Below, in pieces: positions 1 through 64,000 of a DNA stretch of 64,000 nucleotides. The notes beneath the pieces are model-generated. The model worked only from the letters and a program-made list of their open reading frames with translations, was not told the DNA's origin and did not search any database. Source of the stretch: Patescibacteria group bacterium (GTDB lineage Bacteria > Patescibacteriota > Patescibacteriia > Patescibacteriales > JBAZCA01); contig JBAZCA010000001.1 of assembly GCA_041671125.1 (NCBI GenBank), positions 136,120 to 200,119 on the forward strand, written 5' to 3'. Made by a program: the position numbers and the translations under genes. The stretch's first letter is position 1. Each line of letters starts with the position of its first letter.

Positions 1-399
1 CTCGTACATGTTCAGCTCTTCAATTATAACGCCTTTTTCCCGCTCAATTTCCCGGGCGTCAAATTTTGAATTCTTGATCATGTCGCTAATAATCTCTACG
101 CCTTTTTCAAGGTTTTTTGTCCCGACCTTAACCCAGAAACCCGTGTATTCTTTAGTGGTAAAGGCGTTATTTTCCGAACCGATAGAGTCAAAGGCGTTCG
201 CTATATCTTTGGCCGTCGGCCGTTTCCGGGTGCCTTTGAAAAACATGTGTTCAAGAAAATGCGAAACTCCGTTATTCTTCCGGTTTTCAAACTTTGAACC
301 GGTGGCAACCATAATTAAAACCGTCGCTGTTTCAGTTCCCTTTACCGGCGCAGTTATAAGCTGTAATCCGTTTTTCAGCGTGCTTAGTTTGTAATTCAT
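1..399 (-). CDS. M16 (pitrilysin/insulinase) family zinc peptidase, N-terminal part; runs off the window
   Basis: Own translation from ATG (revcomp) at 397-399: MNYKLSTLKNGLQLITAP...NNGVSHFLEHMFFKGT. It has the HxxEH (HFLEH) zinc motif. It is absent from the ORF track because there is no stop in the window. The listed 8..394 + ORF is its antisense shadow. Confidence 0.75.
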   Translation of the reverse strand, partial: MNYKLSTLKNGLQLITAPVKGTETATVLIMVATGSKFENRKNNGVSHFLEHMFFKGTRKRPTAKDIANAFDSIGSENNAFTTKEYTGFWVKVGTKNLEKGVEIISDMIKNSKFDAREIEREKGVIIEELNMYE

Positions 400-558
400 A
401 TTTAACTTACTTTAAATAATTAATTCCATCACCCGTATAATATACTGAAAAAATTAAGCCGGGGTTAACGGAAAAAACCGCGGCTATCGGACGTATCGGC
501 AACGGAGTTAACTTAACAAAATTCACGTAAAAATTCAATACCGCGCGAGAATAGCCTA

Positions 559-927
559 TTAGCCCTTTTTCATCTTCTCAATATCCCTTTTCACTCGCGA
601 AATAAGCTCTTCTTTGTTTTTAAATTTAATCGCTTCCCTGATTTTTTCGCCGATTTCCACCGTAATTTCTTTACCATATAAATCGCCGGAAAAATTAAAA
701 ATATGCGCTTCCAGCGCTTCCCCGCCAGGTAAAACGAACAAGGCCGCCCGGTATCCGGCGCCGTTAAACTTCACCCGACCCGAATATACTCCGCTGTCAA
801 TTTTTTTTTTCAAAGAAATATTGGCGGTCGGAAAACCAAACTCCGTCCCCTTCCCCTTGCCTTTAATTACCACTCCTTTTGCATTAATTCCCGTCATACA
901 AAGAAAAGGGCTTAATTGCCCCGTCAT
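559..927 (-). CDS. Riboflavin kinase domain protein
   Basis: GKGKGTEFGFPTANI matches the riboflavin kinase G-x-G-x-x-LGFPTAN motif. At about 120 aa it is a kinase domain only. The true start may be the internal M at 897. Confidence 0.6.
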   Translation of the reverse strand: MTGQLSPFLCMTGINAKGVVIKGKGKGTEFGFPTANISLKKKIDSGVYSGRVKFNGAGYRAALFVLPGGEALEAHIFNFSGDLYGKEITVEIGEKIREAIKFKNKEELISRVKRDIEKMKKG

Positions 928-959
928 AATTAAAAAATAAAATATCGCTCCTCTCCTCC

Positions 960-1120
960 GTAAGTTTAAGCGGAAAATATTTCATTTTTGAAGCGAGGCT
1001 TGTGTCTGACCGATCAGGCGAATTCCAGCCACCCAAAAAGCCATGCAATATCAACAAACTCACAATAATTATGCCTGGACTTCCGGAGCGAAAAAATGAA
1101 ATATTTTCCGCTTAAACGCA
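960..1120. repeat. Family A hairpin element, copy 1 (about 26 bp terminal inverted repeats)
   Basis: The arms gtttaagcggaaaatatttcattttt (964-989) and aaaaatgaaatattttccgcttaaac (1092-1117) are reverse complements. The sub-terminal motif catttttgaagcgagg / agcgaaaaaatgaa is shared with the copy at 6366-6515. Confidence 0.7.
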
Positions 1121-1122
1121 AA

Positions 1123-1719
1123 CTACTTCTCATACTCCAAAATCGCCTCTAGCACCTTTGAATCAACGCCTAACGGTTCCATATAAATAACCTGCGAGCG
1201 GACGACGTTCATACTGCCGGTCGGGCCGTGCGTCTCTTTTCCCCGTTTTACCAGTTTCAGGCTCGCCGTTTCGTCAACTTCTTTTTTATCGTCCCGGGTC
1301 TGCTCGTAATTATAATAAACATTTTCAATAACAACCGGATCAGCCTTAGTGTCTTTAACCTGGCCGTAAAATATTTCATCACTTACGAGCTTCACTGCGT
1401 ACCAGCCGGTAGCGTCCGCGGCCTTATTTTCCGGCATGCCGGCCGTCGGCGCCCCGCGAAAAAATACCCACCAGGCTCCGAAACCGGCCAAAGCGAAAAC
1501 CGCCAGGATGAATAGTATCCTCCAAACCGGCCCGCCTTCGTTCTTTTCCGCCGGCCGGGATATTTTCTGGAGATCTTTTTTATTTTCTTCTTTCTCCTGG
1601 CCGTAAATCTTTTCCATCGGGTCTTCTTTGGGCTTCTTAAAAAATTTATTCTTCCGTTCCATTTCTTTCCGTTCCATTTCTTCTTTTAAATTTACGGTTT
1701 GGGAAAAATTGTCAGCCAT
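1123..1719 (-). CDS. Hypothetical membrane-anchored protein
   Basis: 198 aa ORF with a charged N-terminus, one hydrophobic span (WRILFILAVFALAGFGAWWVFF) and then a soluble domain. No family recognised. Confidence 0.5.
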   Translation of the reverse strand: MADNFSQTVNLKEEMERKEMERKNKFFKKPKEDPMEKIYGQEKEENKKDLQKISRPAEKNEGGPVWRILFILAVFALAGFGAWWVFFRGAPTAGMPENKAADATGWYAVKLVSDEIFYGQVKDTKADPVVIENVYYNYEQTRDDKKEVDETASLKLVKRGKETHGPTGSMNVVRSQVIYMEPLGVDSKVLEAILEYEK

Positions 1720-1754
1720 ATTTTTTGATTACTTTGAATTACAAAATACCTATT

Positions 1755-1851
1755 CCTCCCCCTTACAAAGGGGGAGGCCAGGAGGGGGTGGGCAGTATAA
1801 TTTTAGGTAAAAACCCCTCCCCATCCCTCCCCTTCGTAAGGGGAGGGAACC
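1755..1851. repeat. Family D palindromic element (cccctt..aagggg arms), empty copy
   Basis: cctcccccttacaaagggggaggccaggagggggtgg and the inverted arm cccctccccatccctccccttcgtaaggggaggg. The same family occurs at 15989, 49381, 50363 and 50822. Confidence 0.75.
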
Positions 1852-1873
1852 CGTTTCGTAATTCAAATAGTTG

Positions 1874-2902
1874 TTAATCCGAGGGTAAATCCGCCGGAAC
1901 CAGAGCAGGTTCAGATTCAGCAACCGGCTCCGGATTAACCGGCAATTCAATAACCTGGACATCTTCCGGCTCGCTTTGCCCGGGTTGAGAATTTTCTCCG
2001 CCGCCAGGAACGGTAGCGTCAGAACCGGCAGTCTCGCCGCCGGCGGTTGGCGTTTCTCCAGCCGTGCCATCGCCCGTCGCGCCATTATCCGGTCCTGAAT
2101 TTTCCCCATTAGCGTTTCCGTCTTCCAAATCGCAGGCGTCGCCATTACCGTCTCCGTCAGCGTCTTCCTGTCCCGAATTGGCGACGTTCGGACAATTATC
2201 AAAGTTCCCAAAAATATTGTCGCTATCCGGGTCATTTTCCGTTATGTAATTATTATAAACCTGGGTAAGGTTATCCGGCCCGGAAGCGGTTTCAGCGCCG
2301 TCGCCGGACGAATTTTCAAATCCGGCGGTTAGCGCCCCGGCGGTCGCCGGAGTCGGCAATTCAATTTTTTTAACCGGTTCATAGCCCGGGAAAACATTGC
2401 CAGCCAGATTCATGGTTTTGCCGATTAATCCCGTATATTCTATCACTTCAATCCTTTTTTCTTCGCCGTTCTTTATCGCGCCCGCCTTCACTTCCATTAA
2501 TTCTTTTAACCGCTTATCTTTAATTTCCCCGAGCTCTCCGGCTAAAAATCCGCCAAGATCTTCTTTTAGGTTCTTCGTAACTTTTATCGTCCTTTCCCGC
2601 GTCCCGTACTGCCAGGCGCTGTTAATTACGGAGATATCAAGGTAAGTAAATGTCGCGTAATAATATTTTTCGTCACTCTCAATTTTTTCAATCTTAAAGC
2701 CAAAGTCATGATTTTCCAAATCAACCGCGAGAAGAAGCGTATTATCAATCCCCTCAACGCGGGTCTGTTTTTGGCCGATGGCGTCCGGTTCGGCCGCGAA
2801 AACCCCGGCCCCAAAAATAAAAACTACCGAGAAAATAATAATTGCCGCGTTATTATATTTAATGAAATCAATAATTTTGGAAGCAGATTTTTGCATATTC
2901 AA
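1874..2902 (-). CDS. Hypothetical surface protein with thrombospondin-type-3-like Ca-binding repeat
   Basis: N-terminal TM helix. DNCPNVANSGQEDADGDGNGDACD resembles a TSP type-3 repeat. The C-terminus is a low-complexity G/E/P/T tail. Confidence 0.55.
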   Translation of the reverse strand: MNMQKSASKIIDFIKYNNAAIIIFSVVFIFGAGVFAAEPDAIGQKQTRVEGIDNTLLLAVDLENHDFGFKIEKIESDEKYYYATFTYLDISVINSAWQYGTRERTIKVTKNLKEDLGGFLAGELGEIKDKRLKELMEVKAGAIKNGEEKRIEVIEYTGLIGKTMNLAGNVFPGYEPVKKIELPTPATAGALTAGFENSSGDGAETASGPDNLTQVYNNYITENDPDSDNIFGNFDNCPNVANSGQEDADGDGNGDACDLEDGNANGENSGPDNGATGDGTAGETPTAGGETAGSDATVPGGGENSQPGQSEPEDVQVIELPVNPEPVAESEPALVPADLPSD

Positions 2903-2984
2903 AGCGTTTCTTTTATCCTCTCCATTATACTATTTTTTACTCTCACTCGCAACACTCGCGAAAGGACAGGACACTGTCCTGTCC

Positions 2985-4358
2985 CTATACCATCCTTTCT
3001 TTACCAAATTTTACTTTTACCAGCCGGCCGGTAAACCCCCTATCGCGATCATCTTCCTTTTCCCGGTTTTTCCTGCCGGTCTTATCTTTAACGATCAACG
3101 ATTTATCAAAAGCAATATCAAAATAATATTCTGATTTGCCAATAAGCTTATCACCCGCCTTTTTCCCGCCAACAATAACGTAGAGTTCGCGGCCGATAAA
3201 TTTCTTTTCGTATTCACGGGAGAGCGCCTCACCGAGCATTTTGAGTTTTTTCACGCGCCTTTGTTTTATTTCATCACTAACAGCTCCGGGCATTTTCGCG
3301 GCCGGAGTTTTTTCATGGGCGGAAAAAGGAAAAACATGCAAACGGCTAAATTTTATTTCTTTAATGAAATTATAAGTGCCCATGAAGTCGGCTTCGGTTT
3401 CGCCGGGAAAACCGACAATAATGTCTGTCGTTATGGCGATATCAGGCATTAATTTCCTGATATTCTTAATTCTTAATTCGTAATTCTTAACCCCATACGG
3501 CCGGTTCATGAGCTTTAAAATTTTATCCGATCCTGATTGCAGAGGAATATGCAAATGCTTGCACATCTTATTATTCCCGCTAAGAAGCCTGATCAACCTG
3601 TCGTTCACTTCGGTAATTTCAATGGAGCTCAGCCTCACCCGCCCTAAATTTTCTATTCTTATAACCTTCCTTAATAAATTAACCAAATTTGATTGATCTT
3701 CCCCTTTTCTAATTTCCGGCTTCTCACTTCTAACTTCCAACTTCTTGCTTCCCGAATCTTTCCCATACAACCCCAAATGGATCCCGCATAAAATGATCTC
3801 GCGAAAACCGTTTTTTACTGCCTCGTTAATTTCCGCGATCACTTCGTCCTTATCGCGGCTTTTTAATTTTCCCCGGGCATAAGGAATAACGCAGTATGAG
3901 CAAAACTGTTCGCACCCGTCCTGGACTTTAATAAAATATCGGGATCGGTCACCGTTTCCCGGACTGCCGGTTTGATGGCATGCTAATAACTCTAAATTTT
4001 GATTTGTAACTTTTAACTCTGAATTTTTAATTTTTAATTTTGAAACAAAGCTTTCCAGCCGCTGTTCATCCGCAACAATTTCTGCATCCCGCAAGCCATC
4101 AATTTCATACACCTTAGGCCAGCAACCGGTCACGATTATGCGCGCTCCGGGGTTTTCCTTCCGCGCCCTATTTATCATTTGCCGGCCTTTTTGGATCGCG
4201 ATTTTTGTTACGGCGCAGGTATTAATAATTACTAGGTCAGCATCATTTTTTACCAGGCTGAAACCGGCCGCCTTAAGCTTTCCGGCCAAAGTCCGCGAAT
4301 CATACTGGTTGACTTTACACCCGAGAGTGTAAATTTTATATTTATTTTCCCGAACCAT
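2985..4358 (-). CDS. mtaB: MtaB-like radical-SAM methylthiotransferase (MiaB/RimO family)
   Basis: YTLGCKVNQYDS N-terminal UPF0004 motif, CxxxCxxC radical-SAM box (CEQFCSYCVIP) and a C-terminal TRAM-like region. Start placed at MVRENKYKIY; the ORF track extends to 4436. Confidence 0.8.
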   Translation of the reverse strand: MVRENKYKIYTLGCKVNQYDSRTLAGKLKAAGFSLVKNDADLVIINTCAVTKIAIQKGRQMINRARKENPGARIIVTGCWPKVYEIDGLRDAEIVADEQRLESFVSKLKIKNSELKVTNQNLELLACHQTGSPGNGDRSRYFIKVQDGCEQFCSYCVIPYARGKLKSRDKDEVIAEINEAVKNGFREIILCGIHLGLYGKDSGSKKLEVRSEKPEIRKGEDQSNLVNLLRKVIRIENLGRVRLSSIEITEVNDRLIRLLSGNNKMCKHLHIPLQSGSDKILKLMNRPYGVKNYELRIKNIRKLMPDIAITTDIIVGFPGETEADFMGTYNFIKEIKFSRLHVFPFSAHEKTPAAKMPGAVSDEIKQRRVKKLKMLGEALSREYEKKFIGRELYVIVGGKKAGDKLIGKSEYYFDIAFDKSLIVKDKTGRKNREKEDDRDRGFTGRLVKVKFGKERMV

Positions 4359-4449
4359 CTTATTTTTAAAATGCCCCTGCCAAAAAGCAAGAGCATTAAT
4401 GTATACCGGATAAAATTGGCAATCTGCAATTGACAATTAAAAATTCCTG

Positions 4450-4521
4450 AGCCGTCTGTCGGACTCGAACCGACAACCTACTGTTTACAAAACAGTTGCT
4501 CTACCATTGAGCTAAGACGGC
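4450..4521 (-). tRNA. tRNA-Thr (UGU)
   Basis: Hand-folded cloverleaf: acceptor gccgtct/agacggc, T-arm gtcgg-ttcgagt-ccgac, anticodon loop ttTGTaa. No encoded CCA. Confidence 0.9.
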
Positions 4522-4678
4522 ATACCGCCTGCAAGTCCGTCAACTAACAGATCTGCCATTAGACTAATGCAAAATAAAGAATAGCGAGTGTTGAATGATA
4601 ATTCTTAAATTACAAAATTTCATTTGGCATTCGTCAACCTGCCTGCCGGCAGGCAGGTCGTAAATCGTCAATCCTTTG

Positions 4679-4751
4679 TGGGTCGTATTGGATTCGAACC
4701 AATGACCTTCTCCTTAAAAGGGAGCTGCTCTACCAGCTGAGCTAACGACCC
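4679..4751 (-). tRNA. tRNA-Lys (UUU)
   Basis: Acceptor gggtcgt/acgaccc, D-arm gctc-agctggta-gagc, anticodon loop ctTTTaa, T-arm attgg-ttcgaat-ccaat. Confidence 0.9.
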
Positions 4752-4948
4752 GTCCCGCATCACTGCAACCTACGGGATATGCAAAACTAAAAATCTGCCC
4801 GTAGCAGATGCTGATATATTAACAAAATAATTAAAAAAATGCAAGGGTGAAACATATGATAAGACATGTGAAAAAAGTCCAGAAAATCAGGGCTTGTTAA
4901 AGAAAGAAAAACCCTGTAACATGGAGCTATAATTTTAACTCTTTTTTC

Positions 4949-6340
4949 ATGACCACCCCCAGCCTGACCGAAAAAATGCCGCCGCAGAATGTTGAAGCCG
5001 AAGAATCGCTTTTAGGCTGCCTTTTAATTGACAAAGATGCGATTATCCGGATCGCGGATATTGTTTTTGAAAAGGATTTCTATAAGGAAAGCCATGAGCT
5101 TATCTACCGGGCCATGAAAGAGCTCTATACCCGGCGCGAACCGATTGACATCCTGAGCCTTACAAACCGACTGGAGGAAAGAAACGAGCTTAGCCAGGTC
5201 GGCGGCCGGACTTACCTCGCCCATCTTTCCACCGCCGTCGCCACCTCTTCGCATATTGTCCATTACGCGCAGATCGTCCATAGAAAATCAACGCTAAGGC
5301 GGCTTATTGAAACCGCCGCCCAAATCGGCGAGATGGGTTACCGCGAAGACGAAGATTTAGAAAAAATTCTTGACGAAGCCGAGCAGAAAATTTTCGCGGT
5401 TTCCCAAAAATACGTAAAAAATATTTTTGTCCCGATTGACAGCCTCTTAACCGAGGCTTTTGACCGGATTGACGAACTCCATAAGCAGTCGGGAAAACTC
5501 CGGGGCATCCCGACCGGCTATTACGAACTGGACGACATGCTCGCCGGACTGCAGAAATCCGATCTGGTGATTTTAGCCGCCCGGCCGAGCGTCGGAAAAA
5601 CTTCCCTCGCCCTGGATATCGCCCGCCAGTCGGCGGTAAAATCCAAAGCTTCAGTCGGGCTTTTTTCCCTTGAAATGTCAAAAGAACAACTCGTTGACCG
5701 CATGCTCTGCGCCCAGGCCGGCGTCAGCCTCTGGAAAATGAGGACCGGAAAATTATCCGACCGCGAAGAAGACAATGATTTCGCCCGCATCGGCGAAGCT
5801 ATGGGTCGGCTTTCCGAAGCGCCGATTTACATTGACGACAGCGCCAATACCTCGGTCATGGAAATAAGAACTAAGGCCCGGCGCCTGCAGATGGAACGGG
5901 GCCTGGACATGATTATTATTGACTATCTCCAGCTCATGGAAGGCCGGGGAAAATACTCCGACAACCGGACCCAGGAAGTCTCCGAAATCACCCGAGGTTT
6001 AAAAGGCATTGCCCGCGAACTCGGCATCCCGGTCGTCGCCCTTTCCCAGCTCTCGCGCGTCGTTGAGCAGTCAAAGCCGGCCATCCCAAAACTCTCGCAC
6101 CTCCGCGAATCCGGTTCCATTGAGCAGGACGCCGACATTGTCATGTTCATTTACCGCAAAGCTTCAGACCGGAATTACCGCTTAGAAGACCTCTCAGACG
6201 AAGACCGCTATAAGGCCGAAATCCATATCGCTAAGCACAGAAACGGCCCGACCGGCCGGGTGGATTTATATTTTGACGAGCAGACCACGAGTTTTAAAAA
6301 TCTAGACTCAAAATCAAAAACCGACCTCCCGCAATTCTAA
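4949..6340 (+). CDS. dnaB: Replicative DNA helicase DnaB
   Basis: N-terminal PPQNVEAEESLLGCLL motif, Walker A ARPSVGKTS, and the IIIDYLQLM and RNGPTG motifs. Confidence 0.95.
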   Translation: MTTPSLTEKMPPQNVEAEESLLGCLLIDKDAIIRIADIVFEKDFYKESHELIYRAMKELYTRREPIDILSLTNRLEERNELSQVGGRTYLAHLSTAVATSSHIVHYAQIVHRKSTLRRLIETAAQIGEMGYREDEDLEKILDEAEQKIFAVSQKYVKNIFVPIDSLLTEAFDRIDELHKQSGKLRGIPTGYYELDDMLAGLQKSDLVILAARPSVGKTSLALDIARQSAVKSKASVGLFSLEMSKEQLVDRMLCAQAGVSLWKMRTGKLSDREEDNDFARIGEAMGRLSEAPIYIDDSANTSVMEIRTKARRLQMERGLDMIIIDYLQLMEGRGKYSDNRTQEVSEITRGLKGIARELGIPVVALSQLSRVVEQSKPAIPKLSHLRESGSIEQDADIVMFIYRKASDRNYRLEDLSDEDRYKAEIHIAKHRNGPTGRVDLYFDEQTTSFKNLDSKSKTDLPQF

Positions 6341-6365
6341 TAATTATTCATCTATAATATACTAA

Positions 6366-6515
6366 AAGCGAACGGATATTTTCATTTTTGAAGCGAGGAC
6401 ATGTACGCCGCTGAACATGCGTTGATTCCTGGCAAAGGACGTTTAAAAATATAATGCGTCCATGAGAAGAATGCGTGCGTTTCCACAGCGAAAAAATGAA
6501 AATATCCGTTCGCTT
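6366..6515. repeat. Family A hairpin element, copy 2
   Basis: The arms aagcgaacggatattttcattttt and aaaaatgaaaatatccgttcgctt are reverse complements. Same sub-terminal motifs as 960-1120, with a different centre. Confidence 0.7.
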
Positions 6516-6524
6516 AATCGCAAC

Positions 6525-6797
6525 ATGTTCAACAAACTAAAACAGCTGAAAGACTTAAGAAGTCAGGCCAAAAACATCCAGAACGTCCTCGCCGAAGAAA
6601 CCATTGAAGCGGAAAAAGGCGGCGTAAAAATCATCATGAACGGCAACATGGAAGTGAAATCTCTTACCATTAACAACGACATCGCTAAAGAGAGCCTGGA
6701 AGGAATCTTAAAAAACCTCATTAACGACGCCATAAAAAAGACCCAAAAAGTCATGGCCAAAAAAATGCAGGACATGGGCGGACTGCCGGGATTTTAA
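6525..6797 (+). CDS. ybaB: YbaB/EbfC nucleoid-associated protein
   Basis: MFNKLKQLKDLRSQAKNIQ...GGVKIIMNGNMEVKSLTIN is typical of the YbaB family, and it sits upstream of recR as usual. The ORF-track start at 6462 lies inside the family A repeat. Confidence 0.85.
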   Translation: MFNKLKQLKDLRSQAKNIQNVLAEETIEAEKGGVKIIMNGNMEVKSLTINNDIAKESLEGILKNLINDAIKKTQKVMAKKMQDMGGLPGF

Positions 6798-6850
6798 AAC
6801 GTAACACATAACATAAAACAGACTCTGTTACGTGTTCCATGTTATGAGTT

Positions 6851-7453
6851 ATGAAATATCCCAAAAGCATTGAAAACCTGATTAAATTTTTTTCCACCCT
6901 GCCAACCGTCGGACCGAAGACGGCCGAGCGGTATGTTTTTTATTTGCTCAGCCGGCCGGCCGAAGAATTAAAAAATTTCGGGGAGGCCGTCGCCAGCCTT
7001 AAAAACGGCGTTACTACCTGCCCGAGCTGCCTGACCGTTATTGAAAATGGCGGCTGTCCGATCTGCGCGGACGTTAAGCGCGACGCCAGGGAGCTTTGCA
7101 TCGTCGCTGATCCAAGAGATCTCACGGCCATAGAAAGCACAAAAAACTACAAGGGCTATTACCTGGTTTTGGGCGGGGAAATAAACGCCATTGAAGGCAT
7201 TGAACCGGACAGCCTGAATATTAAGGAACTGCTTAACAAACTAAAATCCGGGCCGGTCAAAGAGGCGATTCTCGGCCTCAACCCGACTCTTGAAGGCGAA
7301 ACTACGGCCATGTATTTATCCAGGCTGATTAAAAAAACTTTTCCGGACATAAAGGTTACCCGCCTCGCGCGCGGATTGCCGATGGGCGCGGACATTCTTT
7401 ACGCCGACGAGATGACTTTATCCAACTCATTAAAATACAGGAGCGAAATCTAG
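6851..7453 (+). CDS. recR: Recombination protein RecR
   Basis: LPTVGPKTAERY helix-hairpin-helix, C4 zinc finger (CPSC...CPIC) and a Toprim domain. Confidence 0.95.
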   Translation: MKYPKSIENLIKFFSTLPTVGPKTAERYVFYLLSRPAEELKNFGEAVASLKNGVTTCPSCLTVIENGGCPICADVKRDARELCIVADPRDLTAIESTKNYKGYYLVLGGEINAIEGIEPDSLNIKELLNKLKSGPVKEAILGLNPTLEGETTAMYLSRLIKKTFPDIKVTRLARGLPMGADILYADEMTLSNSLKYRSEI

Positions 7454-7473
7454 CCAATAATCCGGCAAAACAA

Positions 7474-7504
7474 AACAGCCTTTCTTAAATTAAGAAAGGC
7501 TGTT
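7474..7504. terminator. Hairpin between convergent recR and rplU
   Basis: aacagcctttctt-aaatt-aagaaaggctgtt, a 13 bp perfect stem. The U tract is weak on both strands. Confidence 0.5.
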
Positions 7505-7526
7505 AAAGAGTTTCACTGTTTATTTG

Positions 7527-7841
7527 TTAGGCCGCGATCTTCGTGATTTCCACTTTGGTATAAGCCTGGCGGTGGCCTTTGGTTCGGAGATAGCGGATCT
7601 TATTCTTATACTTCACCACGGTTATTTTCTTCCCTTTCGCGGTTTCAATGATTTTTCCGGTTACTTTTTCACCGAGGCTCGGCGCGCCTAAATCCAGTTT
7701 GGCGCCGTCGTCCGAAGCGATCATTAAGGTTTCAAACATAACACTGGCGTCTTTTTCGCCGTCCAATTTTTCAATCCTTAAAGACTGCCCTTCTTTGACT
7801 TTATATTGTTTTCCTCCGGTTTTTATTACTGCGATAGACAT
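7527..7841 (-). CDS. rplU: 50S ribosomal protein L21
   Basis: MSIAVIKTGGKQYKVKEGQ...KGHRQAYTKVEI is canonical L21. Confidence 0.95.
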   Translation of the reverse strand: MSIAVIKTGGKQYKVKEGQSLRIEKLDGEKDASVMFETLMIASDDGAKLDLGAPSLGEKVTGKIIETAKGKKITVVKYKNKIRYLRTKGHRQAYTKVEITKIAA

Positions 7842-7961
7842 ATCAAATCAATTTTTAATTTTTAATTTTTAATTTTTAATGAATCTTCAAATTCACTAAA
7901 AACTATTGCGAGCTGATTATTGTAAATCTTAAATAAAAATAAGCTCTGAAAGCTTCTCTAT

Positions 7962-7989
7962 ATTATACAGATTTTTTCCCGCTTGTCAA
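7962..7989 (-). promoter_or_regulatory. Sigma70-like promoter upstream of rplU
   Basis: Minus strand reads TTGACA (7984-7989), a 16 nt spacer, then TATAAT (7962-7967). Confidence 0.5.
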
Positions 7990-8015
7990 TTGTTGCGGAT
8001 GCCGGCGCCTCAGGG

Positions 8016-8315
8016 CTAATGGCCGCAACAGCAACAGCAACCCTCTTTTTTATCCCGGTGAGCCTCGGCCTCTTTTTCCATTTTTTCCAGCCGTTCATAG
8101 TAATCCGGGAATTCTTTCATGTGCGCCAAGGCAATTTTTCCGGTCATGATTTCGTCGTCATCGGTAACGTTGGTTTCGGAATCAATTGAGCCGTGTTCAA
8201 GCTCAACGTCCATGCCAAAACGGAATTGCTCCAAATCAAATTTACCAAAATCAACCCCGATCTTCTCACCCACTCTTTTAGCGTCTTCCAAGGTAAAATA
8301 TTTCTTCTCGCTCAT
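8016..8315 (-). CDS. Small DUF5661-like protein with C-terminal penta-cysteine tail
   Basis: GMDVELEHG...ALAHMKEFPDYYERLEKME resembles the DUF5661 motif (assigned from memory, not searched). It ends ...KKEGCCCCCGH. Confidence 0.55.
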   Translation of the reverse strand: MSEKKYFTLEDAKRVGEKIGVDFGKFDLEQFRFGMDVELEHGSIDSETNVTDDDEIMTGKIALAHMKEFPDYYERLEKMEKEAEAHRDKKEGCCCCCGH

Positions 8316-8331
8316 ATCGTAAAGTTAGTAA

Positions 8332-9438
8332 TTAATCACCGACGCAATTCTCCCCCGAAAGGGCGCTAGGAATAAAATCCGCCTTGTCCGACTCAAGATT
8401 GGCGCAAAGTAGATATTCGCTCCCGTCATCTTTTTTCAGCTCATAATAATAAACTTTGCTTCCGGCCTGCATATTAAATACGCCGTTATTGGGAGTTGGA
8501 TCGTCAAATTCTTTTTTCTCCTCATCCCAGCAGGTCTCGGCCTTAAAGCGCGCGTCACTGCAGGCTCCGATTTTATTGACCGGGTCGGACATAAGCGGCT
8601 TTAATCCCAGTTCCCCGGCGAAATTTTCCTGCCAGCTCGGCCAGACCGAAATCGTCCTGCCTTTAAGGTAAGTCCCTGATTCCAGTTTCGGATAATAGCC
8701 GCGCTCGTGATAATCTTTTAAAGCGATTTTCATTTCCGCGAGATCGGAAAGCCGAATCGTATCCCGAACTAAACGAGCTTTCTTGCTCAGACAGTATCCG
8801 CCCGCCGGACAATCTTTGTCAAAAAGGCATTTTATGACACATTTATTTCCTTCGCAGACATACCCGTCCAGACAAGTTTCGCCGGAGCAACTTTTTTCCT
8901 CGCCGATGTTTTCGCATTTGTTCGCCGCGCCGTTGTCATTCATCAGATTAACATTGAACTTCCAATGGTCAAGGATTTGACCGAGTATGTCCATGGTCGC
9001 CTGATCCGCGTCCTGGTTATAGGAAATGATATAAATGTTGGTAAAATAATTTTCATAAATTCCGTCTCCACCGTTATCAACGATATTGGCCGCGTTAACG
9101 TAAACCGTCCGGCCGTCGCGAACCGCCTGATAGCCGTCAACCGAGAGCGACTGGGGCGCGCCCTGCACATTTACGTTTTTGGAATACCATCTTAAGGGCG
9201 AAAAGTGGTCAGGATTAGGCATAACCCGGATGGCAATGGCATCAGAAGAACCAGTGTCGGCAGATGCAACCGGTCGGTTTACAGACGTTATAAAAATAAA
9301 AAATGCGCCGCAAAAAAAGAGCGCCGCGATAGAAAGCGTCTTTATTTTTTTCGTCCGGTCATAAAGACACGCCCTCCGTAACTTTTGGATTATGAATTCT
9401 TTAAGGCTTATACCCGTCATACCGGTATTATACCACAA
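8332..9438 (-). CDS. Hypothetical secreted/membrane-anchored Cys-rich protein
   Basis: N-terminal TM helix (SIAALFFCGAFFIFI), a Cys-rich middle (CSGETCLDGYVCEGNKCVIKCLFDKDCPAGGYC), and a C-terminal segment RLSDLAEMKIALKDY. No family assigned. Confidence 0.55.
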   Translation of the reverse strand: MWYNTGMTGISLKEFIIQKLRRACLYDRTKKIKTLSIAALFFCGAFFIFITSVNRPVASADTGSSDAIAIRVMPNPDHFSPLRWYSKNVNVQGAPQSLSVDGYQAVRDGRTVYVNAANIVDNGGDGIYENYFTNIYIISYNQDADQATMDILGQILDHWKFNVNLMNDNGAANKCENIGEEKSCSGETCLDGYVCEGNKCVIKCLFDKDCPAGGYCLSKKARLVRDTIRLSDLAEMKIALKDYHERGYYPKLESGTYLKGRTISVWPSWQENFAGELGLKPLMSDPVNKIGACSDARFKAETCWDEEKKEFDDPTPNNGVFNMQAGSKVYYYELKKDDGSEYLLCANLESDKADFIPSALSGENCVGD

Positions 9439-9532
9439 AACCGGGAAGGCGGTAAATGGGGTTATGTCCCATGAAACGCAAAACGCGGGGATGAATTTTT
9501 TTCCTGCAAATCGTCAATCGTAAATCTCAATG

Positions 9533-9603
9533 TCGGGGCATTGGGAATTGAACCCAAGCTACAAGACCCCCAGCCTTGCGTACTACCACTATACTATGCC
9601 CCG
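9533..9603 (-). tRNA. tRNA-Pro (GGG)
   Basis: Acceptor cggggca/tgccccg, T-arm ttggg-ttcaatt-cccaa, anticodon loop ctGGGgg with G37. Confidence 0.85.
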
Positions 9604-9695
9604 CCTAACAAACAACATATTATCACGATTTTTCTAAAAGTAAAGACGCGAAAAGAGTATTTTTTCCGCCGTAAAACAGCTACCCGGGTTCTAGT

Positions 9696-10379
9696 TCATT
9701 GCGCGCCGAGCTTTTCCCGCTCCAAATACCCGATCACTTCTTCAAAATTTTCCGCCGTGAAATCCGCCTTGTCTATCACGCTTTTCCGCCCCGCATTTTC
9801 GGTAAAAACGATGAATTTATCGGCCGCGCCGGATTCTTTCATTTCGTAATCAGTCCAGCCGTCGCCGATAGCGTATATCCCGCCTTTAAGGCCGAGCGCT
9901 TTAAGCTGTTTTATTTTTCCTCCGGTCTGGGAAAGAAAATTAGACTGGTCGTAGCCGGTGATATTCCCCTCCTTGTCAAAAATAAATGTATTAGCCCGGC
10001 AATTTTCCGGCCTGAGTCCGAGTTCGCGGGCGACGGGCATAACATAATCGTTAAAGCCGCCGGAGAAAACAAAAATATTTTCGGCGCGTTCTTTTAAATA
10101 TCCGCGGTTGCGCCAAAAAGATTCGGTAATATGGCCGCGAAGTATTGTAATGAATTCATCCAGTTCTTTTTTCCCAGCTTTCAGTATTGCCATGCGGCGT
10201 TTAAGCGATTCTCCGAAGTTTAACTTCCCTTCCATGCCGAGATTGGTGATTTCCGAAAACTCTCGCATAATTTTTTCCCGCTCCGGATTATTTTTCAGGG
10301 TCAGAAAAAATAACTCATCCAGACATTCAATCTGAACCAGGGTGCTGTCAAAATCAATAATGAGATATTTGTTCGGCAT
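9696..10379 (-). CDS. serB: Phosphoserine phosphatase (HAD superfamily)
   Basis: DFDSTL (DxDxT) nucleophile motif and a GDGWTD motif. It is the last gene of a serA-serC-serB arrangement. Confidence 0.75.
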   Translation of the reverse strand: MPNKYLIIDFDSTLVQIECLDELFFLTLKNNPEREKIMREFSEITNLGMEGKLNFGESLKRRMAILKAGKKELDEFITILRGHITESFWRNRGYLKERAENIFVFSGGFNDYVMPVARELGLRPENCRANTFIFDKEGNITGYDQSNFLSQTGGKIKQLKALGLKGGIYAIGDGWTDYEMKESGAADKFIVFTENAGRKSVIDKADFTAENFEEVIGYLEREKLGAQ

Positions 10380-10402
10380 GTTATCGCGTCCTTAATTACA
10401 GC

Positions 10403-11491
10403 CTACTGCCCGGCGATTTCATCAATCGCCTGCGTTAGTATTTTAAAATCTTCCAGAGTATGGGTCGGAAAATTCGCGAGACGAAAATGGGTTTCTTTCA
10501 TGTCTTTATAGCCTTTACCCGGAAAAATCCCTTTGGCGTTCAATTGCTTATGAAATTCTTCGCCCGTTACGCCATTCGGCAGTTTAATGCATAAAACCGA
10601 AAGCGCCCGGTATTTATCCTCTTTGGCATGGACTTCCATGCCGTTATTTTTCGCCCAGCCGTAAATGTAGTCAGCCTTTTCCCGGGTTTCTTTTTCAATC
10701 CGCTCCATGCCTTTATTTTTAAACCGCCCGGCCTGTTTCGCGAGAAGATAAATCCCTAAGACGTTCGGGGTTTCAAAAGTCTGGTCTTTCGCGCCGTACT
10801 GTTCAAGGTTAGCGATTGAGTGGACAACACCGACGTCCTTTCCCTCCTCCGCCATTTTCAGGGCTTTGGCTTTAGCCCGGTCATTAACGATTAACACCCC
10901 GAGCCCGGCCGGAAGTCCAAAACCTTTTTGCACGGAAAAAAACCAGGCGTCAGCCAGCGAAAAATTAATTTTATGGGCTCCGGCGGCGGATACGATATCT
11001 ATGGCGATCAACATCTCCGGATGTTTTTTTCTGAAAGCCTCCAGCTCATCCTCAACCAAACTAACGCCGGTAGGAGTTTCAGTATAAGTTAGGGCCGCCA
11101 GTTCAAAACCGTTGCCGTTTATTTCCTCGTTGGCGTAATTAAAACCCATGCCCGATTCCACCTCTTTCACAACCGCTTCTTTGCCGATTTTTTTTAAGGT
11201 GCTGGCGAAGCGCTTGGAAAACGAGCCAAAAACATAATGGCAGCTTTTATTTAGAACAAGATTGCGGCCGGTAATTTCCATGCATTCGCTAGCCGAAGAA
11301 ACAAAGTAAATCGTATAACCGTCCGGAATTTCTAAAAACGCTTTTAAATTTTCCCTGGCCGCCTGGAAAATCGCTAAAAAATCCTTATGGCGGTGCGAAA
11401 GCGACAAAAGGTTTTTGTCCAAAGCCTCGCGAACGTCATTTTTTACGTCTTCCGAAACGGCCGACGGACCGACATTGAAATTTAAGTACAT
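10403..11491 (-). CDS. serC: Phosphoserine aminotransferase
   Basis: NFNVGPSAVS and SHRHKDF match the SerC N-terminal motifs. Class-V aminotransferase fold. Sits between serA and serB. Confidence 0.75.
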   Translation of the reverse strand: MYLNFNVGPSAVSEDVKNDVREALDKNLLSLSHRHKDFLAIFQAARENLKAFLEIPDGYTIYFVSSASECMEITGRNLVLNKSCHYVFGSFSKRFASTLKKIGKEAVVKEVESGMGFNYANEEINGNGFELAALTYTETPTGVSLVEDELEAFRKKHPEMLIAIDIVSAAGAHKINFSLADAWFFSVQKGFGLPAGLGVLIVNDRAKAKALKMAEEGKDVGVVHSIANLEQYGAKDQTFETPNVLGIYLLAKQAGRFKNKGMERIEKETREKADYIYGWAKNNGMEVHAKEDKYRALSVLCIKLPNGVTGEEFHKQLNAKGIFPGKGYKDMKETHFRLANFPTHTLEDFKILTQAIDEIAGQ

Positions 11492-11528
11492 AACGGTTTA
11501 TGCTATTAGTAAATGATTTCTATAAAGA

Positions 11529-11715
11529 GATGCGAGCATTGAAAAATTTTGGAAAAATCATGAGCGTGGAAAGCGTGTAAAATTCCACTGTTTGAGCGAA
11601 CCCGCCGAATCGGCGGGGAGCGAGTTTGGAATTTTACTAGCTTTCATAGCGAATGATCCAAAATTTTTCCTGCTCGCGATTTTTGCGCCACTTTTTCTAA
11701 AAAAGTGGCAAAAAT
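11529..11715 (+). repeat. Family B structured element (about 185 bp), copy 1
   Basis: gatgcgagcattgaaaaatttt...cccgccgaatcggcgggg...aaaatttttcctgctcgc...gccactttttctaaaaaagtggc. Nested inverted repeats plus a 3' hairpin. Lies between serC and serA. Confidence 0.8.
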
Positions 11716-11736
11716 ATTTAAATACAAAATACATTA

Positions 11737-12678
11737 TCACATATTCACACTCCCAGCTTTTCTGCCTTCGGCCATAAACCGGCAGACTTTCTCGCTCGTT
11801 GACAGCGCGATATCAACCTGAGCTTCTTCGGTTGAAGCGCCGATATGCGGGGTTAAAATTACGTTCGGAAGACCCTGTAATTCACATTCCATTTTTTCAT
11901 CGTTAGTTTTCGGCTCATTAGCGTAAACGTCAATTGCCGCTCCGGCTAAATGCCCGGATTTTAAAGCTGAGGCCAAAGCGCTCATATCAACAACGTTTCC
12001 CCGGCTTAAATTAATTAAATAACTTCCCGGTTTCATTAAAGCGATTTTTTCCGCGTTTATTAAATTCGGGGCCGAGGCATGGAGCGATACAACGTCCGCC
12101 TCTGCTAAAAGCTCTTCCAGGGTTTTCATCTTTTTCGCCCTGCCCATTGCCAACTTATCAAAAACGTCAAAAAATATAACTTTCATGCCGAGCGCTTCGG
12201 CTAAAACCGAAAGTTGGGAGCCAATATTGCCATAACCTACTATGCCCAAAGTTTTTCCCCGGACTTCATAAGAACCTTTGGCGCTTTTTTTCCAGTCTCC
12301 GGCGTGCATCTCCCGGTTCCGGTCGCCGATTTTACGGAGCAAACTAATAATAAAACCAATAGCCAGTTCGGCCACGCTTCTCGTAGAAGAAAAAGGCGCG
12401 TTAAAAACGCAGACTCCGGCCGAAGTACAGGCGGCGAGATCCACCTTATTCAAGCCGATAACATATCCGCCGATGACTTTGAGGTTTTTTGCGGCCGCGA
12501 GAACTTCCGCGTCAATTTCAGTCTTAGAGCGGATGCCGAGCACTTCCACGTCTTTGATTTTTTCTTTAAGTTCATCTTTTGGCAGAGTGCCTTTAATTAA
12601 CTCTACCTGAAAATCGCGCTCTTCATAATACTTTTTCGCGAGCTCGCTTATACCCTCTAAAAGCAATACTTTTGGCAT
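11737..12678 (-). CDS. serA: D-3-phosphoglycerate dehydrogenase (short form, no ACT domain)
   Basis: 2-hydroxyacid dehydrogenase with GIVGYGNIGSQ NAD motif. Context is with serC and serB. Confidence 0.85.
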   Translation of the reverse strand: MPKVLLLEGISELAKKYYEERDFQVELIKGTLPKDELKEKIKDVEVLGIRSKTEIDAEVLAAAKNLKVIGGYVIGLNKVDLAACTSAGVCVFNAPFSSTRSVAELAIGFIISLLRKIGDRNREMHAGDWKKSAKGSYEVRGKTLGIVGYGNIGSQLSVLAEALGMKVIFFDVFDKLAMGRAKKMKTLEELLAEADVVSLHASAPNLINAEKIALMKPGSYLINLSRGNVVDMSALASALKSGHLAGAAIDVYANEPKTNDEKMECELQGLPNVILTPHIGASTEEAQVDIALSTSEKVCRFMAEGRKAGSVNM

Positions 12679-12722
12679 AAATTTTATGTTCGCTAATTAA
12701 TAAATGTTAAGTTTAAATTACG

Positions 12723-13054
12723 TTGTCATCTCAACCTTAGCGCAACAGAGAGTCATATTTCTTCTGTCATCCTGAGCGTAGCGAAGGATCTGCGGATGCG
12801 TTTCATATATTCACTTTTTATAACGCGCCACCGATTCTTTCTCATACTCTTCAACCTCTTTTTTATTTATCCCGTAATCCTTAAATAACCCCTCGCTTAA
12901 ATCCAGTAAATTTAAAAATGACTGCGGCAAACGACAACCATCTTTATTTAAACCCTTAGATACTTATTTACGTTCGCAGATCCTTCGTCCCGAATATTCG
13001 GGACTCAGGATGACAAAATAAAAAAGGATTTCTCTCTCGCGCTTAGAATGACAG
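12723..13054. repeat. Family C palindromic repeats (tgtcatcctgagcg...ggatgaca), composite copy
   Basis: Left arm tgtcatcctgagcgtagcgaaggatctgcg (12765-12794). Right arm cgcagatccttcg...actcaggatgaca (12974-13014). About 180 bp lies between the arms, with additional half-sites at both ends. Confidence 0.75.
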
Positions 13055-13171
13055 AAAAAGAGGATAATAAAAGACAGCCAAATTTGGAAACCGGGAGCGT
13101 TTCCATTGGTCAGAGGTAGTACAATTCACTCTGCCAATACTAGTAAGGAAACACTCCCGGAACGACGAGGA

Positions 13172-13285
13172 CTAGTCGTCTGGACATTCGTCCTCGTCAT
13201 CAGGGGGATCGTCAATAATATCCCCCTCATACTCATAACGACCCTCTTCCAGAGAGTCGCCTCTGTCATCTAGCCCGTAGCCCAT
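13172..13285 (-). CDS. Candidate 37-aa highly acidic small protein
   Basis: Own translation: MGYGLDDRGDSLEEGRYEYEGDIIDDPPDDEDECPDD. Preceded by GGAGAGGAGGTG and 7 nt, then ATG. Too short for the ORF track. Confidence 0.35.
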   Translation of the reverse strand: MGYGLDDRGDSLEEGRYEYEGDIIDDPPDDEDECPDD

Positions 13286-13422
13286 AATATCACCTCCTCT
13301 CCGCCGGAGCTACACGGCAAAAAATAAAACGAACACGAAACCAGGAACTAAACCATGATTCATATTTACTTCCCGCTTTCCTATCCACTGAACCTTTTTA
13401 AAGAACAAAATTATTAAAAATG

Positions 13423-13607
13423 GATGCGAGCATTGAAAAATTTCGGGCGTATCACGAGCGTAGAAAGTGTGCAAAATTCCACTGTTTGAGGACCCGCCGA
13501 ATCGGCGGGGACGAGTTTGGAATTTTGCTAGCTTTCATAGTGAGTGATCCGAAATTTTTCAATGCTCGCGATTTTTGCGCCACTTTTTCTAAAAAAGTGG
13601 CAAAAAT
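13423..13607 (+). repeat. Family B structured element, copy 2
   Basis: Near-identical by eye to 40121-40304. The listed ORF 13420..13713 is a translation of this repeat. Confidence 0.8.
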
Positions 13608-13630
13608 TTTAACGCAACCTTATACATCTT

Positions 13631-14524
13631 TCAACCAAATAGCGTCGTACTTAAATATTTTTCCCCTCTATCCGGAAAGATCGTTACTATGTTTCCTTTA
13701 TCAATCTTTTTAGCGATTTTTAAGGCCGCGAGCAGGGCGGCGCCGGACGACATGCCGACAAAAATTCCCTCTTCGCTAATAATCCGCCGGGACATGGCAA
13801 AGGCTTCTTCGGTGTCAATCATAATAACGTCATCCAGTTTTTCGCGATTATAAATTTCTGGGATAATCGCTTCTTCCATGTTTTTTAAACCCTGAATATA
13901 ATGGCCGCGCACCGGTTCAGCCGAGACTATTTTCACCGCCGGATTTTTCTTTTTTAAATACGCTCCGATGCCCATGAGCGTTCCCGAAGTGCCAAGGGCG
14001 GCGGTAAAATAATCAACCTTGCCATTAAGGTCGCGCCAGATTTCCCGGGCGGTAGTTTCGTAATGGGCGATCTTATTATACTCATTGGAAAACTGGTTCG
14101 GGTTAAAATACTTTTCCGGATTTTCCGCTAATAGCTCCCGGACTTTCATTATAGCCCCGTCCGTGCCTTTTGTCTTCTCCGTCAAAGTAACTTTGGCGCC
14201 AAAGGCCTTAATCATTTTAATCCGTTCAGGCGAGACCGCCGCGCTCATCACTATTTCCACGCCGTAGCCGCGCGCCGCGCCGATCATGGCGAGGGCGATT
14301 CCGGTATTGCCGGACGTCGCTTCAATAATGGTTTTACCTTTGGTTAATTTTCCCTCCTTTACGCCCTGCTCCACCATTTTCAGGGCAATCCGGTCTTTTA
14401 TGCTTCCACCCGGATTAACGCCTTCAATTTTCGCGTAAATATTCACGCCCTTTTTCGTATTCAGCTTGTTGATCTTTACCATCGGCGTCCGGCCGATTGT
14501 TTCCAGTATATTATTATAAATCAT
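13631..14524 (-). CDS. cysK: Cysteine synthase (O-acetylserine sulfhydrylase)
   Basis: IGRTPMVKINKL...NPGGSIKDRIA carries the PLP-lysine motif, plus the SGNTG loop. Confidence 0.85.
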   Translation of the reverse strand: MIYNNILETIGRTPMVKINKLNTKKGVNIYAKIEGVNPGGSIKDRIALKMVEQGVKEGKLTKGKTIIEATSGNTGIALAMIGAARGYGVEIVMSAAVSPERIKMIKAFGAKVTLTEKTKGTDGAIMKVRELLAENPEKYFNPNQFSNEYNKIAHYETTAREIWRDLNGKVDYFTAALGTSGTLMGIGAYLKKKNPAVKIVSAEPVRGHYIQGLKNMEEAIIPEIYNREKLDDVIMIDTEEAFAMSRRIISEEGIFVGMSSGAALLAALKIAKKIDKGNIVTIFPDRGEKYLSTTLFG

Positions 14525-14535
14525 ATAAATAAAAT

Positions 14536-14557
14536 CCGTCCCTTTTGAGGACGGTTT
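14536..14557 (-). terminator. Attenuator terminator 11 nt upstream of cysK ATG
   Basis: Minus strand reads CCGUCCU-CAAAA-GGGACGG followed by AUUUUAUUUAU, then ATG. Its 5' half AAACCGUCCUC can instead pair with GAGGAUGGUUU (14621-14631). Confidence 0.65.
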
Positions 14558-14600
14558 CTTTTTTACAGTCTGCTATTCATGGGATTTTTGACTTTCAGGC

Positions 14601-14699
14601 TTAGACTTTTGACTCGTGGGAAACCATCCTCAAAACCGGCTTGCTACCCGAGCCGCCGCACCCGCCTGAAAGAGACATTTTGAAGATGGATATGTTCAT
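14601..14699 (-). CDS. Candidate leader peptide, Ser/Gly/Cys-rich (32 aa)
   Basis: MNISIFKMSLSGGCGGSGSKPVLRMVSHESKV, verified codon by codon. The ATG lies 6 nt after the -10 box, so it looks leaderless. Confidence 0.55.
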   Translation of the reverse strand: MNISIFKMSLSGGCGGSGSKPVLRMVSHESKV

Positions 14700-14705
14700 A
14701 GTTAT

Positions 14706-14734
14706 ATGCTAAATAATTTTCGCCCGAGTGTCAA
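14706..14734 (-). promoter_or_regulatory. Sigma70-like promoter of the cysK leader
   Basis: Minus strand reads TTGACA (14729-14734), 17 nt spacer, TAGCAT (14706-14711), 6 nt, ATG. Confidence 0.6.
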
Positions 14735-14789
14735 TAGCGCCGAGCGTGTGAGCGAGGCGTCCCGCAGCCGTCAGGCGTGCGGGGCTGTC

Positions 14790-15410
14790 TTAAATAAGTG
14801 ATCCGAGTAAATCATCAACCGTATAACTCTTATCCATCTGCTCGTAATAATCAATCGTCGTATCCGCCAGTTTTTCGTAAAGCCCGGTCCGATAAGCTAA
14901 AAGCGCCGGATAGCATCTTTTTAGAGCCGCGACCTCTTTCTCGCCGGCCAAAGGCTTATACGCTTCACCCCAGATTATCGGCTTCGGGTTGTCAAAATAC
15001 TGTTTAATTTTTTTCTCAATTACTTCTTTCGGCGTATTAAAATAAACTACTTTGGTCAGTTTTTTCATTCTTAGGAGTAGTTCGCCGGACAGGTAAATAA
15101 CGCTCCCGGTCGTGTCAATAACAATATTTTCGCTTATTCCATTTTCCGCGGCATCCAGCGCTTCTTTTAGGTTTTTAGCTTCAAGTTCCAGATATTTCCC
15201 GCTGTTTTCCGGGCATCTCTCGTCATAAGGCTGTCCGAGCCAGCGGCTCATGTCTTTAATTCCCGAATATCCGAGTTCTTCCAGTTCCGGGCCGAGCGCT
15301 TTCTCAATCATGTCGTCAATGCCAAACCTTTTAAAGCCTTTTTCTTTTTTAAGCTTCTCCGACCAGTAAGATTTCCCTACTCCGGCCATGCCGATTAAAG
15401 AGATAAACAT
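14790..15410 (-). CDS. P-loop kinase, shikimate-kinase-like fold; function uncertain
   Basis: Walker A GMAGVGKS. DTTGSVIY aligns with the STGGGVI of shikimate kinases. It lies immediately downstream of thrC, and a separate aroK exists at 28534. Confidence 0.55.
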   Translation of the reverse strand: MFISLIGMAGVGKSYWSEKLKKEKGFKRFGIDDMIEKALGPELEELGYSGIKDMSRWLGQPYDERCPENSGKYLELEAKNLKEALDAAENGISENIVIDTTGSVIYLSGELLLRMKKLTKVVYFNTPKEVIEKKIKQYFDNPKPIIWGEAYKPLAGEKEVAALKRCYPALLAYRTGLYEKLADTTIDYYEQMDKSYTVDDLLGSLI

Positions 15411-15422
15411 AATTTTATGTAA

Positions 15423-16781
15423 TTACAAATTCCCAAGCGCTTTTTTCAACTCCTCATAATTATTTTTAATACTGATTTTCCGCTTCTCTTTCTGCTTTAG
15501 CTTTTTTATTTCTTCCGAATCATCAACGTAAATCCCGGTGTTTTCCTTAATCACGTCAGCGAACTTTAAAGGCGAGGCTGTGGAAAAAACAACTTTAGTA
15601 AGTCCGTTCTCGCCTTCCTTTTCCGCTCCGGCGAACGCCACGGCCGTGTGGGGATCAAGGAGATAATTATATTTTTCATAAACTTTTTTTATGGTTTCGG
15701 CCGTTTCCTTGTCATCCACTCTTTCCGCTTTTATCACTTTGCGGAATTCATCCGGGTTATCATGGAAAACTTTTTGGATGCGGATGAAGTTGCTCGGGTT
15801 GCCGATGTCCATGGCGTTAGAAAGGGTCGCCACCGTCGCCCGCGGCTTAAACTCTCCGGTTTCGTAATATTTTTTCGCCGCGTCATTGGCGTTGGTAACC
15901 GCTAAAAACCGGCTAAAAGGAAATCCCATTTCCCGGGCAAAAACTCCGGCGCAAAGGTTGCCGTAGTTGCCGCAAGGCACGACAAATTCCACCCCCTCTT
16001 GGTCTCCCCCTTTTAAAGGGGGAGATATTTTTTGTCCCGCCCGTTTCCTCCCTCTTTCTAAGGGGGAGGTTAGGAGGGGGTAGAGTTGCGAATAAACATA
16101 AGCGTAATAAACCATCTGCGGCAATAGCCGGCCGACGCTTATGGAATTAGCGGCCGTAAGGTTTAACGCGGCTAAATCCGGGTCATTAAACGCCTGCTTG
16201 GCGAACGCCTGGCAATCGTCAAAAACGCCTTCAACTTCAATAGTCGCAACATTCGGCTCCACCCTGGTCAACTGCTCTTCCTGCAGTTTGGAAACCATGC
16301 CCTTAGGATAAAGGATTACTACTTTCACGTTCGGAACCCCGCCAAGGCCGTGCGCCACGGCGCCGCCGGTATCACCGGAAGTGGCAACGAGAATCGTCGC
16401 GGTTTTTTTCTCTTTTTCAAGGATCCGGCTCATGAACCGCGCGAGAACCCGCGCCGCCACGTCTTTAAACGCGAGCGTCGGGCCATGAAACAATTCAAGA
16501 ACATAATAATCCCCGATCTTTATTAAAGGCAGGGGAAAATTTAAAGCCTCTTCCATCATCACCCGAAGTTCTCCCTCGCTAAAATCGTCGCCTACCCATT
16601 TTAAAAGCGTTTGCGTTGCGACCTCAGTCAAATCCTTTCCTTTTAAATTTTCCAGTTCTTCTTCGGAAAATTTCGGAAAAAATTCGGGAAAATAAAGCCC
16701 GCCGTCCGGCGCGAGGCTCTTTAACATGGCTTCTTTAAAATTAACGGCCGGTGATTTACCGTTTAAGCTAAAAAATTTCAT
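15423..16781 (-). CDS. thrC: Threonine synthase (long type) carrying an in-frame family D repeat insertion
   Basis: The N-terminus GGLYFPEFFP, HGPTLAFKD (PLP lysine) and SGDTGGA are ThrC motifs. The segment LLTSPLERGRKRAGQKISPPLKGGDQEG is encoded by the repeat at 15989-16084. Confidence 0.9.
   Translation of the reverse strand: MKFFSLNGKSPAVNFKEAMLKSLAPDGGLYFPEFFPKFSEEELENLKGKDLTEVATQTLLKWVGDDFSEGELRVMMEEALNFPLPLIKIGDYYVLELFHGPTLAFKDVAARVLARFMSRILEKEKKTATILVATSGDTGGAVAHGLGGVPNVKVVILYPKGMVSKLQEEQLTRVEPNVATIEVEGVFDDCQAFAKQAFNDPDLAALNLTAANSISVGRLLPQMVYYAYVYSQLYPLLTSPLERGRKRAGQKISPPLKGGDQEGVEFVVPCGNYGNLCAGVFAREMGFPFSRFLAVTNANDAAKKYYETGEFKPRATVATLSNAMDIGNPSNFIRIQKVFHDNPDEFRKVIKAERVDDKETAETIKKVYEKYNYLLDPHTAVAFAGAEKEGENGLTKVVFSTASPLKFADVIKENTGIYVDDSEEIKKLKQKEKRKISIKNNYEELKKALGNL
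15989..16084. repeat. Family D palindromic element inside the thrC coding sequence
   Basis: ccaccccctcttggtctcccccttttaaaggggga...tcctccctctttctaagggggaggttaggagggggtag. The reading frame is maintained. Confidence 0.8.
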
Positions 16782-16822
16782 TATTTTTAAGATGCGGTTT
16801 TAGACTGTAGAATAATCATTTT

Positions 16823-16923
16823 TGTCATCTCGACGACCGAAGGGAGGAGAGATCTAATTGCTATGAATGCTTTTTCACGGAGATTAGATTTCTCGCCCTC
16901 CTTGCGTCGGGCTCGAAATGACA
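16823..16923. repeat. Family C palindromic repeat
   Basis: tgtcatctcgacgaccgaagggaggagagatctaa...ttagatttctcgccctccttgcgtcgggctcgaaatgaca. Confidence 0.75.
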
Positions 16924-16974
16924 AAAGAGGGGTTTTTGTTGCGTTCTTCTATAGTCTAAATTTAGATAAAAAAA

Positions 16975-17391
16975 TTAACAGCTTCTTTCATCCTTCTTCA
17001 GCTTGTAATTAAAACTCTCAACAAGCGCTATCCAGCTCGCTTCTATAATATTCAATGACACGCCGATAGTCCCCCAGCGATCTTTGCCGTCGCTTGATTC
17101 AATAAAGACCCGGACTTTGGCCGCGGTCCCGTCTTTGGACGGCAGTACCCGGACTTTGTAATCAGTGAGCTTCATTTTTTTCAGCCGCGGATAGACTTTT
17201 TCAAGGGATTTCCTAAGCGCGTTGTTTAGAGCGTCAACCGGCCCGACGCCAGACGCCGTATTCCGCTCTTTATTAGCGCCAACTTTAATCCCGACTTCAG
17301 CTTCGGCCGCCGGCTCCCCCCAGTCCCTTTCTTTCTGGACTATTACCCGATAGTCCATAAGTTCAAAGAATTTTTTCTCTTTGTGAGGCAT
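16975..17391 (-). CDS. Stand-alone LeuA-type allosteric (LeuA_dimer-like) domain protein
   Basis: SGVGPVDALNNALRKSL...AAKVRVFIESSDGKDRWGTIGVSLNIIEASWIALVESF. It shares the GVGPxDA motif and following strands with the LeuA C-terminus (52332..) and the C-terminus of the 46074..47936 product. Confidence 0.65.
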   Translation of the reverse strand: MPHKEKKFFELMDYRVIVQKERDWGEPAAEAEVGIKVGANKERNTASGVGPVDALNNALRKSLEKVYPRLKKMKLTDYKVRVLPSKDGTAAKVRVFIESSDGKDRWGTIGVSLNIIEASWIALVESFNYKLKKDERSC

Positions 17392-17605
17392 ATTGTTTAG
17401 AGTTATTGAGACGGTGGCAAAACTAATTTTACAACCATCTCAATTATCCCCTTATAATATCAATCTAGCACATACTCCTAAAAATTCAATCCTCAGCTAC
17501 TTATAAATGATTTTTTCGGCATGCTTCGTCATAAAAACGGGATTCATGGAATGAAGCCTGATTTTTGGGAGAGGAGAAAAGACATTTTCTTCCGTCTTTC
17601 CTCCC

Positions 17606-17785
17606 CTAACGAAGCCCCAAATCTCTTTTGCATAGCTTACAAAACGGGGGCCTCATCTGCGGGATCAGGTCGTGGCAATCTTTAAAGATTACCACCTTAA
17701 CCTCTCTCCCGCAGCCTTTTTTCCTGCAAGTAAAAACAGCTGTTTCTCTCTCCCTTGCAGGTTGGAGAGATTTTTTTTGATCCAT
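17606..17785 (-). CDS. Small zinc-ribbon-like protein (59 aa)
   Basis: MDQKKSLQ...FTCRKKGCGREV...PPFCKLCKRD has CxxxC...CxxC. Preceded by CCGGAAAGGAGG and 6 nt, then ATG. Confidence 0.4.
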   Translation of the reverse strand: MDQKKSLQPARERETAVFTCRKKGCGREVKVVIFKDCHDLIPQMRPPFCKLCKRDLGLR

Positions 17786-17926
17786 CAGGAGCCTCCTTTC
17801 CGGCGTCTCATTAACGCCAATTTTTTTATTCCTCCTCAACCCTTAACTCATTTTCCGGTCAGTTTCCGGATAAGGTAAAAGTTGAGGAGAAGAGCGAAGT
17901 CCTCCGTGTTTCGCTCTTCTCTTTTT

Positions 17927-18130
17927 TCACATTCCGCGCGGGATTGGTCCCGGTTGGGATACGATTTGATGACGTTCCTGCTCGAGGCAATACATCGAGC
18001 AGGCCATCTGTCCCAGTAAAGGGGCGAGGTCAAATATCTTAATTCCTCGCCCCTTCACCGGGAACAGTCCCCGGCATACTCTGCAGGGGCAGACAATAAT
18101 CCTGCCCCTGAAAAGTTCAAAACCCTTCAT
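17927..18130 (-). CDS. Small Cys-rich protein (67 aa)
   Basis: MKGFELFRGRIIVCPCRVCRG...ACSMYCLEQ. Preceded by CCAAGGAGGG and 4 nt, then ATG. A hairpin follows at 17885-17925. Confidence 0.4.
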   Translation of the reverse strand: MKGFELFRGRIIVCPCRVCRGLFPVKGRGIKIFDLAPLLGQMACSMYCLEQERHQIVSQPGPIPRGM

Positions 18131-18361
18131 AGTCCCTCCTTGGCGGCGCAAGAACTGCCGCCTCTTTAAAATGAAAAACAATAAATCGCCTCTACAACTC
18201 CAGCCTCTAACAAAAACATCCACGTTATAAATATCAGCGTTCTTTCCGCGTATTTATCCGCGTCAAATCCACATTATAAATAAAGGCCAAAGTAATATCT
18301 GCGATTGTTTTAAAAGAACGGCTATACTTAAATTTTTATGTTTCAGCTAATCAAAAGCATT

Positions 18362-18481
18362 TGTCATTCCCGCGGAGGCGGGAATCCAGGGTAAAAAGGA
18401 ACATCCGGCTAATTACCTTAATATTGTAATCAGCGGTATTACGTTTAACTCCTGGATTCCGGCTCGGAGGCCGGAATGACA
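18362..18481. repeat. Family C palindromic repeat (cattcc/ggaatg variant)
   Basis: tgtcattcccgcggaggcgggaatccaggg...cctggattccggctcggaggccggaatgaca. Confidence 0.75.
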
Positions 18482-18485
18482 TAAA

Positions 18486-18517
18486 GATAAAAAAATACCG
18501 CCCCAATTGCGGGCGGC
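18486..18517 (-). terminator. Attenuator terminator of the Thr/Ile/Met leader
   Basis: Minus strand reads CCGCCC-GCAAUUG-GGGCGG followed by UAUUUUUUUAU. Its 5' half lies within a 12 nt sequence that is perfectly complementary to 18575-18586. Confidence 0.65.
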
Positions 18518-18596
18518 TGGCTGATTATTCTTTGACTTTCTTACTTCTAACTTCTTACTTCTAACTTATTTTCGCCGCCCGCAATTAAAACCCCGG

Positions 18597-18656
18597 TCAT
18601 AATAATTCCGGTCATCATCATAATGGTCTTAATTGTGGTGGCGTTTATTCTCGTCA
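18597..18656 (-). CDS. Candidate leader peptide, Thr/Ile/Met-rich (19 aa)
   Basis: MTRINATTIKTIMMMTGII, verified codon by codon. Similar in style to E. coli ThrL ([21 protein letters not shown]). The ATG lies 6-7 nt after the -10 box. Confidence 0.6.
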
Positions 18657-18662
18657 TGTTTA

Positions 18663-18692
18663 TATTTAATCAAACACCAACGAAACTGTCAA
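18663..18692 (-). promoter_or_regulatory. Sigma70-like promoter of the Thr/Ile/Met leader
   Basis: Minus strand reads TTGACA (18687-18692), 18 nt spacer, TAAATA (18663-18668), 6 nt, ATG. Alternatively a 17 nt spacer, TTAAAT and 7 nt. Confidence 0.55.
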
Positions 18693-18721
18693 TAACATGC
18701 ACCTGACACGGCATCCAAAAT

Positions 18722-18794
18722 AAAAAAAAAGCCCTCCGCGCGAAGATTAAGGGATTTGTGGTTCTGCGAAATACACAGAACGCGCGCGAAGGGC
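18722..18794 (-). terminator. Long-stem terminator ending the GC-rich locus
   Basis: Minus strand GCCCUUCGCGCG ... CGCGCGGAGGGC forms a 12 bp stem enclosing a smaller hairpin, followed by U9. Confidence 0.6.
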
Positions 18795-18799
18795 CTGGT

Positions 18800-19060
18800 T
18801 TACCGGCGGTCAGGACACAAGGGTGCCCTTTCTTTCGTCGCCGGAGGGGGGGCGGTGAGGGGCGAGTTGCCCCTCAAAGTAGCCAACTCTTGTGGAGACC
18901 CTAACCAGGCCTCCATGCTAACACGAAAATCCGCTCCCACCGGCGGTTCCCCAACCGCCGAAATAATCCCGCGGTGCCTAAGGCATTCCGGTCTCTGGCA
19001 CCCGGGCCCGCATGTCAACGTCTCCTCCCCGGGGGTGGGCGGAGTCTTTTGTTCGGACAT
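18800..19060 (-). other. GC-rich locus: either an 86-aa ORF or a structured RNA (unresolved)
   Basis: GGCGGAAAGGAGG, 6 nt, then ATG, opening an ORF MSEQKTPPTPGEETLTCGPGCQRPECL... The region also contains many GC helices: ggcctggtt/aaccaggcc, gaggggc/gcccctc, cggcggtt/aaccgccg and ggtgcc/ggcacc. Confidence 0.35.
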
Positions 19061-19190
19061 TTCTGTCCTCCTTTCCGCCCGGCGATGCCGGGCTGCTGTT
19101 AATAACGATCAACACCTCTCTGATTTTCATTGTCTTTCGTGTTTAAATCAAAAACAGAAAGCTATTGACGATTTATTATTTTTTAATGAA

Positions 19191-19410
19191 CTTAGGACTT
19201 ACGCGTTTGGAAAATAAACTCATTTTGTCATTCCGGTCGGAGCGTAGCGGAGAGCCGGAATCCAGCCTGCCTGCCGGCAGGCAGGGATTTAAAGGTAATA
19301 ATGTGTATATTTTTAAGATGCAGTTAGAGCTTTTAACCCTGGATTCCGGATAGCCTTACGGCTTCCGGAATGACAAAAGGGGTATTTGCGCGCAAACGCG
19401 TAAGTCCTAG
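19191..19410. repeat. Nested composite palindrome (outer acgcgtaagtcc arms around a family C core)
   Basis: cttaggacttacgcg...tgtcattccgg...cctgcctgccggcaggcagg...ccggaatgaca...cgcgtaagtcctag. Confidence 0.75.
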
Positions 19411-19635
19411 AACTAATATCCCGCAAATAAGTAAATTCTCTTTATTCGCGTCATTAGCGCGCATTCGCGTATTAGCATTACGAAATATTTGTAAATTTGT
19501 AACAGATTTGCCTGCCTGCCGGCGAGGCAGGTTGATTTGTGGGTATAAAGAAAATCTTCCCGCGCGGAAATGGGAAGACGAGATGGAAAAGTGCAGGCAC
19601 AATCCATTCACGCGCGGGTTTTTGCCTTGCCAGGG

Positions 19636-19884
19636 CTACTTTTTAGCTTTTTCCTCCTTAATAATTCCGAGCTCTAAATGGCGAAGCCGGTACATCTCAT
19701 TTACCGGATTCGCTTTCTGCTCCCGGGCAGCCTTCGCCCGGTCGCAATCCCTCTCCGAGTGCGCCCTCTTGAAGCGACGCACATACTCTTCTTTTTCGGC
19801 CTTACTCAGCATATTACCGAATCGGCCGATTTCCAGCCCGCAACGCCGACAACAGACTGGAACAAAAAAACTTATTGAAACCAT
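19636..19884 (-). CDS. Small basic Cys-containing protein (82 aa)
   Basis: MVSISFFVPVCCRRCGLEIGRFGNMLSKAEKEEY... Preceded by CCAGAAGGAGGA and 4 nt, then ATG. Confidence 0.4.
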   Translation of the reverse strand: MVSISFFVPVCCRRCGLEIGRFGNMLSKAEKEEYVRRFKRAHSERDCDRAKAAREQKANPVNEMYRLRHLELGIIKEEKAKK

Positions 19885-20133
19885 CACTTCCTCCTTCTGG
19901 CGCCCCTCTCTTAATGTAGGGTCGCCTGTCAAATATTAAAACACGTCCTCTGCCAACTTTCTGCTTTCCATCCATAACTATCTATACCCTTATTAGATCC
20001 TTCAGCCTAATCGGCCTCAGGATGACAAAAAACAAAATAAAAAACAAAAGGCTGGCGAGGACTTGGCTTAATTTATAAAGAGCAAAATCTAATATTTGTA
20101 AATTTGTAACGGATTTGTTGATTCGTAGGTTAT

Positions 20134-20162
20134 AAAAAACCGTCCCCTTTTTCTTGAGACGG
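20134..20162 (-). terminator. Rho-independent terminator downstream of tyrA
   Basis: Minus strand reads CCGUCUC-AAGAAAAAG-GGGACGG followed by UUUUUU. Confidence 0.65.
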
Positions 20163-20185
20163 CTTTTGTTGTAATCTTGGATTAT

Positions 20186-20215
20186 ATTATAAACAAAAAC
20201 TCTAACTTTTGTCAA
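20186..20215 (-). promoter_or_regulatory. Consensus promoter located between the tyrA stop and its terminator
   Basis: Minus strand reads TTGACA (20210-20215), 18 nt spacer, TATAAT (20186-20191). Confidence 0.45.
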
Positions 20216-20241
20216 TAGCGCTATGTTTTAGGAAAAATTGA

Positions 20242-21327
20242 TTAATTGGCTTGTTTTTTGTATGACTCTTCCATAATCGCCTTATAAATTCCCCTGACCA
20301 GCCGCTCGTTCATCCTGAATTTTTTAACCTTGTCTTTAATAATTTCCTCTTCCCTTTTCTTATCAATAACCGCGAGGCCTTTTTTCTTTTTAATCCGGCC
20401 AATGGCTTTGACTTCGGCGAAACGACCGGCTAAAAGTTTAAAAATCCGGTTGTCAATTTTATTAATTGTCTCCCGCCTAAAATCCAGTTCGTCTTCTCTC
20501 TTAGCTTTCCTGATCCGGCCGTCAAGCGCTTCGCAGGCGGCCATGAATTTTTCCCGCACTGACCCGGCGTAAGGGTTAAAATTATGCATGTCATAAAATA
20601 ACTGCCAGTTGTCCGAAGTCGTATGCGGAAGGATGGAAAGTAAATCAGTATAGCCGGGAGTAAAAATTTCCTGCTCCCGCGCTCCGGCGCCGAGTAGCGC
20701 CCGGCCGACAAAATGGACGAGCCCTAAAGTATAGGCGTTCTGGCGGTCATGATTTTCAGGAGAGGTGATTATGATTTTTAAACCGAGACCAGTCAAAAAT
20801 CCCCTGATCTTTTTTAATTCTTCCGGACTAATCCGGATCGGGCAAAGGACAATCTGCAAATCTTTTAAATTCCACGACTGCTTTTCAAAACTGAATTTAG
20901 TCGTAACCGGCCCGAACTGGGGATGGGTGCCCATAATCATTACATTTTCAGGCAAATATTTTTTAAGCCATTGGCAGGGATAAACTTTAACCGAGCAGGT
21001 ATCAACGATTAACGCCCCGGGCTTAACATAATTGGCAATCTTTTTAATCACCTCTTCCGTAACCGAAATCGGAACCGTTAAAATTATTAGATCGCATCCG
21101 GCCGCTTCTTTCAGGCTGACAATTTTCGCGCCGATTTTTTTAGCTTTTAAAGTATCTCCCTGGCTGATTTTATGATCATAAACGCGAACATCTCCCCGTT
21201 TAGAAAAAACGCTCGCGGCCAGTTCGCCGAAACGCCCGAACCCGATTATAGCCACCGTTCTTCGGATGGATCTAATTTTATTTTTCTCATTCATAGCCAT
21301 TATTTCCGCGTAAAATCTGCGTCTCAT
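20242..21327 (-). CDS. tyrA: Prephenate dehydrogenase fused to a C-terminal AroQ chorismate mutase
   Basis: VAIIGFGRFG Rossmann motif and a PDH domain. The C-terminus FRRETINKIDNRIFKLLAGRFAEVKAIGRIKK...REEEII is a CM type 2 helix pattern. Confidence 0.85.
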   Translation of the reverse strand: MRRRFYAEIMAMNEKNKIRSIRRTVAIIGFGRFGELAASVFSKRGDVRVYDHKISQGDTLKAKKIGAKIVSLKEAAGCDLIILTVPISVTEEVIKKIANYVKPGALIVDTCSVKVYPCQWLKKYLPENVMIMGTHPQFGPVTTKFSFEKQSWNLKDLQIVLCPIRISPEELKKIRGFLTGLGLKIIITSPENHDRQNAYTLGLVHFVGRALLGAGAREQEIFTPGYTDLLSILPHTTSDNWQLFYDMHNFNPYAGSVREKFMAACEALDGRIRKAKREDELDFRRETINKIDNRIFKLLAGRFAEVKAIGRIKKKKGLAVIDKKREEEIIKDKVKKFRMNERLVRGIYKAIMEESYKKQAN

Positions 21328-21348
21328 GCTCCGCGGTATATCCGCGTC

Positions 21349-21930
21349 CTATCGGTCATAATTATTAACCGCCGCGATAAAGGTGGTAAAATTGAATTTT
21401 AAATCCTGAATTCCCTCTTCCGCGAGATCCAAGTCATATAATTCGGCGCAAACTTTCGGCGCGATAACCGCCGTGGTCTTAGGGATTACTTCGTCGGCTA
21501 AATCTTTGGCAGCCGTCGCCGTATCCGGATACTCGTTTAATTCAGCCTGGGGCCATTTTCTTTTTAAATACATCCGGCATTGGCGGAGCGCCTGCTGGTG
21601 CGAGGTGATGGCGTCAATTTTTTTCAGGTCCGCGCCTTTCTTCATTAAAAGGTTCATCTTAATATCAATTTCAAACATTTTTTCAATCTGGAAAATATGG
21701 CGAGCCATGGCTTCAACCGCTTCTACTACGATTCCGCCATTAGAATTCTCAATCGGAAAAATGCCGATATTTATTTTTCCCTTCCCGAGCGACCGCAAAA
21801 CATTCTCAACCGAAGTGAGATATTCCAACTCGTAATGCTCCAGCTTTTCCTCCCGGGCGTAATGTTTGGCGGCTTCTTCGGTAAAACTTCCCCGGTTTCC
21901 CGAAACGCCAATGATGATTTTAGCGGACAT
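21349..21930 (-). CDS. pheA: Prephenate dehydratase, catalytic domain only (no ACT domain)
   Basis: GVSGNRGSFTEEAA...IFPIENSNGGIV...ITSHQQALRQC are PDT motifs. 193 aa. Confidence 0.85.
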   Translation of the reverse strand: MSAKIIIGVSGNRGSFTEEAAKHYAREEKLEHYELEYLTSVENVLRSLGKGKINIGIFPIENSNGGIVVEAVEAMARHIFQIEKMFEIDIKMNLLMKKGADLKKIDAITSHQQALRQCRMYLKRKWPQAELNEYPDTATAAKDLADEVIPKTTAVIAPKVCAELYDLDLAEEGIQDLKFNFTTFIAAVNNYDR

Positions 21931-22070
21931 AAAATTAAATTTTTAATTCCTAATTTTTAATTTTTAAACAATTTCCAATGAATTAATTTCTAAATTTTTA
22001 AATTGAAAAATTCAAAATTGTTTGAAAATTAAAAATTGAAAATTGAAAATTAATAATGAATCATTAAACA
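21931..22070. repeat. Family E AT-rich long hairpin (aattttcaa/ttgaaaatt units)
   Basis: Arms aatttttaatttttaaacaatttccaatgaattaatttctaaattt and aaattgtttgaaaattaaaaattgaaaattgaaaatt. The same family occurs at 7845, 27016, 45897, 56651 and 57035. Confidence 0.7.
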
Positions 22071-22135
22071 CTCTGCTAATAATACCCGGAATGTTGAATT
22101 CAGTATATCAATTTTCCGTTAATTATCAATCCCCC

Positions 22136-22164
22136 TTGACACCAAATCGGAAAAAATGTATTAT
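22136..22164 (+). promoter_or_regulatory. Sigma70-like promoter of the aro operon leader
   Basis: TTGACA (22136-22141), 17 nt spacer, TATTAT (22159-22164). Confidence 0.55.
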
Positions 22165-22195
22165 TAAAAAAGTGAACAAAAATAATAAATAAAAT

Positions 22196-22279
22196 ATGAA
22201 ATTCGGCCAAATCTGGTTTAGCTACTTTTATTTTTACTTTACCCTTAAAACAAGGCCGGTTTTTTGCATTAATCAATAG
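22196..22279 (+). CDS. Candidate leader peptide, Trp/Phe/Tyr-rich (27 aa)
   Basis: MKFGQIWFSYFYFYFTLKTRPVFCINQ, verified codon by codon. 10 of 27 residues are aromatic, covering all three aromatic amino acids. Confidence 0.6.
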   Translation: MKFGQIWFSYFYFYFTLKTRPVFCINQ

Positions 22280-22299
22280 ATAAATAAAATAAGCAAATA

Positions 22300-22328
22300 G
22301 AACCCGGCCCAAAAGAGCCGGTTTTTTT
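22300..22328 (+). terminator. Attenuator terminator 6 nt upstream of the first aro gene
   Basis: CCGGC (22304-22308), 8 nt, GCCGG (22317-22321), then T7. CCGGCC can alternatively pair with GGCCGG at 22254-22259 inside the leader ORF. Confidence 0.5.
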
Positions 22329-22334
22329 AATTTT

Positions 22335-23126
22335 ATGGCTTCAAAAAAAGAACTCTTATCAAAAATTATCAATCCCGTTTCCGGACGGACGGTTATTGTT
22401 CCCATGGATCACGGCGTTACCGACGGACCGATTTCGGGCCTTGAAAAAATGGATGAAATCATCCGCAAAGTAAAAGAAGGCGGCGCCGACGCTATTATCA
22501 TCCACAAAGGCATTTTTAAATTATGCCGGGAAGCCATCGGCGATCTTCCGGTTCTAATCCATATCTCGGCTTCAACCGGCATGGGCGTTTCTTTAAAAAA
22601 AGTTTTAGTCGCTACAGCCCGCGAAGTTAAAAACCTCGGCGCGGCCGGAGTTTCTGTCCATTTGAATATCGGGAACGAATACGAACCGGAAATGCTCCGC
22701 GATCTCGGCATTATTTCCCGCGAATGCGAAGAGGAAGGATTGCCGCTTTTAGCCATGATGTATCCGCGCGGCATTATTGACGGCCGGATAGTCCATTACA
22801 ACGACCCCGCCCGGGTGGCGCACGCCGCCCGCCTCGCGGCCGAACTCGGAGCCGACATAGTTAAAGTCCCATACACCGGCGACGCGAAAAGTTTCGGCGA
22901 AGTGGTCAAAAGCTGTCCCGTACCGGTCGTTATCGCCGGCGGAGCCAAAGGCTCGGAAGAAGCCATGCTTTCTTCCATCCGGGATTGCGTCCGGGCCGGA
23001 GCGACCGGAGTTTCGGTCGGCCGGAACGTCTTCCAGTCCGAAGACGTCCCGGGTATGGTAAAAAAAGTCCGGGACACTGTCTATAACGCGACCCTTAATT
23101 TGTCATCTATACAGACTGTCCGATAA
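22335..23126 (+). CDS. 2-amino-3,7-dideoxy-D-threo-hept-6-ulosonate (ADH) synthase, class I aldolase family (archaeal AroA')
   Basis: DhnA/FbaB-type aldolase with IVPMDHG and the Schiff-base region ADIVKVPY. The adjacent DHQ synthase II supports the specific call. Confidence 0.8.
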   Translation: MASKKELLSKIINPVSGRTVIVPMDHGVTDGPISGLEKMDEIIRKVKEGGADAIIIHKGIFKLCREAIGDLPVLIHISASTGMGVSLKKVLVATAREVKNLGAAGVSVHLNIGNEYEPEMLRDLGIISRECEEEGLPLLAMMYPRGIIDGRIVHYNDPARVAHAARLAAELGADIVKVPYTGDAKSFGEVVKSCPVPVVIAGGAKGSEEAMLSSIRDCVRAGATGVSVGRNVFQSEDVPGMVKKVRDTVYNATLNLSSIQTVR

Positions 23127-23127
23127 T

Positions 23128-23335
23128 TGTCATTCCGACCCCGCCTTTTGCGGGGGAGGAATCCCTTAAAGGTGAAAGTGGCTAGTTTAAGGGATTTCTC
23201 CCCGCCGATTCGGCGGGTCGAAATGACAAAAAAAGGAGTTGTCGGGTAGCTTGGAGAGATATAATTGAGTTGAACATATTATAAAAAAAATCTCATACGT
23301 AGCGATTAGATCTCTCGCTACGCTCGAGATGACAA
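23128..23335. repeat. Family C palindromic repeats (one full copy plus a half copy)
   Basis: tgtcattccgaccccgccttttgcggggg...ccccgccgattcggcgggtcgaaatgaca, then ...gattagatctctcgctacgctcgagatgacaaaag. The half copy supplies the ATG at 23329. Confidence 0.75.
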
Positions 23336-24351
23336 AAGATATGCAAAAAATATTCTGGTACCAGCCCCCGGTCTGGGATAAAAAATTAGTTACCGCGGCC
23401 ATTGAATCGGGCTTTTCCGCGATCTACGTCCGGCCAGAAGACATCTTAAGGACAAAAGAACTTTCCCTGGCCAAAGTCGTTTCAACCGCCGCGCCGGCTG
23501 ATTTCATCATCGGCGAAAACGTTGACGAAGTGGAAATCAAAAACAAAGAGGCTGAAGAACTGGTCGTCCGGCACCAGGGAAGAATTCCGGTTATTATAAG
23601 GAACCTTGACTGGACAATAATCCCTTTGGAAAATCTTATTTCAAAAACAACAAACTTAATCCAGCATGTCCGCGGTTATGACGAGGCTAAGCTGGCCTTT
23701 GAAACTTTGGAAAGCGGCTGTGACGGGATATTACTGGAAAGCGGCGATTTGAATGAAATAAAAAAAACAGCCACCCTGATTAAAGACGCCCAAAACGAAA
23801 AACTGAAACTCGCCCACGCTGAAATATCTTCAGTAGAACAGCTCGGTCTAGGCGACCGGGTGGTTGTTGATACTTCCTCCATATTATTTCCCGGCCAGGG
23901 CATGCTCGTCGGAGACTCTTCCAAAAGTATGTTTTTAGTATATAATGAAAACGTGGAGACTCCTTACTGCGATCCGCGTCCCTTCCGGGTTAACGCCGGC
24001 GGCGCCCACGCCTACATCCGCCTGCCCGGCGACAAAACTAAATATCTCGGAGAACTAAAAAGCGGCATGAAAGCTTTGGCCGTTGATCCGGCCGGCAACA
24101 CCGAAGAAGCTATCATCGGCCGGATAAAAATAGAAAAGCGGCCAATGCTTATTGTTCGGGCCAAAGTCGGTGAGCGAGACATGAGCCTGGTCATGCAAAA
24201 CGCCGAAACCATCCGGCTTACCGGAACTGACGGACAGCCGATTTCAGTTACAAAATTAAAACCCGGCGACAAGGTGCTGGCTTTCCTGCAGGAAGAAGGG
24301 GTTGGGAGGCATTTCGGCCAGAAAATAAAAGAAACCATAACCGAAAAATAA
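23329..24351 (+). CDS. 3-dehydroquinate synthase II (archaeal type, AroB')
   Basis: About 340 aa. The N-terminus FWYQPPVWDKKLVTAAIESGFSAIYV is typical of the DHQS-II family as I recall it. The true start may be the ATG at 23341. Confidence 0.8.
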   Translation: MTKDMQKIFWYQPPVWDKKLVTAAIESGFSAIYVRPEDILRTKELSLAKVVSTAAPADFIIGENVDEVEIKNKEAEELVVRHQGRIPVIIRNLDWTIIPLENLISKTTNLIQHVRGYDEAKLAFETLESGCDGILLESGDLNEIKKTATLIKDAQNEKLKLAHAEISSVEQLGLGDRVVVDTSSILFPGQGMLVGDSSKSMFLVYNENVETPYCDPRPFRVNAGGAHAYIRLPGDKTKYLGELKSGMKALAVDPAGNTEEAIIGRIKIEKRPMLIVRAKVGERDMSLVMQNAETIRLTGTDGQPISVTKLKPGDKVLAFLQEEGVGRHFGQKIKETITEK

Positions 24352-24446
24352 ATAAATCCATACCAATAATATATCGGACCGTTTACTTGCTAAATAGCGG
24401 CGAAAGTGATACTTTAGGGAAATAATAGCTTTTAATTCCGTAATTT

Positions 24447-25835
24447 ATGATAAAAAACGGAAAGATCATCGTTAATAAATTCGGCGGCGGGATCATGATT
24501 GAAAAACATATCCCCTTTACCGATGAAAGGTTAAGAGAGCAGATTAAAGCCGGCTTCCGACCGGTGGTTGTCGTTTCGGCTTTAAAAGGCGTTACTGACC
24601 GGATCATCCATTTTCTCGCCGGACTAAAACATGAAGTCTGCCGCAACCAGCAGATTGGCGGCAACACCGAAAAATTTTCCATCCGCCTGGTAAGCCCTTT
24701 TGTCGCCGAGTTAAAGGAAGACCATCTAAAGCTCCTTGAGCAAGTCGGAGTATTAAGGGAGGAACGGAAAAAAGCGATGGCTGACATGGATAAAATTTTT
24801 TTCGGGCTGGAAAACGATTTAAACGCCCTCCTCCGTTTTGGATTCTTAAATGTTTTTGATGATAAGATCTCGGCCTACGGCGAAAAGCTAGCCGGGGTTT
24901 TTTTTACCGCCTACCTTAATTCCAAAGGCTTTACCGCCCGGACAATAATGGCTGAAGACATTCCGATAATGACCGATGACTCTTTCCGCGACGCCAATAT
25001 TGATTACAAAGTTTCGGAAAAAAACGCGAGAAAAAAAATCCTGAAATCCGCCGGCATCCCGGTTATCCCGGGCTTTACCGGAAAAACCGCCAACGGCAAC
25101 GTGACTACCCTTGGCCGCGGAGGAACTGATACAACCGCTTGCTTTTTAGGAGCCGCTCTCAGGGCCGACAAAATAATTTTATGGAAAGACGTGGACGGAG
25201 TATTGTCGGCCGACCCAAAAATCGTCCCTTCCGCGAAAACCGTCCCTTTTATAAGCTACGCCGAAGCCGAAGAATCCGGCAAAATAATCCACGACAAAGC
25301 CATCCAGTACGTAAAAATGTTTAAGACTCCGGCCGAAGTGGCGGCCATTTCCGATCCGGCGAAAAAAACCTTAGTCGGCCCGTCCAAAGATAAAAAAGAG
25401 GGTCCGAAGATTGTCAGCTTTAAAAAAGATCTCTCGCTTCTAATCATCACCGACGAAAAAATGAACCAACGCGGCTATCTCGCCCATGTTACCGGGCTAT
25501 TGGCCTCCCGCAAAGTAAACCTGGACACTATAAGAAATACCCGTGATAAACTGCATATTGTCGCTGAAAGCTATAACGGCCCGATTGAAGAGGCGGTTCG
25601 CGACCTAAAGGAAGAAGTGGCAAAATTAAAAATCATTCCGGTAAACATGGTTGTTTTGATTGGTAGCCTGAGCTGGGAGATGGTCAGCCGATTTAACGAT
25701 GTTCTTATAAAGCTCTGCCCCGACGCGGAACTGGGCGCTTTTCCTTACCGGAATTGCGTCCGGCTGGAAGCCGTAGTCCGAGCCGAAGACACGGAAAAAA
25801 TGATCCGGGCTTTGCATGAAGAATTTATTAAATAG
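24447..25835 (+). CDS. Aspartate kinase
   Basis: IVNKFGGG, VVVVSALKGVTD and LGRGGTDTTA amino-acid-kinase motifs, plus a C-terminal ACT-like region. Confidence 0.85.
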   Translation: MIKNGKIIVNKFGGGIMIEKHIPFTDERLREQIKAGFRPVVVVSALKGVTDRIIHFLAGLKHEVCRNQQIGGNTEKFSIRLVSPFVAELKEDHLKLLEQVGVLREERKKAMADMDKIFFGLENDLNALLRFGFLNVFDDKISAYGEKLAGVFFTAYLNSKGFTARTIMAEDIPIMTDDSFRDANIDYKVSEKNARKKILKSAGIPVIPGFTGKTANGNVTTLGRGGTDTTACFLGAALRADKIILWKDVDGVLSADPKIVPSAKTVPFISYAEAEESGKIIHDKAIQYVKMFKTPAEVAAISDPAKKTLVGPSKDKKEGPKIVSFKKDLSLLIITDEKMNQRGYLAHVTGLLASRKVNLDTIRNTRDKLHIVAESYNGPIEEAVRDLKEEVAKLKIIPVNMVVLIGSLSWEMVSRFNDVLIKLCPDAELGAFPYRNCVRLEAVVRAEDTEKMIRALHEEFIK

Positions 25836-25837
25836 CC

Positions 25838-25915
25838 TGTCATCCTGAGCGAAGCGAAGGATCTCGTAAATAGAGTCTTACCACGGGATTCTTCGGCCTT
25901 CGGCCTCAGAATGAC
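25838..25915. repeat. Family C palindromic repeat
   Basis: tgtcatcctgagcgaagcgaaggatctcg...gattcttcggccttcggcctcagaatgac. Very similar to 53989-54066. Confidence 0.8.
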
Positions 25916-25926
25916 CTTTTTAATTT

Positions 25927-27015
25927 ATGAAAAAATTTAGAGTCGGCATCCTCGGCGCGACCGGCATGGTTGGCCAAAACTACATAAGATTGCTTAATAA
26001 CCACCCCTGGTTCAAAGTTACCTACGTCGCGGCTTCGGCCAATTCGGCCGGAGTAACGTATTTTGATTCCATAATCGGCCGCTGGCAGATGGCCACCGCC
26101 GTCCCCAAAGACACAAAGTCTTTAATCGTTGAAAATGTCGCCAACATCAATAAAGCCAGGAAGCATTGTGATTTTGTTTTTTCGGCCTTTGAAATGCCGG
26201 ACAAAAACCTGGTTAAAGAAATGGAGGAAAAATACGCCGCCGCCGGAATCCCGGTCGTCTCAAACGCCTCGGCCAACCGGTTTACCGATGACGTGCCCAT
26301 GCTTATCCCGGAAATAAATCCGCACCATATTGACATCATTCCGATCCAGAAAAAAAAACGTGGCTGGAAAAAAGGTTTTATCGTCGTCAAACCCAATTGC
26401 AGTCTTCAAAGTTATATCACCCCGATTTTTTCCCTTACTAAAGCGGGCTATCCGGTTGAAAAAATATTTATCACCACCCTTCAGGCCGTATCCGGCGCCG
26501 GTTATCCGGGCGTGCCAAGCCTGGATATGATTGGCAATGTCGTGCCATTTATCCCGGGCGAAGAAGAAAAAACCGAGGAAGAACCTTTAAAAATCCTCGG
26601 GGAAATAAAGGACGGAAAATTCCAAAAGGCGGTTTATCCGACAATTTCCGCCCATTGCAACCGGGTGCCGGTGATTGACGGCCATCTCGCCTGCGTCAGC
26701 CTGAAATTCGCCGGGAAAAAACCCAGCCGGGAAAAAATCCTGAAAATCTGGAAAGAATTCAGGGCTCTTCCCCAAACCTTAAAACTGCCGATGGCGCCGG
26801 AACAGCCGATCCTTTACCGTAACGAGCATAACCGCCCCCAGCCGAGAAAAGACCGGGATCGGGAAAAAGGCATGGCCGTTACCGTCGGACGCTTAAGGGA
26901 ATGCAAAATCTTTGACTATAAATTCGCGGCTTTAAGCCATAACACGGTGCGCGGCGCGGCCGGCGGCGGAATATTAAACGCCGAATTGCTTGTGAAGAAA
27001 GGATATATAAAATAA
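25927..27015 (+). CDS. asd: Aspartate-semialdehyde dehydrogenase
   Basis: VGILGATGMVGQ, KPNCS (active-site Cys) and SAHCNRVPV motifs. Confidence 0.9.
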   Translation: MKKFRVGILGATGMVGQNYIRLLNNHPWFKVTYVAASANSAGVTYFDSIIGRWQMATAVPKDTKSLIVENVANINKARKHCDFVFSAFEMPDKNLVKEMEEKYAAAGIPVVSNASANRFTDDVPMLIPEINPHHIDIIPIQKKKRGWKKGFIVVKPNCSLQSYITPIFSLTKAGYPVEKIFITTLQAVSGAGYPGVPSLDMIGNVVPFIPGEEEKTEEEPLKILGEIKDGKFQKAVYPTISAHCNRVPVIDGHLACVSLKFAGKKPSREKILKIWKEFRALPQTLKLPMAPEQPILYRNEHNRPQPRKDRDREKGMAVTVGRLRECKIFDYKFAALSHNTVRGAAGGGILNAELLVKKGYIK

Positions 27016-27120
27016 ATCTTCAATTATCAATGATCAATTTTCAATCAATTTTCAATTAAGCAATTTTAAAATTTAGAAATTAATTCATTTAAAATTGTTT
27101 AAAAATTTAAAATTTTCCGA
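27016..27120. repeat. Family E AT-rich hairpin repeat
   Basis: caattatcaatgatcaattttcaatcaattttcaattaagcaattttaaaatttagaaattaattcatttaaaattgtttaaaaatttaaaatt. Confidence 0.65.
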
Positions 27121-27131
27121 TTTACATTTCA

Positions 27132-28430
27132 ATGTCTTCAAAATCATATAAAATTCTTCCTCTCAAACATCCAATCAGTAAAACCATCACCATGCCCGGT
27201 TCTAAGAGCCTCTCTAACCGCTGCTTAGTAATGGCGGCGTTTTCGCGCGGGCAATCCGTAATCACGGGCGCGTCCGAATCGGACGACTGCCGGATTATGG
27301 TTTCCGCGCTAAAAAAATTGGGAGTTAAAATTAAAAAAAACCGAAACCGGTTGATTGTTTTTGGTAATAACGGCGAATTCCAGCCTTTCAAAGGAAAAAT
27401 AGATGTTGGCGCGGCCGGAACCGCCGCCCGTTTTCTTCTCGCTATCTGCGCTCTGGCGCCCGGAGAAATAATCCTTGACGGGACGTATCGTATGCGGCAA
27501 AGGCCAATCGGCGAACTGGTTAACGCTTTACGAAAACTCGGAGCCGGAATCCAATACCAAAGAAAAGCTAATTGCCTGCCGGTTAAAATCAGGGGTGGAA
27601 ATCTAACCGGCCGGAAAGTCAGCCTGCCCGGAAGAATCTCAAGCCAATTTTTTACTTCCCTTCTCCTGATCGCCCCGGTTTTAAAACAAGGGATTGAAAT
27701 AAGCGTTATTGGCGGACAAATTTCTAAATCTTATATAGACATGACTTTGGACGGTTTAAAAAAACACGGGGTTAGGATAAAAAACCAGGATTATAAAAAA
27801 TACATAGTCCGGCCAGATGCTCGCTACAAACCGGGTCATTACCAAGTTGAAGGCGACGCTTCAGGCGCGAGTTATTTTTTCGCCCTGGCCGCGTTAACCA
27901 AAAACCGGATCCGGATAAAAAATATTCTGCCTGATTCTTCGCAAGGCGACGCTAAATTTCCGGATCTACTAAAACGGATGGGCGCGAAAGTAATAAAAAA
28001 CCAAAAAGAAAACTGGATTGAAGTATCCGGAACCGGCCGCTTAAAAGGCATTTCCGTTAATATGGAAAACATGCCGGATACGGCTCAGACTTTAGCGATA
28101 GTGGCCGCCTTTGCCAAAGACAAAACTAAAATCACCGGGCTTTCCACTCTAAGACATAAAGAAACCGACCGCCTTTCAGCGCTAAAGAATGAACTGAAAA
28201 AAATGGGCGTCAGGTCTGAAATTACCGCTAATTCCATAACGATTCACGGCGGGCGACCGGGCAGCGCGATAATTGATACTTATGGTGATCACCGCATGGC
28301 CATGGCTTTCGCGATCGCTGGCTCGCGGATTCCGGACTTAGCGATTAAAGACCCGGCCGTAGTGTCAAAATCATTTCCGGAATTCTGGTCACTATTAAAA
28401 AGTATTGGTGTTAAAACAACGTCATCCTGA
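27132..28430 (+). CDS. aroA: 3-phosphoshikimate 1-carboxyvinyltransferase (EPSP synthase)
   Basis: PGSKSLSNR, GAAGTAARFL and HRMAMAFAIAG motifs. The last codons ACG TCA TCC TGA lie in the family C repeat. Confidence 0.9.
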   Translation: MSSKSYKILPLKHPISKTITMPGSKSLSNRCLVMAAFSRGQSVITGASESDDCRIMVSALKKLGVKIKKNRNRLIVFGNNGEFQPFKGKIDVGAAGTAARFLLAICALAPGEIILDGTYRMRQRPIGELVNALRKLGAGIQYQRKANCLPVKIRGGNLTGRKVSLPGRISSQFFTSLLLIAPVLKQGIEISVIGGQISKSYIDMTLDGLKKHGVRIKNQDYKKYIVRPDARYKPGHYQVEGDASGASYFFALAALTKNRIRIKNILPDSSQGDAKFPDLLKRMGAKVIKNQKENWIEVSGTGRLKGISVNMENMPDTAQTLAIVAAFAKDKTKITGLSTLRHKETDRLSALKNELKKMGVRSEITANSITIHGGRPGSAIIDTYGDHRMAMAFAIAGSRIPDLAIKDPAVVSKSFPEFWSLLKSIGVKTTSS

Positions 28431-28520
28431 GCGAAGTGGAACGTAGTGAAGGATCTCGTTAAAAACAGTAAGCGTCGCGAAGACGGGATTCTTCCCCCGC
28501 AAATGCGGGGTCAGAATGAC
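28421..28520. repeat. Family C palindromic repeat overlapping the aroA stop
   Basis: gtcatcctgagcgaagtggaacgtagtgaaggatctcg...gggattcttcccccgcaaatgcggggtcagaatgac. Confidence 0.8.
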
Positions 28521-28533
28521 GAAAAGAGAATAT

Positions 28534-29856
28534 ATGAATATAATCCTTATCGGTTTCATGGGTTCGGGAAAAACTACGCTAGCCAAAATACTCACAGACG
28601 CTTTGGGCTGGAAGGCAATTGAAATGGATGATTTGATTTTAAAAAAAAGCGGTCGAAGGACCATTGGTGAAATTTTTGAAAAAAACGGCGAATCGGTCTT
28701 TCGAAAATTGGAAGCGCAAATCGCCAGAGAATTATCCAATACTAATAATAAAATCATCTCTACCGGCGGGGGCGTTATCATGAACGCTAAAAATATCGCT
28801 AACCTGAAAAAAACCGGAAAAATTGTTTATTTAAAAGACAGCTTTGAAAATATCCGGGAAAGATTAAAAAAAGATAAAACCCGGCCGCTCTTTCAGGATT
28901 TAAAGAAAGCAAGAAAACTGTTTAAGCTTCGCCAGTCCTTATACGAGAAATACGCCGATGAAATTATTAATTGCGCGGCTAACCCGGACTTAAACCGCGT
29001 CAGCCGGGAAATTACTAAACGGCTGGAAAAAGACTTAAAAAAAATCTGCCTGATTATCGGCGATCCCGTAGCCCACAGCCTCTCGCCCGCCATGCATAAC
29101 GCCGGCTATCGGGCTTTAAAAATTGATAACCAATTTATTTTTCTTTCAGCCAAAGTTAAGCCGCGGGAATTAAAAAACAGCGTCCGGGCGGCGAGAACTT
29201 TAGGAATCCGCGGACTTACCTCTACCATGCCGCACAAACAAGCGATAATGAAATACCTTGACCGGATTGACCCAATCGCGAAAAAAATCGGCGCGGTTAA
29301 TACGGTGGTTAATGAGAGCGGCCGACTGACCGGCTATAATACTGACTGGCTGGGCGCCGTAATCCCTTTGGAAAATTCTGCCGGTAAAAATGGCTTAAAA
29401 AATAAAAGAGTGGCTCTACTCGGTTCGGGCGGCGCGGCCCGGGCGATTGCCTACGGGTTAGCGAAAAAAGGCGCCCGCTTAAAAATCTTTGACCGCGACA
29501 TTAATAACGCGCGAAAACTGGCTAAGGAATTCGGGGCAGAATCCGGCGGTTATTCGCAAATCCATGAAGTTAAAAGCTCTGACATCATTATCAACGCCAC
29601 GCCGATCGGCATGAAACCGCGTGAAAATGAATCACTGGTACCAGCGGAATTTTTACGTAAAGACCAGGTTGTTTTTGACGCCGTCTATTTTCCCCGAAAA
29701 ACCAAACTTTTAAAACAGGCGGAAAAAAAAGGCGCGAAAATTATTCCCGGCTTGGAAATGCTTTTATATCAGGGAGCGGCCCAGTTTGAATTATATACCG
29801 GCAGAAAAGCGCCGGTTGAAGCAATGAGAAAAGCCTTGAAAAGATGCGAGCATTGA
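28534..29856 (+). CDS. aroK-aroE: Shikimate kinase / shikimate 5-dehydrogenase fusion
   Basis: N-terminus has GFMGSGKTT and STGGGVI (shikimate kinase). C-terminus has GDPVAHSLSPAMHN, MPHK, NTDW and GSGGAARA (shikimate dehydrogenase). Start placed at MNIILIGF. The stop lies in family B repeat copy 3. Confidence 0.85.
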   Translation: MNIILIGFMGSGKTTLAKILTDALGWKAIEMDDLILKKSGRRTIGEIFEKNGESVFRKLEAQIARELSNTNNKIISTGGGVIMNAKNIANLKKTGKIVYLKDSFENIRERLKKDKTRPLFQDLKKARKLFKLRQSLYEKYADEIINCAANPDLNRVSREITKRLEKDLKKICLIIGDPVAHSLSPAMHNAGYRALKIDNQFIFLSAKVKPRELKNSVRAARTLGIRGLTSTMPHKQAIMKYLDRIDPIAKKIGAVNTVVNESGRLTGYNTDWLGAVIPLENSAGKNGLKNKRVALLGSGGAARAIAYGLAKKGARLKIFDRDINNARKLAKEFGAESGGYSQIHEVKSSDIIINATPIGMKPRENESLVPAEFLRKDQVVFDAVYFPRKTKLLKQAEKKGAKIIPGLEMLLYQGAAQFELYTGRKAPVEAMRKALKRCEH

Positions 29857-30038
29857 AAAATTTCGGATAAGACAAACGGACATTTTCCTCTACAAAATTT
29901 TTCTGTCCGAGCGAACCCGCCGAATCGGCGGGGAGCGAGTTAAAAATTTTGTTAGGAAAATAGAGGTTTGACCCGAAATTTTTCACCTGCTCGCGATTTT
30001 TACGCCACTTTTTCTAAAAAAGTGGCAAATAAAATACA
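29853..30038 (+). repeat. Family B structured element, copy 3 (variant inner stem)
   Basis: Same outer arms (gatgcgagcattgaaaaatttcgg / ccgaaatttttcacctgctcgc), same central cccgccgaatcggcgggg and same 3' hairpin. The inner arms differ from the other copies but remain mutually complementary. Confidence 0.8.
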
Positions 30039-30048
30039 TCTTATAAAT

Positions 30049-30717
30049 ATGAACATCCGTATCTGCGCCGTTATTACGGGAAAAAACTTAAAAGAATTTA
30101 TAACTAACCTGAAAAAAGCCCAGAAACAAACTGACTGGGTTGAGCTAAGGGTGGATTATATTCGTGATTTCAAAATTGAAGATATAGCAAAAATCAAAAA
30201 GGGGGTTAAAAAAAATTCCATATTCACCTGCAGAAAACCAAACGAAGGCGGAGAGTTTAAAGGCGCGGAAAAAGAACGGCTGGCCATATTAAACGCCGCG
30301 CTTAAAGAAGGCTTTGATCTAATTGACATTGAGCTCTCCTCTTTTGACAAAGTAAGAATTCCCGCCGGCAATCCGAGGATGATTTGTTCCTATCACGATT
30401 TTAAAAAGACTCCGAGTTTAGAACAGCTTAAAAAAATCGCCGCCAAGATGGAAAAAACCGGAGCGCCGATAATTAAACTTGTAACCATGATTAACGAACT
30501 AGATGACAACCAAAAACTTTTTGAACTTTTGGCCGCTAAGAAAAATGAATCAAAGATGATAGTTTTGGGCATGGGAGAAAAAGGAAAAATCACCCGCCTT
30601 TTATCCCCGCTCTGGGGCGGCTTTATGACTTTCGCGTCAATCGGACAGGCGACAGCGCCGGGGCAAATGACGGTTAAAGAATTGAAGGATGTTTATAAAA
30701 AAATGGGTGCCCGGTAA
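30049..30717 (+). CDS. aroD: 3-dehydroquinate dehydratase, type I
   Basis: MNIRICAVITG...VELRVDY...ICSYHDF...KLVTM (Schiff-base Lys region). The ORF-track start at 29968 lies in the repeat. Confidence 0.85.
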   Translation: MNIRICAVITGKNLKEFITNLKKAQKQTDWVELRVDYIRDFKIEDIAKIKKGVKKNSIFTCRKPNEGGEFKGAEKERLAILNAALKEGFDLIDIELSSFDKVRIPAGNPRMICSYHDFKKTPSLEQLKKIAAKMEKTGAPIIKLVTMINELDDNQKLFELLAAKKNESKMIVLGMGEKGKITRLLSPLWGGFMTFASIGQATAPGQMTVKELKDVYKKMGAR

Positions 30718-30758
30718 GGATAAAAGGCACGCCTCTAATCCTTACCGGGGTTGGGGGT

Positions 30759-30869
30759 TTATTCCTCTTTCTTTTTTCCCTTCACTATTTTATAAATGGC
30801 AACATGCTCATTTATGGCGAAGGCGACAAAAAGAAAGATCATCACCCACTTGACGATTTCAATCAACAA
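30759..30869 (-). CDS. Candidate 36-aa single-TM peptide antisense to the aro operon
   Basis: AGGAGGTG, 6 nt, then a TTG start: (M)LIEIVKWVMIFLFVAFAINEHVAIYKIVKGKKKEE. Followed by the hairpin ccggtaaggat/atccttaccgg (30709-30748). Confidence 0.3.
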   Translation of the reverse strand: MLIEIVKWVMIFLFVAFAINEHVAIYKIVKGKKKEE

Positions 30870-30934
30870 TTTTTTCACCTCCTTTCATAAAGAACAGTTG
30901 TATTAACATAACATAATTATTAATTTTTGTCAAT

Positions 30935-32011
30935 ATGTCAAACACATTTGGAAAATTATTCACTATTACTACTTTCGGCGAATCGCACGGTCCGGCGTTG
31001 GGCGTTATTATTGACGGCTATCCGGCCGGTTTAAAAATTACCGAGGCGGACATCCAGAAAGAACTAGACCGGAGAAAACCCGGGCAAAGCGCGATTACGA
31101 CGTCACGCGAAGAGGATGATAAAATCCGGATTATGTCCGGCATTACCGAAGGAAAAACCACCGGCGCGCCAATTATGCTGATCGTGGAAAACCGCGACGC
31201 CCGTTCAAAGGATTATGGCAGTCTTAAAGAGGTTTACCGGCCCGGACACGCGGATTTTACTTATGAAGTTAAATACGGGCATAGAGAATGGCGCGGCGGC
31301 GGACGAGCGTCGGCGAGAACTACCTTAGCCCAGGTGGCGGCCGGCGCAATCGCTAAAAAATATTTAAAGGAAAAACTCGGCGTTGAAATCCTCGGCTTTG
31401 TTGACCAGGTAGGCGATATTAAGGCCGATATTGAATGCGCTAAAGTGAGTTTAAAAAAAGTTGAAGCCAATCCTATCCGCTGTCCTGACGAAAAAACCGC
31501 GAAAGAAATGATTAAACTTATTATTGCCGCGAAAGCCGATGGCGATTCAGTCGGCGGCGCGGTGGCGGCCGTTATCAGGAATGTTCCGGCCGGCCTTGGC
31601 AGTCCGGTTTTTGATAAACTACCGGCTGATTTAGCTAAGGCCATGATGGGAATTAACGCGGCCAAAGGCTTTGAAATCGGCTCGGGATTCGGGGCGGCGA
31701 AAATGCGCGGGAGCGAACATAATGATTCTTTTTACAGCGCCAACGGCCAGGTTAAAACCAAAACCAACTTTGCCGGCGGAACGCTGGGCGGAATTTCTAC
31801 CGGCGAAGATATTTATTTCCGCGTCGCTTTTAAGCCGACTTCCACTATCTCAAAAGCTCAGGATACGATTGACCGCCGCGGCAAAAAGGTCATTTTAAAA
31901 GCCGCCGGACGCCACGACCCCTGCATCGTCCCCCGCGCCGTCCCAATAGTAGAAGCCATGGCGGCGTTGGTGGTTATGGATCATTATCTAAGGTGGAAGG
32001 CGTATAAATAG
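30935..32011 (+). CDS. aroC: Chorismate synthase
   Basis: FGESHGPALGVIIDG, RPGHAD, GGGRASARTT and GRHDPC motifs. Confidence 0.95.
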   Translation: MSNTFGKLFTITTFGESHGPALGVIIDGYPAGLKITEADIQKELDRRKPGQSAITTSREEDDKIRIMSGITEGKTTGAPIMLIVENRDARSKDYGSLKEVYRPGHADFTYEVKYGHREWRGGGRASARTTLAQVAAGAIAKKYLKEKLGVEILGFVDQVGDIKADIECAKVSLKKVEANPIRCPDEKTAKEMIKLIIAAKADGDSVGGAVAAVIRNVPAGLGSPVFDKLPADLAKAMMGINAAKGFEIGSGFGAAKMRGSEHNDSFYSANGQVKTKTNFAGGTLGGISTGEDIYFRVAFKPTSTISKAQDTIDRRGKKVILKAAGRHDPCIVPRAVPIVEAMAALVVMDHYLRWKAYK

Positions 32012-32020
32012 TGAACCGCG

Positions 32021-32050
32021 CTTGACACCAATTCCCCTTTTTGCTATAAA
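32021..32050 (+). promoter_or_regulatory. Sigma70-like promoter of the trp T-box leader
   Basis: TTGACA (32021-32026), 18 nt spacer, TATAAA (32045-32050). Confidence 0.55.
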
Positions 32051-32059
32051 TAAAATAGA

Positions 32060-32330
32060 TCATTTACAGAAATAAAGTCTAGCCGGATCCCTTGGAATTC
32101 CCGAGGGACTGGGTCCGGTAGTCATGCCTGATACAGTATAGGCATGAAAGGCGGCTTTTGCGTTAGTGAAAGCCCGGCTTCCTCCGTAACCACAGGATAA
32201 CCAGTTTCCAGGCATGGAGCTGGTGAAAGCGATCCGCTTCTTCGGCGGGTAAAAAAGGTGGCACCGCGGGATAACCTCTCGTCCTTTTATCTAAATTTTA
32301 TGTTTGGATAAAAAGATGAGAGGTTTTTTT
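32060..32330 (+). promoter_or_regulatory. T-box riboswitch leader (predicted tRNA-Trp responsive)
   Basis: aaaaaaGGTGGCACCGCGGGataaCCTCTCGTCC (32251-32284) matches the conserved T-box sequence. Terminator: cctctcgtcc...gatgagagg followed by T7, ending at 32330. Candidate UGG specifier at 32093-32095 (UGGA) or 32110-32112. Confidence 0.8.
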
Positions 32331-32630
32331 AATATCTACAAATCAACGAATTTACAACAAATCTACGAATATAGAACTTACGCGTTTATGCGTAAATACC
32401 CCCTTTGTCATTCCGGAAGCCGTTTGGCTATCCGGAATCCAGGATTAGAAGCTTTAACTAAATTTTCAGGATTAAAGGCATTATTACCTTTAAACCCTGG
32501 ATTCCGGCTCTCCGTCTCGATGATTCGGGACTCCGGCCGGAATGACAAAGTGAATTTGTTGGTTAAACGCACAAGTCTTGGAATAAATAAAATTTACATA
32601 TTTGTAAATTCGTCGTTGATTTGTGGGCGC
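32331..32630. repeat. Triple-nested palindromic composite between the T-box and trpE
   Basis: Outer arms caaatcaacgaatttacaa / ttgtaaattcgtcgttgatttg. Middle arms acttacgcgttt / aaacgcacaagt. Inner family C core tgtcattccgg...ccggaatgaca. Confidence 0.75.
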
Positions 32631-32640
32631 CCAAATAACT

Positions 32641-34053
32641 ATGCTTCCTAAAATATTATTAAATAACAAAAAACCGACTTACGTTAAATTCGCCGAGGAC
32701 TTAGACTTCTTTAAGCTGTTTAAAATTATTGAACGGGTTTTTGACAACTGTTTTATCCTTGAATCCCTCGGTGAAGAGGGCGACCGTTCGCGTTATCACG
32801 TCATTGGTTTTGACCCGGAAATGATCTTGTCGGCGCGCGGTAATGAATTAAAATGCCATCGCGTAGAGACGAGGCATGCCTCGTCTCTAACCGGCGCGCC
32901 TAAACCGCGGGTATCTGTCCATCAAACCAAAAATCCCTATTACGCCCTGCGCCAAATCGTTCCTAAAGACATAATCTCGCGCCAATATTCCGGCGGTCTT
33001 ATCGGCTATATCGCTTATGAGGCTATGAATTATTTTGAACCGGCGATAAATTTAAAACCTCATCCTGATTTTGACCAGTTTAAATTCGGCGTTTATACCG
33101 ACGGCCTGGTTTACGATAAAATGACCGGCGAGGCGTTTTATTTTTACTACGATAACGACCGCTCGGCGCTATTAAAAGAAATCGCCTTGGCCGGAAAAAA
33201 TATCGGTTTAAAATCCAAACCCCGGGTTAAATTCATCCGCGACACAAAAACAGAAAAAGAGCATGAAAAAATGGTAAAAAGGATAAAAAAAGATATCGTG
33301 GACGGCAAAATCTTCCAGTGCGTCGCCGGTTTTAAAAGCGAATTTAAGCTCAGCGGTCCGGACATCTTGATTTACGAAAGGCTCCGGACGATAAATCCCT
33401 CGCCGCACATGTTTTATTTAAAATTCGGCGCTGAAAAAATCATCGGCGCGAGTCCCGAGCTCCTTTTTCGCCTGCGCGAGGGCGAGATGGAAACTTTTCC
33501 TTTGGCCGGAACCGCGGCCCGGGGAAAAAACGCCGATGAAGACCAGAAGCTCGGACGCCGGCTTTTATCCGACCCGAAAGAAATTGCCGAGCATTCCATG
33601 TTAATTGACCTCCATCGGAATGACATCGGCCGGGTCGCCAAATTCGGGACGGTTAAAGTCCGAAACGCGATGACCCTGAAAAAATTCAGCCACGTCCAGC
33701 ATATCTCTTCCGAAGTGGCTGGCGCGATTAAAAAAAGCGAAGACATGTTCTCCACTTTAGCCGCTAATTTTCCGGCCGGCACTTTAAGCGGCGCGCCTAA
33801 AATTGAAGCTATAAAAATAATCGCCCGTGAAGAAAGGCGGGCGCGGGGTCCTTACGGCGGCGCCGTCGGCCATTTCGGCTTTAATGGCGAATGCGCTTTT
33901 GCCATCCCCATCCGCTCGCTTTTTATTTCGGGAAAAAAAGCCTTTACCCAGACCGGCGGCGGGATTGTTTATGATTCTACACCCGCCAAAGAATACAGTG
34001 AAATTATAAATAAGTTAGCGGCCATGAAAAAAGTACTAGAAAAATTTGAATAA
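32641..34053 (+). CDS. trpE: Anthranilate synthase component I
   Basis: SPELLFR, LAGTAARG, DPKEIAEHSMLIDL and GTLSGAPK motifs. Contains a perfect 26 bp palindrome at 32864-32889. Confidence 0.9.
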   Translation: MLPKILLNNKKPTYVKFAEDLDFFKLFKIIERVFDNCFILESLGEEGDRSRYHVIGFDPEMILSARGNELKCHRVETRHASSLTGAPKPRVSVHQTKNPYYALRQIVPKDIISRQYSGGLIGYIAYEAMNYFEPAINLKPHPDFDQFKFGVYTDGLVYDKMTGEAFYFYYDNDRSALLKEIALAGKNIGLKSKPRVKFIRDTKTEKEHEKMVKRIKKDIVDGKIFQCVAGFKSEFKLSGPDILIYERLRTINPSPHMFYLKFGAEKIIGASPELLFRLREGEMETFPLAGTAARGKNADEDQKLGRRLLSDPKEIAEHSMLIDLHRNDIGRVAKFGTVKVRNAMTLKKFSHVQHISSEVAGAIKKSEDMFSTLAANFPAGTLSGAPKIEAIKIIAREERRARGPYGGAVGHFGFNGECAFAIPIRSLFISGKKAFTQTGGGIVYDSTPAKEYSEIINKLAAMKKVLEKFE

Positions 34054-34157
34054 CCCGCGAATCAACAAATCAACAACAAATCAACAAATTCTAAATATTA
34101 AAGTTTATCGATATTCGTAGATTCGTGAATATATTCGTTGATTTGTGGGTTAATTTT

Positions 34158-34769
34158 ATGAAAATTCTAATTATAGATAACTACGACTCCTTCACCTATA
34201 ACCTCTACCAGTATATCGGGGAAATTTTATCGTCCGACGGGCGGCCGTTTGAGCTTATCGTCAAACGAAACAACGAGATAACGGCCAAAGAAATTATTAA
34301 AGCCGGTTTTGATAAAATAGTCATCTCTCCCGGGCCGGGCGAACCCGCTGATCCGGCCTATTTTGGGGTATGCGCCCGCGTTATAACCGACATCGGAAAA
34401 AAGATCCCTGTCTTAGGCGTTTGTCTCGGCATGCAGGGCATCGCCCATTACTGCGGCGGAAAAGTCGTCAAAGCTAAACTGCCTATGCATGGAAAAACCA
34501 GCCGGATAACCCATAACGCCAAAGGGTTATTTAAAGGCCTGCCCCAAAATCTTGAAGTCATGCGCTACCATTCTTTAGTCGCTGATCCGGATTCCCTTCC
34601 CGATTGCCTTGAAGTTATCGCCCGGGCGGCTGACACGGGAGAAATTATGGGGCTTAAGCATAAAAAATATCCAATCTCGGGAGTGCAATTCCATCCGGAA
34701 TCATTCGCCACCGAAGGCGGGAAAATCCTTTTAAAGAATTTTTTACGTAATAAACCATCCGCAAACTGA
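34158..34769 (+). CDS. trpG: Anthranilate synthase component II (glutamine amidotransferase)
   Basis: ILIIDNYDSFTYNLYQY, GVCLGMQ (catalytic Cys) and GVQFHPES. Confidence 0.9.
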   Translation: MKILIIDNYDSFTYNLYQYIGEILSSDGRPFELIVKRNNEITAKEIIKAGFDKIVISPGPGEPADPAYFGVCARVITDIGKKIPVLGVCLGMQGIAHYCGGKVVKAKLPMHGKTSRITHNAKGLFKGLPQNLEVMRYHSLVADPDSLPDCLEVIARAADTGEIMGLKHKKYPISGVQFHPESFATEGGKILLKNFLRNKPSAN

Positions 34770-34886
34770 AAGCAAATTTTTCCATTCCATCAAAATTTTT
34801 GAATTATGATTTATGAATTAAGAATAATTTCTTATCACTAAATATTCATAAATCATAATTCATCATTCATTTTTTATAGCATCATT

Positions 34887-35921
34887 ATGCAAATTTCAAA
34901 AATTATCGCCAAACTGAAAAATCTTAAAAATCTCTCTACCGAAGAATCTTACGCTCTGCAAAACGAGATTATCAACGGCAAAGCGAGTAAAGAAGCGATA
35001 ATGGAGATTTTTCGGCTGTTTGAAAAAAAAGAAATGACTGACGAAGAATTAACCGGAATTTTAAAAGCCACCCGGGAAAAAATGGTGAGGGTGGCGGTTT
35101 CCTTTCCCTGCCTGGATAATTGCGGAACCGGCGGAGACGGCTTTAATACTTTTAATATTTCCACTGTTTCGGCCGTAGTCTGCGCCGCCGCCGGTATTCC
35201 GGTCGCGAAACACGGCAACCGGGCCGCCTCCAGTAAGTGCGGATCGGCGGACGTGCTTGAAAAACTGGGGGTAAAAATTAACCTGGACGCCGGACAGGCG
35301 AAAAATTGCTTTCTGTCAGCCGGCATAGTATTTATGTTCGCTCCGAATTTCCACCCGGCCTTAAAGTTCGTTAAAGAAGCCCGCTTTGAATACGGAAAAA
35401 AAACTTATTTTAATATCTTAGGGCCGATGTTAAACCCGGCTGGCGCCGCTTATCAGCTGATCGGGTTATCCGATGCTTCTAAAACCAGCCTGATCGGAAA
35501 AACCCTGATCGCGTCCGGCTCAAAAAGAGTGATGATTATCCGGGGAGACGAAGGACTGGACGAAATAAGCGTTGAGAATGACACCCTGATTAATGACTTT
35601 AAAACCAATGATGATGGCGCCGATTTTTCGCTAAAACAGTTTAAAATCAATCCCCGCGATTTCGGCTTAAACACGCATCCTTTAAATGAAATCAGAGGCG
35701 GAGATCCGACCGAAAGCGCGAAAATATTTCTGGACATTTTAAAAAATGAGGCGGGCGCCGCCCGGATTGACGCGGTTCTCCTTAACTCAGCCGCCGGAGC
35801 GCTTACTTTCGGTCGGGTCAATAGCTTTGAAGAAGGAATAGAGCTCGCTAGAGAGATGATCGCCTCCGGAAAAGCCCTGAGAAAACTGAAAGAATTCATA
35901 AAAATATCAAACAGCTTATGA
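34887..35921 (+). CDS. trpD: Anthranilate phosphoribosyltransferase
   Basis: DNCGTGGDGFNTFNIST, AKHGNRAASSKCGSADVLE and NILGPMLNP motifs. Confidence 0.9.
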   Translation: MQISKIIAKLKNLKNLSTEESYALQNEIINGKASKEAIMEIFRLFEKKEMTDEELTGILKATREKMVRVAVSFPCLDNCGTGGDGFNTFNISTVSAVVCAAAGIPVAKHGNRAASSKCGSADVLEKLGVKINLDAGQAKNCFLSAGIVFMFAPNFHPALKFVKEARFEYGKKTYFNILGPMLNPAGAAYQLIGLSDASKTSLIGKTLIASGSKRVMIIRGDEGLDEISVENDTLINDFKTNDDGADFSLKQFKINPRDFGLNTHPLNEIRGGDPTESAKIFLDILKNEAGAARIDAVLLNSAAGALTFGRVNSFEEGIELAREMIASGKALRKLKEFIKISNSL

Positions 35922-36736
35922 ACATGCTTTACCGAAAAACCGGTACAATTCTAGATAAAATCTGCGACAATAAAATTTTAGAAGTGAAAGAAAGGATGAA
36001 AAAAACCGGCCTGGAAGATCTAAAAAAAATAATCAGCGCCGAAAATTTCATAAAAAGGGATTTTAGCGGGGCGCTGAAAAAATCCGGGCTGACGCTAATC
36101 GCGGAAATAAAAAATTCATCACCATCCTTGAGCGGTCGGCTTTTTCGGGACGATTTTAACCCGGCCGAAATAGCTAAAATTTACGAGAAGCGCGGCGCCA
36201 GCGCGATTTCCGTAATTACGGATGAAAAATTTTTCAAAGGAAAACTGGAGTTTATCCCGGCAGTCCGTTCGGTTTCCAGCCTGCCAATTTTAAGGAAAGA
36301 CTTTATCCTTTCCGCCTACCAGCTTTACGAAGCCAAAGCTTACGGCGCTGACGCGGTGCTTTTGATGGCTTCCATCCTGAACAAAACCCGGTTAATGGAA
36401 TTACATAGTCTGGCTAATCAATTAAACTTGGACGTTTTACTGGAAGTCCACGATGAAGATGAACTTAAAACGGCTCTGGAATGCTCTCCGAAAATAATCG
36501 GCGTCAATAACCGCGACCTAAAAACCATGAAGATAGATTTGGATAATTTCGTCCATCTGTCTCCTCTGATTCCCGGCGGTATAATTAAGGTGGCTGAATC
36601 AGGAATCAGCTCAAAGAAGGCTGTTCAAAAAATTAGAACAGCCGGGGCTGACGCGATCTTAGTCGGCACTTCGCTCATGAAAGCCAAAGACATCGGGCAG
36701 GCGATTGATGAACTAATGGCTGGCGATAAATATTAA
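35918..36736 (+). CDS. trpC: Indole-3-glycerol phosphate synthase
   Basis: LIAEIKNSSPS, RKDFI, LEVH and GVNNRDL motifs. The start overlaps the trpD stop (ATGA). Confidence 0.9.
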   Translation: MNMLYRKTGTILDKICDNKILEVKERMKKTGLEDLKKIISAENFIKRDFSGALKKSGLTLIAEIKNSSPSLSGRLFRDDFNPAEIAKIYEKRGASAISVITDEKFFKGKLEFIPAVRSVSSLPILRKDFILSAYQLYEAKAYGADAVLLMASILNKTRLMELHSLANQLNLDVLLEVHDEDELKTALECSPKIIGVNNRDLKTMKIDLDNFVHLSPLIPGGIIKVAESGISSKKAVQKIRTAGADAILVGTSLMKAKDIGQAIDELMAGDKY

Positions 36737-36755
36737 GCCGCCAAATTTATCCGAT

Positions 36756-37523
36756 ATGAAAATAAAAATTTGCGGAATTACAAATCTGGAAGACGCGAAA
36801 AACGCCATTAAACTCGGTGCTGATTACCTTGGTTTTATTGTTGATTTTCCCAAAAGCCCAAGGAGTGTTTCCATGGAAAAATTTATTCAACTGGCATCAG
36901 CAATAAAAAAATGTCAATCGTCAATCCGCCCGGACGAACATCCCCACCAGAATGACCTTGTCGGGCTGGCGTTCGGACGGGTCGTCAATCCGCCCGGACG
37001 AACATCCGTTCGGACGGGTCGTCAATCGTCAATCTCTATCGTCGCCGTAACCGTGGATATGGCTGAAGACAAGTTAAGAGAATTATTGGCGGAAAATCTA
37101 ATTGATGTCTTACAATTCCATGGCCATGAAACCCCGGAATTTTGCGACCAATTCAGAAACAAAGTTGAAGTTTGGAGGTCGTTTAAGATACAGACGACAG
37201 ACGACAGACGACAGACAATAGAAATTCTGGAAAAATTCAAAGGAAAAATTGACCGCTCTTTACTGGACGCCGCGAGCGCCGAAGACAAGGCTAATAACAG
37301 AAACAACCAATTCAAAGATTTTAAGCTGTTTAAAGATTTACAGGCCAGAGGTTATCCGCTCGTCCTCGCTGGCGGGATTAACCCGGATAATGTAGAATTA
37401 TATATAAATAAGCTAAATCCAGAAATAATTGATGTCGCGAGCGGTATAGAAGAGCGTCCAGGAAAAAAGAGTCCGGAGAAGATGAAAAAATTTATGGAAA
37501 AAATAAAACATACAACCCTATGA
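36756..37523 (+). CDS. trpF: Phosphoribosylanthranilate isomerase with in-frame repeat insertions
   Basis: KICGITNLEDA, GADYLGFI and LAGGINPDNV motifs. At 255 aa it is longer than the roughly 205 aa I expect. The excess maps to repeat DNA at 36911-37040 and the cagacga tandem at about 37190-37220. Confidence 0.85.
   Translation: MKIKICGITNLEDAKNAIKLGADYLGFIVDFPKSPRSVSMEKFIQLASAIKKCQSSIRPDEHPHQNDLVGLAFGRVVNPPGRTSVRTGRQSSISIVAVTVDMAEDKLRELLAENLIDVLQFHGHETPEFCDQFRNKVEVWRSFKIQTTDDRRQTIEILEKFKGKIDRSLLDAASAEDKANNRNNQFKDFKLFKDLQARGYPLVLAGGINPDNVELYINKLNPEIIDVASGIEERPGKKSPEKMKKFMEKIKHTTL
36911..37040. repeat. gtcaatcgtcaatcc / ccgcccggacgaacatcc repeat block inside trpF
   Basis: Direct copies of (gtc)gtcaatccgcccggacgaacatcc at 36913 and 36981, plus the hairpin ccggacgaacatccgttcggacgg. 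The cgtcaatcgtaaatc motif also flanks the tRNAs (4660, 9510) and occurs at 54985. Confidence 0.75.
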
Positions 37524-38767
37524 ACATCTTTATTAAAACCAAATACGACGCAGACAGTCGCGGGCATTTTGGAAAACTCGGCGGAAGGTATGTTCCGGAA
37601 ATGCTAATTCCGGCTCTGGAAGAGTTAGAAACTGCTTACGAAGACGCTAAGCGCGACCCGCGTTTTTTAGCCGATCTCATGGATCTTTATAAAAATTACG
37701 ACGGCCGTCCCACCCCGCTTTATTACGCGGAAAACCTTACTAAAAGACTGGGCGGCGCGAAAATTTTTATTAAAAACGAAGGGCAGAATTTAACCGGCGC
37801 TCATAAAATTAACCATTCCCTCGGTCAGGCATTGCTCGCGAGGCGCATGGGTAAAAAGCGCTTAATCGCCGAAACCGGGGCCGGCCAGCACGGCCTTGCC
37901 ACCGCCACGGTCGCCGCTAAGTTCGGATTTAAATGCGCGGTTTATATGGGCAAGGTGGATTATCACCGCCAGCGGCCGAATGTTTTTTGGATGGAGCAGC
38001 TGGGCGCCGAAGTCATCCCGGTTCTGCACGGAACTCAGCGCTTAAAAGACGCCGTAACCGCCACGCTCCAGGATTGGATAGAAAACGTGGATGATACCTA
38101 TTATCTTTTAGGCTCGGCTTTAGGGCCCCATCCCTATCCTTCCATGGTCCGGGATTTCCAGACCATTGTCGGACTGGAAGTAAAAAAACAGCTAAAAGAA
38201 AATTACGGCGTTAACAGACCGGACTGCGTCATCGCCTGCGTCGGCGGCGGTTCAAACGCCATCGGAATTTTTAATCCTTATTTGGATGACCGGAAGGTTA
38301 AGCTCATCGGCGTTGAAGCCGGCGGCCGGGGAATAAAAAAAATCGGCGACCACGCCACCCGGCTCCAGAAAAACCAAAAGCTCGGAGTGGTTGAAGGCTA
38401 TAAATCATACTTTATTCAGGACGGGGACGGCCAGATCCAAAACACCCATAGCATTTCCGCCGGGCTGGATTATTCGGGAATCGGACCCGAACACGGACTT
38501 TTGTATTTAAAAGGCCGGGTGGAATATAAATACGCGACAGACAAGGAAGTTTTAGCCGCCTTTAAACTGCTCGCCCGGACCGAAGGCATAATTCCGGCTC
38601 TGGAATCAGCCCACGCCGTTGCTTACGCCATAAAACTCGCCCCCAAGCTCAGTAAAAATAAAACCATTGTCATAAATCTCTCCGGCCGCGGCGACAAAGA
38701 TATCTTTATTGTGGCCGAAGCGCTGAAAGATGAAAGATGGAAGGAGTATTTAAAAAGTAAAATATGA
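37520..38767 (+). CDS. trpB: Tryptophan synthase beta chain
   Basis: GKLGGRYVPE, GAHKINH (PLP lysine), ETGAGQHG and GGGSNAIG. Confidence 0.95.
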   Translation: MNIFIKTKYDADSRGHFGKLGGRYVPEMLIPALEELETAYEDAKRDPRFLADLMDLYKNYDGRPTPLYYAENLTKRLGGAKIFIKNEGQNLTGAHKINHSLGQALLARRMGKKRLIAETGAGQHGLATATVAAKFGFKCAVYMGKVDYHRQRPNVFWMEQLGAEVIPVLHGTQRLKDAVTATLQDWIENVDDTYYLLGSALGPHPYPSMVRDFQTIVGLEVKKQLKENYGVNRPDCVIACVGGGSNAIGIFNPYLDDRKVKLIGVEAGGRGIKKIGDHATRLQKNQKLGVVEGYKSYFIQDGDGQIQNTHSISAGLDYSGIGPEHGLLYLKGRVEYKYATDKEVLAAFKLLARTEGIIPALESAHAVAYAIKLAPKLSKNKTIVINLSGRGDKDIFIVAEALKDERWKEYLKSKI

Positions 38768-39564
38768 ACAAAATCAATTCACAACTCAATAAAATCAAAC
38801 AGCAAAATCGCTTGGGAATCATGACCCATATCGTTATCGGCTATCCGAACCTTAAAGAAAGTCTCTCGCTCGCTAAACTCATGGCCGGCTTGGGCGTTGA
38901 CTTTATTGAATTACAGCTTCCCTTTTCCGACCCCATGGCTGACGGCCCGACTATCATGGCCGCGAATAAAGCCGCGCTGGATAATGGGACGCGGGTAAGG
39001 GATTGTTTTAAAGCCATGAAAGAATTATCCGAACAGGTTAATATTCCCCTGATTTTCATGGGTTATTTTAATACGGTTCACAGCTACGGCGCGGAAAAAT
39101 TCTGTTGCGACGCGCAAAAGGCCGGAGCGAGCGGCCTCATTTTTCCCGATATTCCTTTGGATGAAGAAAAAGAAGAGGGCTATATAGCGGCGGCGAAAAA
39201 AAATAACCTCATTCCCATCCGCCTCCTTTCTCCGGCTTCCACTCCGGAAAGGATGAAAAAAAATTCCAAAGTCGCCGACGGCTTTCTCTATTATGTCGGC
39301 CGCAAAGGCACGACCGGAGTTAAAGCCGAACTGGACAGCAAATTAAATATACATTTAAAAGAGCTGAAAAAATATTTTAAGATCCCAATTGCTGTCGGCT
39401 TCGGCATTTCTAAACCCGAACACATCAAATCTCTAAAAGGCAAAGCTGCTATAGCCGTTATCGGTTCGGCCTGCTTAAACGCCTATGACAAAGCGCCCAA
39501 AGGCGAAGGGCTTAAAGCGGTAGAAAACTTCCTCGCTCCGCTTATTAAAGAAGCTGGAAAATAA
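38764..39564 (+). CDS. trpA: Tryptophan synthase alpha chain
   Basis: DFIELQLPFSDPMADGPTI and VGFGIS motifs. The start overlaps the trpB stop. Confidence 0.95.
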   Translation: MNKINSQLNKIKQQNRLGIMTHIVIGYPNLKESLSLAKLMAGLGVDFIELQLPFSDPMADGPTIMAANKAALDNGTRVRDCFKAMKELSEQVNIPLIFMGYFNTVHSYGAEKFCCDAQKAGASGLIFPDIPLDEEKEEGYIAAAKKNNLIPIRLLSPASTPERMKKNSKVADGFLYYVGRKGTTGVKAELDSKLNIHLKELKKYFKIPIAVGFGISKPEHIKSLKGKAAIAVIGSACLNAYDKAPKGEGLKAVENFLAPLIKEAGK

Positions 39565-39706
39565 ACTTACTTATTTAAACTCTCCTCTACCGCGATCTCT
39601 TACCCCGGTAGAGACCGGGGCGAGGGGAGCGAGACCCGCTTCGACTCGCCGAAGACGAGGCGAGGAAGGGTTGGGGGGTGAGGGAAAAATAAGGTTAGGT
39701 GAGAGG

Positions 39707-40081
39707 CTAAACTTCGGCGATCGTTTCAATTTCTACGAGCGCGCCTTTGGGGAGCGCGGCGACCTGGATCGTAACTCTGGCCGGATAAGGTTCGGGAAAA
39801 TACTCGCCATAAATCTCGTTCGCCCTGGAAAAATCATTCAGGTCGCTTAAGTACATGGTGGAGCGAACCACGGCGCTAAAATTAAGGCCGGCTTCAGCTA
39901 AAATGGCTTTGATATTTTCTAAAACCTGCCTGGCTTCGGCTTCTATGCCGCCGGTAACCATATTCCCTTCCGTATCCAAAGGAATCTGGCCGGAGATGAA
40001 TAATAAGTTTCCCGATCTAATAGCCTGCGAGTAAGGGCCAATGGCCTTTGGAGCGTTGGATGCGGTTATTGCTTGCTTCAT
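39707..40081 (-). CDS. ridA: RidA (YjgF/TdcF) reactive enamine/imine deaminase
   Basis: APKAIGPYSQA...GQIPL...ARVTIQVAALPKGALVEIE is canonical RidA. It is the last gene of the ilv transcription unit. Confidence 0.85.
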   Translation of the reverse strand: MKQAITASNAPKAIGPYSQAIRSGNLLFISGQIPLDTEGNMVTGGIEAEARQVLENIKAILAEAGLNFSAVVRSTMYLSDLNDFSRANEIYGEYFPEPYPARVTIQVAALPKGALVEIETIAEV

Positions 40082-40120
40082 AAATTTGCATAATTACTAT
40101 TGGCTACAATTAAATAAAAT

Positions 40121-40304
40121 GATGCGAGCATTGAAAAATTTCGGGCGTATCACAAGCGTAGAAAGCGTGCAAAATTCCACTGTTTGAGGACCCGCCGAAT
40201 CGGCGGGGACGAGTTTGGAATTTTGCTAGCTTTCATAACGAGTGATCCGAAATTTTTCACTAGCGAGCGCTTTTTGCGCCACTTTTTCTAAAAAAGTGGC
40301 AAAA
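40121..40304 (+). repeat. Family B structured element, copy 4
   Basis: Lies between the ilvC stop and the ridA start. Near-identical by eye to copy 2. Confidence 0.8.
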
Positions 40305-40307
40305 TAA

Positions 40308-41357
40308 TTATTTCTGTCTTTCCGGCCTTAACGCCCTTACCGCCGCTCCGGCCTGCCACATCTCGGATTCGCGCATTTCTTTCAGCTCCTCATTCAGCTT
40401 AGACCGGTAATCCGGATCGCTGTTGGCTTTTAAAACCACGTCGGTTTCGTCCCCGTTTTTCACCCGGGCGTAAAGTTTTTCAAAAACCGGTTCTACTGCC
40501 TTGCGGAATTCATGGCGCCAGTCCAAAGCGCCGCGCTGGGCGGTTGTTGAACAGTTAGCGTACATCCAGTCCATACCGTTTTCAGCCACCAGCGGGACTA
40601 AACTCTGGGTCGCTTCTTCAACCGTCTCGTTAAAAGCCTCGGAAGGCGAGTGCCCCATCCTCCGCAAGAGATTATATTGGGCTTCCATAATTCCGGCCAA
40701 AGCGCCCATTAATACTCCGCGCTCTCCGGTTAAGTCGCTATAAACTTCCTTTTGGAAAGTCGTCGGGAATAAAAATCCGGAACCAACGGCAATGCCTAAG
40801 GCTTTTGCCCGGTCTTCGGCTCGGCCGGTCGCGTCCTGGAAAATCGCGAAACTGGAATTAAGTCCTTTGCCGGCGACAAAAAGCCGGCGGAGCGAAGTCC
40901 CCGAACCTTTGGGGGCGACTAAAATTACGTCCACGTCTTCGGGCGGGATAATTCCGGTCTTTTCTTTATAGGTGATGCCAAAACCGTGGGAAAAATACAA
41001 AGCCTTGCCTTTGGTCAGGTATTTCTTAACGGTCGGCCAGAGGGTAATCTGCCCCGCGTCGGAAAGCAGGTAGCAGATTATAGTTCCCTTTTCCAAAGCC
41101 TCTTCAATCTCAAATAAATCTTTTCCCGGCTGAAAACCGTCCGCCACGGCTTTGTCCCATGACGCCGAAGGTTTTCTCTGGCCGACAATCACGTTGATGC
41201 CGTTGTCTTTAAGGTTCAGTGACTGTCCGGGACCCTGCACTCCGTAGCCGATCACGGCCACGACTTCGTCCTTTAATACTTCGCGGGCTTTTTCCAAAGG
41301 AAACTCCCCGCGCGTTGTTACTTCCTCTGTAACTCCTCCAAAATTAATCTGTGCCAT
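40308..41357 (-). CDS. ilvC: Ketol-acid reductoisomerase
   Basis: VAVIGYGVQGPGQSLNLKDNG and the class I KARI C-terminal knot domain. Start placed at MAQINFGG. Confidence 0.9.
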   Translation of the reverse strand: MAQINFGGVTEEVTTRGEFPLEKAREVLKDEVVAVIGYGVQGPGQSLNLKDNGINVIVGQRKPSASWDKAVADGFQPGKDLFEIEEALEKGTIICYLLSDAGQITLWPTVKKYLTKGKALYFSHGFGITYKEKTGIIPPEDVDVILVAPKGSGTSLRRLFVAGKGLNSSFAIFQDATGRAEDRAKALGIAVGSGFLFPTTFQKEVYSDLTGERGVLMGALAGIMEAQYNLLRRMGHSPSEAFNETVEEATQSLVPLVAENGMDWMYANCSTTAQRGALDWRHEFRKAVEPVFEKLYARVKNGDETDVVLKANSDPDYRSKLNEELKEMRESEMWQAGAAVRALRPERQK

Positions 41358-41441
41358 AAATATTCGCGCGTAACATATAACATGGAACATATTCTTTCGC
41401 TCATGTTACGTGTTATGTGTTACGTGTTATGTTTTTTTAAT

Positions 41442-43181
41442 TTATTTGCAAATTAACGTATCTTTTAACGCCTGACCCGGCGGCACCATGGGAAAAACAT
41501 TCGCCTCCGGCTCAACGATAAACTCTAAAAATATTGAATTTTCACTCTCCGCCGCCTTTTTAATCATCGGCTCTATGTCGCTTAATTTTGTCACTCGGTA
41601 AGCCTCAATCCCGTAGCTTTTGGCAATTCCGACAAAATCCGGATTTTCAAGCGGCGTGCACATATAATTTTTCTTAAAAAACAGTTCCTGCCATTGCCGC
41701 ACCATTCCCAGGAAACCATTATTAACCATGATTATTTTAACCGGCAGTTTATACTCCATTATCGCTCCGAGCTCCTGCATGTTCATCTGAAACCCGCCGT
41801 CGCCCATGATTGACCAGACTTCCCTTTCCGGCCTGGCGATTTGCGCCCCGACCGCCGCCGGCAGGCTGTAGCCCATGCACCCGAGTCCGCCGGAAGAAAG
41901 AAACTGCCCCGGATAATTAAAATTAAAATAATGGGCGGTCCACATCTGGTTTTGGCCGACGTCGGAAACAATGATTGAATCTTTTTTAGCCTGCCGGGAA
42001 ATCTCTTCAATCACTTCAAAAACAAATATGTGTTTGGTTCTTTTTAATTTAGCTTCGGTTTTTATTTTATCCAGACAGGTTTTTTCCTCCATTTCGCAAA
42101 TCTTATCAATCCAGCCTCTCCTTCGCAGACTGGCGGATTCTCCGCCCGTAATGCCTGCCGTTTTCAAATTTAACACTTTAATAATATCTTTGCAATCGCC
42201 TAAAAGGGCGGCGTCGGCCGGAACGTTTTTCCCGATCTCCCGCGGGTCAATTTCAATATGGATGACTTTAGCCCGCTTAGCGTAGTGTTCAAGGTTGCCG
42301 GTTATCCGGTCGGAAAATCTCGTTCCGATGGCGATGATCAGGTCGGCGTTATGGATCGCTAAATTAGCGTACGCCATGCCGTGCATCCCCACCATGCCAA
42401 AATTTAACGGATGATTATCCGGCAAAACGGAAAGCCCGAGCAAAGTCGTAACAAAAGGCAAATCGTTTAATTCAACAAATTGCTTAAACTCCTCCGAAGC
42501 GCCGGAAAGAATTATGCCGTGGCCGGCGATTACTACCGGCTTTTTTGACCCGCTAATAAGCGCCAGGGCTTTTTCCATTTCGCTTTCCAGGTCTTTTGAA
42601 ATCTTTTTATCAATGCTAGCGCGCGAGACCGCTTCATCGCCCTTTGGATAGACAAATTCTTTTACTTCGGCCTTAATTACGTCCACCGGCAAATCAATAT
42701 GCACCGGCCGTGGCCTTCCGGATCTCGCGAGATGAAAAGCTTCCTTAACGATCCGGGGCAGGTCTTTAACGTCTTTAACAAAATAATTTTTCTTAGTGAT
42801 CGGCCGGGTAACTTCGGTCATTTTTATTTCCTGAAAAGCGTCGGTGCCGTAAATCTTCGTGGACACCTGAGCCGTAATCGCCACCATGCCGATTGAGTCC
42901 ATGTAGGCGTTGGCTATGCCGGAAATAAGGTTTGTCGCGCCGGGTCCGGAAGTACTTAAGCAGACTCCCGGTTTTCCGGTAACGCGAAAATAAGCGTCAG
43001 CCGCCATGGCCGCGCCCTGTTCGTTTCGCGGCATGACATGCTTAATCTCGGGATAAGAGGTAAGCCGGTCATGCAGAGGGATAGTAACTCCGCCCGGATA
43101 ACCAAAAATCACCTCCACCCCTTCCTCCAGTAATGATTTTATTAATATATCAGCGCCAATCATATATTTCTCATAACTCAT
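41442..43181 (-). CDS. ilvB: Acetolactate synthase large subunit
   Basis: GADILIKSLLEEGVEVIFGYPGG and the ThDP motif GDGGFQMNMQEL...NN. Start placed at MSYEKYM. No small-subunit (ilvN/H) gene is adjacent. Confidence 0.9.
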   Translation of the reverse strand: MSYEKYMIGADILIKSLLEEGVEVIFGYPGGVTIPLHDRLTSYPEIKHVMPRNEQGAAMAADAYFRVTGKPGVCLSTSGPGATNLISGIANAYMDSIGMVAITAQVSTKIYGTDAFQEIKMTEVTRPITKKNYFVKDVKDLPRIVKEAFHLARSGRPRPVHIDLPVDVIKAEVKEFVYPKGDEAVSRASIDKKISKDLESEMEKALALISGSKKPVVIAGHGIILSGASEEFKQFVELNDLPFVTTLLGLSVLPDNHPLNFGMVGMHGMAYANLAIHNADLIIAIGTRFSDRITGNLEHYAKRAKVIHIEIDPREIGKNVPADAALLGDCKDIIKVLNLKTAGITGGESASLRRRGWIDKICEMEEKTCLDKIKTEAKLKRTKHIFVFEVIEEISRQAKKDSIIVSDVGQNQMWTAHYFNFNYPGQFLSSGGLGCMGYSLPAAVGAQIARPEREVWSIMGDGGFQMNMQELGAIMEYKLPVKIIMVNNGFLGMVRQWQELFFKKNYMCTPLENPDFVGIAKSYGIEAYRVTKLSDIEPMIKKAAESENSIFLEFIVEPEANVFPMVPPGQALKDTLICK

Positions 43182-43251
43182 AACAAAATTAATTTTTTTC
43201 AATGTTGCGGCAGAATCTCCCGAAGGGGATTCTGCCGGTATAACACAATTG

Positions 43252-44871
43252 TCATGCATTATGTGTTACGTTATATCTATATTTTTCCATCAGTTTTGTC
43301 ATTCTTCTTTCGGGTATTTTTACCTTTTTCAGCCTAAATTTTATTTCCTTCGTGCTCAGTTTAACATTTAACTTCCGTTTCGGAATGTCAATCTCAATAA
43401 TATCTCCATCTCGTACAACTCCAATCACCCCGCCTAAGTACGCTTCAGGCTCAACATGCCCGATCGCCGCTCCCCGGGTTCCGCCGGAAAATCTTCCGTC
43501 AGTTATCAGGGCGCATTTTAAGCCGGCGCCGGAAATCGCCGCGGTCGGAGTTAGCATCTCCGGCATGCCCGGCGCCCCGGCCGGTCCCATGAAATTAATA
43601 ACGATGACATCGCCGTCCTTTATCTTCTTATCACGCACCGCTCTTAACACGGCTTCTTCAGAATGGAACACGCGCGCCGGTCCGGTAATTTTCATCATCT
43701 CCGGTTCCACGGCAGTCTGTTTAACTACAGACGCGCGAGCCAGGTTGCCTTTTAATACCGCGATGCCGCCTTCTTTATAAAACGGATCATTAAGCGGCCG
43801 AATCACTTCATCATCTTTCACCTTGGCCGCTTTGGCAATTTGTTTTATGCTTTTTCCGTTAATAGTATCAGCTTCCAGTAAATATTTTTCAAGCCGCTTT
43901 AGCACAGCTGGCATTCCTCCGGCCCGATCCAGCTCTTCCATGACAAAAGGCCCGGCCGGCCGGATATGGCAGATATTCGGCGTTACCCGCGCCAGGTCGT
44001 CAAACACATGTAGAGGCAGATCAATTCCGCATTCTTTAGCTATGGCCGGGAGATGCAAAGCCGTATTGGTTGACCCGCCGATGGCCATATCCACCCGGAC
44101 GGCGTTTAAAAACGCGTTCCTGGTCATTATATCTCTCGGCTTAATATTCTTTTTTACTAATTCCACGATCCGTTTTCCGGTCGCGTAAGCCTGTTTTTTC
44201 TTTTTTGGATCAACAGCCAAAGTTGTCGCGCAACCGGTTATTGACATGCCCAAAACCTCGGTCATGGCCGCCATGGAGTTAGCGGTAAAAAGTCCGGCGC
44301 AAGATCCGGCTCCCGGGCAGGAAGCGCACTCTATTTCCAGCGCTTCTTTTTTCGTTAATTTTCCGGCCTCGTATTTACCGACCGCCTCAAAATCGGAAAT
44401 TACATCCATCTTCTTGCCGTTCACTTTCCCGGCTTTCATCGGCCCGCCGGTTAAAATCGCCGTTGGCAGGTTCAGCCGTCCGGCCGCCATAAGCATGCCG
44501 GGCGTAATTTTATCGCAGTTCGTTACTCCGACCCAGCCGTCTAAAGAATGGGAGAGCGCCATGATTTCAATATTATCGGCAATATGTTCCCGGCTCGGTA
44601 AAGACAGGCGCATTTCCACGTACATGGCTATGCCGTCGCAAACTCCGGGAACGCCCCATTCAAAAGGCACGCCGCCGGCTGCCCGGATTCCTTTTTTCAC
44701 TTCTTCGGCCAGTTCGCGCAAATGAATATGTCCGGGGATAATATCGTTATACGAGTTGGCCACGCCGATGAAAGGTTTTTTAAAATCATTATCTTTTAAA
44801 CCGGTAGCCCGAAGAAGCGCCCGGTGCGGCATGGTAGCGATTCCTGTTTTTAGCTTTTGTGATGGAAGCAT
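43252..44871 (-). CDS. ilvD: Dihydroxy-acid dehydratase
   Basis: [29 protein letters not shown] and GRFSGGTRG motifs. Confidence 0.95.
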
Positions 44872-44879
44872 AAATAATC

Positions 44880-44985
44880 GTCATTCTGAGCTGAGTGAAA
44901 CGAAGCGAAGAATCTCGTGTTAATTCCGAAAACGACGAGATCCTTCATTCCGTCCCGATGACTCGGGACTTCATTCAGGATGACA
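44880..44985. repeat. Family C palindromic repeat
   Basis: gtcattctgagctgagtgaaacgaagcgaagaatctcg...gagatccttcattccgtcccgatgactcgggacttcattcaggatgaca. Confidence 0.75.
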
Positions 44986-44996
44986 TACTAAAAATT

Positions 44997-45896
44997 TTAT
45001 ACATACGTCAGCCACTTACTGTATTTCTCGTTCTCGCCCGCCACAATTCGCATAAACTCCTCGTTCAGCTTCCCGGTAATCGCTCCGATTTTTCCGTTGG
45101 CAATTAACTGGCCGTTAATTGATCCAATCGGCGTTACCTCGGCCGCCGTGCCGGTGAAAAAGCATTCATCCGCGGCCAAAGCCTCCTCTAATAAAACTAT
45201 CCTTTCTTCTGTTTCATATCCTAAATCGCGCGCCAGTTCAATTATGGATTGTCTGGTAATCCCCGCTAAAATATTTCCCAAAAGAGGCGTAACCAGTTTG
45301 CCTTCTTTTGCCAGGAAAAAATTTTCTCCCGGCCCTTCGGCAATGTTCCCGTTAAAATCCAAAAGAAGCGCCTCGTCATAACCTTCGCTGTTAACTTGCA
45401 AAAAGGACAAAATGGAATTTACGTAATGGCCGCAGATTTTCGCGTCGGTAACTGATGACTTTGGATGGATTCGAATATAATCCGCCACTTTCACTTTTAT
45501 CGGGTCAGCGCTTAGATATTTTCCCCAGGGCCAGGCGGCGATTATAGCTTCCACCGGACAGCCTAACGGACTGATCCTTAACTCGCCGTAGCCGTAATAA
45601 ATAAGCGGCCGGATGTAGCCCTGTTTCAGTTCGTTTATCCTAACGGTCTCAATCACCGCGTTTTTAAATTCTTCTTTGGTCCAGGGCATTTTCATTTTTA
45701 TGGCTCCGGCCGAATAATAAAGCCGGTCAATATGCTCTCCCAGCCGGAAGATGACCGGCCCTTTCTCGGTTTCATACGCGCGGATGCCTTCAAAAACCCC
45801 GGAGCCGTAATGGATCGAATGGCTAAGGACATGGACTTTAACCTCTTCCCATAATTTCATCTCCCCGTTTTGCCAGATGTATTTAGTGGATTGCAT
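44997..45896 (-). CDS. ilvE: Branched-chain amino acid aminotransferase
   Basis: HYGSGVFEGIRAY, PLGCPVEAIIAAWPWG and FFTGTAAEVTPI are fold-type IV motifs. Confidence 0.9.
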   Translation of the reverse strand: MQSTKYIWQNGEMKLWEEVKVHVLSHSIHYGSGVFEGIRAYETEKGPVIFRLGEHIDRLYYSAGAIKMKMPWTKEEFKNAVIETVRINELKQGYIRPLIYYGYGELRISPLGCPVEAIIAAWPWGKYLSADPIKVKVADYIRIHPKSSVTDAKICGHYVNSILSFLQVNSEGYDEALLLDFNGNIAEGPGENFFLAKEGKLVTPLLGNILAGITRQSIIELARDLGYETEERIVLLEEALAADECFFTGTAAEVTPIGSINGQLIANGKIGAITGKLNEEFMRIVAGENEKYSKWLTYV

Positions 45897-46050
45897 AGAT
45901 AATTTTCAATTTCAAATTTTCAATTTCTAAACAATTTTCAATGAATTAATTTCTAAATTTTATTCCGAATCACCGGATTAATTAAAAATTTAAAAATTGG
46001 AAATTGTTTGAAAATTAGAAATTGAAAATTGAAAATTTTACTTGTTACTG
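45897..46050. repeat. Family E AT-rich long hairpin
   Basis: Arms ttttcaatttcaaattttcaatttctaaacaattttcaatgaattaatttctaaatttt and aaaaatttaaaaattggaaattgtttgaaaattagaaattgaaaattgaaaat. Confidence 0.7.
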
Positions 46051-46073
46051 AGTAGTAAACTTTTAATAACGAT

Positions 46074-47936
46074 TCACTTTTTTTTGTCCTCTTTTTTATT
46101 ACATAAAATATTATACGCGCGTTCAAACGCCTCTATGCTCGCCACAATTATATCCGGCGAGGTGGCGGTTGAAATAACTTTGTTTTCAGCCTCGTCTTTT
46201 AAGCCCATAGTCACTTCAACCGACGCGTCAGTTCCTTTGCGGTCAATTTTTACGTCAAAATCAATGAGCCAGTAATTCGGCAGTTTTTCGTTCTTTATGA
46301 CTTCGCGCACGGCTTTCATTATCGCGTCCACCGGACCGACGCCGAAAGATTTTCCCCGGCAAACCCGCTTTCCCGCTACCCGGACGCAAACCTCGGCTTC
46401 GGCCCGGGCGGTTTTTGACGTTGATACGTTGAAATCTTCCACGCTGATGATTTTTTTCGCTCCCGGATCGGTTTTTAAGATGGACTCAATAATATGCTGT
46501 AAGTCCGATTTCCTCATCTTATCTTCTTTTTTAAAAAAATTTTCCACTTCAGCCTGGATGGCGACGAGATATTTTTTATCAAGGCTCACCCCGAATTTAC
46601 CCTTAACGGTTTTTTCCGTCTTCTTTAAAACCGGACATTTGGTAAAAAGCACTTCCACTTTATCTTTTTCCACGGTTGACTGGATATTGTAAAGTTTCAT
46701 TTTAAGGTAATGGTCTACCTCGGAGAGGTTAGGTTCAATTGACGGCGGCGAAGGCAGAATTTTTAACATAGTCACCGGATCCTTAAGCCCGTTGCCGGTC
46801 AAAACGCAAACAACGGTTTCTTCTTTTTTTATTACGCCTTTTAAAGCGAGCATTTTTACGGCCGCGAGCGGCAGGGCGGCTGACGGCTCAACAAAAATTG
46901 ATTCTTCGCTGGCGAGCTCTTTTTCCGCTTTAAGAATTTCCTCGTCCGAGACTTCTAAAGCCATGCCTTTGGATTCTTTTATATCCCTCAAAACTTTCAG
47001 GCCGTCCACCGGGTAACCGACCGCCACGGCCGAAGCGATTGTCCGGGGTTTGGGGATTGGTTTTATTTTCGTGGTTTTTTCGCGGTAAGCCAGGGCAATA
47101 GTGTTGGACCCTTCGGGCTGGACGCCGATTACTTTCGGCAGTTTGTTAATAAAACCAAGCTCGTAAAACTCGCGCATGCCTTTATAGATGGCCGCAATGT
47201 TGGTTCCGCAACCGACCGGCACGATTAAGTAGTCTGGCGCGTTCCAGCCGAGCTGTTCCACTATTTCATAGCCTTGGGATTTCTGACCTTCACCGCGGAA
47301 TACATAGTCTCCGGCCAGATAAAATTTATATTTTTTCGCGATTTCTTCGGCCAGTTTCGCGCACTCCGAATAAGTCGCCCGAACCTGGATTACCCGGGCG
47401 CCGTAAGCGAGGGTCTGCGCCAGCTTTCCGATCGGCGTGCCTTCGGGCACGACGATATAAGCCGGAATTCCGGCTTGAGAGGCGTAGGCCGAAACCGAAG
47501 CGGCCATATTGCCGGTTGAAGCGACGACGACCGCCTTAGCGCCCATTTCCAGGGCTTTGGTTATTTCCACCATAGTCCCCCGGTCCTTAAAGCCGCCAGT
47601 CGGATTAGAAGTCTCATCCTTAAAATACAAATTTTCCAGTCCGAGCCGCTTGGCGATTTTCCGCGATTTCCGAAGCGGCGTCCCGCCTTCGTTTAACGTT
47701 ACCAATTTTTTAAGATCAAGAATCGGGTAAAAATTAAGATACTTGGTCGCGGAAATCGGCGCGTACTTTAAATTAAACTGGTTTAACCGGCATTTGATAA
47801 AATCCCAGTCATATTCGGCTTCCAAAGCGTCGCCGCATTTTAAACAGGACGAAGATGTTTCTTTTTCATCCCAAACCGTCCCGCATTTAACGCATCGCAA
47901 CCGGTAAAACTTAACTGTGCCTTTTGAAGAAACCAT
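46074..47936 (-). CDS. Threonine-synthase-like PLP enzyme fused to a C-terminal LeuA-type allosteric domain
   Basis: N-terminal zinc ribbon (CVKCG...CLKCG). FKDETSNPTGGFKDRG (PLP lysine) and TGNGLKD are ThrC-family motifs. A linker of about 100 aa follows. The C-terminus GVGPVDAIMKAVREV...DASVEVTM...SPDIIVASIEAFERAYN parallels the LeuA C-terminus. Confidence 0.7.
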   Translation of the reverse strand: MVSSKGTVKFYRLRCVKCGTVWDEKETSSSCLKCGDALEAEYDWDFIKCRLNQFNLKYAPISATKYLNFYPILDLKKLVTLNEGGTPLRKSRKIAKRLGLENLYFKDETSNPTGGFKDRGTMVEITKALEMGAKAVVVASTGNMAASVSAYASQAGIPAYIVVPEGTPIGKLAQTLAYGARVIQVRATYSECAKLAEEIAKKYKFYLAGDYVFRGEGQKSQGYEIVEQLGWNAPDYLIVPVGCGTNIAAIYKGMREFYELGFINKLPKVIGVQPEGSNTIALAYREKTTKIKPIPKPRTIASAVAVGYPVDGLKVLRDIKESKGMALEVSDEEILKAEKELASEESIFVEPSAALPLAAVKMLALKGVIKKEETVVCVLTGNGLKDPVTMLKILPSPPSIEPNLSEVDHYLKMKLYNIQSTVEKDKVEVLFTKCPVLKKTEKTVKGKFGVSLDKKYLVAIQAEVENFFKKEDKMRKSDLQHIIESILKTDPGAKKIISVEDFNVSTSKTARAEAEVCVRVAGKRVCRGKSFGVGPVDAIMKAVREVIKNEKLPNYWLIDFDVKIDRKGTDASVEVTMGLKDEAENKVISTATSPDIIVASIEAFERAYNILCNKKEDKKK

Positions 47937-48090
47937 ATATTTTTACAAAACCACTTTATGGAGCTTGCGCGTTTGGATGCGATTCCCTGCCTGCCGGCAG
48001 GCAGGAAGGCGGCGCCGAGAAACGGAACGAGTCGTACTTAAGGTACGGCGAGTGAGTATCGCAGACGCCAACGCAGAAGCTCTAGATATT

Positions 48091-48152
48091 TAAAAAACCA
48101 CCTATGTTGGTGGCAGTTTTCTTTTCCTTTTAGTCCAATTATGAAACTGCCA
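48091..48152 (-). terminator. ilv attenuator: terminator and antiterminator segments
   Basis: Minus strand: GUGGCAGUUU (48142-48151) is perfectly complementary to AAACUGCCAC (48112-48121). The terminator is CCACC-AACAUA-GGUGG followed by UUUUUU (48094-48115). Confidence 0.65.
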
Positions 48153-48218
48153 CTAGGTGGGAATAATCAAGCTTACTACTACTACAATATCCAGGTTTTT
48201 TGGCAGTTTTTTTATCAT
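48153..48218 (-). CDS. Candidate leader peptide, Ile/Val/Leu-rich (21 aa)
   Basis: MIKKLPKNLDIVVVVSLIIPT, verified codon by codon. 11 of 21 residues are branched-chain. The ATG lies 6 nt after the -10 box. Confidence 0.7.
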   Translation of the reverse strand: MIKKLPKNLDIVVVVSLIIPT

Positions 48219-48224
48219 GTTATA

Positions 48225-48253
48225 ATTCTAAAGCTTTTCCTTATGCGTGTCAA
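48225..48253 (-). promoter_or_regulatory. Sigma70-like promoter of the ilv leader
   Basis: Minus strand reads TTGACA (48248-48253), 17 nt spacer, TAGAAT (48225-48230), 6 nt, ATG. Confidence 0.6.
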
Positions 48254-48280
48254 GGGCTTTTTACAGGCTTTTTTCAGTAT

Positions 48281-48309
48281 TTGACTGCAAAGGTTTTCTT
48301 AAGTAATAT
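48281..48309 (+). promoter_or_regulatory. Divergent sigma70-like promoter for leuCD-leuB
   Basis: TTGACT (48281-48286), 17 nt spacer, TAATAT (48304-48309). Followed by the hairpin cctcatatctcataa / ttatgagatatgag. Confidence 0.5.
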
Positions 48310-48399
48310 TAAATAAACAAACCTCATATCTCATAACTTTGTTTCAGAATAAAAGTTACGATTTATGAGATATGAGTTATGAGATATGAGTTACGAGTT

Positions 48400-50394
48400 A
48401 TGAGTAATAAAACCGCTTTTGAAAAAATTATAGAAGATCATCTTAAAAAAACTCTTCCAGACGGGAGACTGATATTAAGGCTGGACTGGGTTTGGGGCCA
48501 TGAAATTACGACCCCGAACGCCATTTTAGACATGAAAGCCCGGGGCATTAATTCGGTTTTTAATCCTAACCGGATTAAGCTCATGATTGACCATGTCAAT
48601 CCCCCGAAAGACACAGCTTCGGCCATCCAGGCAAAAATTATAAGGGACTTCGCGCGCGAAATGGATATTGAATTCCTTGAAGTCGGACGGAACGGGGTCT
48701 GCCACGCGGTCATTCCGGAAAAAGGCTGGATCGCGCCGGGCCAGATCGGCATCATGGGCGACTCGCACACTTCCACCCACGGCGCGTTCGGCGCTTTTAC
48801 CGCCGGGGTCGGCACGACTGACCTTGAAAACGCGCTAATCACCGGTTTATGGATTTGTCCGCCCCAGAAAGTTATTCGCGTTAATTTTATTGGTGAGCTT
48901 CCGAAAAACGTTTTCGCCAAAGACTTAGCCTTAACGCTTATAAAAAAAATCGGGGTTAAGGGCGCTACTAACGCGGTCCTTGAATTCGGCGGTCCGATAA
49001 TTTCCGGTTTAAGCATGGAAGGTCGGATGACAATTTCCAATATGGCGATTGAAGCCGGAGCGAGCTCGGGATTAATGCCGATTGACGAGAAAACCATTGA
49101 TTATCTCTGGCTCTCGCTTAAAAAAAAGTATGGCTCAAAAAAAGCGGCGCTGGATGAATTATCAAAATGGAACAGCGACGAAGGCGCCGAATACGAAAAA
49201 ACCGTTGAAATTAGCGCGAGCGAATTAACGCCGGTCATTACTGATAATTACTCACCCGAAGACGTCCATCCGGTTAAAAAATTGGCGGGCAAAAAGATTG
49301 ACCAGGTCTATATCGGCTCCTGCACCAACGGCCGGATTTCCGACTTACGAATCGCGGCCGGAGTATTTAAAACATTCGGCTCCTCCCCCTTACTAAGGGG
49401 GAGGCTGGGAGGGGGTAGCGTCCATAAAAACGCAAGATGCATTGTCGTTCCGGCCAGCCAGCATATTTACAGCCGAGCCATGAGGGAAGGCTTAATAGAC
49501 ATATTTTTAAAAGCCGGCTGTCTCGTCAGCGCGCCGACTTGCGGCGCCTGTCTCGGGATGAGTAACGGAGTGATTGCTCCGGGTGAAACCTGCGTTTCTA
49601 CGACCAACCGGAACTTTCCCGGCCGGATGGGCAAAGGCGGCATGGTGCACTTGGCCTCGCCCCTGACCGCCGCGCTCACGGCCATAGAGGGAAAAATTTC
49701 CGAACCGGGTATTGAGCTCGGAAAAAAAACCGAAGCGTTTATTTTGGCTCTGCCAGAATCCAAAGAACCGCCCCAAGCTTTAACCGGCTGGAAAGAGAAG
49801 ACTGTTCCTCTTCCTGATTTTAAGAACCTGCTAAAAACCATAAGCGCCGGCAAAGAAAAAAACTTCTCCGGAGAAGTTTTTTACCTGCCGATAAAAAATG
49901 TTGACACTGACCAGATAATCCCGGCTCGCTACTTAACCGAAACTGATAAAACCGAACTCGGGAAGCATTGCCTTGAAGACGCGGGACTCACGGATGAAGA
50001 CAGAAAAAAAATTTATCAGTCGCGGATTTTGGTGGCCGATGAAAATTTCGGTTGCGGTTCGTCCCGCGAGCACGCCCCCTGGGCTCTTGAAGCCGCCGGG
50101 ATAAGATGTATCATTGCTCCATCTTTCGCGAGAATTTTTTACAATAACATGTGGAATAACGGCCTTTTATGCGTTGAACTAAAACCTGAGGAAATTAAAG
50201 AACTATTCCATAACAAACCCGCCAGACTTGATATTGACTGGAATGACGACCGGATCAGGACTGAAGCTAAAAAAGAATATAAATTTAAACTATCAGAGTA
50301 TCAAAAAGAATTAATTCAAAATAACGGTAGTGTCGGCGCCATGCTAAAACTGGCGGTAAAGATTTTTCCTCCCCCTTACCAAGGGGGAGGCTAG
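48400..50394 (+). CDS. leuCD: 3-isopropylmalate dehydratase, fused large and small subunits (LeuC-LeuD)
   Basis: Aconitase-family large subunit (GDSHT, IGSCTNGR, CGACLGM, TNRNFPGRMG). A linker follows, then the small subunit (VDTDQIIPARYL, ENFGCGSSREHA). A family D repeat sits in frame at 49381, and the stop lies in the family D repeat at 50392. Confidence 0.85.
   Translation: MSNKTAFEKIIEDHLKKTLPDGRLILRLDWVWGHEITTPNAILDMKARGINSVFNPNRIKLMIDHVNPPKDTASAIQAKIIRDFAREMDIEFLEVGRNGVCHAVIPEKGWIAPGQIGIMGDSHTSTHGAFGAFTAGVGTTDLENALITGLWICPPQKVIRVNFIGELPKNVFAKDLALTLIKKIGVKGATNAVLEFGGPIISGLSMEGRMTISNMAIEAGASSGLMPIDEKTIDYLWLSLKKKYGSKKAALDELSKWNSDEGAEYEKTVEISASELTPVITDNYSPEDVHPVKKLAGKKIDQVYIGSCTNGRISDLRIAAGVFKTFGSSPLLRGRLGGGSVHKNARCIVVPASQHIYSRAMREGLIDIFLKAGCLVSAPTCGACLGMSNGVIAPGETCVSTTNRNFPGRMGKGGMVHLASPLTAALTAIEGKISEPGIELGKKTEAFILALPESKEPPQALTGWKEKTVPLPDFKNLLKTISAGKEKNFSGEVFYLPIKNVDTDQIIPARYLTETDKTELGKHCLEDAGLTDEDRKKIYQSRILVADENFGCGSSREHAPWALEAAGIRCIIAPSFARIFYNNMWNNGLLCVELKPEEIKELFHNKPARLDIDWNDDRIRTEAKKEYKFKLSEYQKELIQNNGSVGAMLKLAVKIFPPPYQGGG
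49381..49420. repeat. Family D half-element in frame within leuC
   Basis: tcctcccccttactaagggggaggctgggagggggtag encodes ...SSPLLRGRLGGGS... Confidence 0.75.
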
Positions 50395-50446
50395 GAGGGG
50401 GTTGTTTTTCCTCCCCCTTACCAAGGGGGAGGCTAGGAGGGGGTTG
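50363..50446. repeat. Perfect tandem duplication of a 42 bp family D unit
   Basis: tttttcctcccccttaccaagggggaggctaggagggggttg occurs at 50363-50404 and again at 50405-50446. It contains the leuCD stop codon (TAG at 50392-50394). Confidence 0.85.
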
Positions 50447-50448
50447 TG

Positions 50449-50868
50449 ATGACCAGAATCTTTAATCTAAAAGCTAAAAAAGAAATCAGGAAAAAGCTTA
50501 GAGCGCAGACTCATGTTGTCAGCTGTGAAAAACTACTTTGGTATAAATTAAGAAAATCTCAGTTAAATTATAAATTCAGAAGGCAACACGGAATCGGAAA
50601 TTACGTAGTTGATTTCTACTGCCCCCGACTAAAGATAGTAATTGAAGTTGATGGCGCCACCCATTCAAGTGACAGGGAAATTCAGTATGATAATTTAAGA
50701 GAAAATTATTTAAAGAGTTTAGGATTAGTCGTGAAGAGATATTTTAATCACGATATTAAATATAGCTTGGGCGCTGTGTTAAGCGATATAAATGAAACTT
50801 GCTTAAAACGAGTTAATCAGCACAAACCCCTCCCTAACCCTCCCCTTCTTAAGGGGAGGGGAAAATTT
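50449..50868 (+). CDS. DUF559 (Vsr-like endonuclease fold) domain ORF with no stop codon before leuB
   Basis: EKLLWYKLRKSQLNYKFRRQHGIGNYVVDFYCPRLKIVIEVDGATH is the DUF559 signature. It is flanked by inverted family D arms and runs in frame into the leuB ATG at 50869. Confidence 0.7.
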
Positions 50869-52056
50869 ATGCTTAAAAAAACAATCGCTCTCGTCCCTGG
50901 CGACGGCTCGGGTCCGGAGATGATGCGGGAAGCTTGCGCGATAGTAGCCGAGGCGGCTAAAAAAGATAATATTAAAATTGAATTCGTAAATACCCCCATG
51001 GGCTGGAATGCTTACCATGAGTTTGGCGATACCCTGCCCGGGGAGTCTTTTAAAAAGGCCGTTAAAATCGGGACGATTTTTTTCGGCGGCGTCGGCGACC
51101 CGGAATTTGACCTGACTATTGGCAAAGAAAAACCGGAGATGATGCCTGAAGCCCGGGCGCTTTTAGCGCTCCGTAAAACCATGGGCCTATTATTGAACTT
51201 CCGGCCAATGGTCTTTTATAAAACCCTGGACCATTTAGCTAATGTTAAGCCGGAAAACATCCCCGAAGAAGGCGTTAAGCAATACTGGATCCGGTTTCTT
51301 CTTGAAGACAGCTATTTCGGCAATATTGACTTTCAGCCCGAGGCTGATCCGCCTTTGGCGAAAAATATCAGCTTCCGCGAAGAAATAAGAAAGAAAATCG
51401 GACTTAAATTAAAACAAGATGTAACGATTGATGATGAAATTATTACTGATCTGGCTTATTATAAAAAATCCACGCTGGAAAAATATTTCCGCGCCTGCTT
51501 TTCTTACGCCCGCGAATTAAACCTCCCGCTCATCTCCGTTGACAAAGCCAATGTCATGGCTCGCCACGATTTTTGGCGGAAAATCGCGACGAAAATCGGC
51601 GCCGAAGAATTTCCGGACGTGAAATTAATCCATCAGCTCGTTGACTCGGCCAATTCAATGCTTTTCACGCCGGCGAAATTAAACGCTGTTATTGCCTGCG
51701 GAAATGAGCACGGCGACATTCTTTCCGACGGCGCGGCCGCGGCTTTAGGTAGTATGGGGCTTATGTGCTCTTCATCAATTAACCCGGAAACGAACGCCGG
51801 ACTTTTTGAATCCGGCGCCGGAACCGCTCCGACTTTAAAAGGCGCGGACAAGGCTAATCCGCTCGGCCGGATTTTAACCGGAGCGCTTATGCTAAGACAT
51901 ATTGGCGCGAAAGTCGGCGCCGAAGCCATAGAAAAAGCCGTCAACCAGGTTTTGCGCGACGGCTACCGCACAGGAGACCTCTTTACCAAAAACGATGACG
52001 CCTCTAAACTGCTCGGCACGTCGGGAATGGGAGAGAAAGTTTTTAGCTGCTTGTAA
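50869..52056 (+). CDS. leuB: 3-isopropylmalate dehydrogenase
   Basis: IALVPGDGSGPEMM, LNFRP and GDILSDGAAALGSMGL are isocitrate/isopropylmalate dehydrogenase motifs. Context is with leuCD and leuA. Confidence 0.85.
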   Translation: MLKKTIALVPGDGSGPEMMREACAIVAEAAKKDNIKIEFVNTPMGWNAYHEFGDTLPGESFKKAVKIGTIFFGGVGDPEFDLTIGKEKPEMMPEARALLALRKTMGLLLNFRPMVFYKTLDHLANVKPENIPEEGVKQYWIRFLLEDSYFGNIDFQPEADPPLAKNISFREEIRKKIGLKLKQDVTIDDEIITDLAYYKKSTLEKYFRACFSYARELNLPLISVDKANVMARHDFWRKIATKIGAEEFPDVKLIHQLVDSANSMLFTPAKLNAVIACGNEHGDILSDGAAAALGSMGLMCSSSINPETNAGLFESGAGTAPTLKGADKANPLGRILTGALMLRHIGAKVGAEAIEKAVNQVLRDGYRTGDLFTKNDDASKLLGTSGMGEKVFSCL

Positions 52057-52060
52057 GTTA

Positions 52061-52081
52061 CCCCCCCCCCCCTTTTTTTTT
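52061..52081. repeat. C12 T9 homopolymer tract
   Basis: cccccccccccc (52061-52072) followed directly by ttttttttt (52073-52081), just after the leuB stop. Confidence 0.9.
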
Positions 52082-52322
52082 GTCATTCCGGAAGCTGTCC
52101 CTATTTGTCATCCTGAGCGGAGTGAAACGTAGCGAAGGATCTGCGAACGCGAATTTCGTAAGTTAAGCCATTTGGGGATTATAGAGTAAATAAAAAAGAT
52201 TAAGGAATGATGATGAAAACCAGTAATATATTATAATAAGTGAACGCAAAAAATACATACGCAGATCCTTCGCTGCGCTCAGGATGACAATTGAGACAAA
52301 TCCGCCTTCGCGGGAATGACAA
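52081..52322. repeat. Family C nested composite between convergent leuB and leuA
   Basis: Outer arms tgtcattccgg / cgggaatgaca. Inner arms tgtcatcctgagcggagtgaaacgtagcgaaggatctgcg / gcagatccttcgctgcgctcaggatgaca. Centre is about 100 bp. Confidence 0.8.
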
Positions 52323-52331
52323 AATAAAAAA

Positions 52332-53942
52332 TCACAAGCTCGCCAGATACCAGCTTAAGCAATTGGCGAACGCCTGGGCCGAGGCCTGGTTAGTATCAAT
52401 ATGGACCGCCCGGCCGGAAAAAGTATGGTTTTCGTCATTATTAATTCTTATCCGGCCGTAAACGTCGGCCAAAGCGTCTGATCCGGATGAAACCGCTACC
52501 GGCCGCCAGTCATTAAGGCTGATCTTCACTTTTTTTAACTCGGGATAAAATTCTTCCGCCGCCCGGATTACCGAGTGCATGATCGCGTCATACGGCCCGA
52601 CGCCGACTGAGGCGCTAATGCTTTCTTTGCCGTCAATTTCAACGACCACGGTCGCGGTCGGGAGACTGCCTTCTCCGCCGATAGCCTGACAGCGCTTTAC
52701 TTTAATCGGGAAAGGGATAATATCAATAGTCTCGTGCACAATCGCCGCCAGCTCCCGGTCGGATAAAGGCTTGCCGGCCATGGCCTCGGAAATTTTTACG
52801 GACTCGCTATAAATTTTTTGCAGTTCTTCTTTCCCGAGCGCGTATCCAAGCTCTTCCAGCCTGATGCGAAGCCCTTCCCGGCCGGAGGATTGGTTGATCA
52901 CGGTCGTAACTTTGGCATGACCGTAAGTTTCCGGGTGCCAGCTGTAATAAGCGCTCTCCATTCCCTGCTCCCGAGCTCGGGCTTCTATGGCCTGATGGGT
53001 GCCGGAAGAGCAGATTGAATTTTGCGCGCCGACGACGACCCAATGCCGCGGCACGTTCATGCCTAAGGCGTTCGCTATAAAGCTAACGATTTTTACGCAA
53101 AGCTCCGGTTTAAAATCAATCTTAAAATCACCGAACATGTCCTGCCGGGTATGCATGTTCATAATTATTGCCTCAAGTTTAGTCATGCCCGAGCGTTCGC
53201 CTAAACCGAAAAATGTTCCTTCAATAATGTCCGCGCCGTTTAACACGGCTTGCAGGGCGTTATGGGTTCCATGATCAGAGTCATTATGGCAGTGGATGGA
53301 AATAAGGGCGTTTTTCCGGTTAGGGACGTTTTCTTCAATTAGAGCGATTAAATCCCCGAATTCATTACCAACCCGAAGTCCGGTCGTATCCGGAATGTTG
53401 ACAACATCCGCTCCGGCGGAAATCACCGCGCCGACCATCCGGTACAAAAATTCCCGGCTGGTCCGAGCCGCGTCCTCCGGAGAATATTCTATACTTTTAA
53501 AACCAAGGCTCTTCGCGTAAGCCACCATAGCCCCTGCCTGGTCAATGGTCCAGTTTTGCTTTCCTTCCACAGTATCGCCGTATTTATCGGCGGCGAACAT
53601 GGCTTTGACAAAATCAGGCGAGGCCGGAATATAGATGTGGCATAAATCGCACCCCGCCTCCTTAATCGCGTCAATGTCTTCTTTTTTCGCCCGGGCCAGT
53701 CCGCCTAAAAGCGGCCTTTTTCCTTTGGCATTATTATTCACGAAATCCACAATCCGCCCGCAGTTTTCAAGCTGGACTTTAGAACTCCCGGGAAAACCGA
53801 TCTCAATCCGGTCAATGCCGCCTTCTAAAAGATAGCGGACATAAGTGAGCTGATCCCCGGGACTCATAGCCCCGCCCGAAACCTGGGCTGATTCCCGTAA
53901 GCAGACGTCGTTTAGCTGAATTTGTTTTTTGGCTTCGGTCAT
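52332..53942 (-). CDS. leuA: 2-isopropylmalate synthase family enzyme (a citramalate synthase cannot be excluded)
   Basis: LRESAQ, IEIGFPGSS and HCHNDSDHG are DRE-TIM HMGL-like motifs. C-terminal LeuA allosteric domain (GVGPYDAIMHSV...). Preceded by a Leu-rich leader. Confidence 0.85.
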   Translation of the reverse strand: MTEAKKQIQLNDVCLRESAQVSGGAMSPGDQLTYVRYLLEGGIDRIEIGFPGSSKVQLENCGRIVDFVNNNAKGKRPLLGGLARAKKEDIDAIKEAGCDLCHIYIPASPDFVKAMFAADKYGDTVEGKQNWTIDQAGAMVAYAKSLGFKSIEYSPEDAARTSREFLYRMVGAVISAGADVVNIPDTTGLRVGNEFGDLIALIEENVPNRKNALISIHCHNDSDHGTHNALQAVLNGADIIEGTFFGLGERSGMTKLEAIIMNMHTRQDMFGDFKIDFKPELCVKIVSFIANALGMNVPRHWVVVGAQNSICSSGTHQAIEARAREQGMESAYYSWHPETYGHAKVTTVINQSSGREGLRIRLEELGYALGKEELQKIYSESVKISEAMAGKPLSDRELAAIVHETIDIIPFPIKVKRCQAIGGEGSLPTATVVVEIDGKESISASVGVGPYDAIMHSVIRAAEEFYPELKKVKISLNDWRPVAVSSGSDALADVYGRIRINNDENHTFSGRAVHIDTNQASAQAFANCLSWYLASL

Positions 53943-53954
53943 AATTTAGATATC

Positions 53955-54100
53955 AAAATGACAATGCAAAAATTTAAAATATTGCATCGTCATCCTGAGC
54001 GTAGCGAAGGATCCCGTGAATAGAGCTATTACCACGAGATTCTTCGGCCTTCGGCCTCAGAATGACGAATTATTTTTTCATTTTACATTGTCATTTTGAT
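53955..54100. repeat. Family C repeat nested in an AT-rich outer palindrome
   Basis: Outer arms caaaatgacaatg / cattgtcattttg. Inner gtcatcctgagcgtagcgaaggatcccg...cggcctcagaatgac (53989-54066). Confidence 0.75.
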
Positions 54101-54123
54101 TTTTTGATTTTTACATTTTACAT

Positions 54124-54154
54124 TAATATAAAACGCCACCCTTTTTTAGGTGGC
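54124..54154 (-). terminator. leu attenuator terminator
   Basis: Minus strand reads GCCACC-UAAAAAA-GGGUGGC followed by GUUUUAUAUU. GCCACC can alternatively pair with GGGUGGC at 54191-54199 inside the leader ORF. Confidence 0.65.
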
Positions 54155-54179
54155 TTTCTTTCAATCTTCATCTAGTAAA

Positions 54180-54269
54180 CTACGTAAAAACCGCCACCCG
54201 TCTTAAAGGCAACAAGAGCAACAAGTTTAAAAACGGTTTAATATTTAATTTTTGATTTATTTTAAACAT
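54180..54269 (-). CDS. Candidate leader peptide, Leu-rich (29 aa)
   Basis: MFKINQKLNIKPFLNLLLLLPLRRVAVFT, verified codon by codon. 8 Leu, 5 of them consecutive (TTG TTG CTC TTG TTG). Confidence 0.65.
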   Translation of the reverse strand: MFKINQKLNIKPFLNLLLLLPLRRVAVFT

Positions 54270-54283
54270 ATAAAACCGCGCGG

Positions 54284-54412
54284 CTAAGCGACTTTCAAGA
54301 TTGATTTTATTTTTCTAACGTCCTCTTCCAGCGTCTTTACCATACCCAAAACAATCTCATTTTTCTCATCAAACTTATTTAATATTTCAAGTTTTTTATT
54401 ATCCTTGTCCAT
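54284..54412 (-). CDS. Candidate 42-aa helical small ORF preceding the Leu leader
   Basis: MDKDNKKLEILNKFDEKNEIVLGMVKTLEEDVRKIKSILKVA. The ATG lies 9 nt after a consensus -10 box. Its stop is 14 nt before the Leu-leader ATG. Confidence 0.4.
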   Translation of the reverse strand: MDKDNKKLEILNKFDEKNEIVLGMVKTLEEDVRKIKSILKVA

Positions 54413-54421
54413 ATTAACTCT

Positions 54422-54450
54422 ATTATATAAGCGGAGTCAGAAGTTGTCAA
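54422..54450 (-). promoter_or_regulatory. Consensus sigma70 promoter
   Basis: Minus strand reads TTGACA (54445-54450), 17 nt spacer, TATAAT (54422-54427). Confidence 0.65.
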
Positions 54451-54470
54451 ACGATTTATTAAGAAGAGAA

Positions 54471-54495
54471 GGCTGCCTGGAAAAACAAGGCAGCC
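54471..54495 (-). terminator. Hairpin terminator after the Cys-rich ORF
   Basis: Minus strand reads GGCUGCCUUG-UUUUU-CCAGGCAGCC followed by UUCUCUUCUU. Confidence 0.5.
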
Positions 54496-54504
54496 ATGAA
54501 CTGT

Positions 54505-54837
54505 TCATATTATCTCCTTTCTCCCCGGTATACATACCCGGGGCAATAAATCTCCTTTGACGTGCCCTTCAGCGAAGGGCACGTCAACGCCGCCGGAGGA
54601 AGGAGCCTCAGGCTCCTTCTTTTTTGTTAAGACCCTTAGCCGATACTCCGGCAAAGGTTCGCACTCAACACAAACCCCGTCATAAGTGACCGGAGCCTGC
54701 GCCGACGGGCACTTCACTCCCCGGAAATCGCAACCAGCGCATATCCGGAAAATTTCATGACCGTCTTCCCTGATAAAAAGGCACCCGTGCGGTTCATCGC
54801 GGTCGCACTCTTCGCACTTCCTCCAAAAATGAAACAT
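54505..54837 (-). CDS. Small Cys-rich (zinc-ribbon-like) protein; the 3' third is built of hairpin repeats
   Basis: MFHFWRKCEECDRDEPHGC...RICAGCDFRGVKC...CVEC. Preceded by CCGGAAAGGAGGAAGGA then ATG. The last 40 or so codons overlap three consecutive perfect hairpins, so the real C-terminus is uncertain. Confidence 0.4.
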   Translation of the reverse strand: MFHFWRKCEECDRDEPHGCLFIREDGHEIFRICAGCDFRGVKCPSAQAPVTYDGVCVECEPLPEYRLRVLTKKKEPEAPSSGGVDVPFAEGHVKGDLLPRVCIPGRKEII

Positions 54838-54881
54838 TCCTTCCTCCTTTCCGGGTCATGCCGCCTTCCGGCGCGACCCTT

Positions 54882-54983
54882 TTGTCTGAACCACTGATTT
54901 TCACAGAGAACACTGATTTCACTGATATATTAAATTAATCAGTGTAATCTGAGAAATCACGTGAAAATTAGTGGTTCAGACAA
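54882..54983. repeat. 102 bp nested inverted repeat upstream of the Cys-rich ORF
   Basis: Arms ttgtctgaaccactgattttcac (54882-54904) and gtgaaaattagtggttcagacaa (54961-54983), with one mismatch. Inner palindrome cactgat-atattaaatta-atcagtg. Confidence 0.8.
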
Positions 54984-55215
54984 AAATCAATCGTAAATTG
55001 ACAATCGTCAATTCCCAGGGGTGGGAAGAGGGCTAAGAAGTCTCAACCGGTCAGATGTGAATTGACCAGGAAATTTCTTAGCCCTCAGATGTTACGCGGC
55101 TTAGGTCCGGACATTCGTCCCGTAGTGGATACGGGACTACTCAAGCGTCAAAGACCGACGCTTATTGCGGCAAAGAACTGCCGCAAATTCCGGAACCCGG
55201 GAGGGCTCGGCGTGG

Positions 55216-55392
55216 TTACATCAGAGTTTTGGGCCTCCTTTTCGCGGGCATAGCATAATACCCGTAAGTCATGGGGCCCTCGTCGGCCTCAGATTCCTCA
55301 GCATCTTCCTTAAGCCAAGGTCCCAAAAGGCACGCTACTCCTCCATCCTCTGTCATAACCACTTCTTGTTGCATCTCTCCGAGCTCTCTCAT
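55216..55392 (-). CDS. Candidate 58-aa acidic small protein
   Basis: MRELGEMQQEVVMTEDGGVACLLGPWLKEDAEESEADEGPMTYGYYAMPAKRRPKTLM. Preceded by CAAGGAGGG and 7 nt, then ATG. Confidence 0.35.
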   Translation of the reverse strand: MRELGEMQQEVVMTEDGGVACLLGPWLKEDAEESEADEGPMTYGYYAMPAKRRPKTLM

Positions 55393-55673
55393 TTTAAACC
55401 CTCCTTGAAAATCTGCGCCCCTCGCCTCCGTCGAAAAAAATTTGAGGCTTAGGGCAAAATCAAAAAACAAAAACCGTATACTGGCCGCGTGCGGCCGTCC
55501 GGATCCTTTTTGGGACACGGTCAGAACTTTAAGCGTTAATAACTGGCAAAATTCACCAGTTGCTTAAAATCCAGCCAAACGGACCGCCCTGCCCGCCTTA
55601 ACTTTTTAAGAAAGGCGGGGCGATCCGCTACCAGCCAAATTTTCAAAGAACTTTTTCCGCTTCTGTCATCCTG

Positions 55674-55739
55674 AACGGAGTGAAGGATCTCGCGGTTAAC
55701 ACGAGATTCTTCGTTCCGCTCCGCTTCACTCAGAATGAC
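55674..55739. repeat. Family C palindromic repeat
   Basis: tgtcatcctgaacggagtgaaggatctcg...gagattcttcgttccgctccgcttcactcagaatgac. Confidence 0.75.
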
Positions 55740-56038
55740 GATATCGCGCCTTACAAAAAACCCGCACTCCTTTTTGGGTCCGGGCCTATTTTCTGTTATC
55801 TGTCGTCTGTTATCTGTTATCTAATTCCCGGCCCGGGCGCTTGCACGTGAAACCAAACCATGTAAATGGTCGCCAAATTGCCCTTAAAGCCGTAGTTAGT
55901 TTTTAACGCTGAATATTTCATAAAACAATTCTGCAATATTTCAATTATAATAGCACAAACCCCTAAACCTCGTCAATAGCTAAAATTTTCCTGTAAAGTT
56001 AAATAAAAATTAAAAATTGATCATTGGTAATTGATAAT

Positions 56039-56650
56039 TTACTCAAGTATTCCGTCAATATTGACGTCATACAAAATCTTCTCCTGAATATGGGTGTATT
56101 TAACGATTTCTTCCGGTTTAAACCAGTTGGGAATTTCCTTTTCCGCTTCCTCAACCGCTCCCGAAGCGTGGATAAGGTTCCGCACCGAGCGGCTGTCCAT
56201 GTCGGCCATGGCGTAAGAATCCAAAGTGAAATCGCCGCGAACGGTTCCGACGTCGGATGATAACGGTTCGGTCGCGCCGGTAATTTTCCGGACTAATCCG
56301 ACCGCGTGCGCTCCCTGCCAGACCATAGCGATAACCGGTCCCGAGGCTAAATATTTAGCGTTTGATTTTAAGACCGCCATGCCGTTTTCGCGGTTAGTCT
56401 TATAGGGCGAAGTAAGGCCTTTTTTCTCATAAGCCGCTCTCGCCTTTCTTCCCACTTCTTCCAGCCATGCTTCTCCGCCGACGTCGTAATAATGCTTCTC
56501 CGCCATTTCCAAGCCAGCTACGGTAATTTTTAAGCCGATTAACTTCAGCCCCACCCGCTCGTAGCGGCGAATAATTTCGCCGATTAAAGACCTCTGCACG
56601 CCGTCAGGCTTTATAATGACAAGTGTTCGTTCGTTTTTTGGATGAGACAT
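56039..56650 (-). CDS. ndk: Nucleoside diphosphate kinase (long form with an internal insertion)
   Basis: TLVIIKPDGVQR and NLIHASG (catalytic His region). There is an extra segment of about 50 aa relative to 140-150 aa Ndk proteins. Confidence 0.85.
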   Translation of the reverse strand: MSHPKNERTLVIIKPDGVQRSLIGEIIRRYERVGLKLIGLKITVAGLEMAEKHYYDVGGEAWLEEVGRKARAAYEKKGLTSPYKTNRENGMAVLKSNAKYLASGPVIAMVWQGAHAVGLVRKITGATEPLSSDVGTVRGDFTLDSYAMADMDSRSVRNLIHASGAVEEAEKEIPNWFKPEEIVKYTHIQEKILYDVNIDGILE

Positions 56651-56689
56651 AAATAGAATTTTTAATTTTTATAATTTTTAATTTTTAAA
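56651..56689. repeat. Family E arm flanking the four-helix-bundle gene (left)
   Basis: aatagaatttttaatttttataatttttaatttttaaatt is an approximate reverse complement of 57035-57073. Confidence 0.7.
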
Positions 56690-57034
56690 TTATGCATCAC
56701 AACTTTTAGATATTTTGGCAAAAATCAATGTTAATTCATGAGATTCTTTCCATAATTTTCTGCATCGGTCTTTTTCTTCGGGAATAGCAATAGCTATCAT
56801 TCTCAGCCAATGTTTAGTTTCATTGGCTTCTTTTTGGCAAATTTTTATTTTATTTCGGAAATCTTTCTTCGAGCTTGCCTGATTTGCCTCCATATAATTC
56901 GCCCCGATACTAGTCGCCGATCTTATGAATTGATTTATGAGTGACCGGTTTACTTCATTTTTCTTAACTTTCAAACAAAAATAAACAGCATCTTCTCCAT
57001 ATTTTGCGGTCCTTTCCTCTAAATCGTACCGCAT
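56690..57034 (-). CDS. Four-helix-bundle protein (23S rRNA intervening-sequence protein family)
   Basis: LINQFIRSATSIGANYMEANQASSKKDFRNKIKICQKEANETKHWL matches the family signature QLxRSxxSIxANIxEG...KDF...E. Confidence 0.8.
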   Translation of the reverse strand: MRYDLEERTAKYGEDAVYFCLKVKKNEVNRSLINQFIRSATSIGANYMEANQASSKKDFRNKIKICQKEANETKHWLRMIAIAIPEEKDRCRKLWKESHELTLIFAKISKSCDA

Positions 57035-57073
57035 ACAATCATTAAAAATTTAAAAATTATAAAATTAAAAATT
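57035..57073. repeat. Family E arm flanking the four-helix-bundle gene (right)
   Basis: caatcattaaaaatttaaaaattataaaattaaaaattc. Confidence 0.7.
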
Positions 57074-57535
57074 CTATCTGATGTATTTCTCCACTTTTTC
57101 AACGATTTGCGCCGGAGTAAGGTCGGCTTTAACGACGTAATCCGAAGCGCCCATTTTTTTTCCTTTTTCTATGTCTTCGGTCGTGCCGAGGTTGGTCATG
57201 ATAATAACCGGCGTGTCTTTCATCCCGGGAGCGGCCTTAATTTCGGCTAAAACCGAAAAACCGTCAACCATCGGCATCATGATATCCAATAAAATCAAAT
57301 CCGGCTTTTCTTTTTTCGCGAGCAAAAGGCCCTCGTTGCCGTCGCTCGCCGTAAGGGCGATAAATCCATGATCTTCAAGCTTCATCTTATACATGCCCGA
57401 GATCATCGTATCGTCTTCAATTATCAGCACCTTTTTTTTACTACTCCCTTTCTTGCTTTCCCCGCTTTTTTCTTTTATTTCGTCTTTTTTGTTTTTAGGC
57501 ATAAACTTAGTAAACAGTAAATAGTAAACAGACAA
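57074..57535 (-). CDS. Stand-alone response regulator receiver (CheY-like) protein
   Basis: VLIIEDD, DLILLDIMMPMVDG (phospho-acceptor Asp) and IIMTN...K motifs. No output domain. Confidence 0.85.
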   Translation of the reverse strand: MSVYYLLFTKFMPKNKKDEIKEKSGESKKGSSKKKVLIIEDDTMISGMYKMKLEDHGFIALTASDGNEGLLLAKKEKPDLILLDIMMPMVDGFSVLAEIKAAPGMKDTPVIIMTNLGTTEDIEKGKKMGASDYVVKADLTPAQIVEKVEKYIR

Positions 57536-57603
57536 CAGTAAGCAGTAAAAATAAAATCTATTTACTGTTTACTATTGTCTATTTACTTCTTATCATATCA
57601 GCC

Positions 57604-58146
57604 TTATCTTAAAATTTCAACCCTTGCCCCGTCGCTTACAATCTTTATCGTTCCCGCCTCGTCGGTCCGGAAAACTTTTGCTCCGGCGCGCTCCAGCTTT
57701 TTTATCGTCCTTAAACTCGGATGCCCGAATTGGTTATCCTTTCCCACCTCAATTACCGCAATCTCCGGCTTAACTGCTTTTAAAAAATCCTCGCTGGTAG
57801 CCGTGTCCGATCCGTGGTGTCCAATTTTCAATACATCGGCGGATAAGTCAACCCCGCTTTCTAGTATTTCCTTTTCTTCTTCTCTCTCAGCGTCGCCGGT
57901 AAATGAAAAACTGGTATTGCCATATACCAGCCTCGCGACGATTGAAGTATTATTTAAGTTTTCAACTTCTTTATTCAAAAAACTTTCAAGGGGATAAAGT
58001 ATTTCAAGCCGGCAGTTGTCGCCGAGCTTAATCGTCTGCGGCCGGTCAATGATTACCATTGGAATTTTTTTGTCCCGGACAACTTCCAGCCAGGCAATAT
58101 AGTTCGGGCTGTCATGGTTAACGCCGGTGTAAAGAATTTTCTCCAC
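57604..58146 (-). pseudogene. Displaced 3' portion of the ComEC-like MBL-fold gene (attachment-site remnant)
   Basis: The 180 aa product aligns by eye with residues about 108-285 of the 63045..63902 product, with most positions identical. It lacks the N-terminal TM segment and the HxHxDH motif. Confidence 0.7.
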
Positions 58147-58147
58147 C

Positions 58148-59779
58148 TTAAATCTTTCTAAAACGTTTATCAGACCGGTAACATGTATGATATGAACAAT
58201 GTTTTATATCCTCGTCAGTTTTATCTGATATCTCTACTATCGGAAAATAACCAATTATCGTTATTCTATCCTTTAAAAATACGATTTTCTTAATAATCTG
58301 CTGAAGAAAAAATCTTTTTTGTTTTTGGTCTAATGTCCTGGCCTTTTTCTTAGCCGTCTGGCAATACCTACCGATATTTTCGTTTATTTCTTTCCTCTTG
58401 TCCAGTAGCTCAATCTTTGTCTTTGCTTCTCCCAGTCTATTATTAAGCCCCTCGGCTTGATCATCCAGTTCTTCAATTTTCATTTGGTAATTATCCCGGT
58501 CAACCAGTCCGTCGGAATATAAATCCAATAATTTCATTTTTCTTTTGTTGATGTTTTCAATTTGAGCATTTAATGAGTTAATCGCGACTTCTAACTTCCG
58601 TCGGCTTTCGCTTTTTTTATCCCGCAGTATATCAATATACTTTTTTATTATGCTTGGCTGTAAAACCTTTTTAATAACTACATCCCAAACCGCATTTTCC
58701 AAATCTTCTCCAAAAACATAATAATTATCGCATTTTTGCTTTATTACTTCCGGAATATGACTAGAATTTTTTTCCCGATAATTGCATTTATAAACACGTT
58801 TCTTAGTATTCCAGACCGCTCCGGTATAAGTATGGTCGCAAATACCGCATTTTATCAAGCCGCTCAAAAGGTATTTCTCATCAGTTCCCCGATTCATTCT
58901 TTGATTTCTCTTTATTTTTTCCTGGACTCTATTAAAAAGCTCCTCGCTAATTATAGCCGGTATAGGGACGGGTATCCATTCGCTTTCATCTCTCGGCCGG
59001 GTTTTAGTCTTCCTGTTTCTGGCATATCTCGTATTTTTATTATCGCTTTCAATTCTTTCAGCCCGGTTGAAGTAATGCAAGCCGAAATAACTGGTATTTT
59101 TCAATATCCGGCTAATTGAACTTCTGCCCCAAAAATAATTGCCTTGAGCGGTTTTGATTTTTCTTTTTTCAAGGAATTTTATCAGCCCGGTAATGCTAGT
59201 GTCTGTGTTGGCGTAAGTTTCATAAATTAGCCGGACTACTTCGGCGTGTTCCTCATTTATTTTATAATAGCCGTCTGTCTTATCCGTCCTCTTGATATAT
59301 GAATAGCCGAACAACTGACCGCCATCCACGATCTTGCCCCGCCGGGCTTTCTCTTTCCGCCCCCTCATCAGCCTTTCAACTATTTTTGCCTTTTCTAATT
59401 CATTAACCGCTCCCATTACCGTCAAGGTAAATTTATTTTCCGGGTTGTCAATGTAGTTTTTGCCCCTGATTATAATTTTCTTTCCGTATTTCAACAGTTC
59501 GGAGATAATAATATTTTGATAGGTAGAGTCTCTCGCAATCCGGTCAGAGTCTAAAAAATATACCACATCAAAAAGATTGGTTTTTACATCATTTCTTAAC
59601 TCGTCAAGCGCCGGGCGATCCAGCCTTGTTCCAGACCAGCCGTTGTCCGAATACTCCCGGATGAGAATATTGCCGTCTTTTTTGATTTGTTGGATGAGTT
59701 CGCTTTTTTGGCTTTCTATCGTTCCCCGCTCTTCTTGCAAGGACGTGCTCACCCGGGCATAATACACAGCTTTTTCCAT
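58148..59779 (-). CDS. Large serine recombinase (integrase)
   Basis: AVYYARVSTSLQ (catalytic Ser), a resolvase domain, a recombinase domain, a zinc ribbon (CGICDH...YKC) and a coiled coil. Start placed at MEKAVYY. Confidence 0.9.
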   Translation of the reverse strand: MEKAVYYARVSTSLQEERGTIESQKSELIQQIKKDGNILIREYSDNGWSGTRLDRPALDELRNDVKTNLFDVVYFLDSDRIARDSTYQNIIISELLKYGKKIIIRGKNYIDNPENKFTLTVMGAVNELEKAKIVERLMRGRKEKARRGKIVDGGQLFGYSYIKRTDKTDGYYKINEEHAEVVRLIYETYANTDTSITGLIKFLEKRKIKTAQGNYFWGRSSISRILKNTSYFGLHYFNRAERIESDNKNTRYARNRKTKTRPRDESEWIPVPIPAIISEELFNRVQEKIKRNQRMNRGTDEKYLLSGLIKCGICDHTYTGAVWNTKKRVYKCNYREKNSSHIPEVIKQKCDNYYVFGEDLENAVWDVVIKKVLQPSIIKKYIDILRDKKSESRRKLEVAINSLNAQIENINKRKMKLLDLYSDGLVDRDNYQMKIEELDDQAEGLNNRLGEAKTKIELLDKRKEINENIGRYCQTAKKKARTLDQKQKRFFLQQIIKKIVFLKDRITIIGYFPIVEISDKTDEDIKHCSYHTCYRSDKRFRKI

Positions 59780-59849
59780 ACATTTTTTACCACTTATAAA
59801 CATTCCTAAATCGGCAGTTTTTACCAAAGAGAATTAATCAATTTTTATT

Positions 59850-60029
59850 TTAAAGCTTAAAAAATATTTTACTTTTTTCAGCGCTAAAATTTTCCCAAAA
59901 ATCAAGAACCCGCCAATTATGCCCAACCTTGACCGCTTTAAGCCGACCGGAAGCAATCAGCCGATAAACAGATTTCGGCGATATCCTTAGCAACTCGGCT
60001 ACCTCTTTGATAGTAAGAATTTTTTCCAT
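59850..60029 (-). CDS. Excisionase/MerR-type helix-turn-helix protein (59 aa)
   Basis: Own translation: MEKILTIKEVAELLRISPKSVYRLIASGRLKAVKVGHNWRVLDFWENF... This is the typical excisionase-family HTH pattern. One residue below the ORF-track cut-off. Confidence 0.6.
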   Translation of the reverse strand: MEKILTIKEVAELLRISPKSVYRLIASGRLKAVKVGHNWRVLDFWENFSAEKSKIFFKL

Positions 60030-60285
60030 AAGTTTGCTAACTTTAGCTAAATTATGGTTTTATTATATTCCACCAGTCTAGCTTGTAAATAGCTTCCTAT
60101 CTTGTCCCTTTCTGGCCATATCCATTTACTAGCTAAACTTAACCCTGAAAACGTCCCGGTTGGCGAACTATGCCATTAAGGTAATTTCCATTAAAAACCA
60201 AACCGGAACGCTCTCAGGGAAAAAACAGGGTCAATCCGAGCCATTATTGAACACCTCAAGGATCTACTTTTTAAAAACCGAGGTC

Positions 60286-60624
60286 TTAGAAGCCCCCTCT
60301 ATTAATCCGTTCAATAACTCCCGCTTTTCTTCGGAGGCGTAATCCTTCAGGGTCAACCCGCTTGAAGGCGGAAAAGACCTCTTTTCTGGAAAAAGGCAGG
60401 TTATTGCCCTTGACGACATTTAAGATGAACGTCAAGAGGGCTATATCTCGCCAATCCGAACAGCGGTCTTGTTTCCTTAATCGGCGAAAGATAGTTCTAA
60501 CTCGCCTACCTTGCCTCCGGGAATTTAGAATAAATTTAACAATCTCGCCAAAATAACCGTTATCAAGGCTAATACCAAATTTACGTTTTTTCTTTTTGAT
60601 AATCATAATATTGCTGGCCTTCAA
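60286..60624 (-). CDS. Hypothetical basic protein (element-encoded)
   Basis: 112 aa ORF, Arg/Lys-rich. No family recognised. Confidence 0.35.
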   Translation of the reverse strand: MKASNIMIIKKKKRKFGISLDNGYFGEIVKFILNSRRQGRRVRTIFRRLRKQDRCSDWRDIALLTFILNVVKGNNLPFSRKEVFSAFKRVDPEGLRLRRKAGVIERINRGGF

Positions 60625-60658
60625 AAAAACGGAGCTCTCGTTTTTCTAAATCACCAAA

Positions 60659-61492
60659 TTATTTATTAAATGACTTTAAAATATCCTCTAAACTCTGTTC
60701 TTTATAAACTACCCCCTCCAAAAATGACGGCGTGGGATGTATCTTGGAAAGTGGCGGGGGCTTGATTCCTTTTTTGTAGTTCTGATAGACTGTCCAGACG
60801 TAAGCCGCCATGTTCTTAATTTTTTCATGCTTGGGATGAGCGACTTGGCATAACTTGCTTTTTGAAAACCAGCCATAATCACTATCCTCCGAGATAACTT
60901 TTGCCTGCCGCTCATTTAAACCGTAATATTTGACCAAAAATTCATAAAAGCTTTGGTAATTTTTAATCTTTGAAAATCTATCAATATGTTTATTGATATT
61001 GTTTTTATTATCAGCATTATTAGTATTATTAGAGAGCGGAATATCAACCGATTTCTTAATGTTTTTGCCACTTTTCCCTTCCTCGTTGTTCCCTTCATGT
61101 TCCCTCGTAATTTTGTCCGAGTCCTTTCCTTTTCTCGGCTTCCGAGTATTTTTTTGATATGCCGACCAATTCTTAATCGTAATCAGCCTCTCTTTATTGG
61201 TAGTCTTTTGAATAATCATCCCGACCTTTTCAAATAACCTCAGGTTCCGGTGAATATTGCTTTCCGGAATATCGCATAACTCGGATAAAAATTTTCTGGT
61301 CGTTACCACCTGACCGGAGCCGACTGTGCACTCACCACCGCCAAAATAGGTCTTATATCCCCTATGAGCTACTATGAGCAGGAGCTTTGTCCATAAACAC
61401 CAAGAGTCTTTATTCCGATTAATTATCGGGTTGGCAAGGGATTTCCGGTAATACGAAATCCATCCGATGTATTTAGTGTTTATGTCTTTCAT
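60659..61492 (-). CDS. Putative replication/DNA-binding protein (N-terminal winged-helix-like)
   Basis: 277 aa. The N-terminal region ...VVTTRKFLSELCDIPESNIHRNLRLFEKVGMI resembles the wHTH of phage/plasmid replication organisers. This assignment is tentative. Confidence 0.4.
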   Translation of the reverse strand: MKDINTKYIGWISYYRKSLANPIINRNKDSWCLWTKLLLIVAHRGYKTYFGGGECTVGSGQVVTTRKFLSELCDIPESNIHRNLRLFEKVGMIIQKTTNKERLITIKNWSAYQKNTRKPRKGKDSDKITREHEGNNEEGKSGKNIKKSVDIPLSNNTNNADNKNNINKHIDRFSKIKNYQSFYEFLVKYYGLNERQAKVISEDSDYGWFSKSKLCQVAHPKHEKIKNMAAYVWTVYQNYKKGIKPPPLSKIHPTPSFLEGVVYKEQSLEDILKSFNK

Positions 61493-61512
61493 AAAATTTT
61501 ATTTATTATTAG

Positions 61513-61716
61513 CTACTTTTTTTCAAATTGGTCGTCCTCGCCCGACTCTAATAAAAATCTGACCGCTTCAAACAGCCTCCGCTCCGCATCGGTGGCTTCA
61601 TCCGCGCGGACAGGCCGTATTTTAATATTGAATTTTTTTCGCTTATTTTTTTCATACATAAAAGGCCCGGAACTTTTCAGTTGGGCCTTTGATATAAAAC
61701 GAGTAGGCTCAACCAA
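61513..61716 (-). CDS. Hypothetical small protein (element-encoded)
   Basis: 67 aa ORF, co-oriented with the other element genes. Confidence 0.3.
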   Translation of the reverse strand: MVEPTRFISKAQLKSSGPFMYEKNKRKKFNIKIRPVRADEATDAERRLFEAVRFLLESGEDDQFEKK

Positions 61717-61997
61717 AAAAATGAAGATATGAATCCCCTACTACATCGTTCAATACTTCACTTTTTGGCTGAAAGCCTTCTATAATTCTGGATTACGAAC
61801 CGATCTTAACGTCAGTCCGTGGCTTTTCAGTTTAATACATTTTTCAATTATTTAATTGTCCTTACATTTTACACCCGATAGCAATAAATGTCAAGGATTT
61901 TTTGGCTAATATTAGTTATAAACTCTTACAAACAATACCGTTTTATTCGTTATGTTAGCTTAAAAAAATTTCCAAAAATACAACTTTATCACAACCT

Positions 61998-62180
61998 TTA
62001 ATCCTTCAGCCCGTCTAACTCAAGTTCACTTTCTTCTGCCGCTGGAATTTTTGTCTCAAGAATAAAACCGGTTATAATTTCACCGTAAAGTCGTTGCTTC
62101 TCGTCATTGGTTAATTTCCTGTTCAACCGCATTTCCATTTTCCATTTTTTTTCTTTAAAAATTATTTCGTCCTGCTTCAT
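61998..62180 (-). CDS. Hypothetical small protein (element-encoded)
   Basis: 60 aa ORF, 6 nt downstream of the preceding gene. Confidence 0.3.
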   Translation of the reverse strand: MKQDEIIFKEKKWKMEMRLNRKLTNDEKQRLYGEIITGFILETKIPAAEESELELDGLKD

Positions 62181-62186
62181 ACTTTC

Positions 62187-62783
62187 TTAAAATGATAAGT
62201 CTTCATATTTATCGGTTATCCTGCCTGCCCCGGTCTGAACTACCCGTCCGCTCTGAATAACTTCATAAGTAAATCTGTTTATCCCGGCACTACCATGGAC
62301 TGAAGTCGGCCCGGTGCTTAGTTCCGAATATACGATAGTCCCCAAACCCGGGGCAATGGCCTTGCTCGTATCAAAGGTGTCATCCCAAATATCCCTATTC
62401 TCCATACTTATCAGTTTTATTTTTACTGATCCGGTAAAATCTTCTTTTCCCTTATTCCGAATGTCAAAGAAAAACCTGTGCTTACCGGCAACCTTTTTGA
62501 CGATTTGATTAGTCACCTCAATATTAGTTGAATTGGCCTCTATTGCCGCAGGTGCGTTTGAACCAGTATCAACAACCGGAGTAACGCTCGGAGCCTGACT
62601 GCCATTATCCATTTCTTCACTCATAACTGAGATAAAAACGGGAACAAACATAACTACCAATAAAAGTGCTAAAATCGGGTGCTTGCCAAAAAATCCCCTA
62701 ATATCCGAATGACAATGGGGGCACTTGGTCGCTTTTTTATCCACCTGCTCCCTACACTTGGGACAAATTTTTCCGTCTGACAT
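62187..62783 (-). CDS. Zinc-ribbon membrane protein (element-encoded)
   Basis: CPKCREQVDKKATKCPHCHSD zinc ribbon, a TM helix (HPILALLLVVMFVPVFISV), then an extracytoplasmic domain of about 130 aa. Confidence 0.5.
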   Translation of the reverse strand: MSDGKICPKCREQVDKKATKCPHCHSDIRGFFGKHPILALLLVVMFVPVFISVMSEEMDNGSQAPSVTPVVDTGSNAPAAIEANSTNIEVTNQIVKKVAGKHRFFFDIRNKGKEDFTGSVKIKLISMENRDIWDDTFDTSKAIAPGLGTIVYSELSTGPTSVHGSAGINRFTYEVIQSGRVVQTGAGRITDKYEDLSF

Positions 62784-63044
62784 AGCGTTGCGTCATTTTA
62801 GGCAAATTAGATTCGCTTAAAATGATATTAATTTTTACCTGGCCGGAAAACAAAAAGCTCCCCGCCAGCGATAACCATTTCTGGTCATCCATATCCCTTT
62901 CGGAATATGGCCAACCAAGGCATTCTGACGAGGAGTCATTTACCTTGGTTGGACTTTGTGCCATGCCTCAAGCATTAAAATGATTGAAGTTTAGGCTTAA
63001 ATTGTTATTCTAATATTAAAACTTTTTTAAACATTTGTAAACAT

Positions 63045-63902
63045 TCATCTCTGGCTAATAACTGACCCGTTACTAATAAACCTTATAGTGCCCTTTTCAT
63101 CCGTTCTGAAAATATCAGCTTTAATCCGTTCCAACTTTTTTATCGTCCTTAAAGAAGGATGGCCGAAATCATTATCTTTCCCAACTTCAATTACTGCAAT
63201 TTCCGGACTCACCGCTTTTAAAAATTCTTCCCCGGTTGCAGTATCCGAACCGTGGTGTCCAATTTTCAATACATCGGCGGATAAGTCAACCCCGCTTTCT
63301 AGTATTTCCTTTTCTTCCGGCTCTTCAGCGTCGCCCGTAAATAAAAAACTGGTATTGCCATATACCAGCTTCGCGACGATTGAAGTATTATTCAAATTCT
63401 CAACCTCTTTATTTAAAAAACTTTCAAGGGGATAAAGTATTTCCAGCCGGCAGTAGTCCCCGAGCTTAATCGTCTGAGGCCGATCAATGATTATCATGGG
63501 TATTTTTTTCTCTTTAACCGCCTCGAGCCAGGCAATATAATTCGGGCTGTCATGGTTAACTCCGGTATATAAAATTTTTTTTACATCAAACCTGTTTATT
63601 ACTTGGACCAAACCGCTAACGTGGTCATCGTGAGGATGGCTTAATATCATCAAATCAATCTGCTTGTCCCAAGGCGGCAAGACTTCCGACAACCGTTCAA
63701 CCACCCGGGAATTCGGCCCACCATCAATGAGAATATTTTGACCGTCCGGTGCTTCTATTAGTATAGAGTCCCCTTGACCTACATCCAAGAAATCAACTTC
63801 TAACTTTCTTTCAGGGTTATAAAATACCTTGAAAGAAAATACCAAAATAGCAAAAAGAAAAATGCCAATAAGTAAAAACAATTTAAAAAACTTTTTTTGC
63901 AT
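63045..63902 (-). CDS. MBL-fold metallo-hydrolase, ComEC/Rec2 C-terminal-domain-like
   Basis: N-terminal TM helix, DVGQGDS and HPHDDHVSG (HxHxDH) motifs. The 3' ~540 bp appears to be supplied by the integrated element. Confidence 0.85.
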   Translation of the reverse strand: MQKKFFKLFLLIGIFLFAILVFSFKVFYNPERKLEVDFLDVGQGDSILIEAPDGQNILIDGGPNSRVVERLSEVLPPWDKQIDLMILSHPHDDHVSGLVQVINRFDVKKILYTGVNHDSPNYIAWLEAVKEKKIPMIIIDRPQTIKLGDYCRLEILYPLESFLNKEVENLNNTSIVAKLVYGNTSFLFTGDAEEPEEKEILESGVDLSADVLKIGHHGSDTATGEEFLKAVSPEIAVIEVGKDNDFGHPSLRTIKKLERIKADIFRTDEKGTIRFISNGSVISQR

Positions 63903-64000
63903 TTAAGAATTGAATATATCGATTGTTGCTTGCATATCCAACTGATATTTATTTCTAAATAATTTATACCACCAATCAGGAATTAACGGGCTATTTTCTC

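Follow-up and report, generated by a model that had tools for sequence, protein, structure and literature searches.

The window, by which we mean the whole 64,000-nucleotide stretch of DNA that was analyzed, carries on its + strand an aromatic operon whose first structural gene is aroA′, encoding ADH synthase. The N terminus of this gene appears well placed, since alignment to relatives begins at residue 1; one public aroA′ gene call starts 23 codons too late. The operon continues to a chorismate synthase gene, after which comes trpEGDCFBA, and a T-box-like (divergent T-box) leader lies before trpE at 32136–32289 (RF00230, E = 1.3e-9). The gene order aroA′-aroB′-ask(-asd) is maintained in loci L085–L092. 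On the other side, the nearest gene is pheA, which is divergently oriented, so that there is no + strand upstream gene for a terminator at 22304–22328 to serve. Between a promoter at 22136–22164 and the aroA′ start at 22335 sits a short ORF (sORF) at 22196–22279. The elements of this leader and the genes that it precedes are as follows.

22136–22141, + strand: −35 hexamer TTGACA, read from the sequence and unchanged in the window, L001, L085, and L086 by alignment
22159–22164, + strand: −10 hexamer TATTAT, at a 17-nt spacing from TTGACA; TGTATTAT is identical across the four closest loci
22196–22279, + strand: leader peptide ORF of 27 codons, MKFGQIWFSYFYFYFTLKTRPVFCINQ and stop, with orthologous sORFs in L001, L085, and L086 and analogous ones in 18 more loci
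22202–22208, + strand: candidate segment 1, UUCGGCC, which, until segment 3 has been synthesized, could pair with the GGCCGG(A) of segment 2 (fold of 22171–22270, −11.1 kcal/mol)
22214–22240, + strand: regulatory codon run W-F-S-Y-F-Y-F-Y-F, the proposed ribosome stall zone (one Trp, four Phe, and three Tyr codons)
22254–22267, + strand: segment 2, GGCCGGTTTTTTGC, predicted by folding as the 5′ strand of the antiterminator, within the 3′ part of the sORF and conserved in the four closest loci
22293–22309, + strand: segment 3, GCAAATAGAACCCGGCC, predicted by the centroid structure to pair with segment 2 or, through CCGGC at 22304–22308, with segment 4
22304–22328, + strand: predicted intrinsic terminator CCGGC-N8-GCCGG plus T7, with its hairpin at 22304–22321 (−7.9 to −8.0 kcal/mol)
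22335–23126, + strand: aroA′ (ADH synthase; Pfam DeoC; NCBIfam NF005556 at 291.7 bits, cut-off 241)
23329–32011, + strand: rest of the operon, encoding DHQ synthase II, aspartate kinase, ASA dehydrogenase, EPSP synthase, a shikimate kinase-dehydrogenase fusion, DHQase I, and chorismate synthase

The TTGACA-17-TATTAT promoter matches the sigma-70 consensus at 11 of 12 positions and ranked second within 19–33 kb in our promoter scan. Transcription probably starts near 22171, about 7 nt past TATTAT, which would leave a 5′ UTR of ∼25 nt that is rich in A. The sORF opens with ATG at 22196 and closes with TAG at 22277–22279. Ten of its 27 codons are aromatic (TGG once, TTT/TTC six times, and TAT/TAC three times), as are eight of the nine within the run at 22214–22240. 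The hexamer GGCCGG at 22254–22259 is complementary to CCGGCC at 22304–22309. In the terminator, CCGGC (22304–22308), N8, and GCCGG (22317–22321, segment 4) lead into T7 (22322–22328), which stops 6 nt (AATTTT) short of the aroA′ ATG at 22335. The stem is only 5 bp long, at about −8 kcal/mol. A preliminary description of this locus had listed the promoter, the sORF with its ten aromatic codons and its run, the complementary hexamers, and the terminator just ahead of the ATG, and we found each of them in place, exact to the base.

That description carried two caveats, the 5-bp stem and the lack of an SD before the sORF. Both are correct as facts, but both lose weight within the window. A Leu-run sORF (LNLLLLLPL) with a terminator precedes leuA, and an Ile/Val-run sORF (DIVVVVSLII) with a terminator precedes the ilv operon; the terminator stems of these two leaders are also short, 5–7 bp followed by T-runs. 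A strict perfect-stem terminator scan at gene ends found one at only 2 of 43, so that typical terminator strength was judged from the Leu and Ile/Val leaders instead. As for the SD, a motif resembling one occurs at only ∼8 of the 43 genes, so that an SD-less start of the leader sORF is typical of this SD-poor genome. Among short intergenic sORFs with at least seven of nine aromatic residues, the leader sORF stands alone within the 64 kb. Another aromatic-rich ORF, a long one that arises by chance, lies at 57368–57520.

Folding of the leader gave two competing structures. The preliminary description had identified GGCCGG:CCGGCC as the antiterminator; that pairing holds, but the helix extends further, from 22254–22267 to 22293–22309. 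It also suggested comparing the energies of the two structures, which came to −10.9 to −15.2 kcal/mol for the antiterminator against −7.9 to −8.0 kcal/mol for the terminator. The unconstrained fold has the antiterminator as its centroid structure, and none of 200 shuffles gave one as good. When a ribosome mask was placed with its A site at the last aromatic codon or at the Trp codon, the core of the antiterminator (pairs one to four of the six in GGCCGG:CCGGCC) had a pairing probability of 0.91–0.97 and the terminator pairs at most 0.06; with the mask at the Trp codon, segment 2 was free and candidate segment 1 was covered. With the mask at the stop codon, covering the sequence to 22289, terminator pairs rose to 0.62–1.0 and antiterminator pairs were 0. 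In this model, ribosome-mask folding reproduces the mutually exclusive switch that attenuation would call for. The whole leader folds no better than shuffles (z = −0.15), hence the significance of the element derives from conservation and architecture and not from folding energy. A putative 1:2 pause or protector pairing would join CGGCC at 22204–22208 with GGCCG at 22254–22258; L085 and L086 share this CGGCC; L001 lacks it. Since a conserved 1:2 hairpin is not established, thermodynamics alone would leave an untranslated leader at read-through.

Conservation was assessed first among the closest loci, an alignment of the window with L001, L085, and L086, whose ADH synthases are 84%, 78%, and 76% identical to that of the window. 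All three retain the promoter, the sORF (MKIVQLWFSYFYFYFTLTTRPVFCIS, MKFGQIWFSYFYFYFNLIKRPAFCRIN, and MKIGQILFSYFYFYFNLNPRPVFCIN, respectively), segment 2, and segments 3 and 4 with the terminator, and they diverge in the UTR, the spacer, the loop, and the region after the terminator. The sole change in segment 2 among the four is one T-to-C in L085. Within the aromatic run, changes are synonymous (TAT/TAC and TTT/TTC), save a W to L replacement in L086.

Across a wider survey of aroA′ loci, an aromatic-rich sORF with a terminator and an antiterminator was found in the same position at 21 further loci. A lack of conservation of the sORF or its run in relatives had been named beforehand as grounds for refuting the proposal, and the element withstood this test. 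Together with the window these make 22 leaders, which are phylogenetically non-independent and fall into ∼11 groups of distinct, unrelated sequence. They include Patescibacteria (CPR) relatives at 61–84% protein identity as well as GC-rich lineages that use SD sequences. The 18 loci beyond L001, L085, and L086 have unrelated nucleotide sequences, a GC content of 34–68%, and an SD or none. Each of them nevertheless has an ATG-initiated sORF with an aromatic run (WFFSFYFF, YYFFYFFF, FYFYFWWYF, and YFYFSYYYF are examples), followed by a terminator whose 5′ arm complements the 3′ end of the sORF. The peptides are 17–35 aa long, and neither length nor sequence outside the run is conserved between groups. 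In GC-rich relatives, the aromatic codons stay T-rich and the sORF is preceded by an SD. In 21 of the 22 leaders, the antiterminator was equalled by at most 1 of 200 shuffles.

The position of these sORFs is specific. Across 78 aroA′ loci, 11 sORFs with at least seven of nine aromatic residues occur in 30.9 kb of upstream sense sequence and one in the 755 kb of remaining sequence, a sense-strand enrichment of ∼270-fold, while the antisense strand upstream of aroA′ has none. Of the 42 loci whose spacer measures 150 nt or more, 18 carry the leader; this is a rough denominator, given that spurious ORFs in GC-rich loci make the classification of upstream spacers crude. The terminators of L040, L051, and L067 (GCCGTGGCGC...GCGACCACGGC-T7) have imperfect stems, which the automatic finder mis-registered and which were read by eye. 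One weak candidate on a truncated contig, MRFYFYLLF in L028, was excluded from the count. The leader is absent from the Syntrophobacterales loci L003 and L004 (48–49% identity), where aroA′ follows another gene or has an SD and an ordinary spacer. In L090 (Pacebacteria), aroA′ lies inside the operon, and a leader is not expected at that position.

Taken together, the leader has the hallmarks of an attenuator: a leader ORF, a cluster of codons for end products, a terminator, an antiterminator that excludes it in silico, and a conserved architecture. Its recurrence in many bacteria, both related and unrelated, shows that the arrangement is real, and the comparison among loci strongly supports the attenuation reading. 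The layout of ribosome-mediated attenuation that had been proposed from the one sequence is thus borne out by the other loci and by the ribosome-mask folding. We put the probability that the leader is a ribosome-mediated transcription attenuator of the aroA′-led common aromatic pathway operon, as predicted here, at about 85%. Translation of the sORF, its coupling to transcription, and the amino acids that actually matter are what we infer on top of this architecture.

In the proposed mechanism, a ribosome would load on the SD-less, A-rich leader and translate the 27-codon sORF. When charged tRNA-Phe, tRNA-Tyr (and tRNA-Trp) are ample, it would reach the TAG at 22277, where its footprint would lie over segment 2. 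Segment 3 would then pair with segment 4, and the resulting hairpin and T7 would cause RNA polymerase to terminate near 22328. If any of these tRNAs were poorly charged, the ribosome would stall within the 22214–22240 run with its leading edge at or before ∼22251, leaving segment 2 exposed. The exposed segment and the emerging segment 3 would form a helix more stable than the terminator, no terminator would form, and the operon would be transcribed.

The idea that this leader senses Trp, Phe, and Tyr jointly fits its Phe and Tyr codons and is weaker for Trp, which has a single codon in the window and is missing from 5 of the 22 leaders; it is replaced by Leu in L086 and lacking in L089, L091, L092, and L076. 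It is possible, if rather unlikely, that the attenuator is the same but that its effective signal is Phe only, or perhaps Phe and Tyr, the Trp codon being incidental and Trp control of the supraoperon being exerted through the trpE T-box. Besides the lapses of Trp among the leaders, the lone TGG against six Phe and three Tyr codons and the separate T-box-like leader of the trp genes speak for this. So does the aroF leader of Corynebacterium glutamicum with its F-Y-F codons, which, according to a review, answered to Phe and was unaffected by Tyr supply despite its Tyr codon (PMC11802643); codon content alone is hence no proof of the amino acids sensed. Against it, Trp is a rare residue and yet occurs at least once in 17 of 22 leaders of only 17–35 aa, in several of them inside the run (FWYFYW, FYFYFWWYF, FYFYWFFY, and WFFSFYFF). 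Moreover, a stall at the Trp codon of the window also frees segment 2 and covers candidate segment 1.

Initiation without an SD needs an unstructured 5′ region, and in the window the T-run ends just 6 nt from the ATG. Control might then be mainly translational, with the hairpin at 22304–22321, 13 nt ahead of the SD-less start, standing in the way of 30S subunits at aroA′ except when it is opened by the antiterminator. We consider this improbable because a GC hairpin followed by T7 marks an intrinsic terminator, and because in relatives the terminator lies 50–150 nt upstream of aroA′, with the SD of the GC-rich ones unobstructed, so that closeness to the start is not conserved.

It is less probable still, and in our view quite unlikely, that the switch is real but set by an RNA-binding protein, a small-molecule riboswitch, or a tRNA, the sORF being untranslated. 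Translation of the sORF is predicted from sequence, the sORF lacks an SD, and a T-box is used elsewhere in the window, all of which would suit such a switch. What is conserved across the unrelated sequences, however, is an ATG, an in-frame aromatic run, and a stop codon whose position relative to the antiterminator is fixed; the loci have no RNA motif in common. Changes within the run are synonymous, the GC-rich relatives keep T-rich aromatic codons and an SD ahead of the sORF, and 21900–22400 contains neither an Rfam family at threshold nor a T-box match. Least likely of all, and very improbable, is that the sORF is a functional small hydrophobic peptide or a chance ORF in a T-rich spacer, with the hairpin and T-run insulating divergent promoters: frames rich in TTT/TAT do arise readily in AT-rich spacers, as the chance ORF at 57368–57520 illustrates, but the ∼270-fold sense enrichment with none in antisense, the variable length and non-run sequence of the peptides, the terminator complementary to the sORF 3′ end that always comes after it, and the lack of a + strand upstream gene requiring termination all speak against it.

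Read as an attenuator, the leader would belong to a family that responds simultaneously to several aromatic amino acids and governs the alternative ADH synthase/DHQ synthase II route into the shikimate pathway. Patescibacteria-type genomes are generally regarded as devoid of amino acid biosynthesis. The genome at hand, of Patescibacteria type, has full sets of aro, trp, leu, and ilv genes, and Escherichia-style leader peptides plus a T-box stand ahead of these operons, even though SD sequences are hardly used. We would give even odds to the broadest statement of these findings: that an undescribed and widespread Trp/Phe/Tyr leader family accompanies the archaeal-type aroA′-aroB′ shikimate entry in Patescibacteria (CPR) and a number of other bacterial lineages, that it acts on the common pathway as a multi-input OR gate above the tRNA-Trp T-box of the trp branch, and that with the Leu and Ile/Val leaders it is the first evidence at the sequence level for regulation of amino acid biosynthesis by coupled transcription-translation attenuation in SD-poor CPR bacteria themselves. 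In annotation, the pattern of an aromatic-run sORF plus terminator marks true operon starts, confirms the aroA′ start codon, and could seed a covariance or peptide model.

An Rfam scan of the whole window at gathering thresholds returned nothing at the leader. In an E-value scan of 21900–22400, the best match was Phe_leader (RF01859), which spans 22200–22330 end to end at 22.8 bits (E = 0.18); the gathering threshold is 55, and the leader is therefore not a member. Within 21900–22400, Leu_leader scored 19.2 bits against a threshold of 50 and Trp_leader_2 17.5 against 100, and Trp_leader (RF00513) gave no match at E up to 10. Membership in the known Rfam amino-acid leaders was rejected on these sub-threshold scores, and T-box (RF00230) identity was rejected as well, there being none in 21900–22400.

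In kind, the leader resembles Escherichia coli pheL-pheA and pheM-pheST, in which the structural gene is likewise preceded by a short Phe-codon leader ORF, by antiterminator and terminator hairpins that are alternatives to each other, and by a T-run. The leader differs from them in that its run mixes Trp, Phe, and Tyr, its operon is the common pathway and not the Phe branch, and its start has no SD. Multivalent attenuators are also familiar from E. coli thrL (Thr, Ile) and ilvL (Ile, Val, Leu), where shortage of any one amino acid derepresses a shared pathway. Like these, the window has one leader with codons for several amino acids, but the amino acid set and the operons are different, and the Rfam scan detected no sequence relationship.

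Closer in gene context is the C. glutamicum aroR leader (Phe-Tyr-Phe), for which attenuation upstream of aroF (DAHP synthase) is reported (Neshat et al. 2014, via PMC11802643; PMC4046766). It too is a mixed aromatic leader peptide before the first common-pathway enzyme. As far as those accounts describe it, it has three regulatory codons, none for Trp, its host is an actinobacterium, and the gene after it encodes a classical DAHP synthase, whereas the window leader has an 8/9 aromatic run that includes Trp and precedes the alternative ADH synthase route. In Acholeplasma, the uORFC-13-1 motif is a predicted Phe-codon uORF directly upstream of an intrinsic terminator before aroF (PMC8632094), so that, as in the window, a uORF and a terminator stand ahead of the first shikimate-pathway gene. 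That motif is described as encoding one Phe residue or more, occurs in Acholeplasma only, and lies before a DAHP synthase gene, with no tie to aroA′ or to a Trp/Tyr-containing run reported (PMC8632094). The same gene context as ours is found in Desulfovibrio vulgaris, where a terminator/antiterminator, a putative attenuator, was predicted in 2005 before an aroA′-led aromatic supraoperon (PMC1173090); that entry is an RNA structure prediction only and describes neither a leader peptide nor regulatory codons. Our literature search retrieved no leader peptide paper for ADH synthase, nothing on D. vulgaris DVU0460, and nothing on leader-peptide attenuation in CPR or on aromatic attenuators in Desulfovibrio; Rodionov 2004 (PMC545781) does not mention attenuators, and aromatic leaders are absent from Korolev 2016. 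The preliminary view that a joint aromatic leader is not a standard textbook case therefore needs tempering by the C. glutamicum, Acholeplasma, and D. vulgaris precedents. The mechanism itself is of the textbook kind, and the leader joins a known class, adding to the classic attenuators a well-supported family that lies outside Rfam coverage.

We estimate a probability of roughly 0.85 that the 27-codon leader in front of aroA', the ADH synthase gene (22335..23126, +), works by ribosome-mediated attenuation. This mechanism had been proposed in the preliminary description, and it is supported by comparative loci and by folding under ribosome masks. Upon re-reading the sequence, we found every coordinate given there to be right. 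The elements are as follows:

22136-41 and 22159-64, +: promoter, TTGACA and TATTAT with a 17-nt spacer (11/12 match)
22196 (ATG) to 22277-79 (TAG), +: leader sORF, encoding MKFGQIWFSYFYFYFTLKTRPVFCINQ
22254-59 and 22304-09, +: GGCCGG and CCGGCC, core pairing partners of the antiterminator
22304-21, +: terminator, CCGGC-N8-GCCGG, then T7 (22322-28), AATTTT and the aroA' ATG at 22335

The promoter ranked second among promoter-like sites in a scan of 19-33 kb. Aromatic codons make up 10 of the 27 in the sORF and 8 of the 9 in its run (22214-22240), and this is the sole short intergenic sORF of the aromatic-run kind in the window. The gene that follows encodes ADH synthase (Pfam DeoC; NCBIfam NF005556, 291.7 bits vs a cut-off of 241); past it lie genes for DHQ synthase II, aspartate kinase, ASA dehydrogenase, EPSP synthase, a shikimate kinase/dehydrogenase fusion, DHQase I and chorismate synthase, and then trpEGDCFBA. 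pheA and tyrA-CM are transcribed divergently from this operon, and the upstream + strand holds no gene needing a terminator at the leader position. One public ADH synthase gene call, P0001 (240 aa), places the start 23 codons past the conserved N-terminus. Several AT-rich intergenic regions carry AAATT(G/A)A 7-nt tandem repeats (21952-22051, 45901-46037, 7850-7875, 4022-4040, 56007-56684 and 27047-27114); AAATTGAAAATT, with at most one mismatch, has 22 matches in the window vs 4.4 expected, and one of the blocks falls within the divergent pheA/aroA' promoter region, directly upstream of the leader promoter.

The folding energy of the whole 176-nt leader region was not unusual relative to shuffles (z = -0.15); the case for the leader thus comes from comparison with other loci and not from folding energy. 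With ADH synthase as the query, scans of genomes and of metagenomes (one each) yielded 84 loci, and protein-identity look-ups yielded 8 more. Within 400-500 nt 5' of aroA', 22 loci, the window included, have an ATG-initiated sORF containing an aromatic run. At a cut-off of 7 or more aromatic residues in 9, 11 such sORFs were counted in the upstream sense sequence (30.9 kb), none on its antisense strand, and 1 in the remaining 755 kb of locus sequence (both strands), hence aromatic-run sORFs are ∼270-fold enriched upstream of aroA' in the sense direction. At leaderless loci, aroA' is mostly operon-internal or has a short upstream spacer.

Leader peptides at other loci carrying aroA' (percentages, ADH synthase identity)
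L001 (84%): MKIVQLWFSYFYFYFTLTTRPVFCIS
L085 (78%): MKFGQIWFSYFYFYFNLIKRPAFCRIN
L086 (76%): MKIGQILFSYFYFYFNLNPRPVFCIN
L002 and L088: MEKSRQNTSWFFSFYFFTG and MENIRSTSWFFSFYFFTEF
L087: ...NLFFSFFVFYYFFNFTI
L089 (Moranbacteria): MKNLFQIYYFFYFFFNRCSSEIFCIKFN
L092: MKKICLNYFNYFGFKLQNRRFFCNRS
L091 (Roizmanbacteria): MGIKSKSISFYFYFYPE
L006 and L008: ...AYFWYFYWRRPPPVA and MRKFFGYFYWRTGPPAVKCIY
L011: ...GFYFYFWWYFSRV...
L041: ...GFYFYWFFYAG...
L076: ...NFYYFGYFN...
L040, L051, L055, L067, L075 and L079 (GC-rich group): MQxxWxRYFYFSYYYF..CASTFKR.

The closest ADH synthases (56-85% identity) are labelled Patescibacteria/CPR, namely Patescibacteria group, Moran-, Pace-, Roizman- and Jacksonbacteria, which makes a CPR-type bacterium the most likely source of the window. 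When we aligned the window with its closest orthologues, L001, L085 and L086, the kept blocks were both promoter hexamers (-35 and -10), the sORF, GGCCGG(T/C)TTTTTGC and AACCCGGCC...GCCGGTTTTTT, while the 5' UTR, the spacer from stop codon to segment 3 (22293-22309), the terminator loop and the post-terminator region drift freely. Within the run, codons differ only by TAT/TAC and TTT/TTC exchanges and, in L086, by TTG in place of TGG. Such near-exclusively synonymous change implies selection on codon identity, which in this alignment points to translation of the leader.

The distant loci have the same parts as the window leader with no nucleotide similarity to it. Each has a hairpin and T-run 3' of the sORF, with a terminator 5' arm complementary to a stretch in or just past the sORF 3' end, and in 21 of the 22 leaders the antiterminator was matched by at most 1 of 200 shuffles. 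Since the 22 leaders form ∼11 sequence-distinct groups, the independent count is ∼11 rather than 22. The GC-rich group has an SD ahead of both the sORF and aroA'. At 2079-2475 of the Roizmanbacteria-type locus L091, two tandem aromatic leaders (MKNLAIKFYFYFTRQCGG and MGIKSKSISFYFYFYPE) flank a repeat-like insert, each with its own CCCCGC...GCGGGG-T terminator. Thirteen leaders from four otherwise unrelated groups (window, L001, L002, L040, L051, L055, L067, L075, L079 and L085-L088) carry a Ser codon mid-run (F-S-Y or F-S-F), mostly AGC within TTTAGCT; this could reflect shared leader ancestry or functional constraint.

In the window, the terminator hairpin has an energy of ∼-8 kcal/mol and the antiterminator, 22254-22267 paired with 22293-22309, -10.9 to -15.2 kcal/mol; the centroid of the unconstrained fold is the antiterminator. 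A ribosome whose A site holds the last aromatic codon (22238) would extend to ∼22250-51, leaving segment 2 (from 22254) just free, and a ribosome at the TAG (22277) would cover most of segment 2. Modeling these positions as masks in partition-function folding gave pair probabilities of 0.91-0.97 for the core antiterminator and ≤0.06 for the terminator with the ribosome stalled in the run, and of 0 and 0.62-1.0, respectively, with the ribosome at the stop codon. As modeled, this is the classic 2:3 vs 3:4 competition. A candidate 1:2 pairing of CGGCC (22204-08) with GGCCG (22254-58) is not kept in L001.

The preliminary description had raised two caveats, the missing SD and the 5-bp terminator stem, and both are weakened. 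A leader start without an SD, in A-rich sequence, is normal for this genome: an SD-like (GGAG/AGGA-like) motif precedes only ∼8 of the window's 43 genes (long ORFs), and most gene starts, that of aroA' included, follow AT-rich stretches such as aattttATG. As for the stem, the window contains two further leader-peptide attenuators of like build:

54131-54269, -: Leu leader attenuator, sORF 54180-54269 (MFKINQKLNIKPFLNLLLLLPLRRVAVFT), before leuA (52332-53942, -)
48090-48218, -: Ile/Val leader attenuator, sORF 48153-48218 (MIKKLPKNLDIVVVVSLIIPT), before the ilv operon (46074-47936 and downstream, -)

In the Leu terminator, a 7-bp stem (GCCACCU/GGGUGGC) leads into the T-rich tail GTTTTAT (-12.9 kcal/mol, z = -4), and GGGTGGCGGTTTTT in the sORF can pair either with a GUUGCC upstream of it or with the terminator 5' arm. 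Past the Ile/Val sORF lies TGGCAGTTT...AAACTGCCACC-AACATA-GGTGG-T6, with TGGCAGTTT/AAACTGCCA as antiterminator and CCACC-AACATA-GGTGG-T6 as terminator. Attenuators of this genome are built as short GC stems with T-runs. Two genes nearby encode unusual fusions: the first past the Ile/Val leader (46074-47936, -) joins a threonine-synthase-like PALP enzyme to a C-terminal LeuA allosteric (LeuA_dimer) domain, and leuB (Iso_dh; 50446-52056, +) has an N-terminal DUF559 endonuclease-like domain. Small palindromic intergenic repeats bounded by GTCATYCTGAG...CTCAGRATGAC (14 matches vs 0.42 expected; 12766-13052, 20016, 25839-25915, 28421-28520, 44880, 52107-52288, 53989-54066 and 55729) include several REP- or MITE-like copies in spacers within the aro and leu operons. 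Elsewhere, we found a LOOT RNA (RF03000; 62870-62997, -; 79.5 bits, over the gathering score of 46.4) and, near it, a serine recombinase gene (58148-59827, -).

Phe and Tyr codons predominate in every leader. Trp occurs in 17 of 22, which is notable given the rarity of this residue; the window leader has a single Trp codon, L086 has Leu instead, and L076, L089, L091 and L092 have none. The trp genes have their own promoter (TTGACA...TATAAA; 32024-32052) between chorismate synthase and trpE, and a divergent T-box precedes trpE (32136-32289, +; RF00230, 48.7 bits, below the GA of 93, E = 1.3e-9), with terminator AACCTCTCGTCC...GATGAGAGGTTTTTTT (promoter and T-box region 32024-32330, +). Its stem I seems very short, and the bulged UGG at 32110-32112 is a candidate Trp specifier. 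Control looks hierarchical: Phe and Tyr, probably also Trp, would act on the common pathway, and tRNA-Trp on the Trp branch. Between the T-box terminator and trpE is a ∼280-nt element (32340-32620) with nested inverted repeats (CTTTGTCATTCCGG/CCGGAATGACAAAG and CCGGAATCCAGG.../...CCTGGATTCCGG) that resembles a MITE-type insertion; a sequence related to it immediately precedes the ORF at 19370. Leader codons alone do not settle which amino acids are sensed, since the Corynebacterium glutamicum aroF leader has a Tyr codon yet Tyr supply was without effect (PMC11802643).

In the window, the aro, trp, ilv and leu gene sets are all complete, and its closest relatives are labelled Patescibacteria/CPR (by MAG labels of relatives only). 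Such full sets are unusual for Patescibacteria/CPR, a group usually portrayed as without amino acid biosynthesis.

Leaders or motifs ahead of the first common aromatic enzyme have precedents: a leader with F-Y-F at C. glutamicum aroF (PMC4046766; PMC11802643 citing Neshat 2014), and the uORFC-13-1 motif in Acholeplasma (PMC8632094). For Desulfovibrio vulgaris aroA'>aroB'>..., a putative attenuator from the Merino database is listed upstream, without a leader peptide (PMC1173090). No Rfam family reached threshold at the leader (top, Phe_leader, 22.8 bits vs 55), and our search of an incomplete literature collection found no leader peptide tied to ADH synthase or CPR bacteria. The leader belongs to a new, widespread family within a well-known class of regulatory element. 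What sets it modestly apart is a codon run for all three aromatic amino acids ahead of the alternative route into the shikimate pathway, in a CPR-type genome poor in SDs. Leader-peptide attenuators of this mechanism include trpL, pheL, hisL and leuL, and mixed-codon (multivalent) leaders include thrL and ilvL. The window leader shares its proposed mechanism with the former and its mixed codons with the latter.

Follow-up and report, generated by a model that had tools for sequence, protein, structure and literature searches.

Short, apparently mobile palindromic repeats sit in the tight joints between amino-acid-biosynthesis genes of an uncultured Patescibacteria bacterium, which is probably Microgenomates/Roizmanbacteria-like. 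Within the 64,000-nt stretch of DNA analysed here (the window), the genes aroA, aroK-aroE and leuCD end inside copies of three repeat families, named C, B and D, respectively (Table 1). Our explanation, to which we assign a probability of about 0.8, is that small palindromes inserted into packed operon junctions, with the upstream genes ending at stop codons supplied by the repeats. The starts of the downstream genes are ancestral, and the ATG and TTG codons within the repeats are pseudo-starts only. The membership of the gene ends in repeats far exceeds what chance could produce: the window contains 15 occurrences of the family C end motif (≤2 mismatches), with 0.47 expected, and a family B 20-mer (ATGCGAGCATTGAAAAATTT) is identical in the four window copies, with 0 expected by chance. 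Stop codons as such are not enriched in the repeats, which cover 4.9% of the window and hold the stops of 4/62 ORFs (approximately 3 expected).

Table 1 Genes, repeat elements and repeat-derived codons in the window, by position
Feature	Position	Strand	Basis or remark
Further family B copies	11530-11716, 13424-13608, 40122-40304		Repeat search
thrC	15423-16781	-	Holds D-like units
Two D-like hairpin units in frame within thrC	15989-16083	-	~25 extra residues, YPLLTSPLERGRKRAGQKISPPLKGG
Family C-like palindrome TTGTCATTCCGAC...GTCGAAATGACAA	23127-23229		Fold -60 kcal/mol, z = -6.9
Solo family C-type arm upstream of DHQS-II	23292-23335		Repeat search, fold
Family C element, begins 2 nt past aspartate-kinase stop (TAG 25833-35)	25838-25917		Repeat search, fold
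aroA (EPSP synthase)	27132-28430	+	Pfam EPSP_synthase, residues 13-420 of 432
Family C palindromic element between aroA and aroK, GTCATCCTGAGCG...GGGGTCAGAATGAC	28421-28520		Repeat search, fold
Repeat-derived in-frame ATG, pseudo-start six codons upstream of aroK	28516-28518	+	Family C end
Apparent relic of ancestral aroA 3′ coding end, now non-coding spacer	28521-28533	+	Aligns with L087 CAATAAAAACAA
aroK-aroE fusion from orthologous start MNIILIGFMGSGK	28534-29856	+	Pfam SKI, Shikimate_dh_N, SDH_C
Family B element: ~160-nt long hairpin GCGAGCATTGAAAAATTTCGG...CCGAAATTTTTCACCTGCTCGC, then second hairpin GCCACTTTTTCTAAAAAAGTGGC	29844-30029		Six-copy alignment A2
TTG within family B, pseudo-start adding 27 codons to aroD	29968-29970	+	Longest ORF
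aroD (type I dehydroquinase) from orthologous ATG	30049-30717	+	Start MNIRICAV
leuC-leuD fusion (leuCD)	48400-50394	+	Tail (I)FPPPYQGGG + TAG encoded by family D unit
Family D unit in frame within leuC	49377-49418	+	Encodes SSPLLRGRLGG, 11-residue insertion
Two identical tandem family D units (TTTTTCCTCCCCCTTACCAAGGGGGAGGCTAGGAGGGGGTTG)	50363-50404 + 50405-50446		Repeat search, fold
DUF559 ORF between leuCD and leuB	50449-50868	+	Pfam DUF559, residues 12-118
leuB from orthologous ATG (MLKKTIALVPGDG)	50869-52056	+	Relatives

Stop codons within repeat copies

The aroA gene ends ...ACG TCA TCC TGA, with its stop codon (28428–28430) inside a family C copy. The terminal motif of this family begins at 28421, and the last two codons plus the stop (TCA TCC TGA, 28422–28430) are therefore repeat sequence, as the first-pass annotation of this DNA had proposed. 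The element folds as a single long hairpin (−40.1 kcal/mol, z = −4.0), with the aroA UGA base-paired in the stem, the aroK ATG 14 nt beyond the stem base and the next in-frame ATG 86 nt past the aroA stop. It is missing in the relatives L087 and L089, and a different palindrome of approximately 200 nt is found at this junction in L086. The aroA gene of L087, which has 89% nucleotide identity to that of the window, ends ...GVKITNKNK with its TGA overlapping the aroK ATG (ATGA), an overlap also present in many distant relatives, while the aroA products of L086 and L089 end ...GVKIK and ...GIKLA. The window and L087 junctions are colinear once 28421–28520 is excised, with the remaining spacer aligning with L087 coding sequence (codons N-K-N-K) immediately 5′ of the shared ATGA. 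A reading of the stop-in-hairpin as UGA recoding (SECIS-like) was rejected, as read-through of the aroA UGA is out of frame with aroK and the ATGA overlaps in relatives show UGA to be a normal stop.

At the other end of aroK-aroE, the coding sequence finishes with ...AGA TGC GAG CAT TGA (stop 29854–29856), the SDH_C domain ending 4 residues ahead of the stop. A six-copy alignment (A2) places the left edge of family B (ATGCGAGCATTGA) at 29844, so family B supplies the stop and the three codons before it (TGC GAG CAT TGA), in line with the original claim for this gene. The element has a predicted fold of −79.4 kcal/mol (z = −9.7). L087 carries the same family B copy with the same RCEH end, which could reflect recombination rather than common descent, and has an additional copy, lacking in the window, between asd and aroA. 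The aroE/aroD copy is missing in L086 and in L089, where aroE ends ...SKNLK and is followed by a 19-nt spacer. The palindromes of L086 differ from those of the window at both junctions, and one of them again holds the aroE stop in its left arm.

The third gene, leuCD, was likewise correctly described as ending in a family D unit, its product finishing with ...IFPPPYQGGG and its TAG (50392–50394) lying in the first of two tandem 42-nt units, of which the second supplies an AGGAGG upstream of the DUF559 ATG. The five closest orthologues (74–77% identity to the window protein) end approximately 7–8 residues earlier (...EIL, ...EIYK, ...DINI or ...EIK; alignment A1), and in L082–84 leuCD overlaps leuB by ATGA, with nothing in between. 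Family D is also present within coding sequences. The insertion in leuC is an 11-column gap in 11/11 orthologues (alignment A1), and that in thrC is missing from 8/8 orthologues (alignment A3) and from E. coli ThrC (1vb3). The DUF559 ORF has no stop of its own and reads in frame via a D-like hairpin (50824–50860) into leuB, with GGGGAGGGG of this hairpin located 6–9 nt upstream of the leuB ATG. Family D has expanded in a lineage-specific manner: the window contains 8 hairpins, and the close relatives have none.

Further repeats are located at gene ends. The palindrome upstream of DHQS-II (23127–23229) adjoins the stop (23124–23126) of the ADH-synthase (DeoC-family) gene, at a site where relatives have unrelated spacers, and the flanks of the aspartate-kinase/asd (AK/ASD) spacer are nearly identical in L087 and the window, with unrelated palindromic elements as the spacers. 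The stop of a response-regulator gene (57074–57535, minus strand), which had not been listed previously, is located within an AT-rich inverted repeat.

Relatives with ATGA overlaps or a 19-nt spacer have no repeat, and therefore the repeats probably hit the upstream gene in its last codons or at its stop, with insertion rather than loss as the presumed direction of change. Orthologue alignment, which the first-pass annotation had named as the test of its claim that repeats replaced the original termini of pathway genes, favours that claim: in the upstream genes, repeat sequence has apparently taken the place of the stop codon and of 2–9 residues at the C-terminus. These changes are small and located past the last Pfam domain position, and the new tails are presumably translated and neutral. 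The relatives used to read the ancestral states have a mosaic relationship to the window (74–93% nucleotide identity), and at aroE/aroD and leuCD/leuB the element boundaries lie in A/T runs, so that the ancestral junctions there are not exact to the base.

We propose that the ancestral biosynthetic operons were tightly packed, their genes sharing stop and start bases (ATGA) or lying only a very short spacer apart, and that several small non-coding palindromic repeat families (C, B and D) inserted into their junctions. With almost no free intergenic DNA, an insertion would fall in the last few codons or the stop of the upstream gene, the frame of which would run into the element and terminate at the first in-frame stop: a TGA at positions 8–10 of the family C end, a TGA at positions 11–13 of family B or, in one frame, a TAG in family D. 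Only insertions sparing the conserved domain and terminating quickly would survive, and the outcome would thus be a swap of a few non-conserved terminal residues (2–9) and a new stop. The downstream gene would retain its own start and lose its overlap with the upstream stop, and an in-frame ATG or TTG within the repeat would just extend the longest ORF and mislead some gene callers. An element with an open frame may persist inside a coding sequence, as in leuC and thrC, or join two ORFs into one, as in DUF559-leuB.

Alternatively, the hairpins may be selected regulatory parts of the mRNA, such as insulators after stops, RNase processing or stabilising structures, or REP-like throttles, with the location of the stop in a stem being functional. 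Nearly every junction of the shikimate operon has a strong palindrome in the window, L086 and L087, even with unrelated sequences, three family C copies start ≤2 nt from a stop or contain the stop, as in the aroA hairpin, and stable structures directly after stops were reported to control re-initiation in bacteria (PMC7518266). Coupling of termination and reinitiation requires overlaps or very short distances (PMC10666635), and hence the insertions must alter the coupling of these genes. We nevertheless consider this alternative unlikely, since L087 (aroA/aroK) and L089 (several junctions) do without a large palindromic element, and the same families are located between convergent or divergent genes and within coding regions. 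Furthermore, no family B or C element in the 21800–32400 region is terminator-like or followed by a T-run, and Rfam (gathering scan of the window, E-value scan of 23050–30100) gave no family for the repeats, just LOOT, tRNAs and noise. A regulatory role is also compatible with a selfish origin followed by co-option, and is not a strict alternative to palindrome insertion. As the family C element is a perfect hairpin, with a stop close to one foot and the start of the next gene immediately beyond the other, its insertion could leave stop and start spatially adjacent, and such elements would then be unusually harmless, or even useful, in operons relying on overlapping genes.

Repeat-derived start codons and public gene calls

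The first-pass annotation also suggested that repeats donate start codons, and this holds only in the sense intended there, as annotation artefacts; the orthologous starts are located at 23341 (DHQS-II), 28534 (aroK) and 30049 (aroD). The longest-ORF starts of DHQS-II (ATG 23329) and aroK (ATG 28516) are indeed repeat codons, lying in CGCTCGAGATGAC and GGTCAGAATGAC, respectively, both the reverse complement of the family C end. The orthologous DHQS-II ATG is four codons further downstream (MKKIFWYQP in L087, MQKKFWYQP in L089), and that of aroK is fixed by distant relatives together with L086, L087 and L089. For aroD, the longest ORF opens at a TTG (29968) inside family B, which was not in the earlier list. 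L087 has the identical MNIRICAV start of aroD, L086 and L089 conserve it, and Pfam DHquinase_I begins at residue 33 of the long ORF.

Public records are split at exactly these starts, as anticipated from the prediction of misleading N-terminal extensions in ORF calls. DHQS-II has 340 aa at JGI (from 23329) and 336 aa at NCBI and ENA, AroKE has 446 aa at JGI (from 28516) and 440 aa at NCBI and ENA, and AroD has 249 aa at ENA and JGI (from 29968) and 222 aa at NCBI. For DUF559-leuB, NCBI, JGI and ENA list a 535-aa fused product, and a second NCBI record has 395 aa. It is very unlikely that the repeat ATG and TTG codons are real translation starts giving genuine N-terminal extensions; they are in frame, open and called by some pipelines, but all relatives are homologous only from the downstream ATG onwards, the codon that in relatives forms the ATGA overlap, and the extensions consist of 4, 6 and 27 non-conserved codons in hairpin stems. 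The gene-facing family C ends are in frame in 2–3 of approximately 8 cases, which equals the one-in-three chance expectation.

It is extremely improbable that the termini are ancestral and only coincidentally resemble repeats. The overlaps are short for aroA (10 nt) and aroE (13 nt), and the C-terminal tail lengths are within the range of distant orthologues, but the overlapping bases are invariant in multi-copy units with similarity running 100–190 nt past the stop, the leuCD overlap is 30 nt and identical to the neighbouring tandem unit, and close relatives lack both repeat and tail, with the empty sites in L087, L089 and L082–84 contradicting an ancestral origin. Short interspersed repeats are a classic source of metagenome misassembly, but chimeric joins that only seem to put gene ends in repeats have an equally negligible likelihood, given that synteny with relatives is kept on either side of every element, two contigs contain the same proteins and junction products (87 kb and 276 kb) from different sources, and L087 and L088 independently have the same family B junction.

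In these CPR genomes, gene callers disagree on where genes start and end and even on whether they are fused, as with the 535-aa 'LeuB', and tails such as '...LSS', 'VILSEAKDL...', 'HPERSEGS...' and 'PPPYQGGG' are to be taken as repeat-derived. Junction elements differ between genomes that are approximately 93% identical in the flanking genes, indicating fast turnover, and the junctions could therefore act as strain markers. Active or recently active selfish palindromes appear to be present even in the very small, streamlined genomes of Patescibacteria, where they would disrupt the ancestral translational coupling of biosynthetic genes in operons and give essential enzymes extra peptide segments.

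Structure and distribution of the repeat families

Families C (75–250 nt, at least 9 elements), B (approximately 186 nt, 4 copies) and D (42 nt, 8 hairpins) are all non-coding, multi-copy and within the size range of MITEs (<~300 bp). Family C consists of two inverted hairpin arms and is REPIN-like, family B is a MITE-like long hairpin of approximately 190 nt, and family D is a C-rich/G-rich hairpin unit. Terminal inverted repeats are present in family C (GTCATCCTGAGCG / CGCTCAGGATGAC) and family B (GCGAGCATTGAAAAATTTCGG / CCGAAATTTTTCA..GCTCGC), and every element forms a long hairpin when folded (z = −3.9 to −9.7). The window copies of family C consist of inverted short hairpin units with a variable spacer, and each arm is a short imperfect palindrome with its own hairpin, as in REP sequences; a second REP/REPIN trait was found across the window copies and approximately 50 metagenome copies. 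The fold of every arm variant has a stem of 5 bp, an internal GA/GA loop and an inner hairpin. The intra-arm stem pairs were ATCCT/AGGAT (115), ATTCT/AGAAT (22), ATCCC/GGGAT (3), ACCCT/AGGGT (2) and ATGCT/AGCAT (2), with mismatched combinations found at most twice each, and compensatory changes thus keep the stem of each arm. A hammerhead or kink-turn reading of the CUGA...GA arm was rejected, as the core is incomplete and lacks an Rfam match. A promoter scan gave one weak match, which includes the ATGACG of the repeat but ends within aroK.

There was no consistent direct repeat flanking 8 family C, 6 family B and approximately 50 metagenome copies, where A/T-rich flanks could mask short duplications, and a Pfam search of the ORFs of the 64-kb window detected no transposase, RAYT (PF01797-type) or IS with matching ends. 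The only recombinase in the window is a large serine recombinase belonging to an unrelated island. With neither a cognate enzyme nor a consistent target-site duplication, we infer mobility only from copy number and from presence or absence among relatives, which are consistent with transposition of the elements.

At least 120 metagenome contigs (38–73% GC) contain an exact 26-mer copy of the family C arm, with one copy adjoining a gene that is 88% identical to a Reyranella aquatilis protein, in a Reyranella-like alphaproteobacterium. This 26-nt arm has a GCGAAGC mini-hairpin in addition to its 5-bp stem and an internal loop of tandem G·A. Genes with the '(L)SS' ending are also present in unrelated genomes, where a DUF192 gene (L098) and a LytTR gene (L166, Reyranella-like) end at the family C TGA; most LytTR orthologues examined end ...WLEK. 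Long ORFs entering the arm in 88 metagenome copies did so in all three reading frames (13, 8 and 13 cases), with no preference for the TGA frame. The consensus palindrome had no match in a plasmid collection, a literature search for the sequence string gave just an unrelated primer, and searches for MITE or palindromic repeats in CPR/Patescibacteria returned nothing relevant. Family C might, although this is rather doubtful, be an undescribed cross-phylum palindromic element and not an ordinary lineage-specific MITE or REP, which would imply that a mobilising enzyme has spread it widely by horizontal transfer, or that a conserved host factor recognises it. The broad occurrence of the arm merits a dedicated survey.

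Comparison with known palindromic elements

The MIRUs reportedly contain their own small ORF bridging two genes, whereas the aroA/aroK element of the window has no such ORF, and no start codon overlaps the aroA, aroE or leuCD stop. According to a summary of their original description (Supply et al. 1997), MIRUs are intercistronic operon repeats with ends overlapping the adjacent genes (PMC3184786). The window repeats are likewise intercistronic, with ends overlapping their neighbours.

The 5′ end of REP sequences is GTAG, whereas family C starts with GTCAT. With REPINs, family C shares the inverted pair of hairpin units, the variable spacer and the arm stems kept by compensatory changes. REP/REPIN elements are mobilised by RAYT transposases, and REPIN-RAYT systems were described as lineage-specific and vertically inherited (PMC3116915, PMC3337134). 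In contrast, family C is not a lineage-restricted, vertically inherited population, as its exact 26-mer spans contigs of widely different GC content, including that of an alphaproteobacterium, and the window has no RAYT.

Rickettsia palindromic elements (RPEs) are in-frame insertions in conserved metabolic genes which add a peptide and leave the ORF intact (PMC10969869). By this description, family D is similar in leuC and thrC, where it adds a peptide segment in frame that is missing in orthologues, but it differs in size (42 nt versus approximately 150 bp), in its proline/glycine-rich translation, and in residing in a free-living-type CPR genome. In Neisseria, the start donated by REP2 is functional and co-regulates genes (PMC3184786); family D similarly places AGGAGG or GGAGG 6–9 nt upstream of the DUF559 and leuB ATGs, whereas the ATG and TTG codons donated in the window appear to be annotation artefacts.

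A further parallel concerns the 3′ ends of genes. In Coxiella burnetii, QMITE1 and QMITE2 are small palindromic elements with terminal inverted repeats and reach 1–50 bp into functional genes at the 3′ end, giving a few C-terminal residues or only the stop, and are occasionally in frame within ORFs (PMC5896051). The window repeats are alike in all of these features, and differ in sequence, in host phylum and in that a link with IS1111 is known for the QMITEs, while no cognate transposase was seen in the window. Remodelling of gene ends by palindromic repeats is real here, but of a kind already known from other bacteria; unlike in the QMITE case, the junctions hit in the window are those of ancestrally overlapping operon genes.

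Repeat families and the clusters that carry them

The repeat families defined by repeat and motif searches of the window are real, and the three of them that are relevant to gene ends all form long hairpins with folding energies well under those of shuffled controls. Family C has inverted ends, GTCATCCTGAGCG(A/T)AGCGAAGGATCT, enclosing a variable centre; its 13-mer occurs 15 times in the window at ≤2 mismatches (0.47 expected), and copies fold at −33 to −60 kcal/mol (z −3.9 to −6.9). Family B (~186 nt, ATGCGAGCATTGAAAAATTT...GCCACTTTTTCTAAAAAAGTGGCAAA) has four window copies versus 0 expected and folds at −79 kcal/mol (z = −9.7), while family D is a 42 nt unit, TTTTTCCTCCCCCTTACCAAGGGGGAGGCTAGGAGGGGGTTG, with eight hairpins of this type in the window. 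Pfam scans identified an archaeal-type shikimate cluster followed downstream by tryptophan genes, as well as a branched-chain cluster (table below), and the best match of aroA with a named genome was to a Candidatus Roizmanbacteria MAG (57% identity), while the NCBI records of proteins encoded in the window carry the label Patescibacteria group bacterium.

Positions of genes and other features in the window, with the forms of three proteins in public collections
Feature	Position	Strand	Basis	Length from repeat-derived start	Length from orthologous start
ThrC gene	15423-16781	minus			
ADH synthase (DeoC family)	22335-23126	plus	Pfam		
DHQS-II	end 24351	plus	Pfam	340 aa (JGI)	336 aa (NCBI, ENA)
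Aspartate kinase (AK)	24447-25835	plus	Pfam		
ASA dehydrogenase (ASD)	25927-27015	plus	Pfam		
aroA	27132-28430	plus	Pfam		
aroK-aroE fusion	end 29856	plus	Pfam	446 aa (JGI)	440 aa (NCBI, ENA)
aroD	end 30717	plus	Pfam	249 aa (ENA, JGI)	222 aa (NCBI)
Hairpin in aroD-aroC gap	30731-30758				
Small ORF, 39 aa	30759-30878	minus			
aroC	30935-32011	plus	Pfam		
Family D unit in leuC	49377-49418				
leuC-leuD fusion, branched-chain cluster	end 50394		Pfam		
DUF559 ORF joined to leuB	50449-52056				
leuB, branched-chain cluster	end 52056		Pfam		
23S_rRNA_IVP-family gene	56690-57034	minus			
Large serine recombinase	58148-59827	minus			
LOOT RNA	62870-62997	minus			

Other repeats were also observed. 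A 95 nt inverted repeat pair (19315-19409 and 32372-32466, 86% complementary, with GTCATTCCGG motifs) provides the ATG of an unannotated 189 aa ORF (19370-19939) with one copy, the other lying in the long aroC-trpE gap. AT-rich repeats (AATTTTTAATTTTT...) at 21930-22054, 27012-27128 and 45893-46043 are located 5′ of the pheA/ADH synthase, aroA and ilvE/ilvA-like operons, and may be promoter or UP-element regions. The aroD-aroC gap is 217 nt in the window versus 5-27 nt in relatives, and contains a hairpin and, antisense to the operon, a small ORF (MKKLLIEIVKWVMIFLFVAFAINEHVAIYKIVKGKKKEE) behind an AGGAGG sequence, whose product may be a small peptide of membrane or toxin-like type.

Stop codons within repeats

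The first-pass annotation proposed that repeats had replaced the termini of aroA, aroK-aroE and leuCD, and all three genes indeed stop inside a repeat copy. The aroA end, ACG TCA TCC TGA, is in a family C end that starts at the G of ACG (28421); aroK-aroE ends AGA TGC GAG CAT TGA in family B, with the boundary ATGCGAGC placed at 29844 by an alignment of six copies; and leuCD ends ATT TTT CCT CCC CCT TAC CAA GGG GGA GGC TAG inside a family D unit that is followed in tandem by an identical one.

We compared these ends with the syntenic clusters of three close relatives (loci L086, L087 and L089) and with leuCD relatives. In L087, aroA reads GGC GTT AAA ATA ACC AAT AAA AAC AAATGAAC... (...GVKITNKNK*) and its TGA overlaps the aroK ATG, an ATGA arrangement also present in a dozen distant relatives, while this junction is a 26 nt spacer in L089 and an unrelated palindrome of ~200 nt in L086. 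Upon removal of 28421-28520 the window aligned base for base with L087, so that the 13 nt at 28521-28533 are probably the remnant of the former aroA end. At aroE/aroD, L089 has ...SKNLK* and then 19 nt before the aroD ATG, L086 has a different small palindrome of which the left arm, GTCTGAACCACTGA, again holds the stop, and the family B copy and RCEH* end of the window are both shared by L087, which additionally carries a nested palindrome rich in GC. Three leuCD relatives (L082-L084) have ...GAA ATA TTATGACA... with an ATGA overlap with leuB and a protein ending ...LATEIL*, and the five leuCD orthologues closest to the window protein (74-77% identical to it in a multiple alignment) all end ~7-8 residues earlier. 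These junction comparisons indicate that the aroA, aroK-aroE and leuCD termini are derived and encoded by the repeats. The terminal changes are located just beyond the last Pfam-modelled residues. Translational coupling requires overlaps or very short gaps (PMC10666635), and re-initiation is modulated by structures after stop codons (PMC7518266).

Start codons, in-frame units and conflicting annotations

The longest-ORF ATGs of DHQS-II (23329) and aroK (28516) are, as initially noticed, those of family C ends (...TCGAGATGAC and ...TCAGAATGAC), and a further case is the longest-ORF TTG of aroD (29968), which lies inside family B. Homology to every relative starts at ATG 23341 (MQKIFWYQP), ATG 28534 (MNIILIGFMGSGK) and ATG 30049 (MNIRICAV), respectively. 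The suspected effect of the repeats on automatic ORF calls, misleading N-terminal extensions, is real, with both forms of each protein found in the public collection. Among family C ends facing a gene start, the ATG was in frame and open in 2-3 of ~8, which equals the one in three expected.

Repeats were also found within reading frames. The family D unit in leuC is in frame and adds SSPLLRGRLGG, a segment that none of the 11 aligned orthologues has; this intragenic repeat of a CPR genome is RPE-like. Two D-like hairpin units in thrC (15989-16083) are likewise in frame and add ~25 residues lacking in 8 orthologues as well as in E. coli ThrC. The leuCD-leuB gap contains ~475 nt that are absent from relatives, made up of a complete DUF559 ORF together with two family D units and one D-like hairpin. 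This ORF lacks a stop codon and is in frame with leuB (predicted junction peptide ...NQHKPLPNPPLLKGRGKFMLKK); the resulting 535 aa fusion is annotated as a dehydrogenase in NCBI, JGI and ENA, with a 395 aa LeuB in a second NCBI record. DUF559 has a Vsr-like endonuclease fold, and the ORF with its flanking family D hairpins may be a mobile cassette.

Turnover, spread and relation to known repeats

Over window positions 19000-34000, nucleotide identity to L087 was 92.8% for DHQS-ASD, 89% for aroA, 75% for aroKE and 78-82% for aroD and aroC, a mosaic which suggests recombination between related Patescibacteria populations. The AK/ASD spacers each contain an unrelated palindromic element (window 25836-25926, L087 7274-7354, L089 7458-7526) despite nearly identical flanking codons, and their turnover appears to be very fast. 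Together with the family B copy that L087 has in its asd-aroA junction and the window lacks, and the absence of family D-type hairpins from the loci of all close relatives compared, these spacers point to recent repeat gain and loss. Such differences between relatives are the main, indirect, evidence for repeat mobility; Pfam scans found no transposase in the 64 kb window and no target-site duplication was evident at the repeat copies.

In L087 (8475-8500, 8625-8650 and 11390-11445), palindromes rich in GC (CCTGCCTGCCGGCAGGCAGG and an extended form of it) are nested within family B copies, and are another repeat family, inserting into repeats. The 23S_rRNA_IVP-family gene is flanked by 36 nt AT-rich inverted repeats (56653-57077), of which the right one contains the response-regulator stop, and interrupts an NDK/response-regulator pair that is adjacent in the relative L082. 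An island of ~5.4 kb and 38-40% GC at 57604-63623 carries the serine recombinase and LOOT RNA, and is bounded by direct repeats of ~560 nt (57625-58185 and 63063-63623, 79-84% identical), which duplicate part of a metallo-beta-lactamase-fold gene.

The exact 26 nt family C arm was found on at least 120 metagenome contigs, with GC contents of 38% to 73% among the matches listed, and this broad distribution most deserves further study. The arms usually form an inverted pair with a variable centre, and their 5 bp stem co-varies (ATCCT/AGGAT 115, ATTCT/AGAAT 22, plus compensatory pairs of three other types), enclosing GA/GA and then an inner hairpin, most often GCGAAGC. On two unrelated contigs, a DUF192 gene (metagenome locus L098) and a LytTR gene (L166), the latter 88% identical to one of Reyranella aquatilis, both end at the family C TGA (...SS*), while most LytTR orthologues examined end ...WLEK*; the donation of a stop by the repeat has therefore recurred across phyla. 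Another LytTR orthologue, P0408, ends ...TLSS. Family C had no Rfam family in scans of the window sequence, no match in the plasmid collection and no relevant match in a literature search by sequence.

In architecture family C resembles REP/REPIN elements, but its cross-lineage distribution is unlike the published descriptions of REPIN-RAYT systems (PMC3116915 and bioRxiv abstracts). Coxiella MITEs overlap functional genes by 1-50 bp and supply C-terminal residues or the stop (PMC5896051), and palindromes lying in frame within genes are the defining trait of Rickettsia RPEs (PMC10969869). Given these precedents, the repeat-remodelled gene ends, in a phylum for which our literature search found no earlier description of such repeats, are a well-supported fresh instance of a known phenomenon.

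Follow-up and report, generated by a model that had tools for sequence, protein, structure and literature searches.

The CPR/Patescibacteria are usually viewed as biosynthetically minimal symbionts. The DNA analysed here, a 64-kb stretch (64,000 nt, referred to below as the window) from a Patescibacteria (CPR) metagenome-assembled genome, carries on its minus strand a putative operon for isoleucine and valine biosynthesis, which is preceded by a promoter, a short open reading frame (sORF) rich in Ile, Val and Leu codons, and an intrinsic terminator. This arrangement raises the question of whether the operon is governed by a leader peptide, as was proposed in a first-pass annotation made from the DNA sequence, and where the leader mRNA would start. 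That proposal gained support from conserved sORFs, a switch that depends on the position of the ribosome, compensatory changes in the helix between segments 2 and 3 (2:3), and independent recurrence of the helix between segments 1 and 2 (1:2), and the model of a ribosome-mediated (leader-peptide) transcription attenuator controlling the Ile/Val biosynthesis operon of this Patescibacteria genome is in our view very probably correct. The analysis established the elements, their conservation, the covariation, the recurrence and the in-silico switch, and the element is genuine and conserved; for the leader in the window we infer the transcription start, and also that the sORF is actually translated, that termination takes place in vivo and that the switch responds to amino acids.

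The leader and its operon

The features of the leader and the operon, all on the minus strand, are as follows.

48248-48253, minus strand: -35 hexamer TTGACA (direct reading and promoter scan)
48225-48230, minus strand: -10 hexamer TAGAAT, 17 nt 3′ of the -35 hexamer (direct reading and promoter scan)
48153-48218, minus strand: leader ORF, MIKKLPKNLDIVVVVSLIIPT followed by TAG (direct reading; orthologous sORFs in relatives)
48201-48209, minus strand: segment 1, AAACUGCCA, codons 4-6, anti-antiterminator arm with segment 2 as partner (repeat search and folding)
48174-48188, minus strand: core regulatory codons Ile11-Val12-15, AUU GUA GUA GUA GUA (direct reading)
48154-48160, minus strand: segment 1′, CCACCUA, from the final two codons and the UA of the stop codon (folding)
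48144-48152, minus strand: segment 2, UGGCAGUUU, directly 3′ of the stop codon, with segment 1 or 3 as partner (repeat search, folding and covariation)
48111-48119, minus strand: segment 3, AAACUGCCA, overlapping the terminator 5′ arm by 4 nt (repeat search, folding and covariation)
48092-48114, minus strand: intrinsic terminator, GCCACC-AACAUA-GGUGGU plus U6 (terminator scan and folding)
48104-48098, minus strand: segment 4, UAGGUGG, terminator 3′ arm
48097-48092, minus strand: U run of the terminator
47955-48082, minus strand: GC-rich palindromic insertion between terminator and first gene (folding, -50.8 kcal/mol; repeats)
39707-47936, minus strand: putative regulated operon of six genes
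46074-47936, minus strand: ThrC-like PLP enzyme fused to LeuA_dimer
44997-45896, minus strand: ilvE
43252-44871, minus strand: ilvD
41442-43259, minus strand: ilvB
40308-41390, minus strand: ilvC
39707-40081, minus strand: RidA

The layout of promoter and start codon described in the first-pass annotation was confirmed on the minus strand, where TTGACA, 17 nt and TAGAAT are followed after 6 nt (TATAAC) by the ATG at 48218-48216. With a score of 11/12 this promoter ranked first among the six promoter-like sites of a scanned 4.5-kb region, and on both strands of the 64-kb window only seven sites, this one among them, reached 11/12 or more. The ORF at 48153-48218 was likewise read as previously described (ATG ATA AAA AAA CTG CCA AAA AAC CTG GAT ATT GTA GTA GTA GTA AGC TTG ATT ATT CCC ACC TAG), with Ile, Leu or Val at 11/21 residues and four consecutive GTA codons, GTA being the rarest Val codon (14%) in the genes of the window. 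The run of Ile, Val and Leu extends past Val15 to Ile19 (48162).

The sequence AAACTGCCA, counting its complement, was present in exactly three copies in the 64-kb window, all of them within the attenuator element (minus strand 48209-48201 and 48119-48111, and plus strand 48144-48152, corresponding to UGGCAGUUU on the minus strand), with 0.49 copies expected by chance and three copies reached in 2/100 shuffles. The repeats and the complementarity of segments 1, 2 and 3 were thus present as first annotated, with the earlier coordinates of segment 2 (48142-48151) and segment 3 (48112-48121) needing a shift of 1-2 nt. The terminator scan also recovered the terminator, GCCACC-N6-GGUGGU-U6 at 48114-48092, which is short in the window (6 bp, -9.5 kcal/mol). 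The possibility that this is the terminator of an upstream gene was rejected, as the window has no co-directional gene upstream. A feature absent from the first-pass annotation is the complementarity of CCACCUA (48160-48154) to UAGGUGG (48104-48098) in the terminator 3′ arm; because these two also pair, the antiterminator becomes a 9 + 7 bp helix which sequesters both arms of the terminator. Its 5′ arm straddles the stop codon of the leader ORF in the window, and on folding of the window leader the antiterminator and the terminator were mutually exclusive, with shared nucleotides.

The first protein encoded downstream was 100% identical to an NCBI entry named 'Patescibacteria group bacterium', and its closest homologues were annotated as Patescibacteria, Parcubacteria, Gracilibacteria and Peregrinibacteria. 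This enzyme of 620 aa has a catalytic domain resembling threonine synthase (PDB 2zsj, E = 3e-75), with a match to IlvA of only ~1e-13, as well as a C-terminal LeuA allosteric domain and four invariant N-terminal cysteines (C15, C18, C31 and C34); as judged by these similarities, the operon does not open with a canonical ilvA. The combination of ThrC-like and LeuA_dimer domains is widespread in CPR, with 7115 matches among 8000 scored candidates and the same two Pfam domains in most of the best 120 listed matches. This uncharacterised enzyme may supply 2-oxobutanoate under feedback control by Ile, and such a ThrC-like enzyme with a LeuA-type allosteric domain may replace IlvA.

The GC-rich insertion at 47955-48082 is ~125 nt long and has terminal inverted repeats (GAGCTT...AAGCTC), a perfect 20-nt palindrome and a flanking 19-nt direct repeat, D2. 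It was absent from the relatives L001 and L008, it is outside the switch and is carried in the read-through 5′ UTR, and it looks like a small mobile element. Low-complexity motifs (aaaattgtttaaaaatt, cataacacgtaaca and gggattcttcgg...cagaatgac) recur in the intergenic spacers, including those of the ilv operon.

Divergent from the ilv operon are a fused leuCD and leuB. The 5′ end of leuCD (48312-48410, plus strand) contains a very stable hairpin (-29.1 kcal/mol, z = -5.8) built of CTCATATCTCATAACT and a tandem 14-nt repeat, ATGAGATATGAGTT x2, with a 16-nt perfect arm (48375-48390) over the first in-frame ATG (48379) and a second ATG (48400) just beyond. The leuB ORF (50446-52056, plus strand) is preceded by a GC-rich hairpin-like sequence, and at its N-terminus encodes in frame a DUF559 (endonuclease-like) domain (residues 12-118), with Iso_dh following at residues 146-532; this extension may be a fusion or the product of an over-extended ORF.

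Leaders in relatives and covariation

Relatives were taken to be loci encoding homologues of the 620-aa first-gene protein, from both genomes and metagenomes; the search of genome contigs gave a single close relative, L001, and further loci came from metagenomes. The regions upstream of orthologous genes had been named in the first-pass annotation as the place where absence of the sORF would speak against an attenuator, and there we found Ile/Val/Leu-rich leader sORFs on 22-23 other contigs, together with a variant in L088 (12 loci in a first set and 10/12 contigs in a further set, plus L088). The leader-bearing contigs were annotated as Patescibacteria and Parcubacteria, and their first-gene proteins were 53-83% identical to that of the window. 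On 22 contigs the sORF was located 110-235 nt upstream of the orthologous gene, with the L088 variant located farther upstream. The peptides varied in sequence (examples are MTEKLPKILDIVVVVSLIIPT, MITRPQNILLVNLILPT, MNLKYIKKVIISSVIITT, MRPTITNIIIIIIIIATQVVG and MKRLALLVIVIIIIL), while richness in Ile, Val and Leu, position, a σ70-like promoter directly upstream and the terminator were kept: TTGACA or a close variant was present at the matching place in 23/23 leaders analysed, and 22/22 homologous leaders had a terminator, 50-65 nt past the sORF stop codon. Identity between the window and L001 was 89% in the leader, 75.5% in the gene, 59% at its third codon positions and 67% in the promoter region, which speaks for selective constraint on the leader, and promoter spacing was identical in the window, L001 and L008 despite a diverged spacer sequence.

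The leader was not found everywhere that the first gene was. No leader was present upstream of the first gene in L090, because there the gene directly follows leuB, and no Ile/Val/Leu-rich sORF was found at higher-GC relatives of the first gene, such as L014, L017 and L022-L030. The attenuator element is thus limited to a subset of the first-gene family.

These comparisons also bear on whether the sORF could be a free-standing gene for a small hydrophobic peptide, such as a membrane peptide or toxin, which has its own terminator and is located beside the ilv operon by chance. Small hydrophobic sORFs are common, and the leader peptide does contain the hydrophobic stretch IVVVVSLII, but this run is only 9 residues long, the peptide sequence varies in relatives with only Ile/Val/Leu richness and position being kept, and the sORF is always found just upstream of the same biosynthetic gene, with the antiterminator overlapping its stop codon. 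We therefore consider a separate peptide gene to be extremely improbable.

Covariation was scored in an alignment of 15 close leaders, in which the antiterminator was 80% paired, as opposed to 22-54% with a slid partner, and 5/11 of its pairs had changes on both sides. The covariation score was 0.262 compared to 0.122 in shuffles, with 0/500 shuffles scoring as high, and in the terminator 98.9% of the cells were paired in the 15 relatives. Covariation analysis had been suggested as a check when the leader was first annotated, and it showed compensatory changes in the 2:3 helix. Sequence changes which keep the complementarity were seen in relatives as UGGUUAGUU:AACUAGCCA, GUGGUUGGUU:AACCAGCCAC and GCGGUUU:AGACCGC. 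This is the signature of base pairing rather than of a motif recognised by a protein, and argues against the three copies of AAACTGCCA/TGGCAGTTT being binding sites of a regulator, either as an operator array or in a TRAP-like protein-mediated attenuator. The clustering of the 9-mer, with all three of its copies in the 64 kb falling inside 100 nt, would fit such sites; with the base-pairing signature taken into account we rate them as very unlikely.

The 1:2 helix of the proposed RNA attenuator consists in the window of 9 perfect bp (duplex -13.0 kcal/mol), which was matched by 1/300 shuffles of the upstream ORF. It was missing from many relatives in the set of 23 leaders, and recurred with different sequences in five other loci from four lineages, including L008, L091, L093 and L011, where it uses nt 1-19 of the ORF. 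In L008 the helix is AGACCGC:GCGGUUU, which includes a compensatory change from U:A to C:G; here an A-to-G change in segment 2 is offset by a U-to-C change in segment 1, and a G-U pair is tolerated in 2:3. The sequences in L091 (GACCAACCAU:GUGGUUGGUU), L093 and L011 are unrelated, yet nt 1-15 of the ORF pair with segment 2. On these comparisons the 1:2 helix is a lineage-variable accessory and not part of the conserved core.

Ribosome position and the proposed switch

To follow the effect of translation in silico, a ribosome footprint of 29 nt was masked in each of 23 leaders (the window and 22 others) before folding. Folding had been another of the checks suggested at first annotation, and the switch tracked the position of the ribosome and was gone in shuffled controls. 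In the window leader without a ribosome, the minimum-energy fold was the 1:2 helix plus terminator (-26.8 kcal/mol). Placing the A site on codons 11-15 gave the extended antiterminator (-22.8 kcal/mol) instead of the terminator, while with the A site at the stop codon the terminator did form, with a probability (P(terminator)) of 0.76. A codon-by-codon profile of the window leader gave a P(terminator) of 0.00 at codons 2-15 and ≤0.06 with the A site at any of codons 2-16, and 0.56-0.79 at most codons from Leu17 to the stop, the exception being Ile18 (0.08); stalls at Leu17 to Ile19 are thus predicted to be only partly effective.

The polarity between stop and stall was alike in all 23 leaders upon masked folding. 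When the ribosome was placed at the stop codon, 23/23 leaders had a P(terminator) of 0.76-1.00, and when it was placed at the first codon of the Ile/Val/Leu run, 21/23 leaders had a P(terminator) ≤0.08. In controls with shuffled spacers the mean P(terminator) upon stalling was 0.78-1.00, and 0-4/60 shuffles were as low as the real leader.

The first-pass annotation had described the classic logic of 1:2, 2:3 and 3:4 helices. All three helices are present, but segment 1 is located upstream of the regulatory codons and does not overlap them, and in contrast to the trp model a ribosome stalled at Val13-15 leaves segment 1 uncovered. In the folding model a stalled ribosome would block the 1:2 helix by occupying its 48-nt loop, and not by covering segment 1; the longer antiterminator was also the more stable one in folding of the window leader.

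We propose that transcription from the σ70-type promoter, whose -10 hexamer stops 6 nt short of the ATG, would most likely start at the AUG or within 1-2 nt of it, and that a 70S ribosome would load on this leader without a Shine-Dalgarno (SD) sequence. With charged Ile and Val tRNAs in plentiful supply, the ribosome would reach the UAG and its footprint would lie over CCACCUA and UGGCAGUUU (segments 1′ and 2), upon which the GCCACC/GGUGGU-U6 hairpin would form and transcription would end at ~48092-48097. When Ile or Val is scarce (or Leu, at codons 5 and 9), the ribosome would stall at or before codons 11-15, leaving segments 1′ and 2 free for pairing with AAACUGCCA...UAGGUGG (9 + 7 bp), and with both arms of the terminator sequestered RNA polymerase would continue into the operon. 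If no ribosome is loaded, the AAACUGCCA of codons 4-6 would pair with segment 2 once this is made, giving the terminator by default, and this 1:2 helix would also bury the 5′-proximal part of the leaderless mRNA. As the ribosome-free window leader reaches a P(terminator) of only 0.23 at equilibrium, default termination leans on the argument of co-transcriptional folding.

The sORF at the ilv operon is accompanied in the window by a second candidate attenuator at 54135-54269 (minus strand), upstream of leuA (52332-53942, minus strand). Here the sORF MFKINQKLNIKPFLNLLLLLPLRRVAVFT, with 7 Leu in 9 residues, precedes a terminator (GCCACC-N8-GGUGGC-U, 54154-54135) resembling that of the ilv operon, and a GGGUGGC within the sORF could pair with the terminator 5′ arm. 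Simple masked folding gave no clean ribosome-dependent switch for this Leu sORF, which remains a candidate.

Transcription start and comparison with known systems

The predicted transcription start of the window leader is the A of the ATG (48218), at the canonical 7 nt after the -10 hexamer. The -10 hexamer and the ATG are separated by 6 nt in the window, L001 and L008, and by 7 nt in L009 (these being the three closest leader-bearing relatives), amid surroundings which have diverged; the distance is 6-11 nt in 15/23 leaders, a count for which L010 and L048 were measured to an upstream in-frame ATG. All 15 short-gap leaders start with ATG, whereas TTG or GTG is the start codon in 4/8 leaders with a long UTR (Fisher p = 0.024, with the tool's own start assignments). 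These features argue against the same attenuator being not truly leaderless, with transcription starting a few nt upstream or from another promoter and SD-independent initiation at the sORF. Such initiation on a 5′ UTR would be normal here, as almost all of the ~50 ORFs of the window lack an upstream SD sequence. The leader ORF has none either, but in a nearly SD-free genome this says nothing in favour of a leaderless start. A start away from the AUG is also in line with the best promoter being located 18-46 nt upstream in 8/23 homologous leaders (5′ UTR about 14-40 nt), and with the lack of overall enrichment of ATGs near strong promoters, since genome-wide 6/32 were observed 4-12 nt past such promoters with ~4-5 expected. 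As about one third of the leaders have a longer 5′ UTR, the mechanism does not in itself require a leaderless start. We infer leaderless initiation solely from promoter geometry, which fits only about two thirds of the leaders; on this basis the window leader mRNA probably has a strictly leaderless start, and we hold a non-leaderless form of the attenuator to be unlikely.

Other promoters in the window also abut an ATG. A perfect TTGACA-17-TATAAT is located 9 nt before a 42-aa ORF (54284-54450, minus strand) just upstream of the Leu sORF, a TTGACA-17-TAGCAT 6 nt before a 32-aa sORF (14600-14734, minus strand), and a TTTACC-18-TATAAT 6 nt before a 362-aa ORF (8332-9456, minus strand). These are possible further leaderless transcripts.

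Searches of Rfam gave no relevant leader, T-box or riboswitch match for 46000-50000 even at E ≤ 10, and at gathering thresholds the whole window contained only tRNAs and the LOOT RNA (RF03000), with no leader or attenuator family (Leu, Thr, His and Trp leaders among those covered). The LOOT RNA is at 62870-62997 (minus strand) and scored 79.5 bits, the gathering score being 46.4. For the CPR/Patescibacteria, the literature searched gave no relevant report of leader peptides, attenuators or mRNAs of the leaderless type.

The attenuators of the enterobacterial ilvGMEDA, ilvBN, leu and trp operons share the logic of 1:2, 2:3 and 3:4 helices with the window leader, and have in common with it the runs of codons for the end products of the pathway, multivalent sensing of Ile, Val and Leu, and an intrinsic terminator placed ahead of the first structural gene. 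Enterobacterial leaders have a 5′ UTR with an SD sequence, and their regulatory codons are inside segment 1. In the window, by contrast, the regulatory codons come after segment 1, and a leaderless mRNA is predicted.

The leaderless start had initially been seen as the difference from such attenuators, but it is not new, as the ilvBNC transcript of Corynebacterium glutamicum starts one nucleotide from the start codon, according to the account of this system in PMC11857589 (citing Morbach et al. 2000). As described there, its leader peptide IlvL, MTIIRLVVVTARRLP, is rich in branched-chain amino acids (BCAA) and translated without a ribosome-binding site (PMC11857589); that account also gives a model with anti-antiterminator, antiterminator and terminator hairpins, tested by mutation, in which the first hairpin shields the 5′-proximal region where ribosomes land on the leaderless mRNA (PMC11857589, citing Morbach 2000). 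The window resembles this system in its BCAA-rich leader peptide, its three hairpins and its predicted start at or near the AUG, and the likeness is functional only. C. glutamicum belongs to the Actinobacteria and has ilvB as first regulated gene, whereas in the Patescibacteria window the ThrC-like/LeuA_dimer fusion is followed by ilvE-D-B-C, and the antiterminator 5′ arm straddles the stop codon, unlike in the C. glutamicum leader.

Mycobacteria have leaderless polycysteine sORFs upstream of cys genes, which sense the amino acid and attenuate downstream operons, as outlined in PMC13236596 (citing Canestrari 2020), and the leader of the M. tuberculosis ilvB1 attenuator gives a short terminated transcript (PMC1262725). 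These systems differ from the window in lineage and in the details of terminator and antiterminator, and the Cys sORFs also in amino-acid specificity. The window also contains an sORF, MKEFPDYYERLEKMEKEAEAHRDKKEGCCCCCGH (about 8016-8120, minus strand), which has five consecutive Cys codons at its end and is reminiscent of the mycobacterial polycysteine regulatory sORFs. In Staphylococcus aureus (ilv-leu) and Listeria, a Leu- or Ile-rich leader peptide and a terminator are found upstream of the ilv-leu operon (PMC5794164, PMC5864092); these Firmicute BCAA leaders are unlike the window leader in their SD-dependent translation, the added control by CodY and their unrelated sequences.

What is new in the Patescibacteria leader is the organismal context, that is an SD-free CPR genome and an unusual first enzyme, and not the mechanism or the regulatory principle. 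It is possible, though in our view rather doubtful, that the leaders form an Ile/Val/Leu attenuator family spread across several CPR lineages, typically leaderless and tied to the ThrC-like/LeuA enzyme, with the 1:2 helix (the first 4-19 nt of the mRNA paired with segment 2) acting as a kinetic gate; upon transcription of segment 2, such a gate would close the 70S loading site and commit the transcript to termination. The about two dozen natural variants of one switch are a resource for studying the coordination of leaderless initiation with attenuation, and could also be used for annotating ilv operons in metagenomes. For the biology of the CPR/Patescibacteria, the findings mean that at least some of these organisms make branched-chain amino acids and control that pathway, apparently through classic transcription-translation coupling in an essentially SD-free genome.
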